Translations under genes and position numbers: made by a program | Notes under the pieces: generated by a model | What the model was told of the DNA's origin: nothing | The model's input: the letters and a program-made list of their open reading frames with translations, nothing else | The model's database searches: none | Part shown: positions 1 through 64,000 of the stretch, piece after piece | How the letters are laid out: every line of letters starts with the position of its first letter | Numbering within the stretch: the stretch's first letter is position 1 | Assembly: GCA_050230475.1 (NCBI GenBank) | Contig: JBFLGF010000043.1 | Location: forward strand, 1 to 64,000 | Direction of reading: 5' to 3' | Source of the DNA: Ancylonema sp. | Taxonomy: Eukaryota | Length of the DNA stretch: 64,000 bases

Positions 1-118
1 AGATTGGAAGATTGGAAGATTGGAAGATTGGAAGATTGTAAGATGGGAAGATTGGAAGATGGGAAGATGGGAAGATGGGAAGATGGGAAGATTGGAAGAT
101 GGGAAGGTTGAAAGATTG
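1..118. repeat. 8-bp tandem repeat (GGAAGATT/GGAAGATG)n, truncated by the window edge
   Basis: Visible array 'agattggaagattggaagatt...gggaagatgggaagatg'. Confidence 0.9.
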
Positions 119-473
119 GTTTATTATAAAATTGGGGGGTGGTGTCTCTGGTTGTCTGCGTGTGTGGGAGGGCTACGAAATCGTTTTCAATGTCAACAGT
201 AGGGAAGTTGAAAGGGGCACGAACGGCTGCGGGGGGGATGGTTGAATAGTAATCGCACATAACGAAAAGAGAGAGGGGAGTACGGTTAAGAGAATGGAGT
301 TGGCGGATTGCCTTGATGGTGTCTCACGGGACACCACAGAGCAAGTCGTGTTAGGCAGTGCGCTACGTTGCAAAGAGCATGTACAGTTCGGACGGACGAG
401 CGGGGCCGGATGGGGTGAATGCCGTATGTTTGGTGCATCTGAATCCATCGGTTTTTTGCACAAGAAAGCAATT

Positions 474-630
474 TCTTACTTCATTACTTCAAATCTACTA
501 CAAGGATTATTACTTCATTACTTCAATTCTACTAGAAGGATTATTACTTCATTACTTCAATACTACTACAAGGATTATTACTTCAGTACTTCAATTCTAC
601 GACAAGGATTATTCCTTTATTACAATCTTA
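474..630. repeat. Imperfect ~36-bp minisatellite built from ATTACTTC subunits
   Basis: 'aaggattattacttca(t/g)tacttcaa...ctac' recurs about 4 times. Confidence 0.8.
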
Positions 631-3600
631 CAGCCAACCCCTACCAATTGCTGTCCGTTATGCCCATCACCGGACGGTCACAGGCCTAGCCCGAAGCAAA
701 GGCCTCCCCTTCTCAGCGCGTGTACTGTTGGGTCGAATTTTGTTTGATGTGTTTTCAAAATGCACCCACCTGTACGGCAGTTGCAAAATCATCGGCCTCC
801 TGCTGCCTCCTTCTCCGGCGAAACCACAGGCATACCCAGCCAGCGAAGCTCAAACAGCAGAAGAACACCAGAGTCGAGAGTTGCTCCGCCCCAGCGAATG
901 TGTCCATCCCTGATGCCTTCATGGCGTGCGTCACCACGGCTTCCCGCACCATTTCTACTTCGATAACTCCCAATTCCCCAGACTTCGCTAATTTGTAAGA
1001 CCCCGGCGCAGCAAGTGGATCCGGCGCCTGCCAATGGGAAGACTTGGGCGATGGCACCACTTATGGGCCCTCACGGAGGAATTCACGAGAACCTGCAGAA
1101 CACTCTAACGCTACGACACCATTAAAAAAATGACATGTCTTTCAAACGAGCACTGTTCTGTACATTGCAGAGTTGCCTGTGTGCGTGTCTTTCTTTCTGT
1201 CCAATCTGCGGATACTGCTAGGGGGATGGGCGCCCTTTCTCCCCGTGAGAATAGTCAGCTCCCCGCGAAAGGGGCTGGGTCAGCATCAGGGCGGGTTGGT
1301 TCGCCTGTCCCCCTGGGTAGGGGATTCACCTGATCCCACAGAGTTTGCTGACATGGACACTGGTTTGCGCCTGGCAGAATGGCGCCAGCAGCGCACAGAC
1401 CCCAGATTTCGCGGTTTCTCACCGTATGTGATGACTCAGCACTTTTGCTGCTGACTCCGCATTTTCTGCAGCCTTCCCGGTTCTCCTACCCATTTTTCGG
1501 GGCCCGGGGCAAGAATCGCTCCGATAATCCTTAATCTTCAGTATTTCCACCCCTAAGTCGAGGTAATTTAACATTTTGAATTCAGGATTAATAACAGGCC
1601 GCTGATAATGTGCCCCTAAAATTTCAAGAGTAGGGTTAAATGCACCACCATGGGGGCTATCGGCACTTCGGGAGATTATGACCGTTGTATGATTTCTTAT
1701 AACGTTTCATATAGCCGTTTATGACGTGGAAAATTTCCCAAAACGAGGTGGGTTGATATAAAACTGTTTCCGGACTCGAAGGTAAAATCAATCAACAAGA
1801 TGACGAGCAAATGCGATTTTGAAGGAATTTTGCACTGCAAAACAACGTACGTGTCGCAAATTTTAGTACATTCGTCAAAAAATAATGCATTTACAACTTT
1901 TGATCGGCACGCGTTAACGTGTTTTTATGCGTTTTTATACATATTACTAGTCTCCGATAAACAATACACCAATTTAGCGTGTGATGACTAAAGGTACTTT
2001 GAACATTGTGCAACCCTGGACCCAACTATGGCCTCGACAACGTGGTAGTGCTTTCGAAGATTGCATACCTTTTAAGATCTATCATGAAATATATAAACTT
2101 GCGCGGTTTCCTATCACACAAGTCGTTTGGCGTTCGTACTCGTGTTATGATGTCGAATAGTAGTATAGGAGGTATGTTGATCATACCAATCTCACATTAT
2201 GAGCCTTGGGTGAGCCTGGAGTCTAAAACACCAATTGAGGGCCTTTTTCAAACATACGCGAATCGCGTATTGAACCCGAAAAACATCATGCAAAACACAC
2301 GTATACAGCCCTTTCTTTGTTGCTTTTGTATTGCGTGCCGGGTAATCGTGGTTCAATAGATAGCTTACAACACCATCAAGCGCGTACGAAATATTATTGC
2401 TATTTTAAACCATAGACGTTCGTTTTTCCTTCCGTATAAAACATCAATCCGCCGTTGAGACAAAAACATGTGTCAAGTGATCAATTTGAAGTAGCATCAG
2501 TCCATATATGAATGATTGATGATGTGAACGTAGTCGTCCACGAGCTCCGCGAATTGTGTTTAGTCTCGCTTTGGCTATTCGGTATGATGATGAGCTCAAC
2601 TCATATGTTTTCAACGAACTCTCGAGTATACATGGACACCATAGTCTTTAGCACTACAGATTTATACACGACACACGTTATCGTACCCGCCATAGATGTT
2701 GATCCCAAAATATCCAAACGCATTCATTAAAGTAAATGATCCACTAAAAGATTCATGCAACTTCGTATTCTTTTAATAATTTGACACACTTGATCCCCAG
2801 AGTCTGGAATTATTTTAATGGTCCATTACCCACCCCTAAAGTACCCAATTACAATAAGGGACCCAATGACCGGTAGGGGTGCGTTGTGGTTTCGGCCCGA
2901 TAGCCCTTGTCGTATCGTACCCATTGATTCCCTATTGCCGCATCATCACTCAAATCAACGTGGAATCACTAAGTATTGTCATGTGCGTAATTCGATATTG
3001 GGATATGGAAGTTAATGCATTGTATATGGATGTCATTGAATTTGAAGTACGTCAAAAAAATCAGATTTGCATAATAACACACCCACACGTACTACAAGCG
3101 CCACCATTCATGACTACGCACGAAAGATAGAATGGAGGATTTGAAATTCCACTATTGTCAAGCATAATCACTTATTTGAGTTGCAACCAAACAACATCGA
3201 ACATAGCATTCTCTCAACTTGCATGATTGACCGGGAACATGACGTTGAAATCAAAAAAACGGATTACGCTAGTGGAGCAATGCAATAATACGTCACAACG
3301 TCTCGTTTGCGTGATTACCCACTTACCGCTTCCCAATTGCTGCATCCTGAGTGTGATCATTATGGGATCGGTCATTCATGCATTGTCATATGCATGCATC
3401 GATATTGTGATGCGGAAGTGTTTGCGTGTAGTGTTTTCAAATGTCATGGAACTCAATGTCCGGCAACAAATGTTGTATGAGTGAGATGACATACAACATG
3501 CCAATTTTAGAATGATGGTCCACCATTTTCATGTTTTTTTATTGGCACGCGATCAAGGCGGCAAAAATTGAGTTAAATTTTGATGATCCGATCCAACCTA

Positions 3601-3785
3601 TTCCAAATTAATTTCAGATCATCATCTCTGGCGGGTACGGGTACCTTCAGTTTTTAGATATTTAGGGGTGACCTCTGATTTAGTTACGATTTAAGTGATT
3701 TAGCCGTGAGAAGGCAAATCGTGGCCTGAATTTTCCATCGCTCTTCGAGATGACGACCGGCTGACATTCCAGTACTTCTGCAATC

Positions 3786-4886
3786 TAGGGTTGGCGACAC
3801 CGCCCTACCGCCCTACTCCCTACCGTTTCACCGCGGTAGCTACCGCGGTACCTACCGATGCTCAAATATGCAGTAGGTAGAGTTTGCGACACCGCCCTAC
3901 CGCCCTACTCCCTACTGTTTCACCGCGGTAGCTACCGCGGTAGCTACCGATGCTCAAATATGCAGTAGGGGGTAGGGAAATTAGCCCACCCGCGGTCGGC
4001 TCGGTAGGGGGTAGGGCGGTAGGAAATAATCGGTAGGGAACGGTAGGGAACGGTAGGGATCGGTAGGGAACGGTAGGGAACAGTAGGGAATCGAATATTT
4101 CCGATACTTTTTTTTTTTTTGTTGCAAATTATATCTTTGACTTTACGCTGGAAAAAAAAAACCCTACCGTTTCCTACCGCTCCCTACCGTGTCCCTACCG
4201 ATTTCCCTACTTCCTGCCGCCGCCCTACCCCTGACCGATGCCCAGCCGGCATGTGTCGTTATATCGAGGTGTCGTTATACACTATATAACGACATTTACC
4301 ACTAGAATCTGATATCTATGTCGTTGTATCGAGGGACCTTGCGAATGAAGAAAAGTGAATAAGCAAATGTGTTTATCGTGTGTTTCCTAGAGTAAGTTGC
4401 CTTGGCATGATGATTAAATTCAACGTTTGTATTGATATACGAGCTATACAAGTGTGCGTTATGATACCAATACATGCGGATGGACAAAATATACCACAAA
4501 ATTTTACGAGGAGATTTGGGGAGGTATTAAGGTTGTTACAAAGCAACATTGGACACGCACATTTCGTTGGACCTAGATAGAATTCTAGACAGAATTGGGG
4601 TGCCGTTCTATATTTTTATCGATTTCCATACATCGTTATCTGCGAGCAATGGCGTTATATGCAGAGTATAACGACATTCAGTAACATTTTTTGGATTTTT
4701 TTGGTCATTATATAGAGTGTCGTTATGCTCATATCGAGGGCGATTTCATATTGATTTCAAAAAAGTTCAAAAAAGCTGTCGTTATACCGAGGTTGTCGGT
4801 ATATCGAGGGTCGTGATATCGAGGGAGCACTGTACAGTGGTAGAAACCCCCTACCGCGGGCCGAAAATGCGGTGTCACCAACCCTA
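3786..4886. mobile_element. Non-autonomous hAT-like DNA transposon (TAGGG TIRs) containing a nested element
   Basis: Left TIR tagggttggcgacaccgc (3786) matches right gcggtgtcaccaacccta (ends 4886). Subterminal ccctaccg/cggtaggg arrays. TSD degenerate (ctgcaatc vs cttgcgat). Confidence 0.75.
4254..4832 (-). mobile_element. Truncated Tc1/mariner (pogo-like) non-autonomous element, inverted copy of the 11921-12761 family
   Basis: Terminus gatatcgagggagcactg followed by TA (4833-4834). Internal sequence is the reverse-complement homologue of 11921-12720, with an internal deletion. Confidence 0.8.
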
Positions 4887-5069
4887 CTTGCGATCCCGCC
4901 AAAATTGACTTCGTTTTTACGACAACCTTGATATAACGACACACTTTTTTGGAGCTTCTTTCTACAACACCCGCTCCGTCGCTCGGTAGGGCTTAAGAAT
5001 CTAGGCGAGCCCCAGCAGGTCTTCCATAGTGTGGAGTTGTCCAGCTGGGAAGGCGTCTGACTGTATGCG

Positions 5070-8000
5070 ATGGGAGATTTTGACGAGTATGACTACCTAG
5101 AGAAGAGCGTCGAGCAGGGCGATGAGAAAGTGGCGGATGTGACCGGAGAAGGCGAGAGAGAAAAAGTGGGTGATGAGGAGCGTCGCAGTTCTAGGAAGGA
5201 GGCGGACGATGAACTCGAGCATCGCAGCAAGCGTAGTAAAGGCGAAGATAGAGATCGTCGTGATCGTGACCGCGATCGTGACCGTGATAGGGACAGGGAG
5301 AGGGATAGAGGAGGCCGGGACAGGGATAGAGATCGAGATAGGGAGAGGCCTCGCGAGCGTGAACGGGCAAGGGAGCGTGATGTAGATGGAGATCGAGGAC
5401 GGCATAGGGACAAAGATGTGGACAGAGAACGCAGGTATGAATGGTCGTATCTACTGAAGGTCGCCTCGAGGTGCTTTCCTTGTCCGGGACAACAGACGCA
5501 TTCATGCTCCGTCGTGGTTCACGGTGGCTGTTCCAGACATTCTCGGGAGAAGCAACACAAGGAGAAGAAAGAGGAGCCGACGGAACCGGAAGCTGATCCT
5601 GAGCGTGATCAGCGTACTGTCTTCGCCTACCAGGTCGCTGCTTGGGCTTTTATGTTCATACAAGCTTCGACAACTTCTGAATCAACTCTGCCGCGTCATT
5701 GCAGATAAACCTCAAGGCCGACGAGCGCGATGTCTACGAGTTTTTCTCTCGAGCTGGGAAGGTATTTCGTCTTCCCTTCCCTTTCGCACTGCCTCTCTCA
5801 TCAACCATGTCAGTCTCACCTCGCCTTCTTCCCATGCCCCAGGTGCGGGACGTGCGACTTATCATGGACCGCAACTCAAGGCGATCCAAGGGTGTCGGGT
5901 ACGCTGACACGTCACTGCGACCTCGCCCGTATCTATATGTCACCTCCTGCACTCCCACCCTCATTCCTACTCCGTCCTGTGCAGATACATTGAATTCTAC
6001 GACGTCATGTCCGTGCCCATGGCCATCACTCTGTCCGGCCAACTCCTCCTAGGCCAGCCTGTGATGGTGAAGCCGTCCGAAGCAGAAAAGAATCTCGTGC
6101 AGGCCACCCCCATGCCGCTGCTGGCTGGTCTGCCTGGGTTGGCGGGAGGGGGCCTGTTCATGGGGCCCTACTCAGGCGGAGCACGTCGCCTGTACGTTGG
6201 CAACCTGCATGTGAACATGAACGAGTCGGAGCTGAGGCAGGTGTTCGAGCCGTTTGGTCCGGTAGAACTCGTGCAGCTGCCGGTCGACCCGGAGACGAAC
6301 CAGTGCAAGGGGTTTGGTTTTGTGCAGGTACAAGGCCAGGGAAGGGCAAGGGGAACCTTGATATTATAAAGCAAGAGAGTATCCATGAAATGTTTATATA
6401 AAATGATATACTTATGATAAATCATATTCAAATCCGAAGGAAACAAATGGTTCCTCATTGCGAATAGGGGATTGGGAGGTTTTTTAATCGGGGATTTACT
6501 GTACACAAGGCCTGGAAATGAAGCTGGCCTGAGAAGGAGTCACATTTCCCATCCTCCATCTTTGCTCCCTGTATCCTCACTCCGTTCACCACCGACATTT
6601 CTGTGGTTGCAGTATAACCGCCTCGAAGATGCCCGGGCAGCCCAGCAGAGCCTGAATAATCTGGAGTTGGCAGGGAGGCCCCTCAAGGTAAACCCAGAAC
6701 CCTGGACAGCAAGGTACCCGCTAGTGAGTACTGATTCTTAGTCCATTCCTTGTGCAGGTATCGGCGGTATCCGATCAGACCCCCATTGCGGAGATGGGGG
6801 AGCCCGTGAAGCCAGGGGAGCTGGATGATGACGAGGGGGGGGGACTGGTAACGCCCGGGGGGGACCCTTACCTGGGGGCGGGGGGCCTCGGTTTTTTTTC
6901 AGGTGGTTCTGACACAGAAAATCGATACCCGTACCCGGGGTGTTGGGTGCAGGCGTTGAACGCTCGCTCTCGTGCGGAGCTGATGCAGAAGCTGGACCGA
7001 AGTGGTATCGCCCCCGCGTAAGCGCCCCGCCCTCACGCTTACCAGGAGCCTCTCGAACAAGGCGCTGACAGGACTCATGGGGGGGGGTTGGGTTCGGGTT
7101 TGGGTTTTGGTGACGTCAGCGCGAATGTGCCTGCCCTCCCAGGCATGGGCTCCCCGAGTCTGGGGATGTTGGCAGCGATGATGAGGCCAGGGGGGCTGGG
7201 AGGCCTCCCTGGAATGGCTGGCCTCCCCGGCATGGTGGGCATGAGTGGGATGCTCCCAGGGACCACATTGGCGGGGGTGGGAGGGACCGTGCCTGGGGAA
7301 GTGGTGGGAACGCCCAGTGAATGTCTGCTGCTCAAAAACATGTTTGACCCTGCGTCGGAGGTGGGGGATGGGTGGGAGGGATGGGAGGAGGGTGGGAGAG
7401 CCTAGCGGGGTTGGGGTTTAGCGGGGGGGGGGGATTGTTTTGGTGTGCTCAGGTGGAGCCTGAGTTTGAGCTGGACATCAAAGAGGACGTCCAGGAGGAG
7501 TGCTCCAAGTTTGGGACTGTGGAGCACATACACGTGGATGGGTACGGAAGGCACTTACTCTCCTACCTCCTATCTCCTATCCCCTATCCCTTGTTTCGTA
7601 TGTCGTCAGGGTTTAGGGTTCAAGGTCCAGTCCATCCAGCCCCTTTTTGGATTGCTTGTGGTGGTTGGGAGGTGGCGAGGCTGATGGGTCAGCCGTGATG
7701 TCATCCTTTCAGGACCTCTGGGGGAGTTTAGCTGTGGGGCTTCACCACCGACAGATCACAGATGACAATGACATCACTCCCTACCTCCTCATCATCATCA
7801 CATGCCTTCCTCTCATGTTGCCATGCATCCCGTCGTGGCCTTGACTGTCATGCTCACTCCTTGATAGGGATCGCGTACATCGCACTATGCGGTGCATTGT
7901 ATCGGAGAACGGTTCTGTGGGCAGGATGTTCTGAATGATGTCGTTGTCGTAGGTTTAGTTGTTGTGGCACTCTTGGGTCGCTCGAATGCTTATTGCAACC

Positions 8001-8794
8001 CACACAGGTAAGGGGGGGAAGTGGCAGAGGAAAGGTTCGCTACAGACAGGTTCTGTGGATCTGTGGATCCGACAGATGTTTCTAGAAGCTTCGGTCAATT
8101 TGTCCCACAGTTTTGTCGGTCATGGTACCATGGGTAGGGAGGGACCTGATGATACCGTCGACGTGGGGGGGTGGGTTTGTGTCCATAGCAAGAGTGCAGG
8201 CCACGTGTACATCAAGTTTGCCACCCTGCTCGCCGCGTCAGCAGCGCAGCAAGCGCTTCATGGAAGATGGTTTGCGGGGAAAACCATCAGTGCAACGTAC
8301 TTGGTACGATCAGATCTCGATAGAGTGGCAATTGTTGTATTTATAACGAGGTCTTATCTGGTGGAAGGTGGTACCATGCAATCGATTTTCTGTATGAACT
8401 GACGCCGTAGTTATGCAGTACTCGGGATATTCGGGACTATCCTATGCCCCCAAAATCGTTTGATGACATGATATCACAAAGAAGTGTCCAAATGATATTT
8501 GGTGGGTTTTTTTGGCTTCTTTTGGTTTTGTTTGGTTTTTTTTGGCCTTTTCCGGCTGACTTTGGTATTCCTACTCTCGTTGTGTGCCTTTGCTTGGCCA
8601 TGCCCTGCTGCCAGGGTTGTAACCTGACGAATTCTGGATCAGAAATCTGGACCAGATTCGGATTCATACGAGATGGATGTTGGAACAGGATGGGAGAGTA
8701 ATAGTATCCAGCTTATGGTTCACCCGTGTGTGTCTTGTCATATTTTTGTGTGCAGACCCAAGATGCGTACAGGGCCAAGTTCCCGAGCAGTTAG
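5070..8794 (+). CDS. RBM39: RBM39/CAPER (CC1-like) splicing factor: RD/RS region, 2 RRMs and a UHM; 12 exons
   Basis: Exons ~5070-5434, 5537-5633, 5705-5761, 5843-5898, 5985-6327, 6613-6687, 6758-6847, 6953-7017, 7120-7360, 7453-7541, 8189-8303, 8756-8794, all GT-AG. Motifs ERDQRTVFAYQ, RRLYVGNLH, CLLLKNMFDP, ALHGRWFAGK and C-terminal YRAKFP. Confidence 0.92.
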
Positions 8795-10219
8795 AGACCC
8801 CTCCAAGAAGAAGAAAAAAAAAAAAAAAACGCGTGGGAGAGAGCGATGGGACGAGGGCTTGTTTTTTTACCGTGGGGTTGATTGAGTGGAGGCTGCAGAT
8901 GAGGAAGGACGTCATAGCTTTGGAGATGCGGTAGAGTTGCGGTGGTGGTTGCAGGCAGGCACGGGAATGAGGGGAGGGTTGGATAACGGGTTTACAACAC
9001 AGGGCCAGGTGGCATGTGGTAAGTGCCCAGTAGAAGTAGGAGAGATAAAATGATGGAGGTAGAGGGAGAGGTGGAGTAGGAGTAGTAGTGGTCGGGGTCG
9101 CGAGATTTTTCGATTGTTGGTGTTAATAAGGGGATATAATGAGGCGGAGACCTTGTTGGTAACAGGGTAAAATGTGTCGTACGAATGAAACTTTGAGAAA
9201 TGGCAAACGCTTGATACTATCACTCGTTGTTGGTGCTGTCCTTGGCAGTGCGAATGTGCACCATGCTAGCTGGGCATCAATCTGCCGCGAGATTGGGCCT
9301 TGTCGCTGAAGACTGAGTTTACTGAAGTGATGTGTTGTTATTGTCGTTTTCATGATATTTATGTTGTTGCCCTATAAGAATGCAAAATATGTCATAACAA
9401 GCAAATAATCCGAAAATGACCCTCAAAAGAAGAGATAGATTCACTAAAATGTTAGCATTGTTAGCATTGGCTTAGGAAACAACGAATGTTTAACCGTAGC
9501 GGGCACTGTCGGTTCTCTAGTGGCGTGAATTCTACATTCAACATTTATAATCGATGCCTGAAGCGTAAAACAACAAATATCCGCACACGGTGGAAGGAGG
9601 TGGCGGTGATGGTTATTAGTACATTTAATAAATCCTCACTGTTGCAAGGGTAATTAGTGACGTTGCAGATGCTATCCTTGCTTTATTAACTTTGGCGCCT
9701 TCAGCTTTAAGAGAAGACTCATCCTAATGCTGATTTGTAGCTAACGTCACAAATTCATTCCAAAGGGGTCTTGATGAGCTCTACATATGCCCCTCCCCTC
9801 CTAGAATGTCTTATATCCTCTCCCCATTTTTTGGTATCTGTACGGATGCTAGGCTGCACACACACATGATGCATGTTCAATATAATTTACCCTCCAACCT
9901 CGTGCAATGCTCGTTCAGTGTAAGGGATGTACGTGACGCGATGGTGTCGTGATGTGGAACATAGGCATTGACAAAATGTATATTTACGAAGATCAAAGTT
10001 GGCAAAATGACTTTTGTGAGTTGGCAATCGGTTGTTAGATGTTCAAAGTTGAAGGTAGTTATAACCCACTCTCAAGGAAAGAGGCATGTAGGAAAACTCG
10101 ATCTCAAAAAAAAAAAACAATGAAATCCATCAATGTATGTTGGAAATACAAATCCGCATCCATCCTGTCTTTCTTAGTGTTCTCTCGTCGCTAGCAATGA
10201 CTAACCAAGCATTTGACAC

Positions 10220-10335
10220 CATAGTTGGTCCCCGAGCCGGCAATTCTGCGAGCCGGCTCGGATCCGGGCTCGCAAAATCCGGGAGCGGAGCAAGACCCAG
10301 GGAACAAGGAAAAGGGGGGGGGGGGGGGGGGACTT
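10220..10335. mobile_element. Orphan terminus of a CATAG-type (hAT-like) MITE
   Basis: catagttggt start followed by gagccgg/ccggctc subterminal repeats; no partner TIR nearby. Confidence 0.35.
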
Positions 10336-11169
10336 GATTTTGGGCTCAAAATGGTCGCATCTAAATGTTACACACGAAGTTTTAAAAAGCACTGAAAAGT
10401 AGCCTTCGATAAGTCGTATATAGTCTCCGTATGTATTCGTTGGAATGCATTATACCATGTTATTTATCGCATTCTTCGATGCGATTTGCGAGGTGCTTAT
10501 GCGGACTTGATTAACAAATATAAGAGGAGAGAACAAAATAGGATGGCATACCATTACAAACCATTGTAATGGTCGAGTGAAATAAACTTTAGAACGGACC
10601 TGATACAATAGAATCAAAACATAGTCGCCATCCGTTCTATGGTCGCCACATGTAAAGAACAAAAAATATAAGAATAAATGTTAGTTGTCAATGTTTCGTG
10701 TAAAAAATTGCGTGTAATCAATTCGTAGTGGCGAATTTAATTGCTATGTCCGGGACGTAGTGCCCGAAGTAATTAATAGCTTGGTGGGGGAGGATTTGTA
10801 CTTAGTCGCATTTCAATGTTTCGCTTTTGCCAGGCGGGTCGCAACTGCGAGCTGGTTCGGATATGGTTTGTATTCATTGAGCTCCAGCCACACCAACCTA
10901 CCTTCGCGCCCTACGTTTGGGCGTAGGCGAGAGCTCGCTTCATCTCCAGTTTCGTCATTGTCATGGTCTCTGGCTCCACATTGATTTCTTACCAAAATTC
11001 TTCTTCCAGACAATAGGGCACGTAAGCGATAGCCGGCACGGTAAAGTGACGAAAAGTGTGGCAAAACACGTCAACCTCATGTTCATTTTCCAGATAGGGG
11101 CGAAAAAATACTTCAAACTTTTTATACTTATGTGGGCTAGTCACGGTTTTCATGGCGCAGTTCGTGCTC

Positions 11170-11535
11170 ACTCATTCCGGCCACCTGCCCGCAATTGCGC
11201 CGAAGGTACATGCCCAACGCCCACCGTCTTCAAACAACAAATGAGCTAGCTAATTTGAGCCCGTATGAGTTCGTTTCACGAGTAGGGTGGGCACCTCGCC
11301 GTCCGGCCGCCGGTCGGCCGGCCGCCATTTCAGCAGACCTCCTTCCGCCCGGGTTTCCACCACCAGCCCGCAATTGCGCCGTCCGGCCGTCCGAACGTCA
11401 TCCGCCGTCCGACCGCGCCCCGACCGCCCCCCCGCCGTTGGTTTAGGCTAGAATCGCGAGCGGGCGGCGGTCGGAACGGCCGGGTGGCGGTCGGAGGCGG
11501 TCGGACGGCGGTCGGAGTTCAGTTGAATGAAGCCT
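11170..11535. repeat. GC-rich MITE-like remnant, related in inverted orientation to 14135-14310
   Basis: Shared core ccgggtttcc.ccacc...ccgc.att.cgccgtcc.gccg; internal ccgacc/ggtcgg inverted motifs. Confidence 0.5.
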
Positions 11536-11920
11536 TGAGGCGGTTAGCATTGACTGAAGTAGTTTCTTTCAGTTTATTTAGTTTTTATATACTTTCTCAT
11601 CGCTTTGGTAACATGTTCGCATTAACTTTTTTGTGCCCATTGTAGTTGGAAGGCGGTGATGTGCAATATTGAAGTCAATATTTCTCTAAACTCGGATTTC
11701 CAAAGTTTGCCTCCTAAGGTGCAATCGTTGCCATTTTTACAAGTGCAAATCATAACGCCATGCGAAACTAAAAACGGAAAAAATGTATTTGGCTACACGC
11801 ACAATAAATAGTTCACTTTCTCCATCCTATAAACTACAAGTTGTAGTACATAACACTTATGGACAATAAGTTATGGGTAAAAATAATTATCTACGCCGCG
11901 ATGTTTCCACGATGATAGTA

Positions 11921-12761
11921 CAGTGCTCCGTCGATATAACGACCCTCTTTGTAGCGACAACCTCGATTTAACGACAGTTTTTTGGAACTTTTTTAAAATC
12001 TATATGAAATCGCCCTCGATATAAGCATAACGACACTCTATATAATGACAAATTGTTTTAGATATTTGTTAATGAATGTCGTTATAGTGTGTATATAACG
12101 ATATTAGTCGCAGATAACGATGTATGGAAATCGAGAAAAAACTAGAAACCTCATGAACGACACCTCAAATTATTTACAACGTGTTCTAGTTGTTTCCAGA
12201 TATCATATCAAGAGGACGCCGCCTCTGTCCTCCTCGGATGGTCCAGATTTAAGCTCTTGTATATGTAGCAGCAGTTCCTCGTGGGTTGCGAAGCACTCAC
12301 AAGTTACACTCATTCAATGTTAACGTTAACAACTGTTAAAAAATGCCCAAGTTGTTCATTGTTCCAATCGTCCACTGCTTCTACTCCATGTCCAACAAAA
12401 AGTGCGTGTCCGGTGTTGCTTTGTAACAACCTTAATAGCTTCCCAACTCTCCTCGTAAAGTTTTGTGGTATATTTTGTCCATCCGCATGTATTGGTATCA
12501 TGACGCACTTGTATAGCTCGTATATCAACACACACACACACACACACACTGAATTGGATAATCATGCCAAGGCAACTTACTCTAGGAAACACATAATAAA
12601 CACATTTGCTTATTCACTTTGCTTCATTCGCAAAGTCCCTCGATACAAGGACAAAGATTTCAGATTATAATAGTAAATGTCGTTACACAGTGTATAACGA
12701 CACCTCGGTATAACGACACTTTATTGGGGGGACAAAAAGTCGTTATATCGAGGGAGCAATG
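11921..12761 (+). mobile_element. Complete non-autonomous Tc1/mariner (pogo/Tigger-like) element
   Basis: TIRs cagtgctccgtcgatataacgac / gtcgttatatcgagggagcaatg; TA on both sides (11919-20, 12762-63). Confidence 0.85.
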
Positions 12762-12880
12762 TATTGTCAATCACTTATTTGTAACTACATTATTTATGCA
12801 AATCGGTTCCAAATGCCAACCGGTTGAGTATAATATTTGTTTCAAATGAAAATAAACATGTTGATTCGCAATACACGGAA

Positions 12881-13999
12881 TCAGTGATGTACCGGGACGA
12901 CAAATATGTATGCAAGCGACGTATTCCAAACGCGTACGTACGGAATACGTGCGTACGGCGAAAGCTGCAAACGGCGTTTGCAAATGCACATGATTTGAAA
13001 ACTTTCGAATTTGCAGATGTTCGGCAAATGTCAGCATCGTATTTCTTTATTATATCGGTAGTACCGTACCAGCCAGAGATAACGCGCCAGCAAATCGGAA
13101 AATTGATTATTAATAGTAGGCTCCAAACAGTTGCGCCAGCCAAAGTTGAATTAATTAGTACGCGCCAAGAGTGTGCGCTAGGCAAATTTTAATTGATAAA
13201 AATGATCTAAAAAATAGTTGCGCCATGTGTTTTCCTTATTAATTAATATGATCCAATCCAACTTGCGCCATTATATAGGGACATGATGGAGCTTTCAACC
13301 CTTGGGTTCTGGGCTCCTCGATCCCAGCGACCTTCCAAAATGGGCGAAAGACCGCTTTCCGTACACGCGCCCGGGGTTCCGCAGCTCGAAGCCCGCGGGC
13401 GTGAAGCTATTCTTCATTACAAGCACCTCTCGACATTATAACTATTAAAATTTAATTTTCGATGTGAGATCAGAATATTCGCTAAATTATGTTGTTGCGA
13501 CAAAATTTATTCGATTTTAATTATTTATTTGCGCCAATAGAGTGCGCCGACGTGGTCAAAATAATTAATTTAGTACGCGCCAAAAACGTGTGCGCCAGGC
13601 AAAATGGTAATTATTTTTTTGGCGCGTTATCTTTGGCTAGTACGGTACACTTCCGGTAAGTGAAGTATGAAATTTTGTAAGACTCGTCATCATTGGTTCA
13701 TGACGTTCACCATTAAAACGTAACCAATATTTTGTGAAACTTTACAAACTGAAAAAAAAAGAAGCTATCGCATCCGTACACGTTTGCCGCATTTCACGGA
13801 CGCATTTCAAGCGTTAGTAGTCGCAAACGTTTGCATCCGTTCAGTCCGTACACGTTTGCCGCATTCCACGGACGTATTCCGGATGTTTGCGAGCAAATCC
13901 GTACGACGTTTGCATTTTCTAGGGACGACAGATTGCTTTCGGACCCGTGCGGAAAACGTGCCGTACGGACTACGGGCCCCGTCCAGGTGCATCATCTGA
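12881..13999. mobile_element. Degenerate TIR element hosting a nested MITE
   Basis: Left tcagtgatgtaccgggacg resembles the reverse complement of right cgtccaggtgcatcatctga; subterminal cgtacgg/ccgtac repeats. Confidence 0.5.
13064..13645. mobile_element. Tc1/mariner-type MITE (CCGTA TIRs, TA TSD)
   Basis: TIRs ccgtaccagccagagataacgcgcc / ggcgcgttatctttggctagtacgg; TA at 13062-63 and 13646-47. Confidence 0.85.
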
Positions 14000-14134
14000 G
14001 GGGATCACAAATCAGCATTCACAATCGCGAAAACCGAGAGTGTACAATACTTGTATGACTTATGCGGACCTATCATTGATATATAATGTGTTCCATTATG
14101 TTTTAAGAAACGCCTCTGTTTTTTTTTCCCCCCA

Positions 14135-14310
14135 CCGCCGTCCCACCGGTCCAACCGCCAAATAATGGCGGTCGGACGGCGGAATCGCGGCTGGACGGCG
14201 GAATCGCGGTCGGGTGGCGGAAACCCGGCCGGGTGGCGGCCGGGGCGGGCGGAGAAGGTCGGCGGGCGGCCGACCGCCGACCGCCACCGATTCTGGCGGG
14301 TGAGGCCCAT
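14135..14310. repeat. GC-rich MITE-like remnant (family of 11170-11535)
   Basis: Reverse-complement similarity to 11281-11400. Confidence 0.45.
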
Positions 14311-15289
14311 ACTTTTGGGCTCTGGTGTTCCAAGCTGCCTTTTTTAAAACAACATACAAAAATTACAGAGCTCTTGTTATAAACAGAACATTAGTGGTTT
14401 AACAACATCTATTTTTAAGAATGTACTGTCAAACTGGTGGGCTGTGTTAATGCTACTATGGTGCAGCCAGAGCCGAGAAAACCACAAAACACCACTTTCT
14501 TTTTTAAGTTTTTTTTAAGTTTTTTTTTTTTTTCCCGGTAAGGGGTAAAAATGAAAGGCATTTAGTCGACAAGAAGCGTGGGTGTTTCCAATGCTGGTGT
14601 TTCAAGGCTGTCGTACCTATATCGATCGTGTACGGCTACACGTGCAAGCACTACACCGAATAGGCACACCGTACACATCGAGACTATAACAAGGTCCACT
14701 CGACCGTACAAGCTAGTACATAGCAAGGCCATCTCTCTAGGCACACTCCGTACTCGCAAAACCGCGCCTAGACGGCATGCAGTTACCGAGCAGCGCTCCC
14801 CATCACCGCGCCTAGACGGCATGCGGTGCCGCAACTTGTACGAACACAACGCGCTTCAAATTAATGCTCGCTCCCCCCCCCAAGACGGGGAAAAACTCCC
14901 GCGACCCCGGCTTGGTAAATCACCGAGAAAATTTGTGTTTGATCTGCACTTCCCATCATTGCCAACTACCGTTTGCACAATGGTTAGAACACCTACTCCT
15001 CCAAGATATTGGTGGGTTTGGGGTAGCTAGCCCCTCACCCCACACTTATCTAGAGGAGTTGGTCAAAAATCACCCACCAAACAAGTTCCCGCAAGTTTAG
15101 TGTGTTACCACCAAAGGATTCACCTTTCACCTTTGGTCTCTAGGCCTCAAAAACTTGATTGAGCCGTTGCGCCTCATGCGCCAACCTCCTCTCACTTCTC
15201 AATGTTTTTATTGACTTAGTGAATTGAGGTAAGGTTAGTGTCACACTTCTCATAGAAGTTGACCAATCACACTTCCTGCAAAGTTGATT

Positions 15290-15630
15290 ATTGCCCCTCA
15301 TGGAGGTCTTCAATGCCTCCGGCAAAGGCATCAGCCAATCCATTGCATAATTGCCTCTCATAGAGGTCTTCAATGCCTACGGCATTGACACATGTCAATA
15401 CATTGCACTTGCCCCTCATGGAGGTCTCATGCCCCTCATGGAGGTCTTATTAGATACCTCCGGCAAAGGCGTCAGCCAATCCATTGCATATCTGTGATAT
15501 GGTATGGAACACCATTATCACCATCTCATGCAATGTGTCCGATGTTTCATTGCATGGTTCCGATGTGGGGTTCAATGCTCTTTTCATACAATGGTTCCAT
15601 TGTTACATTGCATGGTTCCGATGTAGAGTT
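15290..15630. repeat. Direct repeats in the 3' non-coding region of the DNMT-gypsy element
   Basis: tgcc(c/t)ctcat(g/a)gaggtct occurs 4 times; cctccggcaaaggc.tcagccaatccattgcata twice; ttgcatggttccgatgt twice. Confidence 0.85.
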
Positions 15631-15662
15631 GTGACTACTTCACTCTGAAATAAGTAGCTCAC

Positions 15663-15800
15663 CTAGTGTCGAGGACAAGTCCAGCTCCCTCCGGCACTCC
15701 TAGGGTGGTGTTAATTGTCAAACACCACGTGTGATACCCCTGGTTACATTTGCCGCACAGCACCATCCGCTTCGGGACCGCAACCCACAAACCCGGCAAT
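15663..15800 (-). pseudogene. PHD finger at the C-terminus of the retrotransposon integrase (two frameshifts)
   Basis: Joined reading HCRVCG.../KRMVLCGKCNQGYHTWCLT...GVPEG/WTCPRH*; PHD ligand spacing plus the conserved Trp. Confidence 0.85.
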
Positions 15801-17164
15801 GTATTGTTTCCCCGCGATCATACAACTCCGGGTAGACCCTCTTGTCTCCCACCGGTACAGTGCAGTGATCAATGTGCTTCACCTGCTCCTGCATCGTCGT
15901 CCCATCTCTACCCCCAAGAACTGTTATCCGTGAGTCTCTAAGCTCCACTATCCTCAAGATGTGTGGCCTCGTGTTGACCTCCAGGGAGCTAGCCGTTGGC
16001 CGCTTCAGCAGCACGAAGTCTCCAACCTTGAACTTCGCCTATGGCCTATCCCACCCTCCTCCACGGACTAGCTTGTATCTCTCCACCTCCCTTTGCTGGG
16101 CAATCGCCAGGTTCCTGAATGCCAGTGGCAGAACTTCCTGAAAGATCTGGCCCCTCCTATCTAGGAACACTTTCATGGCCTCCACCCCTTGAGTCATCAA
16201 AGACTCTCTCCTCCTCGTCCCGGATTCGAGCCTGAAAGATCGGCTCCCTTCCAAAAAGCATGAAGTATGGCGAGTAGCCTAGCGACTTTTGCTTGGACAG
16301 CCTGTAGCCCATAGCTACGGAAGGCAATAGTTCATCCCACTGCTCCCCACCTCCCTCAAGCAAGCACTTTTTGAGTGCTTTCTTCATTGTCTGCACCATC
16401 CTCTCCGCCAGCCCATCTGACTGCGGGTGATCCCTGGCTGCAGTCCTGTGAGTGATCTCATAGCGGGCCAGGAGTGTCTCAAACTCTCCTCGAAACTCAC
16501 TACCCTGATCTGTGATCATCTCCCCTGGTGCGCCATACCTGGACAAGATCTGAGACTTGAACTAGTATGCCACCTCTGCGGCCCTCTTGGAGGTTGTTGG
16601 GATGAGCTCCACCCACTTGGTGATTAGCTGTATGCACACCAGTACATATCTGTTCCCCCTCTCCGTCTCCTCCATTGGCCCCGCAAAGTCTACCCCCCAT
16701 CTATACATAGGTCCCTTGATGGGAAGCGGCCGAAGGTTCTTCCCAGACTCTCTAAAAGCAGCCTTGCCCCGAGCGCAACTCATACACTCCTTCACCACTT
16801 TCGCCACCATCTCCACCATGCCTCTCCACCAATAGGTCTTCCCCAGTAGGTATGCTACTCTCATGACCCCAAAGTGGCCCATCTCCTCATGCACTTCTTT
16901 CACCAACCCCTCCCTCTCAGGCGGTCTGGGGATCACTAGCATCCTCCCTTTCTCTCCCACCTTGTACAGGCTGGTTCCCAGCCACCTGTACTTGGTCCCC
17001 CTCCGGTACACCCGATCTCTCTTCAGAGCATCCCACTCCTCACTGTGCTTGCCAGCCTGCAGGTACTCCAACAAGTGTGTGTCAGCCCACACCTCTCCTG
17101 AGGCTGCCTCGGTGGTCTCATCCACTTTCTCCTGTTCCCCCACTCCTAATGCCATCATGGCCAA
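15801..17164 (-). pseudogene. Ty3/gypsy integrase (disrupted)
   Basis: HEEMGHFG...CMSC zinc-binding motif; WGVDFAGP, ITDQGSEF, GLAERMVQ (D,D35E); in-frame stop at ~16562 and frameshifts. Confidence 0.92.
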
Positions 17165-17219
17165 TAGAGTCTCAGGTCGGAAAGTGATATCACCCCGCTC
17201 TCAGTCAGGTACCTCAAGT

Positions 17220-18650
17220 CCTCCCATGGAATCTATGGGGAACTTGGAAAGGCAATCTGCGTTGCCGTTCTCTGCGCCTGCCGTGTGCTCCACCTTGAAG
17301 TCGAACTCTTGCAGCAGCAAAGCCCACCTCGCCAGCTTCCCGGACAACTTCTATGTCGACAGGATCCACTTGATTGGCTCATGGTCGGTCACCAATGTGA
17401 ACTGGTTTCCGATCAGGTACTGCTTGAAATGTGAAGTCGCCCACACTGCAGCCAAGCACTCCCCATCAAAACTATAATAGTTCTTCTCAGTTGGCTTGCA
17501 ACTTCTGCTGGCATAAGCCACAACATAGTCCAGCCCCCGCTCGTCCTTCTGCCCCAGGACTGCCCCCATCCCCTTCTGACTCCAGTAAGTAGCAAGGTAG
17601 AAAGGCTTGCTCCCATCTGGTCGCCTCAACACCCCAGCCGAACACAGCGCCTCCTTTAGTTTAAAAAAGGCCTCCTTTTGTTCCCCCCCCCACTCCTAGA
17701 CCTCTCCTTTCCACAACAGCTTGTTAAGCGGGAAGGCAATGGTGTTGAAATGCGGTACAAACTTGCGATAGTAGCTGAATAGCCCCAACGCCCCCCTTAG
17801 CGATGACAAGTCTGTAGGTGCTGGCAGATCCCTGACTGCCTTCACCTTCTCCTCTTGCGGCTGCAACCTTGCCGCAGTGAACCTGTGCCCCAGGAAATCG
17901 ATGCTCTCTACCGCAAACAGACACTTCCCTAGGTGCACCTTCAACCCCGCTGCTCTGAGTCGTCTCAAGACCTCTTGCAAGTGTCTCAGATGCTCCTCCA
18001 GTGTGCTGCTCCACACAATGATGTCGTCCATGTAACACCTCGCAAATGTCAGCCCCCCCAGAATGTGGTCCATCTGGCGCTGAAAGTAAGGCGGCGCATT
18101 CTTCAGTCCGAACGGCACCACGCACCACTCCCACAAGCATCCGCCTGGCTCCCCATAATGCTATCTTGGCACTGTCCTCCTCCACTAGTGGCATCTGATG
18201 GTACCCTCACCTCAGATCCACCTTGCTGAAGATCTTTGCCCCCTTCATGTCATCGAATATGTCCTCTATCAATGGCAGCAGGACTTGTCGAGTGGCGTCA
18301 ATGCGTTGATTGGCCGGTAGTCCCCGCACTTTCTGAAGTCAGTTTAGTTCCCCTCATCGTCCTTCTTCTTCACCACCACAGTAGCCGAAGCATACTTGGT
18401 CTGGACTGATTTCCTGATGAACTTTAGCTTCTCCAGCTTCTCGCACTACTTCTCCACAAACTCCCACTCTTTTTCCCCGAGTTTGTGCGGCGGCCTGTAA
18501 ACCCTCCCCTCTAACACCACCCCAATGCTCATTGGCTCTACCTTGAACTGCTCCAGATCCTCCATGCTGTAAGCAAATCGATCATTGTTCTCCCTCAGCA
18601 GCTCCAACACCAGCAGCTGGTCCCTTTCCTTTAACCCCCCCCAACCTTGA
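17220..18650 (-). pseudogene. Reverse transcriptase and RNase H (disrupted)
   Basis: FAYSMEDL, RPPHKLG, CGDYRPIN, VPFGLKNAP, CYMDD, IDFLGH. RNase H LATYWS (Asp to Tyr), GECLAAVWA, VTDHEP, ADCLS. Confidence 0.93.
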
Positions 18651-19779
18651 TTTTCTTGAAATTCTCAGAAAAAATAGGTTTTGGGTTTGAGATCCTACCC
18701 TTAGTGCTCACTCCTACCCCTTAATTTTTTTTACCATTCCCCCCAAACTCCCTCTATAAATCTTTTTTTATTATTTTTTTATGATTTTCTGAAGTTTCCA
18801 GTTGGGCCCCAACCGCCCCATCTCCAACCTCCCCCAACCGCTGCCTCCCCCCCAGAACAGCCATCTGCAGCTCTGCAGGCCTCAGTTCTACTCCAAATTC
18901 AGATTGCAATAGTGATATGGATAGCTCTTCCCCCCCTCTATGTTGTGTCAAATTCATGATATCCCCCCCCAAAACTCTTGACTGCAAACGCAAATCTTGG
19001 ATTTCAGATTTGGCCAAATCCAATTTACACTCAGAGTAGCAAAAAGGGCTGAAAATCTTTGATATTGAGTTTCTGAGTACATGGGGTAGCTTTTTGCAAA
19101 TCCCTACCTTATCCTCACTACCAGCTCGAAAACCTGCTTCTGGTTCCAAAACCCTAGGGTTTAACAGCTCTTTTTCTGAATTCTGAACAGAATTTTTGCC
19201 TTTTTGGCTGCCTGAGCTACCTAGCTCTCCTGGGCTGCACGATTTTCAAAATTCTGATCTGCTTAGTGATCTTGGATCCTTAGCCTCTTCCCTACCAGAT
19301 CTCAAAATTACAATTTTTTTTGGCCGGAGGTTCAAAATCGCCCCCTCAGCTTCTCCCTCAGCTATTTTTTTGTCGGGTAGGCAAGCTGGCAATGAGAAAA
19401 GCTGCCCTGATCTGCCCCCTTTGATTCTGGCTGCACCCAGCTATTTTCCTGGTTTTTCATGATGGCCTCTAGCTTTTCCCAAAGTTTCAGCTTCAGAATC
19501 GAAGTCTAGCAGCGCCTGCACCACTTTTTGTGCCTCCACCATCTCCCCTTCCCCTATGAGTCCAGCATACATTCCGTATGCTGGAGGGCTTTCCTTTTCA
19601 AATTCACTCCTATGGTTTTCACCATTGATATCCTGAGCTCCCCAGCTCCATTTCTGTGTGCCTTAGCCAGTTGCCCCCAGCCGCGCCCCAACCGCACCCT
19701 CCCGCAGCCCCACCTGGGCTGCGGCTGCCCCCCCCAACCCCTGATCTTTTCGGGGTTGGGTGGCAGCGCCTCCCTAGCT

Positions 19780-20780
19780 GCTCATGCTGGCTCCCCACAG
19801 AGCCCCCAGCCACCTCATGGTGTTGCCTTCCATGCACTTTCCTAGCCTCTCCGCTCGTTGTTTCGAGGAAACTCCCTCCGCCCGTGTGGTCCCCTCCGGG
19901 AACCCCAGCAGTTGCTCCTTCTCACCCACATCTGGCTCCTCCCACCTGAGGGTGTTGGTGTTGTACACTTGCCCCTCCCCTGGGTTCCCATCCTCCTGAT
20001 TTCGGAAGGCATAACTCCCCTGAAAGCTGACAATCCTCGGCATGAGGATCCTCTCCTCTCCCCGAAAATTCTTCACGACCTGAGGCGAGAAGTCGGTGAG
20101 TGTGCCTTGGGGATGTGATACTCCCTCAAGATCTCCCTCAACGGTGGGCTTGGGTGCAGATCCTGTGGAACTGCCTCCTGTAGTTCATTCCGGTCCATGA
20201 CGTTCGTCCAAAAATAGCGCAGCCGATGGCTGGCTGCTCCCAACCCCCCGGCGTCCATAACCACCCCCAGTCCAATGAAGGACTCTATTAGCCGTGCAGT
20301 CTTTTGCACCGACTCAGGCATCTTTGTCAGCTACCCGGGGTAGGTGTTCTCCAGAAAGTAAACTGGCGATCTGTCGTGGTGATGCTGCAGCCACCCAAGG
20401 ATGCGCACCAGATCGTAGAAATACTGGAATTGCCTATCGGCGTACCCCTCCTGCTTGCCCCCCCGGCTGATACTCTGGCACTCCCAGCCAGCCCCTAAAA
20501 TGTCCACCTCCCGGTTCTGCGCAATAAGGTTTACCAGCGCCATCTCCCCAATCAGCCCCACATCTTGTGGCAACCTCTTCTCCCAACCAATAAATGTCCC
20601 CCTGTTGATCGGGCCTGGGTATTCGAGGATCAACTTCTCGATCACCCCCTCGTTGATCCGGTTGGAGATTGGGCCCCGCTCGGCGCATGACACCAGCCGC
20701 ACCCTCAATCCTGCCGCCAAGGCTGCTCTCGTGGCGCCCAAACCAATAAAGGTCAACAATATGCACCCCCTCCTCCGCTA
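19780..20780 (-). pseudogene. DNMT3/DRM-like DNA cytosine-5 methyltransferase domain embedded in the retrotransposon pol region
   Basis: Ordered motifs: I VHIVDL/IGLG (frameshift ~20750); IV DILGAGWECQSISRGGKQEG (Cys codon 20478-80); VI YFLENT; VIII AASHRLRYFWTN; IX EKEQLLGFPEGTT; X RAERLGKCM. Confidence 0.9.
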
Positions 20781-21585
20781 CCTCCTCCTTCAGGCTCACG
20801 ACCCTGGTGTTAATTGGTGCTGCACCTCTCACTGCTGCCCCCACCCACTTCCGGGATCTTTGTGTTTTTACCTTTCCCAGCAAGCTCTCTCTCGCCTTCA
20901 ACAGCCTCAAAGCTGCCGCCACCCGACGTGCTGCATCCGCCCGCCGCACTTCCACCACTCGCAGATCTGCCTCACTAGGGGCTCCAGTCAGCTCCCCCAA
21001 CCGCGGTTGGGGCTGACTTTGCCGTGTGCCTTTCACAACCACCCCCCCCACCATCACCCTGGGGTCAGGTTGCACCACCCTCGTGTGCTTCCCCCAGCTC
21101 TGAATCTCCCCCTCCTCGCCCATTCCCAGCATCTGTTGCGGTTGGGGTTCCAACCGCGGTTGGCCCTCCTCCAACCGCAGTTGGGCGGTTGGCCCCCCCT
21201 CCCTTGGGCTATCTCTTAACTCTCTGACCGCCATGCCCTGAAATTTCTCCCAGGCTTCCCCATTACCCCCCCCATATCCCTCCTCAGCCCACCCCGGACT
21301 TTTTCCACCCATCTCCTCCTCCGGTAAGAGGTTGGCCTCATCGAGCGCCACCCCTCGAGCTATTTCCCCCTCCATATCCCACCCTCGTGTCGCCTGCTCC
21401 TCCATCTGCTCCAGCAGAGTGAGCAGTGCCAGATTCTGCACCTCCCCTTCCCACTCTAACTTCACCACTCCCTCACTCTCACCCCTTCCCATATCCCCCT
21501 CCTCCACCTCTTCCGACTCGTAAGAATTGTCGCACTCCGCATCCTCAAACTGGCCCTCCTCAGCCTCTGAGCTGTAGAGGTCAGA

Positions 21586-23229
21586 CTACATCTGAACCTC
21601 TCCCGACCACTCCCTCTGGATCCTCCCTAGTGCCATGGCCTGCATTGGGAGTGTTGAGCGCACTGCCCTGCACTCCTCCTCAGTCATCCTACCCTGTGCC
21701 GGTAAAACCCCTCTGATCTTCCCCCCCCCCTTAGCCGCTGAGCGATGGTAATCGACCCTCCATGTGAAGACCTCAACCCGTGAGTCATAAACCCCCCCTA
21801 TTGGTCCAATCACCTCTATCCCCAGTAGTATCTCGTAACACTCTGTGTCTACTACGAAAGCTACCTCCTCGTAAGTGGTTTCGTAGCGTGTTCCAGCAGC
21901 AGAGGTAACACGCAGCTTTTCCTTGGTCATGCGCTGACCCGTCGCCATCTTCCCCGCGGCCGTAACAAATGACACCCCCACTGTCATATGTTCCTCTGTG
22001 AGCCCCATACGCTTGGCCATCCAAGAGCTAATCATAGGTTTTGTAGCCCCCGAATCCAGAATCACCATTCCCAATGGTGATATGTCATTCACCACCAACT
22101 CCCTATTTTTCACTGGAAGTGTAGCCACACTCCAAGGCCCCTTCTTCCCCCCCCCGCCTACCCACCCTGCGTGTAATGGATCCCCCTCCACTAACGACCT
22201 CAGCCCCCCGTACTGATCCATATTTTGTTGTAAAACCTCTGCTTGTAGCCCGTGGAAGTTTCTTTCTAGGGTTTTAAATTTCTCTGCCAGCATGTTTGCT
22301 AGCAGCTCCCCTTGTGTTCCCAACCCCCTCCCCATGATCTGAATCATCTTTGCCTGGTCTATGATTGCCCCTGATTCAGCCAGCTTTTTGAGATCCCGTA
22401 CCACCTCCAACCTCCCCGTCATAATTGGCATCGTCTCTGCAAGTTTCCCGTCGAGGTACTTGCTGGCTGCCTCTAGTTCCACCAGTCTCTCCCTCTCGTT
22501 GGCACTATACACTACTTCCTGTATCCCCTCCTCCGCCACCTCTATCGAAACTGGTTCTCGGCCGTATCTGCCGTACTCCGCCCGCCAGTCATAGGATCCA
22601 AACTGCAAATCTGCTGCCTCTTGCAGCGCTCTCCCCAGTGCAGTGTCCATTCCCGGAGGGTATCCCATAGGGACCCTCACAGTACTACTCTCCCCGACAA
22701 ACCCTGCTAGCGGACCTGTCGCCATTGCTGATGGTGGAGTTGTCACACCCGTGACACTCATCCCCGGTCGGATCTGAACTGCTGGCCCTCTATCCGCCCC
22801 CTCAGTCGGGTACAAAATATCACGCGGCTGAGTGTTGTGTGCGAAGATCACCCTCCTAGGTCGCCCTGGGCCCCTCCTCTCTGCCGCCGTTGCTTCCGCC
22901 GCACGGGCCCCAGCTGCTTGCACGGCCCTCTCTGCTGCATCTTCCTGCTCCAAACGCCGCCCCACGTTTTGGATCGCACGCCTCAAATCAGCTGCCCCCG
23001 GAGATCTTGGTCGTGTTCCCCCTTGAGCTGCACCCGCACTCTGGGGTCCCAGCCTACCCGCCAGGATGCTACCCTCGTCCCTCTCCGTGCTCCGCAGCCT
23101 CTCGGAAGCGCGCACGGGTCCACCACTCTCTCCCCCAGACCGCCCTCCCCGCGCGCGTGGCGCCATCATATGGAATGGTGGCCTGACGTGCACCATTGGC
23201 GCGTCCATGACAACCCACATCTCCCCCAC
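21586..23229 (-). CDS. Retrotransposon ORF segment containing the aspartic protease
   Basis: 547-aa ORF with VILDSGATKPMIS and the downstream YEILLG motif. Confidence 0.85.
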   Translation of the reverse strand: MGEMWVVMDAPMVHVRPPFHMMAPRARGGRSGGESGGPVRASERLRSTERDEGSILAGRLGPQSAGAAQGGTRPRSPGAADLRRAIQNVGRRLEQEDAAERAVQAAGARAAEATAAERRGPGRPRRVIFAHNTQPRDILYPTEGADRGPAVQIRPGMSVTGVTTPPSAMATGPLAGFVGESSTVRVPMGYPPGMDTALGRALQEAADLQFGSYDWRAEYGRYGREPVSIEVAEEGIQEVVYSANERERLVELEAASKYLDGKLAETMPIMTGRLEVVRDLKKLAESGAIIDQAKMIQIMGRGLGTQGELLANMLAEKFKTLERNFHGLQAEVLQQNMDQYGGLRSLVEGDPLHAGWVGGGGKKGPWSVATLPVKNRELVVNDISPLGMVILDSGATKPMISSWMAKRMGLTEEHMTVGVSFVTAAGKMATGQRMTKEKLRVTSAAGTRYETTYEEVAFVVDTECYEILLGIEVIGPIGGVYDSRVEVFTWRVDYHRSAAKGGGKIRGVLPAQGRMTEEECRAVRSTLPMQAMALGRIQREWSGEVQM

Positions 23230-24363
23230 TTAGAATCCCAGTTCCACTCCATTTACATCACCCTTTTCAGCCACCCCCATTGCCAACATCTGACGTGGGT
23301 ATCGAGGGCTGAAGAACTCCTCATCTCCCCTTCCTAGCCTGTCCTCAAACTCAGCAGCCCTCCTCCTTGGTGGCCCTGGCACCGCCATGGCCAACCCCTG
23401 ACGTGGCCGCTTGGCATCACGTGTCCCCCCCTGGGTTGTAGTTCTTGGGGCGAAGCTCCGGGTGCTTTGCCCAACTCTGCGACTCGGTGTGGTTCTGTTT
23501 GTCCCAGAAACTGCATGTTGCCCCCTCCGTCATGTGCACCCGTGGCATGGACATGGTCACCCCTCTCGCCGTCCCAAATCTGGCGGCGAAGGGTGCTTTC
23601 ACACCCTTACCACGTCCCGCTGCTGCCGTCTTGAGTGCCTCCCTCAGCCGCCCCGCCGTCTCCTCCCGCTTCCCTGTGGGACAGTTCGCAGCTTTGTGCC
23701 CCAGCCAGTCACAAGTGAAACACTTGACAAGAGTTTCCCCCCCCAGCCCTCCTCCTCCATTCCCTCCACCTCCACTCCCAACTCCTCCTCCTCCTCCTCC
23801 AATCCCAGATCCCCCCCCTCCTCCTCCTTCTCTTGGCTTCCCCTTCCCCTCCACCCTTCCCCCTCCCTCCTTTTTCCCCTCCTTCTGACTTGGCAACAGG
23901 CCAAACATCCGCAGCTCCGCATCCCGCGACATCTGCGCCCTCTCGTGGGAGGTGGCAATGTCTCTGATATCTGCCATACTCATCTTGGGAAGTCCTGCTC
24001 CATCCCGGCGCTGCTCTTCAGCCCGAAGCTTTGGGCCTACCACCCGCCGCAACCCTCCCGGCAAACAATCCTCATAAAAACACGTTGTCTGACGAGCGCT
24101 GACCATATGTGGAACGAGGTTAACAGTTATCCGGGACAGGTCCTCGTAGATGGAGTTTGCGGTAGCTCTTGCTGCTGGTCTGAAGTTCTGGAACTCCACT
24201 AACCATTCCGACCCCGCGGTTGCAAATCACGTCCTCAACCTCTGGAAGAATCCCTCGAGATCGGCTGTCTCTGCTTCCGGAGGTACTGCTGGAGGCTCCT
24301 GAAGTCCTAAGGTGAGTCGCATCAACTGCCAACTCGCCTTCTGACCATAGTATACGCGCCAGA

Positions 24364-24822
24364 TGTCAGGACCCTCGCTACAGTCACTAGGGCTCCCTAG
24401 CGAGGTCTCCACACTTAGCGCTATAGCGCTACTAGCTCAGTTTTCCCTATAGCGAGGTCTGTCCCTATATAGTGGGAGTTGTGTCCCTAGCGGCCGCCTG
24501 GCCCCTAGGGAGTATTCTGATGTGTCCTTAGCTCAGGAAGTTGTGCCGTTAGCCAGAGTTGCGCCGTTATCCATACCGTATTCAGAGTGAGTTATCCCAC
24601 TTGTAGTCTTGATTCAGACTTGAGCCAGTTTACTATATATAATCCATAAGAATGCCTTAAGAGCATTCCTATCAACTCAAGTACTTGCACTCCGATTTAT
24701 ACCACCACCATTTCACTCGGCTCACGCCATCTTGCCCTATCCGGCGTTTCGCCATCCTTTTGCTTATGTGCACATTGCGCGACTAGCTTGCTAGGGACGT
24801 CTTTTTGCATCCGTCCCTAACA
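24364..24822 (+). repeat. 5' LTR of the chromovirus (459 bp)
   Basis: tgtcaggaccctc...cgtccctaaca; direct repeat of 29448-29897. Confidence 0.95.
24634..24642 (+). promoter_or_regulatory. Putative LTR TATA box
   Basis: TATATATAA starts 32 nt upstream of the PBS-complementary 10-mer at 24666. Confidence 0.6.
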
Positions 24823-24824
24823 CT

Positions 24825-24834
24825 TTGATAGGAA
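24825..24834 (+). other. Self-priming-type primer binding site
   Basis: TTGATAGGAA lies 2 nt after the 5' LTR and is the exact reverse complement of TTCCTATCAA at 24666-24675; no TGG tRNA-type PBS is present. Confidence 0.75.
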
Positions 24835-24918
24835 CTTTTTTTGAAGTTTTTTTTTAGAATATTCTGAAATTGAACTTCATTCAGCCGCCTTCTTTTTCAT
24901 CTTACACCCATCCCACCA

Positions 24919-27900
24919 TGTCTTCTCCCAATTTAGACGAAGTCATGGAAGTCTTACGCCAGATGCAACCACTCTCAAGATGAAAAGTCCAGAGTTTTGG
25001 CGGATGAAAACAAGGAGATTAAAGGCAAATTTACAGAGCCTTCGGAACAGTTTGCTTATGAAACTAACTACATGGCTTCTACAATCGAGCCAGCCGCTCC
25101 ACAATATCAGCCTATCTCTACTCTCCAAGACCTGGTTCCATCTGACCCTCCTAAGTTTGATGGTACCTCCAAGCATGTCACTACATTCCGTAACCAGGTC
25201 CGCTCTGCTCAGGCTGGCCCCTAAGGTTCAGCAACCCGGTTTAAACCGTTCACTACGTGGCCAATCTACTATGAGTGGTTCTCTAACTGGACCTGCCTAT
25301 GAGTGGTTCTCTAACTACCTCGACGACAATGGGGACCTCCCGGACGGGTTTGGGGCAGTTCGGCTGCTGAAAGATCTCCAGGACTGCATCGGGGAGGACG
25401 ACACTCGCCTCACCAAAGAACGACACCTGCGCGAGCTCAGGCAAACGGGTTCAGTGTTAGACTTCACCGTCCAGTTCAGGGCAATTGTCAAGACTTTCCC
25501 CCCTTGGCCTGACCACCCCAGCATCTACACCTTCGAGAGATACTCAAAGTACAGGACCCCCCTGAAACTTTCTCTGACTACGTTACCTTTGTCAAGAAGG
25601 TGGAGAACAGCATGGCTGCCAGCAGGCTGGACCGACCCTCCAAACCTGCATACATCCCCCCCCAGGCCAGAGCTGCTGATCAGTCTCCCCAACAGGTCCC
25701 CTCTCTCCTGCAAATCGTCCCCATGGACATCGATGGAACCCGCCGCCAGGTCCTGAAGGTGGAACCAACTGAGATGGCTCGCCGCGTGGCTGGTCACTTG
25801 TGCCACTACTGGCCTGCCAGGTCATGACACTAGGACTTGTCCCAACAAGGGCAAGCCCCGCACCGTGCCCTTCTTGGATCTGCAGCCAAAAAACGACCAC
25901 CCCACACAATCCTAGGAGGGGTCTATGCGGGTCCCCTTTCCCTACCCTCCCCCTTTCCCCACCCCCGCCAACTCCTGCTGGCCTGCCAGTTACTACGGTA
26001 CCCACTCCCACCCATACCTGTCAGGGTGTTGATCGACTCCGGGGCATCCGGCAACTTCATCGATCCCCAGATCCTGGCAGACTACAACCCTCCCTACCCA
26101 CCCCCATACCCAGCCTATCCCGGTCGAGCTCATTGATGGCAGCCCTCCAGCTGCTGGCCCCATCACCTCCTACTTCTCAGCCCAACTCAGATCCCCAGGC
26201 AACCACACAGAATCCATTAGTCACCCGACTGGCGCACTGCCGAGTCACGTGGGCGTCTTGGGCTTCCCTTGGCTGCACAAGCACAACCCCACCATCAACT
26301 GGCAGACGGGCACCCTGTCCCTCACCAGCCCCCAGTGTGCTGCTGAGTGCCTGCTCTCCAGTTCTATCCCCCCACCCCTTCCCCCTCCCGATCCCCAGCC
26401 CCCACTTGCAGTGTTGGACGCTGTGCAAACTTCTCCAGACCCCGCCCTGTTAGTTGCGCTACCTCCGGAGTACCACGACTTCGCAGACGTGTTCTCTGAG
26501 CAAGCTGCAAACACCCTTCCCCCCCACCCGTCATACGACTTGGCAATCCCCCTCCTGCCTGGCAAGGAACCCCCCTGGGGGCCGATCTACTCTTTGTCTG
26601 AGCTTGAGCTGGCTACGCTCAAAACGTATATCAAAGACAACCTGGCGAACGGCTTCATCAGGCCGTCCACCTGTCCGGGCGGGGCTCCTATTATGTTCAT
26701 TAAGAAGCCAAATGGCAAGCTCCGGTTATGTGTAGACTACCGGCAGCTCAATGCGGTGACAATCAATAACCGTTGCCCTCTACCCCTCATACCTGAGCTG
26801 CTGGATCGCCTGCATCGCGCAAAGATCTTCACTAAAATTGACCTGCGAAATGCCTATCACCAGCTGCGGGTCAAGGAGGGGGAATACAAGACCGCGGCGT
26901 TCCGCTGTCGTTACGGGCATTTCGAGTATCAAGTCTGCCCGTTCGGGCCGACCAATGCCCCAACAGCCTTTCAATCCTTTATCACGGACGTGTTTAGGGA
27001 GTATCTGGACGTCTTCCTAGCAGGCATGCTCGACGACATGATCATCCACTCGGAAACCCCTGAGGAGCACGTCTCCCACGTCTGAGCAGTCCTGGCAGTC
27101 CTACGGAAGCACACGCTGTATGCGAAGATGGAGAAATGCTAGTTCCATGTGGACACGATCAGCTTCCTAGGCTACCGGATCTCTCCTGCAGGCGTGCAAA
27201 TGGACCCCGCAAAGCATCTCTCCTTGACTGGCCACTTCCCCAGTCAGTCAAGGAAATGCAGTTCTTCTTGGGCTTTGCTAACTTCTACCGCAAGTTCATA
27301 GCTACTCTACGGTGGCCTGCCCCCTTACCTCCCTGACCCGCAAGGGGGCCAAGTTTGAGTGGATGAAGCGGAGACAACCTTCCACGCACTCAAGGCGGCA
27401 TTCACCACCGCGCCTGTCCTGCGACACTTTCAGCCATCCCTCCCCCTTACCATTGAAGCAAATGCTTCTGACTTCGGTCTGGGCTGTGTCCTCTCCAAGA
27501 CGGACGAGGCACGCGAGCTCCACCCCCTCGCCTACTACTCGCGGAAGTTTTGCGCTGCGGAATTGAACTATCCTATATATGACAAGGAGTTGTTGGCGAT
27601 AGTGGCTGCCTTCCGCCAGTTGCGGGTCTACCTCGAAGGTGCAGCGCATCCTATCGTGGTCTACACGGATCACAAAAACCTCGAGTACTTCCAGCTGCGA
27701 GGACGACCTCTAGGAGGCATGCACGGTGGGCCGAGACGCATGGCGGCCTACGATTTCTCTATCATCTACCGGACGGGGTCCAGCAATGGCAAGCCGGACG
27801 CCCTCTCCCGCAGACTTGACTGCTTGCCGCCAGCCCAGCTCCCCCACCCTATCCTTCCCGATGCAGCTATTTTGCCTATTCCCCCTCTACGCGCTGCAGC

Positions 27901-29440
27901 TATCCTCTTGTCCCCGTCTGACCCACTCCTACCTACCATCAAGGAGGCTCAGTTGGCGGACCCAGCTCTTCAAGCTATTGCTACGGACCTGCTAAACAGA
28001 CCTGCTCAGGAATCAAACCTGAGACCACCCTCAGGCAGGTCATCATCCCTCTACACACTCCGAGAGGGCCTACTTTACCGCAGCGGGCGCCGGGCGATTC
28101 CCCCTACTGCTGCTCTCCTCATACTCGAAATTCTAAAGCAGTATCACGATGCGCCTATGGCAAGCCACTTCGGGACGGCACGGACGCACGCGCTGCTGGC
28201 TTAGTATTTTTACTGGTCGGGACTGTCTAAGGCGGTGGAAGACTACGTGCGCACATGCGACGTCTGCGCCCGGAACAAGCCGGTGCGCCACGCGCCATAT
28301 GGCCTCCTATCCCCCCTACCTATCCCTGAGCAGCCCTGATCTAGCGTGTCCCTCGACTGGATTACCGACCTCCCTCCTAGCGACTACCACGATGCTATAC
28401 TGATGGTGGTGGACCGGCTCACCAAACAGGCGCACTTCATTCCAACCACCAAATCCATGGCGGCACCTGAGGTCGCTGCATTGTTTCTCCAACAAGTGGT
28501 GCGCCGGCACGGGTTGCCGTCTAGCCTCATCAGCGACCGCGATCCCATCTTCACCAGCCATTTTTGGCGTCGGCTGCTGGAGCTGTTGGGCATCCATGCC
28601 AACCGCTCCACTTGCTTTCCACCCGCAGACGGATGTCCAGACGGAGCGCCTCAACTCAGTCCTGGAGCAGTACCTGCGTATTTACATCGACTAACAACAG
28701 TCTGATTGGGCGAGACTTTTTCCGATGGCGGAGTTTGCTTATAACAACTCCAAGCATTCCGCCACCACCCTCTCCCCGTTCTTCACCAACTACGGGTTCC
28801 ACCCGCGAATGTCGCTGCTTCCCCCCACCCCCGATTCCCCAACCCTTGCGGCTGACGATTTCGTCAAAAATATCCACGACGCTAACGATGTCATCCACGC
28901 GGCGCTCCACCAATCTCAGCGCGCCATGGAGACGTCTGCCAATCGCAAACGCAAATCTACCCTGATTCTCGTCCTAGGCCAGAAAATTTGGCTGTTACGA
29001 CGCCACGTCGGCTCCACCCGTCCTTCGTCAAAATTGGATGTCCGTCGTCTGGGCCCTTTCCCGGTGATTGGCCAGATCGGGACATCGGCTTACCGTTTGG
29101 AGCTGCCGTCCTCCGTCAAAATCCTTCCCGTCTTCCACGTCAGCCTCCTCGAGCCACACACTGCCAATACGTTTTCAGGCCGTGTCGTGGCGCCTCCTCC
29201 TCCGGTCGTGGTGGACGGCGAGCCTGAGCATGAGGTGGCCACGGTCCTCGATTCCAGATCGTGCGTGGCAAGATCTTTTACTACGTGGATTGGGTCGGGT
29301 TCGATGAATTTGAGCGCTCTTGGGAACCTGCGAACCTGCCGACAACATGGGCAATGCTGCTCACGCGGTCGCAGAGTTCCATGCCACATTTCCCGATCGG
29401 CCTTCACCGCCTCCTTCTTCGCGTTCCGCGCCTTGAGGGG
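24919..29440 (+). pseudogene. Chromovirus gag-pol (gag, PR, RT, RH, IN, chromodomain) with multiple stops and frameshifts
   Basis: PPKFDG, ELRQTGSV, LIDSGASGNF, LGFPWLHKHNP, LRLCVDYR, MLDD, NYPIYDKELLAIV, SLDWITDLP, SDRDPIFTS, VFHVSLLEP; chromodomain HEVATVLDSR/YYVDWVGF..SWEP. Confidence 0.93.
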
Positions 29441-29447
29441 GGGGTAC

Positions 29448-29897
29448 TGTGAGGACCCTCGCTACAGTCACTGGGGCTCCCTAGCGAGGTCTCCACACTT
29501 AGCGCTAGAGCGCCACTAGCTCAGTTTTCCCTATAGCGAGTTCTGTCATATAGTGGGAGTTGTGTCCCTAGCGGCCGCGGGAGTATTCTGATGTGTCCTT
29601 AGCTAAGGCACCTTAGCTCAGGAAGTTGGTTATCCAGACTTGATGTGTCCATACCGTATTCAGAGTGAGTTATCCCACTTGTAGTCTTGATTCAGACTTG
29701 AGCCAGTTTACTATATCTAGTCCATAGGAAGGCCCTTAGAGCATTCCTATCAACTCATGTACTTGCACTCCGATTTATACCACCCCCATTTCACTCGGCT
29801 CACGCCATCTTGCCCTATCCGGCGTTTCGCCATCCTTTTGCTTATGTGCACATTGCGACTAGCTTGCTAGGGACGTCTTTTGCATCCGTCCCTAACA
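29448..29897 (+). repeat. 3' LTR of the chromovirus (450 bp)
   Basis: tgtgaggaccctc...cgtccctaaca, preceded by the PPT and followed by the TSD. Confidence 0.95.
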
Positions 29898-31554
29898 CCA
29901 GACCACTCTCACTACTTCCACCACTTGCGCTATTGCCAGTGCTGGGTTGTCAGGGTCATGCGGGTCAATGGACCGGCGGTAGTCATCCATAACCAATCTT
30001 GCCTGCCCCTCTACGTGGCCAGACATCCGCTTGAGGAACTCAAACTGACCATATTTCCCACTAAGGAATTTCTGAAGATTCCGCTTCTCTGCCTCCCACA
30101 TATCTTTCATATTCTGGATAAATTGTCGCTGCGCCACCTCTCCTCCTCTTGAATACTTGGGCACAGCCAAAGTACTTTCCATCTCTGCCTCCTCCTCTAA
30201 CCCCGCGAAATGCACCAACGAATAAGCTGCACCCACAGGTACCGGCGGTACAAAAACCGGTGGTTGATATACGACAAGCTGAAAATTCTGCACTTCGGCC
30301 TCTCCCTCTGAGTTTGCCGAACCTTGAGGGTCAACTGGTCCTGCACTAGAATCAGATATATTGCTTGACGATTCACTACCACCCCCGCCTCCCCCACTAT
30401 CCACTCTCCGCACCAAACGTCTCTTCTCGTCGCGGGACCAGGCAGACATGGACTGCCTGACTCAGAATGAATCTAAAAACTACCACCTTGGGTCGTTCAA
30501 ATTCAACTACGCGCTGGAAATCTCACGAGTATCAGGTGTCAATAATTTTACAAGCGTAGCATTACGCCAGAGTAAACGTACTGGGCAAGATATATAACGC
30601 TGTCTCTGGACGCGTCGAACGCACTATCGTACGCAGCAAATGATCACCGCTACAATATTCAGCATCCGCTCAATGATATCAGCCTTTAACATCGCCGTAG
30701 TCAAAGCTCAACGTACTCACAAAACGACACGTCACCGCTCTTGCCAAAGATTAGTTGGTATGCACTCTGGCGTAATGCAGCCAGAGTGCTCATGCATCAG
30801 GATACATAGTCCGAAAGTCCAACAAGACACTTCCGGCTCACTTGTACTTTCCGTACGCTAGACTATAATCTACGCCGTACGCATGCGTCCGATCGGATGC
30901 ATCTAGTCCAAGCATATCCTACCCAACGTCGCAATCACTAACGATCACAATCGACCAATCACATTCATGCCAGCATGGCACTATATGACCCCACAACCCG
31001 GGAGCCGGACCCGACCACGTTTCTCTGGAACGTCCCGTGGCCTGACATCCGCTATACTGAACCGCAACCAAAAGTCAAACGGGTAGTAACTATCCCTCGG
31101 TACACCAATCGAAGATCGATCGCTCTATCGAACAATTAATATTCCGACGGGCCCCTGCGGGCTCCCGCCCGCTGCCGCTCTATCGCGAACAAATAAATAA
31201 CCCAGCCCCCAGCCGCCTACCGCCCTACCGCAGACCCGCATGCTAGCGGCGTCAACCGTACCCGGGTCAATACCCGGCCGGGACCGTACGGCACACTACG
31301 TGCCGCACGTGCAACTGGAGTAGGTATGGCAAGGAATTATTTCTTCAAAATGAGAAGGCAGTTTTGTTTTTTTTTTTTTTAAAGGCCAAAGGGCTCACTT
31401 GGTGTTTGAAATAGCTTCGGTCGTCTTTTCTTTTGATGTTGAACACCAAGCCAGTAAACAAGTTGTTTACTTCTTTCTTCTATTGGTTCTTGTTGTTTTT
31501 ATTCTTCCCAAAAAAGAAGAAGAACTCAACCTTTTTTGAATTTTTGGCCTTTCA

Positions 31555-31755
31555 ATTAGATACCTTTCAATTAGTATGGTTTTCATCAAAAGTAATTCTT
31601 TTTTTGTTTGCATATGTTTGGGTGCGAGCAGCTTTTCCAAGATATCGTTATGATCAGCTTATGTCTATTGGATGGAAGGCTCTTTTACCTTCATCATTGG
31701 CTTGGGTCGTTTTTGTTTGAGGAGTGCTCGTTGCTTTTGATTGGTTACCTAAAAA
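31555..31755 (+). pseudogene. nad1: Nuclear copy (NUMT) of the mitochondrial nad1 3' end
   Basis: [60 protein letters not shown]-rich; in-frame TGA at 31718-20. Confidence 0.88.
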
Positions 31756-32705
31756 AAAACTATACAGAACAACTTTTTTTTGGGCCCTAAGGGCTCTTGG
31801 TGGGCTCGTGAATCACGAGCCCACAGAGCCAATCATGCCTTATGACTCCGGAGCCCGTTGACTCCAAAAATCGTGGGCCTGTCGGGAGCCCGAGCCCGTC
31901 CGCGGAGGCTCAAGAGCTCAGAGCCCGTGGGGTCCGGACGCGCGAGGCCAACGCCGGTGTGGTATAAACGCCCGCAACAAAGAGCGAGACATGGAACCCG
32001 CCACTATGCAGGTCGAGCCTACAGCAGATCTGCGCCACTCACCTTCGCCGCCCGCTCCTGCTTGTGTGACTGGCTGTGAAGAAGTGTTTTCCACCAGGAG
32101 CGCGGGACGGAGCAAGTGCCTCGAGTCTCTGGCAATTCAGTAGAGCGGCTCCTTGAGGTTGCGCGCTAGACACGGCAGGATACATGCAGATAAAAAATTG
32201 AGGCATAGAGGTGTTGTCCAGACGGCAATAATATGGCACTTTGTGCGCAATGTCCATCGCTGGGCCTTCTGAATACGCATCCTGCATGTCGTATGCGGAT
32301 CAGGAGCAAGCAAGGAAGTAAAATATTATGCCAACAATCCAAGATTTTTCCGAACCTCTCACAACTCTCACTCTCACAGGTATTGAAATGCACAGGAAAT
32401 ACTTATAATTGCTTTAGCTGTCCATTTTAGCTGCCTTCGCTATCTTCTGATTCAGGGGCATTCCACAAAGAAATATGGCCTCTTTCTACAATCCTGATTG
32501 ACATCTTGTTTTCCGAACTGCGGTTACATTCGGTTTCCACAGAGAGTACCAGCTGATTCGTGTTTGTGAAGTGTTCTCCTTGCCTTTAATTCGTTATTGT
32601 GCGTTGTCATGGGATGTGTTGCCACATTTGCCGCATTTTGACCGTACCTAGTAGGTAGTACCCTCTGGGAATGTCAGACTCGTTTCGCTGAAGAGATTTC
32701 GTCAG

Positions 32706-33738
32706 TTGTCTCCCTTGCAGCACATAAGGAAAGGGTTCGAGGATCTTACACACAGTGGCAACACAGGGTCGGGGTTGCTTAAAGAGTTATCTCGTAAAGC
32801 ACTCACAAGAGGCCGACTTTCACCGTGCGGAGATACTGTTCAGAGAGTCGGCGTCGTCTGCAATTCGTCATCTTCACAGTCTGTGTCGAGTGAACCCGAT
32901 ATTGCACCTAAGGAGTTGTTGTCACGATTTCCTTGGAAGGAGCTCGCTAGTAAAGTCACAGAGAAGGTGGAGTCGCTTCTAGGGAGTGGGATCAAGTGGG
33001 TCGCCATCCCCTTCTTCGCCATTGTTCTGTTTGCGGAATTTACCTACGCCTGGAGAGAAGGAAAAGCCCTACTATTTGTCATCGGGATAGTAACTGGGAG
33101 CTCCCTGTCGACTTTGCTCAGTGAGATTTACGAGGAGTTTGCCACCAAAGCTCAGGTAAAAGTCTTGGACCTCATCTTGTGCTGCGCTAGACACTACAAA
33201 TCTACTAATGATACACGTGTGAGCTATACACGAAAGTTGTATTCGACGCATGTGGCAAGTGGTGCTGCGCTAGACGCATACCGCAGTCCAATCTGAAGGG
33301 CATGGCTGCGCGCGTGTCTGCTTCATACCTTTCACATACCTCGCCCATTTTTTCACTTCTGTGATCCTCACCATCAGCATTCGCCTCACCTGTTATTTCT
33401 TTAGTGGCCGTCCACAACAACACCCGTCAAAGTGAGAGCATGACCAGTTCGTGGCGTATTGTCTCATAAAGGGATGTGTTGCCATTTCGGGTGTGCTTGA
33501 TTCTTGGATCTTGGGTGTAACTTACGCACATCTAGCGTTCCGTTCATATCCGCAGGTTGGTGGATTTCCTCTGCATGTTGCTGCCATATTTCTTCTGTTT
33601 GCAGCCTTGAAAGCCCCCGGCTCAGCATATCCAACAGCTTGGCTGCGAGTATTGTGTCCCGCTATTGGGACCGGTGGGCTGTGGAAAGCTGCCCTGATGC
33701 TATTGGAAAGCAGGAGGACAACTTCAATTGCAAAGTAG
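32706..33738 (+). CDS. Uncharacterised plant-type multi-pass membrane protein (possibly plastid-targeted); start not located
   Basis: Exons ~32706-33155 and 33556-33738 join in frame across a GT-AG intron; Ser/Arg-rich N-terminal part followed by several hydrophobic segments. Confidence 0.55.
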
Positions 33739-33983
33739 AAACTCGCCCCATGCCTCCATGTACCATATCGAGCAGCATCAAGTCAATGTAGATCATATGA
33801 TACAAGTGCAAACTAAGGTGACATTTGCTAAGAACTTGTGAACCTCCACATAAATTGATGGCTTCCAGTTCTGATACAATACCTAAATATAATAATATAT
33901 CTTTCTCTTAACACCTAGTTTTCCTCAAGAAGTTGAGGAAGGCAAGGGAGCTCAACAGTATGCCCCAAATGCAATGCTGGCTA

Positions 33984-36238
33984 TTATGAAGTTATTTTTG
34001 GAAAGGTAGACAAATTTAGTGGCTCCATATTGGAAAAACCTTCAATAAGTTCAAGCGTCACCTACAAACACAAGAAGACATACATGTCAGACTCAGTGCC
34101 CAAGCTTGTACAAGCACAACATTAAAAACTATGAAGCATGGTTGCACAAAAAACCACTGATGTAAGTTGACATCCTTGAAGAGAATACGAACCCTCAACC
34201 CCAATATAGAGCGGCGGTGCACTGCTCATCATAACAACATATGTGGAACCGACACACCCTCCTGAACAAATGTTTGCTTCAAACTTGTGCTCTTCATTAG
34301 TATTCGTTGGCTCCCCCCGCAATGAGCACGCTCATGCAGAGCGTCCCTTATATATTTAGTATATTTTCTTTTAGGCCCACATTGTGTGGTAGGAAAACCC
34401 ACCTCTTGAAACGCCTCGCTTCTAGAAACTTCTCTGAATCCCTGCGTTGCATAAAACCACACTACCACAGGTCAATTATGGGTATCAATCCATCAGACAT
34501 ATCCTAGAAGGTTGGATACTGCATACATATTTCCTTGACAACATCCAGCACACCTCTGGTAATCCACAAAAGGGGGCAGCACGTACCACTTTTCGAAATA
34601 ATGTGATGGATGGCTGGTTAGTAAATCCAATCTTGGCGGTTATCTTGGTAGTAGACAAGTGTGTCAAAGCGTAGGCTATCATGAACCTCAGGGCTTCCGA
34701 ACCAAGGCCTTTTCTTCTGCTGCACAAACACACTGAAGTATGACTTAAACTCAGGGGCCAGTTATTACTTTGCGGATCTTGTACACAATTTGCATCACTA
34801 GCCTTCATACCTGTAGGGGATGCATCACGGCCTGTCAGCTGCATTTCGGATATTGAAATGTTCTTTATTCTATACGTACACGAAAGACTGCCAACAACTC
34901 CTTGACTACTATCAAACGAAGGAATGGCTGATACTGAACGTGGCAGACTCTGACTAGCATACCCCGTTGACGTAAATGTGTTTTAAGTCGTGACTCCTAC
35001 AGGACAAGGCAGCGACAGGTTAACTGCCGCCTCTCAGGACCACCCCAAGCGCACCACCAGTCTTACGCTGCTGGTTCGGCAATCATGATCTCAATCTCCG
35101 CTACGCTCGCATCCTCTCTATCATTGAAGAAGAGGTTCACATCCCCTACCATGGCTGCAGGCAGGCAAGGATCCCCCGGCATCGGAAGGCAGCCACACCA
35201 AACTGCTTCGCAGACGTTATTTATATTCCTTGTTCTATATGCAGAATTTCTTCCTCCTATAACCCAAATGCCAAATCAGCAAACCTGATACTTCAAACGA
35301 CGAGCAGCATATTTTGGACTCCCAACACCACACATTTACACCATACATCTGTCCACAATGATGCTAAAGTCTGCGAGCACAGCACACAGCACGGTGATGT
35401 GCACAACACATGAGTGGTGTCTATCTATATGCTATAGTCAACGTCATGGGAATGGGGGCTCCAGACCTGGCACTTGGGCTGGATTCTCCGTATCCTTCAT
35501 CAAATCCTTGTCCAACACGATGAAGGTACATTCTGCACACGTAGGGGCACATGGCTCAGCACTTGCAAAAACGAGACGTATCACTGAGAGCTGAACCGGC
35601 AGCCAGCCATGAGTCTGGCATACAGTGTGAAGGGGTCCAAAATCTCACTCGTTTGGTCTTGTTCCCACGTCTGCTGCATGGCGTATTCCTCCGCCTCACT
35701 CAGGGGTTCTGAGGCCGTCATCTCTTGAAGAAATATATCCTTCATCTCGGAACCACAGCAGCACACTCATAAGCACCCAAGCATTAATATACGAAATGCT
35801 CATTTCCGGATGGACTCGCTCGTGTGCTTGACTTGACGTAAGTCAAAATGTCCATCTTGCGGCTTGTCAAGCTCGGCCTGAGAGACTTCAGCCTTCTGTA
35901 CACTTTCATTCGCCACTTGCAGGAACCCTGTGGTTCCCTGGTGCCTTTCAATTTGAACTTCAATCATATGGTTGGAAGAATTACGTGTTAACGTGTTCCC
36001 ATATGTGTCTGTCCTCAAATGCATTGCCTGCCTCTATTGGTTCCGAATGCAACAGAAAGAGATTTACGAAATGATGAAGTTTACTTTGCATTCCCACGTG
36101 CTTAGCAGATCATAAATCATCTGGGCACAGTCATTTGCTTCCTTCTGTGTAGTCCTTGAGCTGAATTCAGTAGCATCTTACCTGCATCCAGTGGTGGTAC
36201 CGTGGCACATGCTCGTTCAGATACGGCACCAATACCAC
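33984..36238 (-). CDS. NAT9: NAT9-like GNAT N-acetyltransferase; first exon/start not located
   Basis: Spliced exons encode VVLVPYLNEHVPRYHHWMQ, TASEPLSEAEEYAMQ, KCTFIVLD, MVGDVNLF..AEIEIMIAEP, RRKGLGSEAL..AKIG..NQPSITLFRK, FQE|VTLEL. Confidence 0.88.
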
Positions 36239-38174
36239 CTAAGGGATGAACAGAAGCAACACGTCAAAGATGCGGAAAATGTTCCACAATCAGATGCAGC
36301 TAGTGCAGTTCAGAACTTGAAATACTTCAAATGAAGCAGTAATGGTAAGGTGGTTGGAGAAAAGTTGAATGGGTTGTGGATCTTCAGACACCCTGGGAGA
36401 GGAGATGCAACCAATTGTGAAGCACTATCGACCTAAATCATGTGAACTACGCTTCCGAGCTAATGGCGCTATGGCTGCTGGAGTTAGCTCGAGCGACGCC
36501 ATAATAATTATTAAAAAAAAAAAAAAAAAAAAAGGTCGTACATGCCGCCCACCGTCACCCTTTCATTCAGATGCCTACTTTTCCCATAATCTCGACATCG
36601 GATACAGCCAATACTCCCTTAATTGCATTAGCAGCTCGTCAGAGTTAGGACCTACCCTTTCTCCTGTGATCTGGATATTTTGATTTTGACGCATGTTGAT
36701 TTCCACCCGCCCGCCAAACCTGGACTAAATCAGCGTCACTGTGTCACATCGGGACGGAGATGTAGCTTCCAAAGTTCAATTTGTATTGATCTTCCTGAAA
36801 TATATTGATAAATCCGTATCATCCGATCACAACCAGGGCGCAAGGAATCCTGAACCTCGACGATGAACCGCAGTTCATTGCATTCTGTGAGATGTACCAA
36901 AGGTTTTCCGAAGACTTTTCGTGCTCAGACTTGACACGGGGTAGGACTCCGTTTGCTGCAATATCGATCACTGTTTGTAGCAGAATGCCGGCCGGGTACT
37001 GTCTGACAACTTGTATCTGAGGTGGAGCAGAATCTGGTCGCCAACGTGGAATGGGCGCATAACGTGAGTCACGTGGCCACCTATCACGAGTCGAATGTGC
37101 CACATAGGAATTGGTTTCAATTAAGAAATGCCAGCGTGCCATGCACATTGATGCCAGCGTGTCATGACCTTTCTGACATGCGTCTGGATGAGAGGTCTCT
37201 GGAAGGAGGGATGAGAGGTCTCTGGGGGATGAGTGAACGGAGGACTCATGTCAGCTGAGAACGTGTAGCCCTTGTGATGTATTGCCAGCGCCTTATACTA
37301 CCACTTCTCACTGGCAAGAGTTACAAGTCACAAAAGTACAGCATCGGTTTTACTGAACACGTCTTTGGTGCGGGTGAAGTCACTTTTGAAGGTCAGTTGA
37401 CACGTCCACTCTGCTGTCCGAGTACAGTACATCAACGGGCTGCATTCGAAGGGAGAGGATTCGGTGACCGGAGCGTGAGGGCAAGCTTCCGAAATATATT
37501 GTCATACTTCCAACGAACAACTAGGAGTGTAACGAAGGTATTGGTCGTGCATCAGTTCTCAGTCTCGAAGGGCAGTAAAGACGGGGGGGCGATAAGTGAT
37601 CGGTATGGAGAATCTTCGACTCGTTTGCTCCGCTGATTTGATTTCGTGCTCCAAACCACCGACGTAGAAACGTAGATTCCGCTATGTTACTCTAGCGCCA
37701 CAACTGACTGTGCCCTCACTGGCCGCACTTAGAGCAGGAGGAAACCAGCCAGTCCTTCCTGGAGGAAATGCTGCTACTATATCTTGTGAACTTATGTCTG
37801 CCTTTCCAAGGTTGACAAGTCGTAAGTACTCCATAATGCTTTTAAGCAAACCCGTAAAAATTCTTGAGGCTGCAAATACACATGGGCAGCTATATTTATA
37901 AGTAAGGATTAAAAACTGCTACTTCAGCAGACGTTTGCTGGATTCGTTGTCTGAGAGGAACACATTCAGTTTCCTTATTGATTCCAGCGGCAACGGCAGC
38001 AGTAAGTGGAATGGGACGAATTCAGCAAAAAAAAGAAAGTTCAAATTTTCCAGTGTCGAAATTCTAGTTTGCATCTTTATGTACGTCTACAGCAATCTCT
38101 CCACAAGTTCAGACTCTCTAACTTTCTGAAATGAATCTCCCTTTCTTGATTCCTGCCAGTCAAGCCAGGATTCC

Positions 38175-40046
38175 ATGGCGGACAAGTGGTGGTCTCCTGA
38201 CAGCGTGGCAGTGGTGACGGGAGCCAACAAAGGCATCGGTGTCTTCATTGCTCGCCGTCTGGCTGGGCAGGGCCTGACCACCATACTCACTGCTCGCCAG
38301 CCAGGTCTTGGGGAGGAAGCCGTGCAGAAGCTCAAGGGAGAGGGGTTGGAGAATGTGGTGTTCCATCAGCTAGACATCACGGATGAGGACTCAATCACCG
38401 AATTCTCTAGGTGAGAGAATGTACAATCTCCCAGGCACTGGACAGACGACGAGGTGGGGATGGGTGGATATAATTGTTCCTTGCACATTCAGCACCATTG
38501 ACATTCTAAGTGGAGAGGCGACAGCAAAATTATCTCATATCCCGGGGACCTGGCTTCGAACTGACATTAAAGCTTGGATTATCTAACCTTGGATTACTAG
38601 CATCCAAGCTTAGATTAGTGCCATTGATCACTGTATTTGCCCTGACCTTGCCACGTGCTACTCTGCCTTACCATGCCTTATTGCCATTAATTTTTGCAAA
38701 GACTATTTTTTGCAAAACGACGCGATAGTATGATGTGATATCTGACAGGGGCAGGTAAGTCCTGTCCCAAAAGGATGTTTCGCTCTGGTTCGTCTTCCAA
38801 TTGCCCATACTCTTTATCCTCATACTTTTCGATGCCATCTCTCCAAAGGGCTCTGGCCCCAACTCCCACAGAAATCGGAATGCACCATGAGGCCATGAGG
38901 CCATGAAGCCATTCTCTTACTCACTTACTTACTTCGCCCTGTATCTTTCTTCTCTCTTCTTGCCAGCTGGCTTAAGGAGAAGTATGGAGGGTTGGACATT
39001 CTGGTCAACAACGCTGGCTGTGCTCACAAGGGGAATGTTTTTGGGGCGGAGGAAGCGCAGTATGTGCTGAATGTGAACTACCGTGGCACGAAACACGTGA
39101 CAGAGGCTCTGCTGCCTCTCCTGCGCAAGTCCGTGGCTGGAGCTCGAGTGGTGTTTGTGTGCTCCATGGCAGGGACACTTAGAATTGTGGGCGAAAAACT
39201 TCGGGTAGGTGCCGACACAGATCAAGGCTGCATTCTTTATTACAAAGACGCCACACTTCTACGCACAATCTGCACTACTTGTTTGTGGATTTTCCAGACT
39301 TTTTGAATGACAATGGAATATTAAACCACGTCCTTTTCCCAAAACTTGATTCCCTTGTGAGCACGAACTCCGTTGCATCAATTCAGTGGCAAGAACCGAG
39401 CTTGACATCTGTGACCATCTGGTGTACGACATGCCACAAGAAGAACCATTCCTAAGGAGGATGTTCACGTTCGTAACCTTAACCTACCCCCCCCCCTCTG
39501 TGCTCCAGTCCGAATTCACTCGTCCAGACCTGAGTCAAGATCAGCTGTCCTCCCTGGTGGACGAGTTTCCAAAAGCGATCGCAGTTGGCACCCACCGCCA
39601 CTCAGGGTGGCCCTCCTCCATGTACGGAGTGTCCAAGCTGGCAGAGGCCACGTACACAAGAATACTGGCGAGGGAGGTGGCGAGCAGGCCAGAGGGGGAG
39701 AAGTAAGGGGGAGGGAGATGCATTGCGTGGTGTACCGCGAATAACAGCGAGCAGAATATAAATTCATGATTGTGCGACTTTGGCACTCTGTCCAAACCAC
39801 AGCTGGTTGCTGGACCAAAAGCTTGTGTAATATAAATATTTTCATACATTTAGCAATTCTTTATTTCCACGTCTTTGTCTCAGGGTGTTTGTCAACGCGT
39901 GCTGCCCAGGCTGGTGCTCTACCGACATGTCGTCCTGGGGGGGTAGGAAGACAGCAGATGAGGGAGCGGAGACACCTGTTTTTCTGGCGCTGCATCCACC
40001 TACGTCGGGTGCATTCTTCTCCGAGAAGGTGGAAGAGTCTTTCTGA
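38175..40046 (+). CDS. Short-chain dehydrogenase/reductase, carbonyl reductase/(+)-neomenthol dehydrogenase-like; 4 exons
   Basis: Exons 38175-38410, 38967-39204, 39509-39702, 39884-40046; TGANKGIG, DILVNNAG, YGVSK, VNACCPGWCSTDM. Confidence 0.92.
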
Positions 40047-41206
40047 GCACCACGGATTCCCACAACAATCTCTCTTCTAACAGGCCGAGCACTTCTACAA
40101 CTGCTCGGCGGCATTTTTTACGGGTGTTTTTGCTTCTCGTCTCATGTCATTTGTGTAGTATTATGGTGGCATCCATTGGACACTGGTCTTGGATTCTGTT
40201 AGAAGAACAATCAGATGTCCGGACTGATATGACCGATCGTTCCAGAAGTGGTTGTGAATAGAAGGGCACCCCTTCAATTTGAGAGATCTTTATTCATGAT
40301 AGCCCAGACAACAATAGGCAGAAAGGTATTGTCAGGTGTCAGGTACAGCCAAGATAATGGAAGGTGATTGTGGTTGATTGATTGATTGATTGGCGTACAA
40401 TGAATTGTACGCCAAGTGGGTAGAGCGGTAGGGGAATTCAATTATGCATAGTGGCGAGGCACTCTTTGTAAACTTGGGTGAGGTTGGGGATTCTGCACAA
40501 TCTTCACGTACGTCTCACGGTTCCCGAACAGGGAATTGCAGTTTCAAAAATCCACATGTTGTACAACTTTTAAATAATGGAATTGTGTTGCATTGGGGAG
40601 TCCTGCTCTGTTTGTCAATATTCAATGAACCAATTTCTTAACCCATTTCAGTGGATGCATTAGGAAGACCACACAATGTGATGTCACAAGAGAGTTACAC
40701 TACCTCAGAAGCTCCCAGACCATACTTGCAAGGGCTGGTGGCTATCTTCAAAGAAAACTAGTAGACTCGATTCATCCTTCTCTGATCGGACTGAGAGCTG
40801 CGTACATGGTGCACTGGTTTGCTTTTTGAGCCGTCACCACCTGGTAAGCATGCTGCACCACATACTGAGCCACTTTTGAGTACAAAGATAAAATAATCTC
40901 CCAAGTCTGAACTTATGCACCTCAAAATTATCATATCTTTGCTTTCCACATTGTGAGTCGCATGCAAGCTCACCAAATCTCTCCCTTACAATATCCACCT
41001 TCTAACTATCCCCAGCTTTATTGATTTCATATCAGAATTTATCAACGCTATGATGCTGATAAACTAGTAAAACCATCGATTTGTTGTGTGCCACAGCACA
41101 CTGAATTGTGTATAAAGACATAATAAATAACCAGAAGATACCGAAGGTGACCACGTATGTACACACGTGTTCAATGAACTGGGTTAGGACCCACGATCTC
41201 CTCAAA

Positions 41207-43404
41207 TTACAGTTGCGCAATCTGAGTCTCCACTTGTTGAAGTTTGCTACAAAACCTTCCTTTCAACTTCTTCAGTGCTCGAGTTAAAGCCGTTGCCCCC
41301 TCTCTACTCAGCCTGCCGGCCGAATCAATTACCACGGCCACCTGTGTCACCCCACCAGACTCAGGCAATCAGTCATTGGGTTACAGATTCAGGGGAAAAC
41401 AGAACCAGCATTTCACTGCTGCGCGCAGCCAGAGAGCTTACCGTAGTGGCCACACATAATGACCCGTGTTTTTTTTTACGAATTCATTTAACCAAGAAAC
41501 CACCACTTTACCTAACCCGCGCACCAATATAAAATTTCCCAAAATCCTGAAAAAAATATATACTATCCGGTGACCTACATTATATAATGAACCACTTTTT
41601 TGAAAATTATTTAATTTGACCAGACCCACCCTTTTCATAATGTGTGGCCAGTACGGTAATCAAAACACCTTTTTACGAAGGCTTTCTTACTCTGGCCCCT
41701 GAGCATACAATCAAGCGCTGTCGTCCATCCGCCAAACTGTCTCCCGTTCCTTTACTTCTCCTCACCTCAATGTCTTCCAGTTCGCCGTAGGCGGCCTCTG
41801 GGATGTGCAGACAACCCTTCACCTCTTCCCCATCTGACCCGTGTGCTTGTCTCCCTGCACCCCATACGTCTCTTTTGCCATATCAACAACCATCCACTAC
41901 AGGCTCTACTATACTATCCTACTGAAGAATGTCAGCTGGTCATCTTTACAGTCCGTTCCAACTCGTGCCCTGTGTCCTGGACACTGATATATACCTGAGT
42001 ATGCGACAGAAATGTCGAACAGGAATCCTGGGCGCCGTTTATTTCGCACAACAACTATGGTGGCCTGCACACCACAGGGCCCCACACGAATATTTTAGGC
42101 AATGTAATATGAATCAGATTGTGGTGAGGCCCGGCACGTAGATGAGTGTGAGGTCGAGATAAGGTTGGGAAATCCACTCAGGCTAAGGTCAGGCTCGGTT
42201 AAGATCAAATCCTAGGACTGGATGTTTGATGCTTGTTTGGTATTATTGAAGAAAGGGACAGGAGGGGTGGGATAATGGGCTTGCATCTCCTTCGCAGGAC
42301 TTGAGCGAGAATTTGAAGTTGTAGTCCGTGCCATCTACGGACACCACCTCACTGAACTGAACCGCCTCCTGCAGGGCAACCAGGACATACAGAGGGCGAC
42401 AAGCAAAGAGTGGGCGTCCACTTTAGGGCACAAGCAAAGAGAGTATGATATTGTATTCTTGGGGGGGTGAATAGTGCCCAGATTATCGAGGGTCGCTCTG
42501 CAAACCTCGTTTGTTTCTATGCTGGCTGCTTCACCACTTGATACGAGGCTGAGTTTCCTTGCAAAGTATAATCAACAAGCTTTGGGAGGGTGAGGTTGCA
42601 GACTTGTCAGTGACGTGCAGTCCAGTTAAGCAGACTGATTCATGGGATACCAACACCGTAATATTCAAAGGCACCTATCTCTAGAAGTGAGATATCTGAA
42701 CGGAGAGATGGAAAAATTAGCTGCAGAAGATGCTGCAGGACGACCGTGTACTTTCGATGTGCGTACACTGACTGATAAGTAGACTTGAAGAACAAAAACT
42801 TACTGGTATGGAAACAAATATACGGTTCAAAGGTAGAAGGATAGCAGGACGTACGGTTATTCGCAGACGTGCCCAATCATTCAAACTTTTCTCCTCCCAC
42901 GTTCCAGCCTGCACGGGGATGGCATACCAATGCGAAATGGTAACGAAAGTAGGCAGCACACTATAAAATTATAGGATACAGTAGCCTGGGTCGAGTGATT
43001 GTTATTACTGTAACAAGCTTATTTGACTGCTGATAGTTGAGTGTGACCTCAAAAAAGGAGGCTTGCAAGGCGTGAAACAGCATTGTTACTGAAAACGAAA
43101 GGGGTAAGAAGTCTATGGAAGATGACCGCCACATATTATGTATTTGCCCGAAGTATTCAGTACACCACTGTCTTGTTACTGCATAACGGAGCGATGAACG
43201 GGGCCGCACTCAATGTTCTGACGCAAAGAAACTCACCTGGTTCCATAATGATCCTTGGGTATTGGACTGTGAAAGAGCGGCAAGCTCCTCGTCGCTCAGC
43301 TTTCTTGGCGCGGCAACGGGGGCTTCAGGAGCTGACCCAGATTGACCAGAAGTCCAGTATGTGTACGAAATGTCTTTCTTGGTCACACTAGGCTTCGGCG
43401 CCAT
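41207..43404 (-). CDS. Aha1 N-terminal-domain protein (Hsp90 co-chaperone-like); 6 exons
   Basis: SYTYW...PRKLS...GSLWNQ|AGTWEEKSLNDWA, CEGD|ATIVVVRNKRRPGF, VKGCLHIPEAAYGELED; last exon 41341-41207. Confidence 0.85.
41441..41656. mobile_element. 216-bp Tc1/mariner-type MITE in the last intron of the Aha1-like gene
   Basis: TIRs ccgtagtggccacacataatga / tcataatgtgtggccagtacgg; TA on both sides. Confidence 0.85.
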
Positions 43405-43748
43405 GTGCCGATGCAGTTTGCGTACAGACGCTGCTATTCAACGCCGGGGAACGAGACGAATTGCATGAGCTACAGTGAATGCACTGCGGAAAACTTCACG
43501 CATTGTGGAACATCCCAAATGATTGCGGCAGAAAATTGGCCCAGAAGGTAGTGCTCCGAGGTTCGCAGAGAGTGGTAGACTCGGATCTGCCGTTCTCCCT
43601 CCCATCAATTCCACGCCAAAAAAACACATTTCTCAATTGAACGAACGAAATAATAACTAGATCCGGTCAATGACCGTCAAACTTAGGTCTTGAGGTGATT
43701 TATATTTTTAAGATTAGGTGCCCTGTGCCATGTGTCCTGTGTCCTGTC

Positions 43749-44828
43749 TAGGGTTGTTACCTCCGCGCCAACCGCGCGGCGGCCAACCGCGCAACCGCGC
43801 GATGGCCAGCCCCGACCGCGCTCATGTAGGTAACGGTTGGCCCACCCGGGTGGCTTTTGGCCAGCCGCAAGCCAACTCCCGCCCGGTTGGCGAACCCCCA
43901 CCCGGGTGGGATGCAGTTGGGGCGGTTGGGTTGTGGTTGGGTGCGGTTGGGGTGCGGTTGGGTGCGGTTGGGTATATTGAAAGAAAGGGGGAAAAAACGT
44001 AAAAAGCTTTTTTTTTTGGTACCCTCTCTGTCTCTCTCTCTATCGAAGTAAAAATTGAAAATAGGATATGGCGTACATACTTCTTTACATACTTTCTTCT
44101 TTCAATATATTTGAATCATACGTGAAGGGTTCCTTTCGGATACCTTTCGGTTCCTACATTTAATTATTGCTTTTCACGTGCTCATTTTGTGAACCATCCC
44201 ATACTCATTTACGATGTGTACTTGTCTATAACTTGTTTACTAAACACATACATCATTCTACATTCTTCATTCTACTCTCTCGTAAATTTCCATTTCCCTC
44301 CCCCCACAATTCTCCACATTTTGATAGAGCGTTCATGCGGGGAGACAAAGGGGACATTAACAATTTGTTCATATTGCCATATATGTTGTTTACTCTACCA
44401 ATAATAATATATTATGTTGTTTCTAAGAAGAGGTCAAGTAGACAAGAAGTAGCGGACGAACATCAGAATGGAGCAAAGAAGGAAGAATGGATTCGGTGGC
44501 AGAGAAGCCCTCCCATACATGAACTACGTGTGTCGGTATTTAACTTCGACGGTTTGTTTTTGGTTTGACGTGGTTCTTGGAATTTCGTTATAGAATTCAA
44601 TTTTTTACCCTACTTTTGAATTTAGCTTTTTGATTTTTTCGTTGTGTTTTGACATTTTCCCAACCGCCCAACCGCATCCCACCCGGGTGGCAACTTCCCA
44701 ACCGGGTGGCGGTTGGGATGCAGTTGGGAAAAAGCCACCCGGGTGGGCCCAACCGAAACGGTTGGGTGCGGTTGGGCGCGGATGGTACTTTACCTACCGC
44801 GGTGAAAAATGCGGAGGTAACAACCCTA
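43749..44828. mobile_element. Non-autonomous hAT element with intact TIRs and 8-bp TSD
   Basis: TIR tagggttgttacctccgc at both ends; TSD GTCCTGTC at 43741-48 and 44829-36; subterminal caaccgc/gcggttg repeats. Confidence 0.93.
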
Positions 44829-47072
44829 GTCCTGTCGCCGGGTTAAACGTGCTGTAAATTGCTACCGGTCGGCGGACGCGCGGTGTCGGCCGATAGAGGT
44901 AGACGCCGTCAGTTCTGCCGGTCAATCTCGCCATTCTGTCTCGACTGCAGCTCTCGACTCAGCTCTCTCGAAGAAAGCTACCCAGTATCGCAGTACATCA
45001 ATGCAATTCTACCGTCCTTCAAACGAAAAAAAATCAGCAGCTGCCACCAGCACCACTCCAAACCGAGCGGAACGGAGGTTTCGAATGCGACTGCTTGCCC
45101 GCCTGCCTGCGACTACGACTGCCAATCAGCCATTTGTCAGCCAACAACAGTATGAAGGTAAGCGCAAAGCAAACGTAACAGGTTTTGAAACTGCGAATTG
45201 TGGCTTGCTACTGTGCCTGCGACTGCTGCTGCGATATGCGACTGCGAGCGAAGCAGCTAGCCAGCCAGCTATCAGGCCAGCCAGCTAGGTGTCACTCTCT
45301 CTCTCTATCTCTCGCTCTCTCACTCTCAGTCTCGCGCTCTCGCGCTCCTGAGTTTTGTGTAGTGCTCTGTAGTTCTGTTCGCGTCTGTTATTTTAGCCTT
45401 CCTAGGGTATTTACGCTGCTGGCATGTTCTGCCTCTTATGCAAGCTCTGCGTCAAGCAAGATTGCGGGAGCCAAAAATATACACATCAAGTTCATTCTGA
45501 CGTGCAACGGGGGTTGTCTTACAGATGTATGTACTAGCCAGCCAGCCTGCCCGCCTGCCAGCCAACTAGCCAACCGGGCAGCCATCCAGACAGCTAGCTA
45601 GCCTGACAACCAACCTGTTAATCGATTTTGAAATTGTGTAAAATAGAAAGCGTGAGATATAATTGTACGAGAAAATATTAGAACAAAAACCAGATGTTTT
45701 ATTTCTGTTTTTTTTCGAAACCTTCAGCTAGAGCGACCCTATAGACGCTCGCTGGCTCACTAAATAAATAATAAACAAGTACTCTGTGTGACGCTAGGAT
45801 TCTAGTGTTACCTAGCATCCGGTACGCCAGACCCCTCGTGCCACATATCGCACATCCCACAGGGATGAGGGTAGATATCGCAAAATCAACATCATGCAGG
45901 GTTGTAGTAGGGGGGCCTACCACATGAAATCGCATGCTGAAACAAACGCGAAATTCTTGAGCAGGTGGTGTAAGCATAGATGGGTCAGCACCGTGCGCAA
46001 GATTTGCGCGCGCGTGCGGCACGCGTGCGCTCGCGCAAATCGACTGAAATTTGACTAAGTAGTGAGTACTGACCATTTTGCACTGTAAGTAGTTTGATAT
46101 AACGTCTTAGGCCCTAAATTGAATACTGCCACGTTGTAACCGGTTCATCATACACATTTCATGAATTTGGAAACATCCCGGCACCCCTGGGGTGTAGGAA
46201 GTACCCCCCCCCCCCCGGGATAATAAAAAATAATTTTAATACCTATGGGTCAGCGCCGTGCGCGAGATTTGCGCGCGCGCGTGGAATGCGGGCGCGAGCG
46301 CACGCCTGCGGGACGCGCGCTTCAAAGCGTAAGGTGTAAGTGCTGGCCCCCTACTTACAACCTCCAACCCCCGAAACTCAAAAAGAATCTCACGCAAAAT
46401 TTTCACGCAAATTTTCAAGAAAACGTGAAAATAAGCCAATCACAGCACGACATGTCAGCGCTGACATGTCAACCAGACTTCAAAAAACATTAAAATCGTC
46501 AAATCCGGAAACATCAGCCAATCACGAACACGGCAGGGTATGACGTGGAAAGAATCGTACAGATGTACGGTCCATGTCAGATTATTTCAACGAGCCGAAA
46601 GGAACTGATGAAACTCAGGTCTCTTGAAAAGAGACCTGAGTAAAATGCTACTAACGAAACGTTATTTATTTATTTATTCCGGGAAGTTCGAGCCCCGCTA
46701 AATAAACTACAGTTGCGTGCGAAGTTTTACAGAGGACAGACGCGATAATCACGGGATCATCGGGATGCTCACTGACAAAGGTCTCCCGGACGAAGTCAAC
46801 ACTTCGTCAAAGGAGTGCCTCCAGCACCACTGGATTATCCGCCCTCTCCATCTTCAGAGGGGAGGCCTTGAGAACCTCGGCATCGAAGGCGCCTGCTCAA
46901 GCTGCAGAGGAGCTGAAGGAGTGACTGACAAACTTCCTAGTTCTACGATCCACAGACACCCTCACACTGCCCTTGATTTCTGATGTGATCACTTCCCATA
47001 CATTGTTGGGCATCACACCTTTGACTACTGTCAGAAATATACCGAAAGGCCGAATCGATCAATCGGAGCTGA

Positions 47073-50000
47073 ATGGCTGCGGTGGACACCATTGCTCCTC
47101 GAAGTGGCTCTACGCATTCGAGCGTTGCCGCCCTCTTTGGGGATGACACAGACTCACAGGTGAAGAATCGCAACGTTTAGACGTTTAGATCATTCCTTGA
47201 TCAGAAGCAGAGTGAAAATGAATCTCCGTGAGGAGCAAGCTGAACGTGTCGCCCCAGTTTGTATCCGACAGCAGACCTCAGCTTCTTGTCGGACGAGCAA
47301 CTGAAATTCATCGTTCGCGCTCCTTCAAATCTAGAAAGTTTTTAAGTGTTACGACTTTCGGCAGTGCTGGTATATATTTTCCAAGCCAAGTCGCCTGACT
47401 GCCCCGAAATTCATGGTTGCAGCCACTATGGTTCAAAAAAGAGGCCTTTGGCGTGACCAGCTTCAACCCCGAGACGTACATTGCCGCCCTGCGACGTTAT
47501 GTGCCCCTGGAGACCCTGCGAACAGAGCTGCGAAGCCATTTGAGTTCACTCAAGGGAGAGCTTGTGGACCTCATCAATCGGGACTACACGGACTTTGTCA
47601 ACCTGTCCACCAAACTGGTCGGTGTCAATTACTGTAGCTGAACGGCAGGACTGAGCCTGAAAAGTTGAAGTCTGCTGTTTTACTATTTTTAATTTTATTT
47701 ACTAGACATAATGAGACTAACTAGGCAGCTATGGGTCTGGTTAGCAGAGGAGAATACGAATCCATTCACCTCTCGTGTAGTTACCCCACCTTCACCTCTA
47801 TGTTCAGACAGCGGCCTGAAGTCATCCTTGGTTCCACCTTCCCTAACTCTACGTTTTTACCCACACCTTCTCTCAAGCTGTCGCCTGCTTTTGCTCATCC
47901 TTCCTTCACTCAGACACGTCCGCATGTGAAGCTTGCTAGAGTTGCTCCCTTCCAACGGTACAAGGCCACGTGGTGTGCCAGGTGGACGTAGATGGAGCTG
48001 TCCTGCGTATGCGCATGCCCCTGAACGAGTTGAGGGCCAAGCTGCAAACCCTCCGGGAAAACGTGGCTGCAGCTCTTCAATCCCTGGAGGAGGGGCTCCA
48101 GAGGAGAGCAGAGGCAGCAGCTGTTCGGAGTACACTCGAGCTGCTGCTGGACACCTCGCACGTGCTCTCCAAGGTAGGGGAACAAGGAACAGGAGCAAGA
48201 GTCTCAGATTCTTTAATTGTTTACAATTTCATGGCCGGTGATCTGGCACTAATAGGGCCAGGGGAGTAGCAGACGGACTTCTGGTTGCATCGTGTTAATG
48301 TTGTAGGCGTTAAATCCTGTGCTCAAACAACACATTTGGATCCTCATTCAAGCACAGAACAGGAGCAAACCTTCTTTCCTTTTCCGATGGTGCAGGTGGA
48401 GAAGCTGTTGGTGGAGCTGCACAGCATGCCACAACCCCAACCTCCCTCCGGCAAAGGAGGCAGTGCAGCGCAAGTCGAAGAAGCCCGCAGCAGACTGCTG
48501 GAGCGGATCGGAAGCGAGATGAATCGCCTCAACTTCTACACAGCTCGAGCCAAGGTGAAGAACCACCTTCCCACCCACCACATCCCCACAGAAAATCAAA
48601 ATACATACCAAAAAAAACCTTGAAATCGCGAGTGCTAACCCATACCACTGTTGAATGTTTTGTTTCCAGAACCTTCCGTTCGTGTTGCTCATGGAGCAGC
48701 GCATAAAGTCGGCTCACGACGCCCTCTCCTCCTCCCTCCACGCCTGCTTAGAATGGGGACTGAGGGAGCGCGACCCCTGCGTGCTTTACCACTGTCTACG
48801 AGCATACGCGTCACTGGACGACACAGGGGGGGCAGAGGAAGCATTCCGGAAAGCTGTGGTCGCCTCCCTGGTGGCTGCGGTGCTGCCACCTCCCACAGCC
48901 AAGGGGACGGCGCCACCTGGCGACCTGCTGGCGCCCGTGTACAAGGAGCTGGAGGGGCGGGTGGAATCCGAGTGCAAGTTTTTGTTGGAACTCGCGTCGG
49001 CCGCGCACTCGGGTCTCCACTCCTTTGACTTCGTGAGCAACAGCATACTAAGGGAGGTGCATGTAGGGATTCAGCGTGCGAGGCCGGGAGCCTTCTCTCC
49101 CGGCAAACCAGAGGAGTTCCAGGCAAACTACAAGGCCAGTCTGGCATTCCTCACCTTCCTGGAAGGTGCGATTTCCCCTCCCCCTTCTCTCTTCTCCCTA
49201 TTTTTCATGCAAACCCTCTAGTCCCTGAACGGTGGACGTGCCTGGGGTCGGCAGGCTTCTGTCCAACCTCCACTACTGTCCTCTCCCTCCGTCACCATGC
49301 GGCGTATGCGGACTTCAGTCGCCAATGGAACCTGGGGGTGTACTTCCTCACAAGGTCAGCGCCAGGTCACCCTAGCCCCTCTACCTCCCCCCGGGTGGTG
49401 CAGGCAGAAGCTGAAGGAGGGAGGTTGGGATGGTGAGGATGGCAGGTTCCGGGAAATCGCGGAAGCCCTGGACACGGTTCTGAGCAGTGCCACCCTGTCG
49501 CCAGCTGTACCCGGGGACAGAGGGGAAGGGGAGGGCAGCCCCCCTCTGGCTCTCCACTCCAGCTGTATGCTCTGGACCAGTCTGCTGCGCTGTTGGCATC
49601 CCAGCGTGTACACGGCCTCTGTGTCCGACAAGTTCTTCAAACTAACACTGCAGCTAATGGCGAGGTGAGAGGGAGAGGGGTGGGGGCGGGTTGGCATGCT
49701 GCCGTGAAATCTGGGGTGGGGAGTGGGGTGTCTGAGGAGGGGAAGGTGCGTCTGTCTGTGTGCAGATATAGTTCGTGGATCAATGCCGGGCTGGCAGCCC
49801 GGAAAAGTGGTCAAGGGGGTGGGGGGGAGTGGGGGTTGACAGCGTCAGCAGACGACTTTGTGCTCATTCGACACGACTTAGAATCATTAGCATCCGCAAT
49901 CGAGGGCCCCCACCTAATTGGCCTCCTGCCCGAGCGGTTGGGGCCCGCTGTGCCTCAGGAGGTGAAGGACAGCGTGGTGGGCAGCGTGAGGGAAGGGGCT

Positions 50001-50738
50001 CATGGCCTCAGGGGGCTCACCAGGGGAGTGTCCGACGTCCTCACGGACCTTCTCGTTGACAAGTGCTGCGATGTCCTTCGTCAGCTCAACGGCATCACGG
50101 CCACGTATCGCATGACCAACAAGCCGCTGCCCACCCGCCACTCTCACTACGTGTCCGCCATACTGCAGCCGCTCAGGGCGTTCCTGGAGGGGAGACGGGC
50201 GGAGTACCTGAAGAAAGAGGCGCAGACCGAGGTGGTCGCGTGGGTGACGGAGCGGGTGGCGGCCCGGTTTGATGAAATGGCCAGGGATTTGGTGACACGG
50301 GTAAGGGGGGCGGGGGGGGGGGGGGGGGGAACAGGTGGAGGGGAGGTGGGGGAGGTTGGGTGGGAGGTGACGTGGTGTTGCGGGTTGAGGACTGCAGGCG
50401 AAGAAGACGGAGACTTCTATCGCCCGATTGGCGTCCAAGTCTCGTAGAGGGACAGCGGAATCCGGGGGGGTGAGCGTATCGGATACAGAGAAGATCACGG
50501 CGCAGCTTTTTCTGGATGTGCAGGTCAGGAGGGAATCTGGGGACGGTAGGGTTCAGGATGAGATCCCCTGCGCTAGGGTGCACTGATTGTTTTTCTTGCT
50601 GTTTTGGTGTTTTGGGGTTATTTTCAGGAGCTTGGCCGGCAACTTGCGAAGTTTGATGTGAAGGCTGGAGAGATGAAGCCGTATCTTTCGCTGTGGCAAT
50701 GTGTGGCACCGCCGGAGAAAACAACGGTGGAGTTTTAG
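47073..50738 (+). CDS. COG2: Conserved oligomeric Golgi complex subunit 2
   Basis: Exon 1 47073-47159, then PLWFKK..ELVDLINRDYTDFVNLSTKL, LLERIGSEMNRL, RPGAFSPGKP, GITATYRMTNKPLP, VSDTEKITAQLFLDVQ, LWQCVAPP. Confidence 0.93.
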
Positions 50739-51854
50739 GGAGGAGGAGAAGAAGTTAGGCTAGGGCTGTAGGCCTTTCAGACAATCAGATAGGTAGTCCA
50801 TGGGTGCACCACTTCCTTGGGCAGTAGTGAAGTAGTACCCAAAGTTTGTGGGAAATGGGGCTTCTATGTTGTCCACCCATAAGGGCGAAGGTGTACATTG
50901 CCGTGTTTGCTGCCAACCTGTTCCCCTGCTGTACAACTTGGGTTCAGTGGAGAGCCTCCGTTGCAATTTCAACCTGAGAGGGATGTCTGATGAGGTGCCC
51001 ACTTGCAAGTGGTCAACGCATTGGTCGAGTGGTCAACGCAAGTGGTCAACGAAGCTCCTCAGAGGCAACTAGGAACAATTGCGCTGTCCATTGTGCATGG
51101 CATATCTGGCTTGTTGCCTTTTCAATCCAAGTCACGTGTCAGACGTGTCTGGATTGATTCCGGGCTTCTTTCAGGTTCACGGTTTCTTGTCACGTGGTCG
51201 GATTCTGCGCTCGAACAAGGCATGTCCAGAACGCATCCATCACTTCATTGGACCGTTTCTGGGCAACTAAGGTGCTTAGTATTAACATTTATCAGTCCTT
51301 GAGTCTGTAAGTCATATGCTCCTTCCGTGTTCTGAGTTTGGCAGAAATGGGTTCCAAACGACACAATAGTGATGTGCACAGGCATGTTTCCGCGGGTTTG
51401 AGGACGAAAGAGTATTATCTGAAGCAACAATATCACTCTCATCGGAGTGCTGAACCTTATCATAGACCTGGCTTCACTTGCAACGAACCGTTTCTCCATA
51501 TGATCACGTCTTTTAAGCCTTGTATTGTGGTTGTATTACTATGTGCAAGCTACTTAACAGCCACTCCATCGTGCACATACACCGGTGACATTCAGTGACT
51601 GGTGATATTCATTTTCTGTACGAGAGCCTGCTTGTTCCCTGGTCTGGACATAGTACATCAATTGCATGGACTTAGGGAATGTACAAAAAACCCACACATA
51701 CACAATTTATGTGTAAACACAAAATTCGCACACCAATTCTCCTTCCATTCGAAAATCCCTCAGCACATTGAATAGCAGAGGTGGGGACACCCACAAATAT
51801 ATACAGAGGACCCCATGCCCAAGGATTCAAGGTGGCGGGCTAATTGTTTCACCC

Positions 51855-55543
<3,689 letters not shown>

Positions 55544-57494
55544 GGCCACTGAATCTGGAAATTTATTTGTCAATTATATTATGGCTAATCTATTTTTTCC
55601 TACAACAAAGCGCGTTGTACGGGACACCAGGATAGAGATGCCAAGCTGACGAAACAGGGCTACGAAATGATATCTGCTTAGACAGCGACCTTCTGAAAGC
55701 TGCCAATTGGGGCGAATTGAGTCAGCTGTAGTGTAGGTGGGGCGAGATCCATGAGTTCAGAATGAAGAGGTAATTAGTAGGATCATTCTCAGCTACACGA
55801 ATCGGGCTGCCAACAAAACAACTGAATCACCACCAGCGACCGCTTAACCAAGTCGCGAATGATGACTCTGTCCAGGAAAGAGTAACAGTAGGCAACCGCC
55901 ATCACAATCATGTGCGCGATCACATGATGTTCGCAAGATCACATGAGCCCATTGAGCAAAAAATGGGCTCATGTGGAGAAAATGCGCTCCACAGGATCAG
56001 GGGTGGCAAATTAGGCCCTGATTGCCGTGTGGAGAGTTAATAAACAGAAAACCTTAAGGGTCTAGTAGCCCTTTATATTGCTTTTTATATAACAAAGCTA
56101 CTGGAACCTACCTATCAACTTAGGAGGGGAAGTACAAGACAACAAATCTATCGACTACCATGCATCGACCTGTAGCTCCGTCCTACACAGATCCACAATC
56201 ATTGGAGACGTGCAATAGCTGAATCGGAGGACTTGAGAAGCTTTCGTGATAATATTGTACTCACGTTCTACACGGACAATATAAACTTCAAGCGGTTGCC
56301 AAAAACTACGTGATAATATTTATGTATGAAGTATTAACTTATGAAGAATATTTAGTAAGTAAATAATAATTCAGAGGAGTTTTACTGGGTAGAGTAAACC
56401 CTTTCTAAAGCAATACTGTCGGCATAGGGAAAAAATATTCCTTTGAGGTTATTTCTTTAGACAGAGCCGGTTCTTATCAAATCCGGTTCCGGGATCGGAA
56501 ATATCCATTTCTTTAGAGAGGTTATTCCTTTACACAACATTCCTTAAGACAGATTATACTCTATAAGAGACCCGTTGAAGTTAAATCCATATTTTTTTGT
56601 ATCTTATATCGTAGTTTCCTATGCTTATATCGGGGAATAAGTGGCGGGTAAAAATGAATGTTGAAAATAAAAATTCTTTTAGCGATAAGATTTTTATAAC
56701 GGAGTTTATATATCGAGATTTGAGTGTAGAAACGTGAAGACATTGTAGAAACGTGAAGAAAATAATTCCGACATCTCGTGGCCCCTTCAATCAAGGGGCC
56801 ACGAGCGTTCGGGGATGCTTCGTTGGCCATCGCTACGCCTCCCAATGTGAGCTCACGTAGCCACTTATTTGCTTCCACATCAAAGCCCGAGGCCGGGAAT
56901 TGTGACGCCTTCAGTATCGTCAACCTTGGAAGCGGATGAGGCCACGCGGAAGACAAGGGAAAGGAGTTGCTAATGATACTCATTTCGGGTCATCATCAAA
57001 CATTTTACGGGTGAGCTAACCACCCGATAATCCATAATATCGTCATTTTCTTTTCTCCACTTCGCTTTTCTTTTTTACATTCACTATCCTAACACCCAAT
57101 CCGCAAACTTCTTAGGGCCAGAAAATTTCGCCACCATCCTAGAGTTGGTCAACACATAGGTAATCCGGTCCCATAAAATATGTCCGCCGCGGAATTGTTG
57201 ATGTCCACCACTGTATTGTCTGATGACCCATCTCTGATGTCCACTTATTTTAGAGGCAGACGTGGAGATCAGATTTCTCTCTACGAAACACCATAAGAAT
57301 TGATTTTGATCACCATTTATTAAAAACAAGGATGAAATACGATTTTTTTTATCTCTACATGACACAACAAAAGCTATATTGTTTAAGATACTTGCAAATC
57401 GAAAGGAACTCATGAGAGTCGACCAAGACGTACCTCTCTTGGCTATTTTTTGGCCTTCTTTAGGGCGGCATAGAGCTTGGGACGCTGCTGGATG

Positions 57495-57600
57495 ACACCG
57501 CATAGCAACTACTCCTCGCTTCTCCCATTGAAGCAAGTGTGCCTATCTTCGACTTTCGAAGGAGATGAGTTTAAGCTTACAAAGTTTACAAGTTGCTTTC
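57495..57600 (-). pseudogene. Possible degenerate BED zinc finger of a hAT transposase remnant
   Basis: KATCKLCKLKLISFESRR*AHLLQWEKRGVVAMRC gives CxxC...H...C spacing with one stop. Confidence 0.35.
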
Positions 57601-58780
57601 CTTTCCTATTTCAGCTCTGCTAAGAGGCTGTTTTTTTATTGAGTCTGGCGGATCTTCCTCGAGAGCAACATGTGGTTCATTCTTCGCGTCGGACATGGTG
57701 ACATCTCACACTCCGTGTGACTCTCATGGAAGTCACTACAAATTTTATTAGTGAGAGTGGCCTACGTCGCATCGGTCTAATAATTGGTTTTCGTACAAGG
57801 ATGTTTCGTTTCCAATATGCCTTTTATGCCTTCTGATTGGTAATCATGCTATCATTAACTTGTCGTTTTGATAAGCTTGGTGCCATTTTTATATAGTAAG
57901 GTTCCTCATCGGAAATTACTTAATGGCGTCATGTCTTGTCAATGACATAACCCCATCCCCCAACCTGCATCCGAGAAACCCAGCCAATTATTTCTTGATG
58001 GGCCCGGATTCAGCCATTTTGAGGGGTGCAATTTTGTTTCTAACTACATTTTTTGCCGTATGGGCGTATGCCGGACGTCCGCGTTTGGTAAACGCCGTTT
58101 GGGCCAATTTTTCCCGTTTGCATGCTCATATGGAAATAAAGCAAAATGCAGTAAAAAACCAACCGGTGGCTATGGAATGCAAACCTACTATGCGAATTCC
58201 CACCGTACAATTTTTCGGACCTCTTTATACGCATTCTATGTGAGGTAAAACACTTTCATTTAAGCATCAGGAACTAGAGTACGGCCCGTACGTTCATGAG
58301 TTACCGTTGGTGACTCCTCGTTTTCGGCTCGTGGTAGGCGATGTTATCGGGTAGCAACCTCCTACTGATTCCTACCGATGTGGGAGCCCAATTCGGTGGG
58401 GCATTGGATGGGAGTAGGGATGCACAAGGCGGTACGACGCGGTAAGGAGCGGTGTGATATTGGTAGGGAGGTGGTAGGAAGCAGTGTGGAAACGGTAGGG
58501 AAACGAATCCAAAACGCGTGAATGTATAATTTTAAGTTGAATCATACCCAAAGACAAAAAACTCTAAATGAAGAACCAGGTAAATAGATGATGGGCACAG
58601 CAAAGACAGTAATGGGTGCATGGGCGCCTTTACCATGGTCTCATGTTCGTCAAACGTTTTTATGATTAACGGACATAAAAATGAAGTACCGATTGGATAT
58701 GAGGCAATTGCTTTGATAATCCTAGAAGGAAGCATTAACTTTACGAAATTGATGAACGGATGTAAAACAATAGAAGTTAT

Positions 58781-58896
<116 letters not shown>

Positions 58897-59368
58897 ATCA
58901 TTTGAAGGCTTTAGGGAAACAATACCGAAAAGAATGTATTTATAACAAAGTTCCCTTCTTGGATGAAGGATTGATGTAACACTCAACTAATGTCTTCATC
59001 ATAGGAGTATACTTATTTTTGGTTTATACCTCGATGAAGAATGGATCTGAATTATGTTGACGGTTGGACGATAGGCATTGTCTAGACGAAAGTGTACCTC
59101 TAATCTTGCCAAACCAACGCACTAACGCGACACAATAGAGAATACTTATTAAATTTGTAATTTCAAGTCTCCAAATCTTGCTTCCGATGTTATCTTCCCA
59201 TACCATAAGTATGCGTTGGAAATTTCAAATACCGAAGTCCTCAATCAGATACTTATAGAACTCAATACTAAGAGGATTTTTTCCTCCCTAGAATGAGTCA
59301 CGTCCCCCCCCCCCTCACCAATCAAATCACATTTACTGCCGCAAGACCTCCCATTCCTACACATGATT

Positions 59369-60673
59369 CATAGTTGCACGATCTCCGAACCGTTTTCGAA
59401 CCGGATATTAGATGGAACCGGTTCCGACCAAAGTGGCCGCGGTTCGAAACCGAAGGATTTAGGGTTTTTTTCACTGAAACGTCATTTTGAGGGGTAAGAT
59501 GGCACGGGAATTTCGGAGTTTTTTTTTTTTTTGTTTTTTGGTAGCTCGTTATGCTCTTTTTAAAAAAAATTCCGTATGAGTACATCCTTATGATATTTGG
59601 TACATTTGTTTGTTCTGCTCTTTTTTGCGCACATTGTGTTTCTATTTATGTCCATGCAATTAAACAAAATGGTTATATATTTTTACAATCATCCTATGCT
59701 CATCTCCGTTCCATCATTCTTTTCTCATATTTCCTAATTCTCCTTCTTTTAATATAGCTCTCCTCATTTCCATAAAGGTATTATACTGTTATAAAATACT
59801 TCCATGTCAAAATGTTAACATATTGCGATGATTGTATTCTCATCAATCTTATAATGCCACTTATTTTATATTTCTTCCATTTTCAGTCTTTCACTCTTTC
59901 AAGTTCATTGCTTATATTTCAATACGATACTTGTGTGGTGGTATTAATCTATTATACTGAAAGATTTTCCCTTCCATTCAAAACTCGTATTTCTCTTAAC
60001 TAATATTTTAATGCTGTGCTCTCAACATTTACAAATTTGAAAACATTTTGAAGATCCTATCCATCTACTTTATGTGTTGTTTTCAATATTGTCTCTATAA
60101 ATGCATAACATTTTTGGATTATAATTCTACCATTTACCATCTTCAACTTCTACAATAGTCGGAATATTATAGGTGAACAACATGCCGACTGCACTTTTCC
60201 TCCTCCTTTGCTTTCCCTTATTGACATACCATTTAAGATCTTTCATCTCCTGGTTTTTTTCAATCCCTTTATTTCGATACAAATGATTATACTTCTTTTC
60301 TCATAATGCATTTACTCCTACACTCGCACTCCTTTCGGCAAATAAAATTGCATCACGTCTTATAATGGCGCACTCAAGGAAATTGGAACATACAAATTTT
60401 GCGCCAAATTTTTACGAAGACAACATTTAAACATATTTAAACAATATATTTATCAATATTTGCGAATGTATCAAACGTTAGTGACCGGGTGTCGTAATTT
60501 GCAAGCCGTAGTATCATATATTACCCCCCCCCCTATTTTTTTTGCTTGTGAAATATGTATTTTCCCGCGGAAATCAGGAAAACCCCAAAAATCACCCGGT
60601 TCGCCCGGTTCCGAACCGGTTCCATCTCGGAACCGGTTCCCAAAAAAAAGAACGGTCGGTTCGTGCAACTATG
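59369..60673. mobile_element. Non-autonomous CATAG-type (hAT-like) element
   Basis: TIRs catagttgcacga / tcgtgcaactatg; subterminal gaaccgg/ccggttc repeats; AT-rich interior; TSD degenerate. Confidence 0.75.
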
Positions 60674-62038
60674 ATATTAATGATGGTGATCGGGGATGTG
60701 TAATGCACAAAGTCAGACCGGTGCTTTCAAGGCATCCATGTTTTGGAGACTTGATGTGTTTCGTGAATTTGTTTTCTCCATTTAACGTGTTGGGCCGTAT
60801 CTGATCAGAATATGCCTGATCCGATCGGAATATTTCCGATCCCGCGCCAATCCGGACCGGGTCTCATCAGGCGCCGATACGCATCGGGAATCGGGATGGA
60901 TCGGGACCAACTATGTCATGTCGCAATTAACTTTAGGAGCTTTGACAGGCCGCCAACGATCTCGCCGTAAGTCGTGCCGAGCTAAAACAATCACCACGGA
61001 ACAAGGGGCAAAATAAAATCGTCTCAAAAAGGCTCAAACCGTGAACCATTTTATATGCTCTCATGACATTTTCTGTTATGCTTTTATAACCCTTCATGCT
61101 CCTTGTTTTCCATGTGATACTTCTACAGTTATTGACCCAGTGCACTACACCTCTTACAAATGCGTTCGAGAGAATTGTAAGGCATGTTTAGAAAGGCAAC
61201 TTAAAACCCAGGCCTTCCTTAATCCACCCAACTTATACCATTTTCCCACAAGAGTGTTGCCACATGAAGTGAATGCTCATTGTACAACGAATAATAGTGG
61301 CCTAACGATAATAATAGTGTATGAATGAATGCGGATGAGGCTAGTGTTTTGGATTCATGGAAATTCATCATATTCCCGATGTCTCCACAGTCTTCCTACA
61401 TCAACTGACTTCAACAACCTAAGGGAGGCATTTCGTACGAGCTCCCGAGTTCGACCATTGAATCACATGATAAGCGACGAGCGCGATCGATTGTCGGTGC
61501 ACCGTGTCAAGAGTAAAAATCTGGGTCTGGCTTTAGGAGCGGTGAAGGGTAATGTCGTCAAAGGAACATTACAATGTCCATGAAACGTGAAGCAGGGCTT
61601 ACAATATCTACATAAATTACTCATTTGGAGAAAATTGAAAAGTTTGGCACAAGGTCCAGGAGGCCTACACATTCCAGGACCAAGAGCCATATTGTTTTCC
61701 TCCCTCCCACTACTCATGAATTGTGACATATTGTTTGAAGCATGAAGTCCCCAAGGACAATGTTATTTTTTGGTCAACCCTCTCTTCATCCCTCTTTTCA
61801 AAGAGTCGACACAATAAAAGGACCACGATAGTTTCGTTTTTCGAGGGAGGTTTCATGCTCAGTAGGGCAACAACGCCACACACGAGAGAAAAGAAAGAAT
61901 CTTTGACGAGCCAACATGTACATACCCATAGTCAAAACGGCAACAATCTGTGGACAAGTGAGAAGAGGTACGATTCTACCCCCCCTTGTTGTATCACTAA
62001 TTTCATCACAACCCCAAACACCAACACCATCCCCCCTC

Positions 62039-63979
62039 TTAAGCCTTGAAGCCACGGCTGTTTCGACGCCCACGGGCTTTTTCGAACTTGCGACCCTTTG
62101 AACGAACGTACGGCCTGCAAGCAGAAAGCGAACCAAAATTTGTAAACGACCTACCGGCAAAAGAAAGGTTCCACGGAGCAAAACAACAAACATAGACAAA
62201 GCCTCGCATGTTGTAGCTTCGGCACCGAGAAATGAAACCCATTCTAAAAACCTACACATGCATACGCTACCCCACACACACAAGAGCGACTCAACACTAC
62301 AGCCGGCATGCAACGAAACCCGCCACCACATATCACCTATCACATATCACCTCTCTCGCTTGTCAATTCGATCTCCCACACAACCAATTGTATGAACCCC
62401 GTCACATAAGATACCAACAACATGAACAGAAGCAAGCCCTCTGAGGCTCTAACACATATAAACCTCCATCCCAGTCAGCGCCAGTCTCTGAGCGAGACTG
62501 GGCTCAGCAACCACACAGACGGGCCCAGTGAGCCCTGTGTTGATTCTCTTACTTGGTATGGCTGTGTGGCACACCCACCCCCGGGCCACAGTGCTTGTTG
62601 GCCTCGCGAGCCGTTTTCCTGCCTCGGAGCAGAATCTGAGCCCCACATATTCACACCACCGAGTTACCTCCTGACCCTACTGCTCTCCACTCTTTCCCTC
62701 TCATTGTTTTCCATGAGATGCGCCACTCTCCCTTTGAAATAACCACGAGCAGGAGGTATCCGCTAGACTATACAAACTCGAACTGTGCTCCTCCCTAATG
62801 CTTTCCTTCCACTCCCTCCCACATTTCTCCCACACGCCCCTCATGTACTTCAAGGGTCATCCACCCAACCTGGCCACGTACGAATTCGAACCTACTCATA
62901 GCTGCTGACCTGGACACCATTCTCCTCTACAACACCCGATCCCGACGTGTTTCTCGCATTTTGTGGAAGTAGGTCGACCAAACACTTCCGAACTCAGGCG
63001 CACCTCTTCCCATTATCCCCACCCCCCCCTCCATCCCACTCCCCCCCCCAGCCCCTCACCGTGTTTGATCCCGTAGGGGCGGTGAGCGCCAGCTGGTCAA
63101 ACGTCAAGCACTCCCCTCCTGCTTTCAAGATCCGTGCTCGGGCCGTCTCCGTGAACCTGAGCGCGCATCCCTTGAGGGCAGGGACTTCGTACGTCCGCAC
63201 ATCGTCCGTCACTGTCCCCACCAGGACGGCGATTTTGTCCTCCTGCAAAAAACATGCAAACCCTGGTGCTGTTAATCGTGGTTGAATCGTTTTACTCTTA
63301 ACAGGGCTCGGTGGAGAAGAAATCAAACATCATGTTAAACAACGAATGCACTTAAGCGCATTGTGTTTTTTGCTGCCGGTGCTTTTACATAAAAAATGGC
63401 ACACAACCCCTGTCCGCATATGCCCCAGATCCTTGCCCTCTCGTACCTTCCCCTTCATGTACGTGATAAGTCGCGAGAGTGACAGCGGCGGCTTGTTGGT
63501 TCGGCTCATGAACAAACGCTTCAGGATCACTTTGTTGAAGGGGCTCTCTGTTCTTCGGACCACAAAGCGGTAGAGCTGGACAACGAATCGACAAAATTTA
63601 GTTCAAAAATCTATGTGCAATCACACTGCCGACCATCCAGTGGTCCAATCACAGCTCCACAGACTCCCTCAGTGCGACTGGGCTTGATGGAAAACCCACC
63701 CAACGTATTTTGCACCGACGTACGGTACAAAGGTACTACGCCCTTTTCACATGAGCAGGGTAAACCCCAATACGGCTCTCCATCCTCCATCATTTTTATA
63801 AGTAAGAACACGCCCGTGGTACAAAATCTGAATACAACTCGCACCTCTATATCCCCGCCAAACGCAAACACATTGTCACACAGACGTACCTTCACGAGCA
63901 ACTTGAGGTAAACATCGCCACTTTTGGGGGCAGTGCGCTTTGTCTTCTTATTCCGCCCCCCGGCCTTCAAGTCGATACC
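62039..63979 (-). CDS. RPL18: 60S ribosomal protein L18 (eL18); start-codon exon probably lies beyond the window end
   Basis: Exons encode [111 protein letters not shown]. Confidence 0.96.
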
Positions 63980-64000
63980 CTACACAGCTCAGGCCATGGT

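What the first reader, a model, noticed from the sequence alone, without database searches (positions are those of the whole stretch)
15663..15800. Hidden PHD finger on the integrase of the same element: chromatin reader plus DNA-methylation writer in one retrotransposon
Seen: the ORF track misses this domain because of two frameshifts. Re-joining gives CRVCG...KRMVLCGKCNQGYHTWCL...VPEG.WTCPRH*, and the last ligand is His instead of Cys. It sits where chromoviruses carry a chromodomain. Established: PHD fingers commonly read the H3 tail (H3K4 state), and animal DNMT3 is guided by the PHD-like ADD domain. Inference: the element may couple histone-guided integration with de novo methylation, recreating the ADD-DNMT3 logic inside a polyprotein.
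Basis: partly seen in the sequence, partly recalled or inferred. Interest (0 to 1): 0.78.

Follow-up and report, generated by a model that had tools for sequence, protein, structure and literature searches.

The report
PHD-tipped integrase in methyltransferase-carrying retrotransposon
A broken copy of a jumping gene, likely from a plant-lineage alga, has a real PHD zinc finger at the end of its integrase that likely docks new copies on chromatin, and it also encodes a DNA methyltransferase that likely works separately; the parts are already known, and only this exact pairing seems undescribed.

Summary
15663-15798 (minus strand) is a PHD finger, broken by two frameshifts, ending the integrase of a decayed Ty3/Gypsy element (gag-PR-DNMT-RT-RH-INT-PHD). 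Other copies keep the frame. Six clusters of relatives about 50% identical have an intact RT/RH-INT-PHD frame. The last zinc ligand is His in 32 of 33 relatives, so it is a family trait. Two relatives carry half a DNMT3-like domain in the same frame as the PHD. The ADD-DNMT3 reading is not supported: it is not an ADD, it lies 1,050-1,325 residues from the DNMT beyond RT, RNase H and integrase, and in four clusters the PHD frame holds no DNMT. It lacks the H3K4me3 tryptophan and most K4me0 acids but keeps the H3 Ala1/Arg2 contacts. Likeliest: a chromodomain-like tether on the integrase, the DNMT methylating the cDNA separately. Gypsy-DNMT3, PHD-bearing Gypsy and chromodomain-plus-DNMT elements are all published; I found no paper on this pairing. 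This scan noted the same thing on other DNA at least four times. New variant of a known kind; interest 0.35.

The parts
15663..15798 (-). PHD finger, Cys4-His-Cys2-His variant, last domain of pol, followed directly by the stop; broken by frameshifts near 15774 and 15685
15799..16190 (-). Integrase C-terminal region (helix, then a conserved segment of about 75 aa that sits where Ty3 integrases have their SH3-like domain; the fold is not confirmed); one stop at 16041
   Evidence: 64% mean identity between clusters; no SH3 family hit
16160..17200 (-). Integrase: H2C2 zinc domain (16921-16760) and DDE core, with stops
   Evidence: (PF17921 E 4.8e-14; PF00665 E 1e-3)
17354..17695 (-). RNase H
   Evidence: PF17919 E 5e-31
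17699..18634 (-). Reverse transcriptase, with stops and two frameshifts
   Evidence: (PF00078 E 3.9e-21)
18635..19773 (-). Low-complexity linker of about 380 codons between DNMT and RT; covered by contigs of other copies, so part of the family; not scanned for domains
19774..20777 (-). C5 cytosine methyltransferase, DNMT3/DRM-like, catalytic Cys present; broken by a stop and two frameshifts
   Evidence: PF00145 E 6.2e-5, 23 bits, cut-off 22; 23 of 23 weak hits are DNMT3A/B/C; DRM-type 6 of 9 weak hits
21814..22092 (-). Aspartic protease (within ORF 23229-21586)
   Evidence: PF13650 E 3.2e-7
23417..24358 (-). 3' part of gag with CCHC zinc knuckle (23725-23678)
   Evidence: PF00098 E 0.009, under the cut-off
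24364..29897 (+). Unrelated nested Ty3/Gypsy element inserted into gag; LTRs 95-97% alike; 5-base target duplication
29903..30461 (-). Probable 5' part of gag (by position; no Pfam hit)
14609..14881 (-). Polypurine tract (14881-14871) and a CpG-rich 3' terminal stretch of about 260 bases ending in CA at 14609; family terminus; no copy found at the 5' side
   Evidence: (43 contigs with unrelated flanks at 14609 in X1)

Best explanation
This is a real PHD zinc finger that ends the integrase of a Ty3/Gypsy family that also encodes a DNMT3-like methyltransferase; it likely stays on the mature integrase and likely tethers it to nucleosomes through the free start of histone H3, while the methyltransferase likely acts separately on the element's own cDNA. 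Shown: the domain, its place at the C-terminus of an RT-RH-INT frame, conserved zinc ligands with His last, and a DNMT half in the same frame in one cluster. Inferred: (1) the element's protease cuts Pol so that the PHD goes with integrase and the DNMT does not; (2) the finger binds H3 Ala1 and Arg2 (pocket residues and the Asp/Glu after Cys3 are kept), has no cage for H3K4me3, and so would not favour active promoters, steering insertions toward chromatin without that mark much as chromodomains do in chromoviruses; (3) the DNMT methylates CG in the cDNA in the particle or around integration, as proposed for other retrotransposon DNMTs. The two domains would serve one end, a quiet and harmless insertion, without one guiding the other. 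My odds: real conserved integrase-terminal PHD 0.97; chromatin tether 0.6; DNMT not guided by the PHD 0.8. This copy is dead.
For: Domain and place; 6 of 6 longer hits of P0002 end in PHD after rve. Conservation: in 17 distinct fingers seven of the eight ligands are invariant and Cys3 is kept in 16 of 17, while mean identity of the finger between six clusters is only 59% (integrase core 80%, RH-INT linker 57%); branch lengths of 0.6-0.7 between lineages. Fold: two AlphaFold2 models give the finger pLDDT about 80; best Foldseek hits are ATXR5-H3, UHRF1 and BAZ2A-type fingers, many solved with unmodified H3; best sequence hits are KDM5 PHD1, CHD4, ATXR5. Residue mapping to KDM5A PHD1 (bioRxiv 10.1101/715474, passages; numbering carried over by me from Cys1): Ala1 pocket L309/P331/W335 = columns 14/36/40, kept as Val/Leu/Ala, Pro 17 of 17, Trp 17 of 17; the essential Arg2 contact D312 = column 17, Asp/Glu in 15 of 17; the K4me3 Trp column (two before His, placement recalled) is Gly in 17 of 17. 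Precedent: PHD in the Gag-Pol of Gypsy-7a_cRei, with insertions 2.6-fold enriched between genes (PMC9940879, passages); cDNA methylation proposed for retrotransposon DNMTs (PMC5890265, section 11). CpG observed/expected is 0.48 in RT-PHD against 0.76 in the nested Ty3 and 1.2 in a host exon, CHG not depleted.
Against: No binding or insertion-site data. The acidic residues that H3K4me0 readers use for Lys4 are mostly missing: acid four residues before Cys1 only in the window's own subfamily, acid at the E305/D306 place in 4 of 17, D315 place Gln/Asn in 17 of 17; net charge 0 to +5 and an invariant Arg in the loop (criteria from PMC3241642 and PMC5415848, passages). The Ala1-pocket Trp and Pro are also core residues of most PHDs. 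One close solved finger with the same His ending and a basic loop, PHF12 PHD2, does not bind histone tails and is structural. Cleavage sites were not mapped. CpG loss can come from host methylation and age. The K. nitens DNMT showed no activity in yeast (inconclusive by the authors' account). The host is not identified.
Confidence: 0.5

Rival explanations
1. The finger is not a histone reader: it is a structural or protein-binding zinc domain (like PHF12 PHD2), or a basic module that helps integrase hold DNA or a host tethering protein.
For: Same Cys4-His-Cys2-His ending and basic loop as PHF12 PHD2, which has a structural role and does not bind histone tails (bioRxiv 10.1101/2023.01.26.525585, passages). 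Net charge 0 to +5, invariant Arg in column 7, Lys4 acids mostly absent.
Against: Best sequence and fold matches overall are H3-tail binders, led by ATXR5, whose loop is also not acidic; the Arg2-binding acid is kept in 15 of 17; terminal position matches the chromodomain precedent.
Confidence: 0.27
2. One reading: the PHD guides or licenses the DNMT as ADD does in animal DNMT3, coupling histone-guided integration with de novo methylation at the insertion site.
For: Both domains lie in one element and, in P0045 and P0047, in one reading frame. The DNMT is DNMT3-like and the finger lacks a K4me3 cage, as ADD does. A cut DNMT could still travel in the pre-integration complex.
Against: Not an ADD (no ADD hit to E 10; no preceding GATA-like finger, feature recalled). 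1,050-1,325 residues with three enzymes in between, where ADD directly precedes the catalytic domain (recalled). Own protease present. In clusters 2-5, 18 proteins start 165-194 residues before the RT motif and none holds a DNMT; the longest listed members are 1,055-1,092 aa. PHDs occur in retrotransposons without reported DNMT.
Confidence: 0.12
3. The finger reads H3K4me3 and steers insertions to active chromatin.
For: H3K4me-reading (PYGO-like) PHDs are fused to retrotransposons in cnidarians (bioRxiv 10.1101/2021.11.30.470311, section 10).
Against: The cage Trp column is Gly in 17 of 17 and no aromatic residue is conserved just before Cys1; the top hits are led by fingers of the unmodified-H3 type.
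Confidence: 0.05
4. Chance motif or a captured, decaying host fragment with no role in the element.
For: This copy is broken at two places and needs three frames.
Against: Intact in all six relative clusters with conserved ligands; shuffled-window control at most 2.2 bits against 25.8.
Confidence: 0.01

Closest known systems
KnitGypsy-Dnmt3 / 'Gypsy-DNMT3' of streptophytes (PMC5890265; so named in bioRxiv 10.64898/2026.05.21.726589)
   Same: Ty3/Gypsy element with an unpermuted DNMT3-like domain in the Pol frame together with RT and RNase H.
   Different: No PHD is mentioned in the main text (0 occurrences) or in the three readable supplements; Fig. 4c with the domain drawing and the main supplementary PDF could not be seen and may show one. 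The A-coding-B-A-B repeats described there were not found in this copy. No direct sequence comparison was possible.
Chromoviruses (Ty3/Gypsy with a chromodomain at the integrase C-terminus, e.g. MAGGY; known to me through PMC6673714 and bioRxiv 10.1101/2021.11.30.470311)
   Same: A chromatin-reader domain ends the integrase.
   Different: PHD, not chromodomain; no H3K9me cage; targeting untested here; lineage not placed against reference RTs.
Gypsy-7a_cRei of Chlamydomonas reinhardtii (PMC9940879)
   Same: Gypsy Gag-Pol with a PHD finger, proposed to limit harmful insertions; 2.6-fold intergenic bias.
   Different: No DNMT in the legend's domain list; that list puts PHD between RH and INT, so the position may differ (figure not seen).
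EpiLTRs of Cymbomonas and Euglena (bioRxiv 10.64898/2026.05.21.726589, section 8)
   Same: Chromatin reader and cytosine methyltransferase in one LTR element.
   Different: Chromodomain rather than PHD, an adenine methyltransferase as well, DNMT sister to DNMT4, in Cymbomonas appended at the 3' end of pol.
ADD-DNMT3 of animals (features recalled)
   Same: PHD-like finger without a K4me3 cage and a DNMT3-type enzyme in one translation product.
   Different: ADD is a distinct domain next to the catalytic domain in the mature protein; here an ordinary PHD lies over 1,000 residues downstream, on the integrase.
PHF12 PHD2 and KDM5 PHD1 / ATXR5 / UHRF1 PHD fingers
   Same: Sequence and fold of the finger; His as last ligand is shared with PHF12 PHD2.
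   Different: The family keeps the Ala1/Arg2 contacts of KDM5-type readers but lacks most of their Lys4 acids.

Membership tests
PHD finger (PF00628) | Score above the Pfam cut-off | tested here: met
   25.6 bits for the window's middle frame; 32-44 bits for intact relatives; cut-off 24
PHD finger (PF00628) | Eight zinc ligands in Cys4-His-Cys3 spacing | tested here: met
   Spacing kept; eighth ligand is His, not Cys, in 32 of 33 relatives, a variant also seen in PHF12 PHD2
PHD finger (PF00628) | PHD fold | tested here: met
   Model pLDDT about 80 over the finger; ATXR5 PHD TM (target) 0.78, rmsd 2.0 A, E 7.7e-4
H3K4me3-reading PHD | Aromatic cage with the invariant Trp | tested here: not met
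   Gly in 17 of 17 at that column (criterion PMC3241642; column placement recalled)
Unmodified-H3 (K4me0/R2) reading PHD | Ala1 pocket and acidic Arg2 contact | tested here: met
   Pro and Trp 17 of 17; Asp/Glu after Cys3 15 of 17
Unmodified-H3 (K4me0/R2) reading PHD | Acidic residues before Cys1 or acidic wall for Lys4 | tested here: not met
   Only the window's subfamily has an acid four before Cys1; acidic wall in 4 of 17
Unmodified-H3 (K4me0/R2) reading PHD | Measured binding to H3 tail | not testable with these tools
   No H3 sequence was available for a complex prediction; needs a binding assay
ADD domain of DNMT3 | ADD profile match; GATA-like finger before the PHD part | tested here: not met
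   No ADD family among Pfam hits to E 10 for 7 relatives; no extra Cys cluster upstream in the sequences; ADD features recalled
ADD domain of DNMT3 | Adjacent to the methyltransferase domain in the mature protein | tested here: not met
   1,325 codons apart in the window, about 1,050 residues in P0047
Chromovirus | Chromodomain at the integrase C-terminus | tested here: not met
   No chromo hit in the element's ORFs or in 34 relatives scanned
Chromovirus | RT phylogeny within the chromovirus branch | not tested
   No reference RT set on hand; the tree holds only relatives and one outgroup
Gypsy-DNMT3 (KnitGypsy-Dnmt3 type) | Ty3/Gypsy domain order PR-RT-RH-INT | tested here: met
   best PDB match of P0047 is Ty3 Gag-Pol, E 5e-95
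Gypsy-DNMT3 (KnitGypsy-Dnmt3 type) | C5 methyltransferase in the Pol frame with RT | tested here: met
   P0045 and P0047 carry the C-terminal half in frame with RT to PHD; no relative with the whole DNMT in that frame was retrieved
Gypsy-DNMT3 (KnitGypsy-Dnmt3 type) | DNMT belongs to the Dnmt3 clade | tested here: inconclusive
   All 23 and all 14 hits are DNMT3A/B/C but each is weak (E 0.3-2); DRM-type hits for the C-terminal piece; the N-terminal piece hits bacterial M.HhaI; no tree
Gypsy-DNMT3 (KnitGypsy-Dnmt3 type) | Split repeats A-coding-B-A-B | tested here: inconclusive
   No repeat between the 3' end and the 5' side above shuffle level; the 5' end was not delimited and the copy is decayed
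Gypsy-DNMT3 (KnitGypsy-Dnmt3 type) | Sequence kinship with the K. nitens element; streptophyte host | not tested
   K. nitens sequences not retrieved; nearest Atlas cluster for the INT tail and PHD is mostly Streptophyta among the 7 members with a phylum, a hint only
EpiLTR | Chromodomain plus DAM plus DNMT | tested here: not met
   No chromo or adenine-methylase hit in 18 window ORFs or relatives; the DNMT-RT linker was not scanned

The most novel reading that the evidence does not exclude
The cut DNMT3-like enzyme stays in the pre-integration complex; the integrase's His-ended PHD docks it on nucleosomes whose H3 tail lacks K4me3, so each new copy is both placed in quiet chromatin and methylated as it lands: a transposon that rebuilds reader-guided de novo methylation from two separate Pol products.
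Probability: 0.12. Interest if true: 0.75.

Novelty: new variant of a known kind. Interest (0 to 1): 0.35.

Why it matters
Why retrotransposons carry their own cytosine methyltransferases is an open question (PMC5890265, section 11). A conserved reader on the integrase of a Gypsy-DNMT3-type family gives a handle on it: where do such elements land, and is self-methylation tied to the landing site? The family is high-copy in this organism, so insertion-site and methylome mapping are feasible, and the 45-residue finger is easy to assay. If it binds H3 it would be a PHD counterpart to chromovirus targeting, proposed several times but, in the papers I read, not demonstrated. The surprise is limited: every part, and reader-plus-writer LTR elements as such, are in print.

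Tried and rejected
No whole genome is held for this window, so no intact copy in the same assembly could be sought. DNMT piece 20334-20777 against longer proteins: 848 candidates, none at E 0.001 (weak evidence). Viral contigs: 27 pattern hits, none related. Metagenome contigs: 2 loci of 196 stretches; L001 is an unrelated host PHD gene, L002 (a 31-residue match) was not examined. Homolog searches were limited to 2,000 aa, so a whole Pol of about 2,520 codons could not be a hit. No RNA holder listed: no evidence either way on expression. AlphaFold2 of the integrase core to PHD was poor outside the finger (mean pLDDT 37.6) and the segment before the finger was unresolved in both models; a profile comparison with the nested element's SH3 domain did not align that segment, so 'SH3-like' rests on position. 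Tree of 12 rows: window element, cluster 6 and clusters 2-5 unresolved at the base, outgroup branch very long, so DNMT loss cannot be polarised. No 5' LTR copy or target duplication found. No Rfam hit in 14000-32000, no tRNA. No complex prediction was sent: no H3 sequence and no whole intact DNMT were on hand. My recollection that Selgy/Phygy elements carry a PHD was wrong as far as PMC6317226 goes (0 occurrences). The REM1 paper (Perez-Alegre 2005) was not read. Host genes gave no taxon-specific family.

Full report
1. The observation. The middle piece passes the Pfam PHD cut-off unaided (25.6 bits against 24). A profile from 17 distinct fingers of more distant relatives gives it 25.8 bits; 20 shuffled windows reach at most 2.2. 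Two close natural relatives, P0001 and P0002, carry the finger whole and align across both breaks; P0002 links it in one frame to the integrase C-terminus. Contigs from four public DNA runs (at most three samples) show other copies with four more bases at 15774 and one more at 15685. None of the 20 substitution rows falls in a ligand codon, but rows near the right end of that stretch can be missed (15803, listed, is absent), so this says less about Cys1 and Cys2.

2. The element. The finger ends a decayed Ty3/Gypsy element: gag (split by an unrelated nested Ty3 at 24364-29897 with a 5-base target duplication), protease, C5 methyltransferase, a low-complexity linker, RT, RNase H, integrase, PHD. 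From the start of the protease ORF to the stop are about 2,520 codons, with 11 in-frame stops before the final one in the segments read and several frameshifts. Contigs of other copies cover all 30 bins of 14500-24500 in three of four runs (27 in the fourth), so DNMT, linker and PHD belong to one high-copy family; no contig spans the whole stretch. The 3' end is at 14609, where 43 contigs run on into unrelated flanks; a polypurine tract precedes a 260-base terminal stretch that has no copy at the 5' side. The DNMT keeps its catalytic Cys; its pieces hit only DNMT3A/B/C (23 of 23, each weak) or mostly DRM-type enzymes (6 of 9). The host is not identified; intron-bearing eukaryotic genes flank the element, a glacier metagenome holds family relatives, and the nearest Atlas cluster is mostly Streptophyta, so a streptophyte alga is my inference.

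3. Relatives. A search with P0002 among proteins of 381-2,000 aa gave 6 hits of 703 candidates, 50-54% identical; all 6 end in PHD after the integrase core. Their clusters hold 52 proteins, all listed; I scanned 28 of the 46 further members. Of the 54 proteins stored, 33 have the full finger; 32 end in His and one (P0002) in Tyr; the only one with the preceding motif and no finger is a 77-aa fragment. So the His is a family trait; PHF12 PHD2 has the same ending. In 17 distinct fingers seven ligands are invariant and Cys3 is kept in 16, at 59% mean identity between clusters: the mark of selection on the fold. P0045 and P0047 begin with the C-terminal half of the DNMT (33-42% identical to the window's pieces, E 1e-19 to 1e-25; 41%) in the same frame as RT, RH, INT and PHD. 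That confirms reader and writer in one frame, though no protein with the whole DNMT was retrieved. Against a general polyprotein link: in clusters 2-5, 18 proteins start 165-194 residues before the RT motif, about where the DNMT ends in P0047 (211 before), none holds a DNMT, and no listed member exceeds 1,092 aa although some were seen on contigs of 7-10 kb. Whether a DNMT lies upstream in another frame or is missing could not be seen. The 2,000-aa limit biases the search toward such shorter frames.

4. What the finger may read. Sequence and fold matches are led by fingers that bind the unmodified H3 start: KDM5 PHD1, CHD4, ATXR5, UHRF1, BAZ2A. Carrying KDM5A PHD1 numbering over from Cys1: the Ala1 pocket Pro and Trp are invariant and the essential Arg2 acid is Asp/Glu in 15 of 17; the K4me3 Trp column is Gly in 17 of 17; but the Lys4 acids are mostly absent, the loop has an invariant Arg and net charge is 0 to +5. 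The finger therefore likely cannot read H3K4me3, may bind Ala1-Arg2, and may instead be structural like PHF12 PHD2.

5. Mechanism. Most likely the protease frees integrase-PHD from the rest of Pol (general Ty3/Gypsy knowledge; sites not mapped), the finger tethers the integration complex to nucleosomes, and the DNMT methylates the cDNA on its own, as proposed in PMC5890265. CpG is depleted in the coding region (0.48 against 0.76 in the nested element), which fits methylation but not its source. The ADD analogy fails on domain type and on distance (1,325 codons; about 1,050 residues in P0047). A looser coupling inside the pre-integration complex is not excluded (0.12).

6. What is known, and what I saw of it. 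PMC5890265 (passages, sections 9 and 11, the spreadsheet supplement, a word search of three supplements; figures and main supplementary PDF not seen): KnitGypsy-Dnmt3, DNMT in Pol, no PHD in the text. bioRxiv 10.64898/2026.05.21.726589 (passages, section 8): EpiLTRs with chromodomain, DAM and DNMT. PMC9940879 (passages): PHD in Gypsy-7a_cRei Gag-Pol. PMC6673714 and PMC8557442 (passages): PHDs are widespread in retrotransposons. bioRxiv 10.1101/2021.11.30.470311 (passages, section 10): many PHD-transposon fusions. PMC6317226 and PMC6338049 (passages): no PHD. bioRxiv 10.1101/2023.01.26.525585, 10.1101/715474, PMC3241642, PMC5415848 (passages): PHD binding rules. Gao 2008, Perez-Alegre 2005, Kapitonov and Jurka 2003: not read, cited through these. 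Searches turned up no paper describing an integrase-terminal PHD together with a DNMT3-like domain; most listed papers were seen only as listings, and bioRxiv supplements were closed. Earlier notes of this scan report the same pairing on other DNA four times; they are AI notes, not support.

7. Verdict. Observation confirmed; interpretation partly supported. A conserved, His-ended PHD on the integrase of a Gypsy-DNMT3-type family: a new variant of a known kind, function untested. Interest 0.35.

Noticed in passing
window 14609-14881 and 30460-31400: The element has a polypurine tract and a clear 3' terminus ending in CA but no matching repeat at the 5' side and no target duplication; could be 5' loss or the split/permuted repeat layout described for KnitGypsy-Dnmt3.
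   Followed up: partly
window 24364-29897 (+): Nested Ty3/Gypsy element with LTRs 95-97% alike, 5-base target duplication, Tf2-type SH3 domain; no chromodomain was called in the ORF scanned, although its tail resembles the start of one by eye.
   Followed up: partly
proteins P0004-P0007 and their cluster members: In four clusters the RT-RH-INT-PHD frame starts at shared Met positions about where the DNMT ends in cluster 6: possibly a programmed frameshift or separate ORF after the DNMT, or DNMT-less lineages.
   Followed up: partly
window 20490-20475 region (DNMT motif IV): The catalytic motif has Glu where M.HhaI has Pro before the Cys; not checked whether this is the family state.
   Followed up: no
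window 18635-19773: The DNMT-RT linker is about 380 codons here against about 110 residues in P0047, purine-rich, CpG observed/expected 0.30.
   Followed up: no
window 15287-15630: Short imperfect tandem repeats (60 and 47 bases) in the 3' untranslated part; laid depth there is about twice that of the coding region.
   Followed up: no
window 4253-4835 and 11918-12719; 13061-13648; 43839-44749: Dispersed inverted-repeat elements (MITE-like), one family present twice in opposite orientation around the RBM39-like splicing-factor gene.
   Followed up: no
window 5061-8900, 34485-34982, 48655-50447, 51855-55573: Host genes: RRM splicing factor (RBM39-like by eye), GNAT acetyltransferase, COG2, FtsH protease.
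   Followed up: partly
P0001: This relative joins a Copia-type fragment (SH3_retrovirus, weak) to the family's integrase tail and intact PHD, probably a nested-insertion chimera on a 767-base contig.
   Followed up: no

Follow-up and report, generated by a model that had tools for sequence, protein, structure and literature searches.

The window, a stretch of 64,000 nucleotides, carries on its minus strand a decayed retrotransposon whose domains, identified with Pfam and frameshift-aware alignment, follow the order gag, protease (PR), DNMT3-like cytosine methyltransferase (DNMT), reverse transcriptase (RT), RNase H, integrase and PHD finger (Table 1). The gag-PR-RT-RNase H-integrase order and a DDE integrase, whose DDE residues are retained in this copy, identify the element as Ty3/gypsy, as the original prediction from the sequence alone had proposed. 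The window's host genes are spliced; among them are a short-chain dehydrogenase (38899-39303), an FtsH/M41 protease (51858-55573) and ribosomal protein eL18 (63000-64000). The eL18 protein is closest to plant-type eL18 chains, and the host is likely to be a streptophyte alga.

Table 1. Features of the DNMT-bearing element and of the element nested in it, listed from the 5' end of the minus strand.
Feature	Position	Strand	Evidence
gag, 5' part, from likely start codon	29903-30450	-	ORF; 26/84 identical to gag region of intact relative P0235, score 96 versus 26-39 (five shuffles)
Nested unrelated Ty3/gypsy LTR element, complete, inside gag	24364-29897	+	LTR pair TG..CA, 418/437 aligned bases identical (95.7%); 5-bp target duplication on both sides
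gag, 3' part	23417-24358	-	Alignment to P0235, 76/263 identical, one stop
CCHC zinc knuckle in gag	~23678-23725	-	Pfam zf-CCHC E 0.0087, below cut-off (weak)
Aspartyl protease	21811-22092	-	PF13650 E 3.2e-7, PF13975 E 1.8e-6
Acidic linker, in a frame shared with protease and DNMT start	20818-21740	-	Stops per frame: 1 in 323 codons versus 16 and 16
DNMT3-like C5 cytosine methyltransferase domain, broken	19801-20817	-	Pfam, frameshift-aware alignment, family profile
Motif IV, G-W-E-C-Q; catalytic Cys (20478-20480) after Glu, not Pro	20475-20492	-	ORF reading and alignment
Motif VI with catalytic Glu	20340-20354	-	Alignment to P0002
Motif VIII with both Arg (Arg-x-Arg)	20208-20231	-	Alignment to P0002
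Spacer between DNMT and RT (1.1 kb), decayed reading frame	18660-19773	-	5 stops per 371 codons in the DNMT frame, against 18 and 27 in the two remaining frames
Reverse transcriptase and RNase H, broken	17351-18652	-	RVT_1 E 3.9e-21, RT_RNaseH_2 E 5e-31
Integrase (H2C2, DDE core, C-terminal part), broken	15810-17200	-	Integrase_H2C2 E 4.8e-14, rve E 9.6e-4
C-terminal PHD finger, frameshifted	15666-15805	-	PF00628 E 1.5e-5 on 15662-15772; alignment to P0002
3' non-coding region	14609-15660	-	Contigs depart from window sequence at 14609

Structure and decay of the element

We are confident that the window holds one dead copy of a Ty3/gypsy retrotransposon that is multicopy and that encoded, in the PR-RT interval of its polyprotein, a DNMT3-like cytosine methyltransferase. 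From RT to the PHD finger, frameshift-aware alignment to the intact relative P0002 gives 570 identical residues out of 988, with eight stops and five frameshifts, and RNase H has lost one catalytic Asp; the copy is therefore dead throughout. Both the linker upstream of the DNMT and the spacer downstream of it keep the frame of the adjoining DNMT end, as expected of a single decayed polyprotein. The nested element encodes gag, RT, RNase H, integrase and a Tf2-type SH3 domain (Pfam), and its insertion into gag makes the DNMT element the older of the two.

On its 3' side the element likely ends at about 14609, where 44 contigs of sequencing run X1 diverge from the window and have flanks unlike one another (agreement 0.38). 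Comparison of the 3' region with the rest of the window revealed neither an LTR pair nor a split repeat for the DNMT element, the local score being within the shuffle range. No target-site duplication was established for this copy, whose 5' end was not located and may have been lost. A candidate terminal inverted repeat (~31331 and 14609) was rejected, since 33 of 2,000 shuffles were as good and other 60-mers scored higher. No tRNA was found, and Rfam gave no match in 14000-33000.

Within the 3' non-coding region, short repeats of 47-60 bp (15287-15630) vary among sister contigs. Summed contig depth over 14500-15486 is two to four times that over RT, an excess that may reflect many truncated or non-autonomous copies with a common 3' end. 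The CpG observed/expected ratio is 0.30-0.71 in the coding parts, compared with 0.76-1.01 in the flanks, although one host exon also has a ratio of 0.67, so that we drew no conclusion from this difference.

The methyltransferase domain and its motif IV

The original prediction had joined four minus-strand ORF pieces (20331-20759, 20073-20321, 19774-20076 and the end of 20434-21507) into one C5 methyltransferase of DNMT3-like class, with motifs I, IV, VI, VIII, IX and X in order, and had described it as intronless, on the strand of the protease and RT, and inactivated by frameshifts and a stop. The pieces lie at these places, and the description holds on each point. The piece 20331-20777 matches Pfam DNA_methylase (PF00145) with E 6.2e-5 and 23 bits against a cut-off of 22; the two downstream ORF pieces give no Pfam match individually. 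With the stop read as X, 20076-20744 matches PF00145 at E 1.3e-5; its PDB matches include HhaI (E 5e-4) and DNMT3A (E 0.2). Frameshift-aware alignment to P0002 spans 20817-19801, with 143 of 338 residues identical and a score of 688 versus 31-39 for five shuffled proteins, and requires exactly two frameshifts (~20742 and ~20086) and one stop (20331-20333). It places motifs I, II, IV, VI, VIII, IX and X in the canonical, unrearranged order, unlike that of DRM enzymes, thereby adding motif II to the predicted set, and no introns interrupt the domain.

Several features had escaped the original prediction, namely the nested element that splits gag, the PHD finger at the end of the integrase, damage to motif I (the SAM-binding loop) by the first frameshift, and a motif IV without Pro. 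The catalytic Cys of motif IV, the Glu of motif VI and the Arg-x-Arg of motif VIII are all present in the window copy, and the Pro-Cys dipeptide of motif IV is absent from it, with Glu-Cys in its place. To our knowledge, Pro before the catalytic Cys is near-invariant in C5 methyltransferases.

A profile built from 33 relatives and searched against the PDB (57 matches) ranks DNMT3A first (E 1.3e-21), with 3C and 3B next; DRM-type enzymes (1.4e-16 to 6e-13), HhaI (1e-9) and DNMT2 (about 1e-5) rank lower, and neither DNMT1 nor DNMT5 is among the 57 matches. The domain of L005, a relative that has the DNMT between RNase H and integrase and thus stands outside the window's clade, was modelled with AlphaFold (pLDDT 96.2, pTM 0.93). 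Foldseek with this model returned DNMT3B/3A first (best E 1.2e-18, target TM about 0.8), and all 33 rows listed were DNMT3 chains. On profile and fold ranking, the domain appears closer to DNMT3 than to DRM, DNMT1, DNMT2, DNMT5 or bacterial enzymes. The catalytic domain of mammalian DNMT3A/3B, the best match in both comparisons, has motifs VI, VIII, IX and X of the same type; identity is nevertheless ~20%, and the window family differs in reading Glu-Cys for Pro-Cys, in having no PWWP or ADD domain and in being encoded by a retroelement.

In an alignment of 69 relatives, most of which share 27-55% identity with its first row, 66 retain the catalytic Cys, 68 the Glu, and 63 and 66 the two Arg. 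Motif I is likewise conserved among the relatives that cover those columns (Phe 41/46, Gly 45/48). The conservation of the catalytic residues points toward purifying selection on the DNMT. Of the 69 aligned relatives, 47 have Glu and 16 have Pro before the catalytic Cys; among the 94 rows of the DNMT tree these counts are 62 and 16, so Glu-Cys is a family trait rather than a product of decay in the window copy. Pro-bearing rows are scattered among Glu-bearing ones, which requires at least five changes on the tree, and their grouping as one clade was rejected (AU p 0.0008, on a quick LG+G4 tree and with the test picked after the tree had been seen). This position of motif IV therefore switches freely, like a tolerant site in a working enzyme.

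Relatives, sister copies and two architectures

With the integrase ORF as query, 15 proteins matched at E 1e-20 or better; PF00145 was present in 3 of these and a PHD finger in 13. The P0002 DNMT returned 8 proteins, and the whole-library search gave 460 proteins at E 0.001 or better, 150 of them listed. The original prediction had taken the DNMT to be part of the polyprotein and had looked to intact copies with a continuous PR-DNMT-RT ORF for confirmation. Six non-redundant proteins provide it: P0002, P0008, P0231, P0232, P0234 and P0235 are single intact ORFs with the order PR-DNMT-RT-RNase H-integrase-PHD, some with gag ahead, and the window DNMT is 39-42% identical to theirs over about 340 aa. 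The DNMT is thus cargo of the family and not a one-off insertion, and we encountered neither a failure to match C5 methyltransferases nor sister copies of the element lacking the domain. Fourteen RT proteins without a DNMT on the RT tree are not DNMT-less elements but ORFs or fragments beginning after the place of the DNMT.

Closer to the window, six short sister fragments are 85-90% identical to it. Four of them (P0217, P0068, P0071 and P0074; 85-88%) stay open where the window's DNMT is broken and jointly cover all three breaks, the evidence at each break being a protein fragment of a single sister. Named relatives among 28 clusters come from Mesostigma viride (one) and Closterium (four), and the Closterium proteins have the window's order; no Klebsormidium nitens protein was present among the relatives in these 28 clusters, which were checked by name. 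A scan of metagenomes yielded five loci from 84 matches, every one with the DNMT between RNase H and integrase. When longer proteins were searched for words of the 148-aa piece, none of 848 candidates was retained, and a scan of IMG/VR with P0073 gave three pattern matches, none of which was confirmed.

A domain that is broken in the window copy could also be a retrocopy of a host DNMT3 that had landed by chance in one element. Such an origin is refuted by the intact polyproteins of the same order, by the sister fragments that read across the breaks and by the frame kept in linker and spacer on either side, and we consider it extremely improbable. Contigs argue in the same direction, as those of runs X1, X2 and X3 cover the DNMT like its flanks (30 of 30 bins of 14500-24350) and contig pieces span both DNMT borders, among the joints listed (15 of 128). 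In X1 the summed depth is 35,600-41,600 in DNMT bins versus 28,000 and 49,000 in the neighbours, a sum over contigs that gives no copy number; X1, X2 and X4 come from one sample, which may be the source of the window.

Among 173 proteins with a DNMT match, the domain lies before RT or right after the protease in 19 and in the RNase H-integrase interval in 51, while 103 are too short to place. On the DNMT tree, which excludes 8 redundant rows and all domains shorter than 250 aa, the two architectures are one change apart, across a branch with an SH-aLRT of 99. On the RT-RNase H tree, which has 51 rows after exclusion of 15 redundant ids, the second architecture forms one side of a branch with support of 97, and the window joins the P0002 clade at 98. 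Since both trees split the two architectures, the DNMT has been inherited with RT. The simplest reading of these trees would be one capture and then a later move of the DNMT; they carry no rooting on reference DNMTs and do not give the direction.

Three of the loci with the second architecture (L003, L004 and L005) have two long ORFs that overlap or abut. The assemblies of L003 and L004 are circles of 13.6 kb whose ends fall inside ORF1, and in L005 another ORF, of 794 codons, follows pol.

A PHD finger follows the integrase in 32 of the 34 proteins long enough to tell. Among solved structures, it is closest to the PHD fingers of CHD4, KMT2C/D, BAZ2A/B, ATXR5 and KDM5. Trp two places before the His of a PHD finger marks H3K4me3 readers. 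Of 59 family sequences, 57 could be read at this place; all of these have Gly or Ala, and none has Trp, which points to the family PHD as a predicted reader of unmethylated H3K4.

Known elements and the role of the enzyme

We compared the family with published elements, in the portion of each source available to us; besides the works cited below, the comparison took in PMC6338049, PMC12344493 and 10.1101/2021.11.30.470311. That the class has precedent, as the original prediction had stated, is borne out: KnitGypsy-Dnmt3 of K. nitens, published in 2018, comprises gypsy elements with a DNMT3-related domain (de Mendoza et al., 2018; PMC5890265). Like the window family, it has an intronless, unrearranged DNMT3-related domain in a gypsy Pol ORF, catalytic residues that are kept and, probably, a green streptophyte-like host. 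The published text, in the portion compared, gives no domain order and no motif IV sequence and has no occurrence of PHD (0). KnitGypsy-Dnmt3 is further characterized by Ka/Ks below 0.2 on the DNMT and by a DIRS-like repeat arrangement, which was not found in the window copy. Nor were DIRS-like repeats present in three metagenome contigs with the DNMT between RNase H and integrase, in which assembly may have collapsed repeats. We conclude that the window copy is a fossil and that it adds a new member to the streptophyte Gypsy-DNMT3 kind; that it belongs to KnitGypsy-Dnmt3 in the strict sense is unproven, because the repeat arrangement of the latter was not found in it.

Two other groups resemble the family more distantly. 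SymbioDIRS-Dnmt3 of Symbiodinium also combines a DNMT3-type domain with RT in Pol, with two domain orders coexisting, but these are dinoflagellate DIRS elements with a tyrosine recombinase, whereas the window family has a DDE integrase, a protease and a PHD finger. EpiLTRs of Cymbomonas and Euglena (bioRxiv 10.64898/2026.05.21.726589) are likewise LTR-type elements with a cytosine methyltransferase and a chromatin reader; according to the part of the preprint compared, their DNMT is sister to DNMT4 and they have a DAM domain and a chromodomain, in contrast to the DNMT3-like domain and PHD finger of the window family. Pfam scans of the window element gave no match to DAM or chromo domains. Chlamydomonas transposons commonly carry PHD fingers as accessory domains (PMC8557442, in the part compared).

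Retroelement-borne DNMT3 is thus a rare kind known since 2018, to which the family may add Glu-Cys, two DNMT positions and a C-terminal PHD finger. Neither Glu-Cys in motif IV, nor the two positions, nor the spread to Closterium and Mesostigma was found described in the literature searched, which covered few subscription papers, and a near-universal C-terminal PHD in DNMT gypsy elements was not found in print in that literature. Many natural domains of the family are intact, some with Glu-Cys and others with Pro-Cys, and they occupy two polyprotein positions, so that the activity and substrate of the enzyme and the part played by the motif IV Pro are open to direct test. A DNMT3-like writer together with a PHD reader would mirror the logic of DNMT3-ADD within a selfish element.

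Our best joint explanation, with a probability of roughly 0.6, is that the window holds a dead copy and that intact elements use the enzyme to methylate their own newly made cDNA; on cDNA methylation taken by itself we would put about even odds. The original prediction had likewise suggested methylation of the cDNA or of new insertions, which stays an inference. The polyprotein would enter the particle, with the protease there either releasing the DNMT or keeping it attached to RT. The DNMT would then methylate cytosines of the cDNA, probably at CG, in cis during synthesis. The PHD finger on the integrase would anchor the complex to H3 tails that lack K4 methylation, and the pre-methylated copy would enter non-promoter chromatin. 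The benefit could lie in evading a host that recognizes or edits unmethylated cDNA, or in a lower cost per insertion. DNMT3-type sequence and fold and the near-invariant catalytic Cys, Glu and two Arg of the family support this proposal. Against it would speak the Glu that stands in place of Pro ahead of the catalytic Cys, both in the window and in 62 of 94 tree rows, as well as the yeast result with the K. nitens domain given below and the negative search for an LTR pair in the window copy. In the part of the 2018 article compared, the authors propose cDNA methylation for their DIRS elements, and de novo CG methylation in yeast is reported for the SymbioDIRS-Dnmt3 domains, the only ones for which CG activity was found (PMC5890265).

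The enzyme may instead act after integration, at the insertion site or on the host genome, with the PHD finger bringing integrase and DNMT there and the element silencing or marking itself. The presence of DNMT and PHD together in 32 of 34 sufficiently long relatives fits such a role, as does the position of the DNMT next to the integrase, and not RT, in 51 of 70 classifiable relatives, from which it could travel with the integration complex. RT and RNase H nevertheless separate the DNMT from the integrase in the window's architecture, and the K. nitens methylome is plant-like with no element-driven change evident, in the portion of the report compared (PMC5890265); we consider action after integration unlikely. 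It is also conceivable, if quite unlikely, that the Glu-Cys site alters the chemistry or role of the enzyme, which would then bind or trap cytosine-containing nucleic acid, modify genomic RNA or form a product other than 5mC. Glu-Cys is indeed the majority state, and the only published yeast test of a gypsy DNMT, that of K. nitens, detected no methylation, a result that its authors call inconclusive (PMC5890265, in the part compared). Yet the family conserves the SAM loop as well as each of the four catalytic residues, and the free switching between Pro and Glu described above is at odds with changed chemistry. We retain methylation of the element's own cDNA as the preferred reading. A wider proposal is more tentative: a large and old green-algal gypsy clade may combine a DNMT3-like writer with an H3K4me0-type PHD finger, have shifted the writer between two Pol positions, have no ordinary LTRs and use its Glu-Cys enzyme to methylate cDNA or for other chemistry, none of these traits being described in the literature compared.

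The window also contains repeats away from the element. A long inverted repeat (4253-4835 and 11918-12719) consists of four segments that are 84-91% alike, and the ~7 kb between its arms hold a spliced RRM splicing-factor-like gene, labelled by eye. An 8-bp satellite occupies the window start (1-120), followed by a 34-bp tandem repeat (473-642). At 43839-44749, an 83-bp inverted repeat, 81% complementary and with its arms 745 bp apart, is MITE-like in size.
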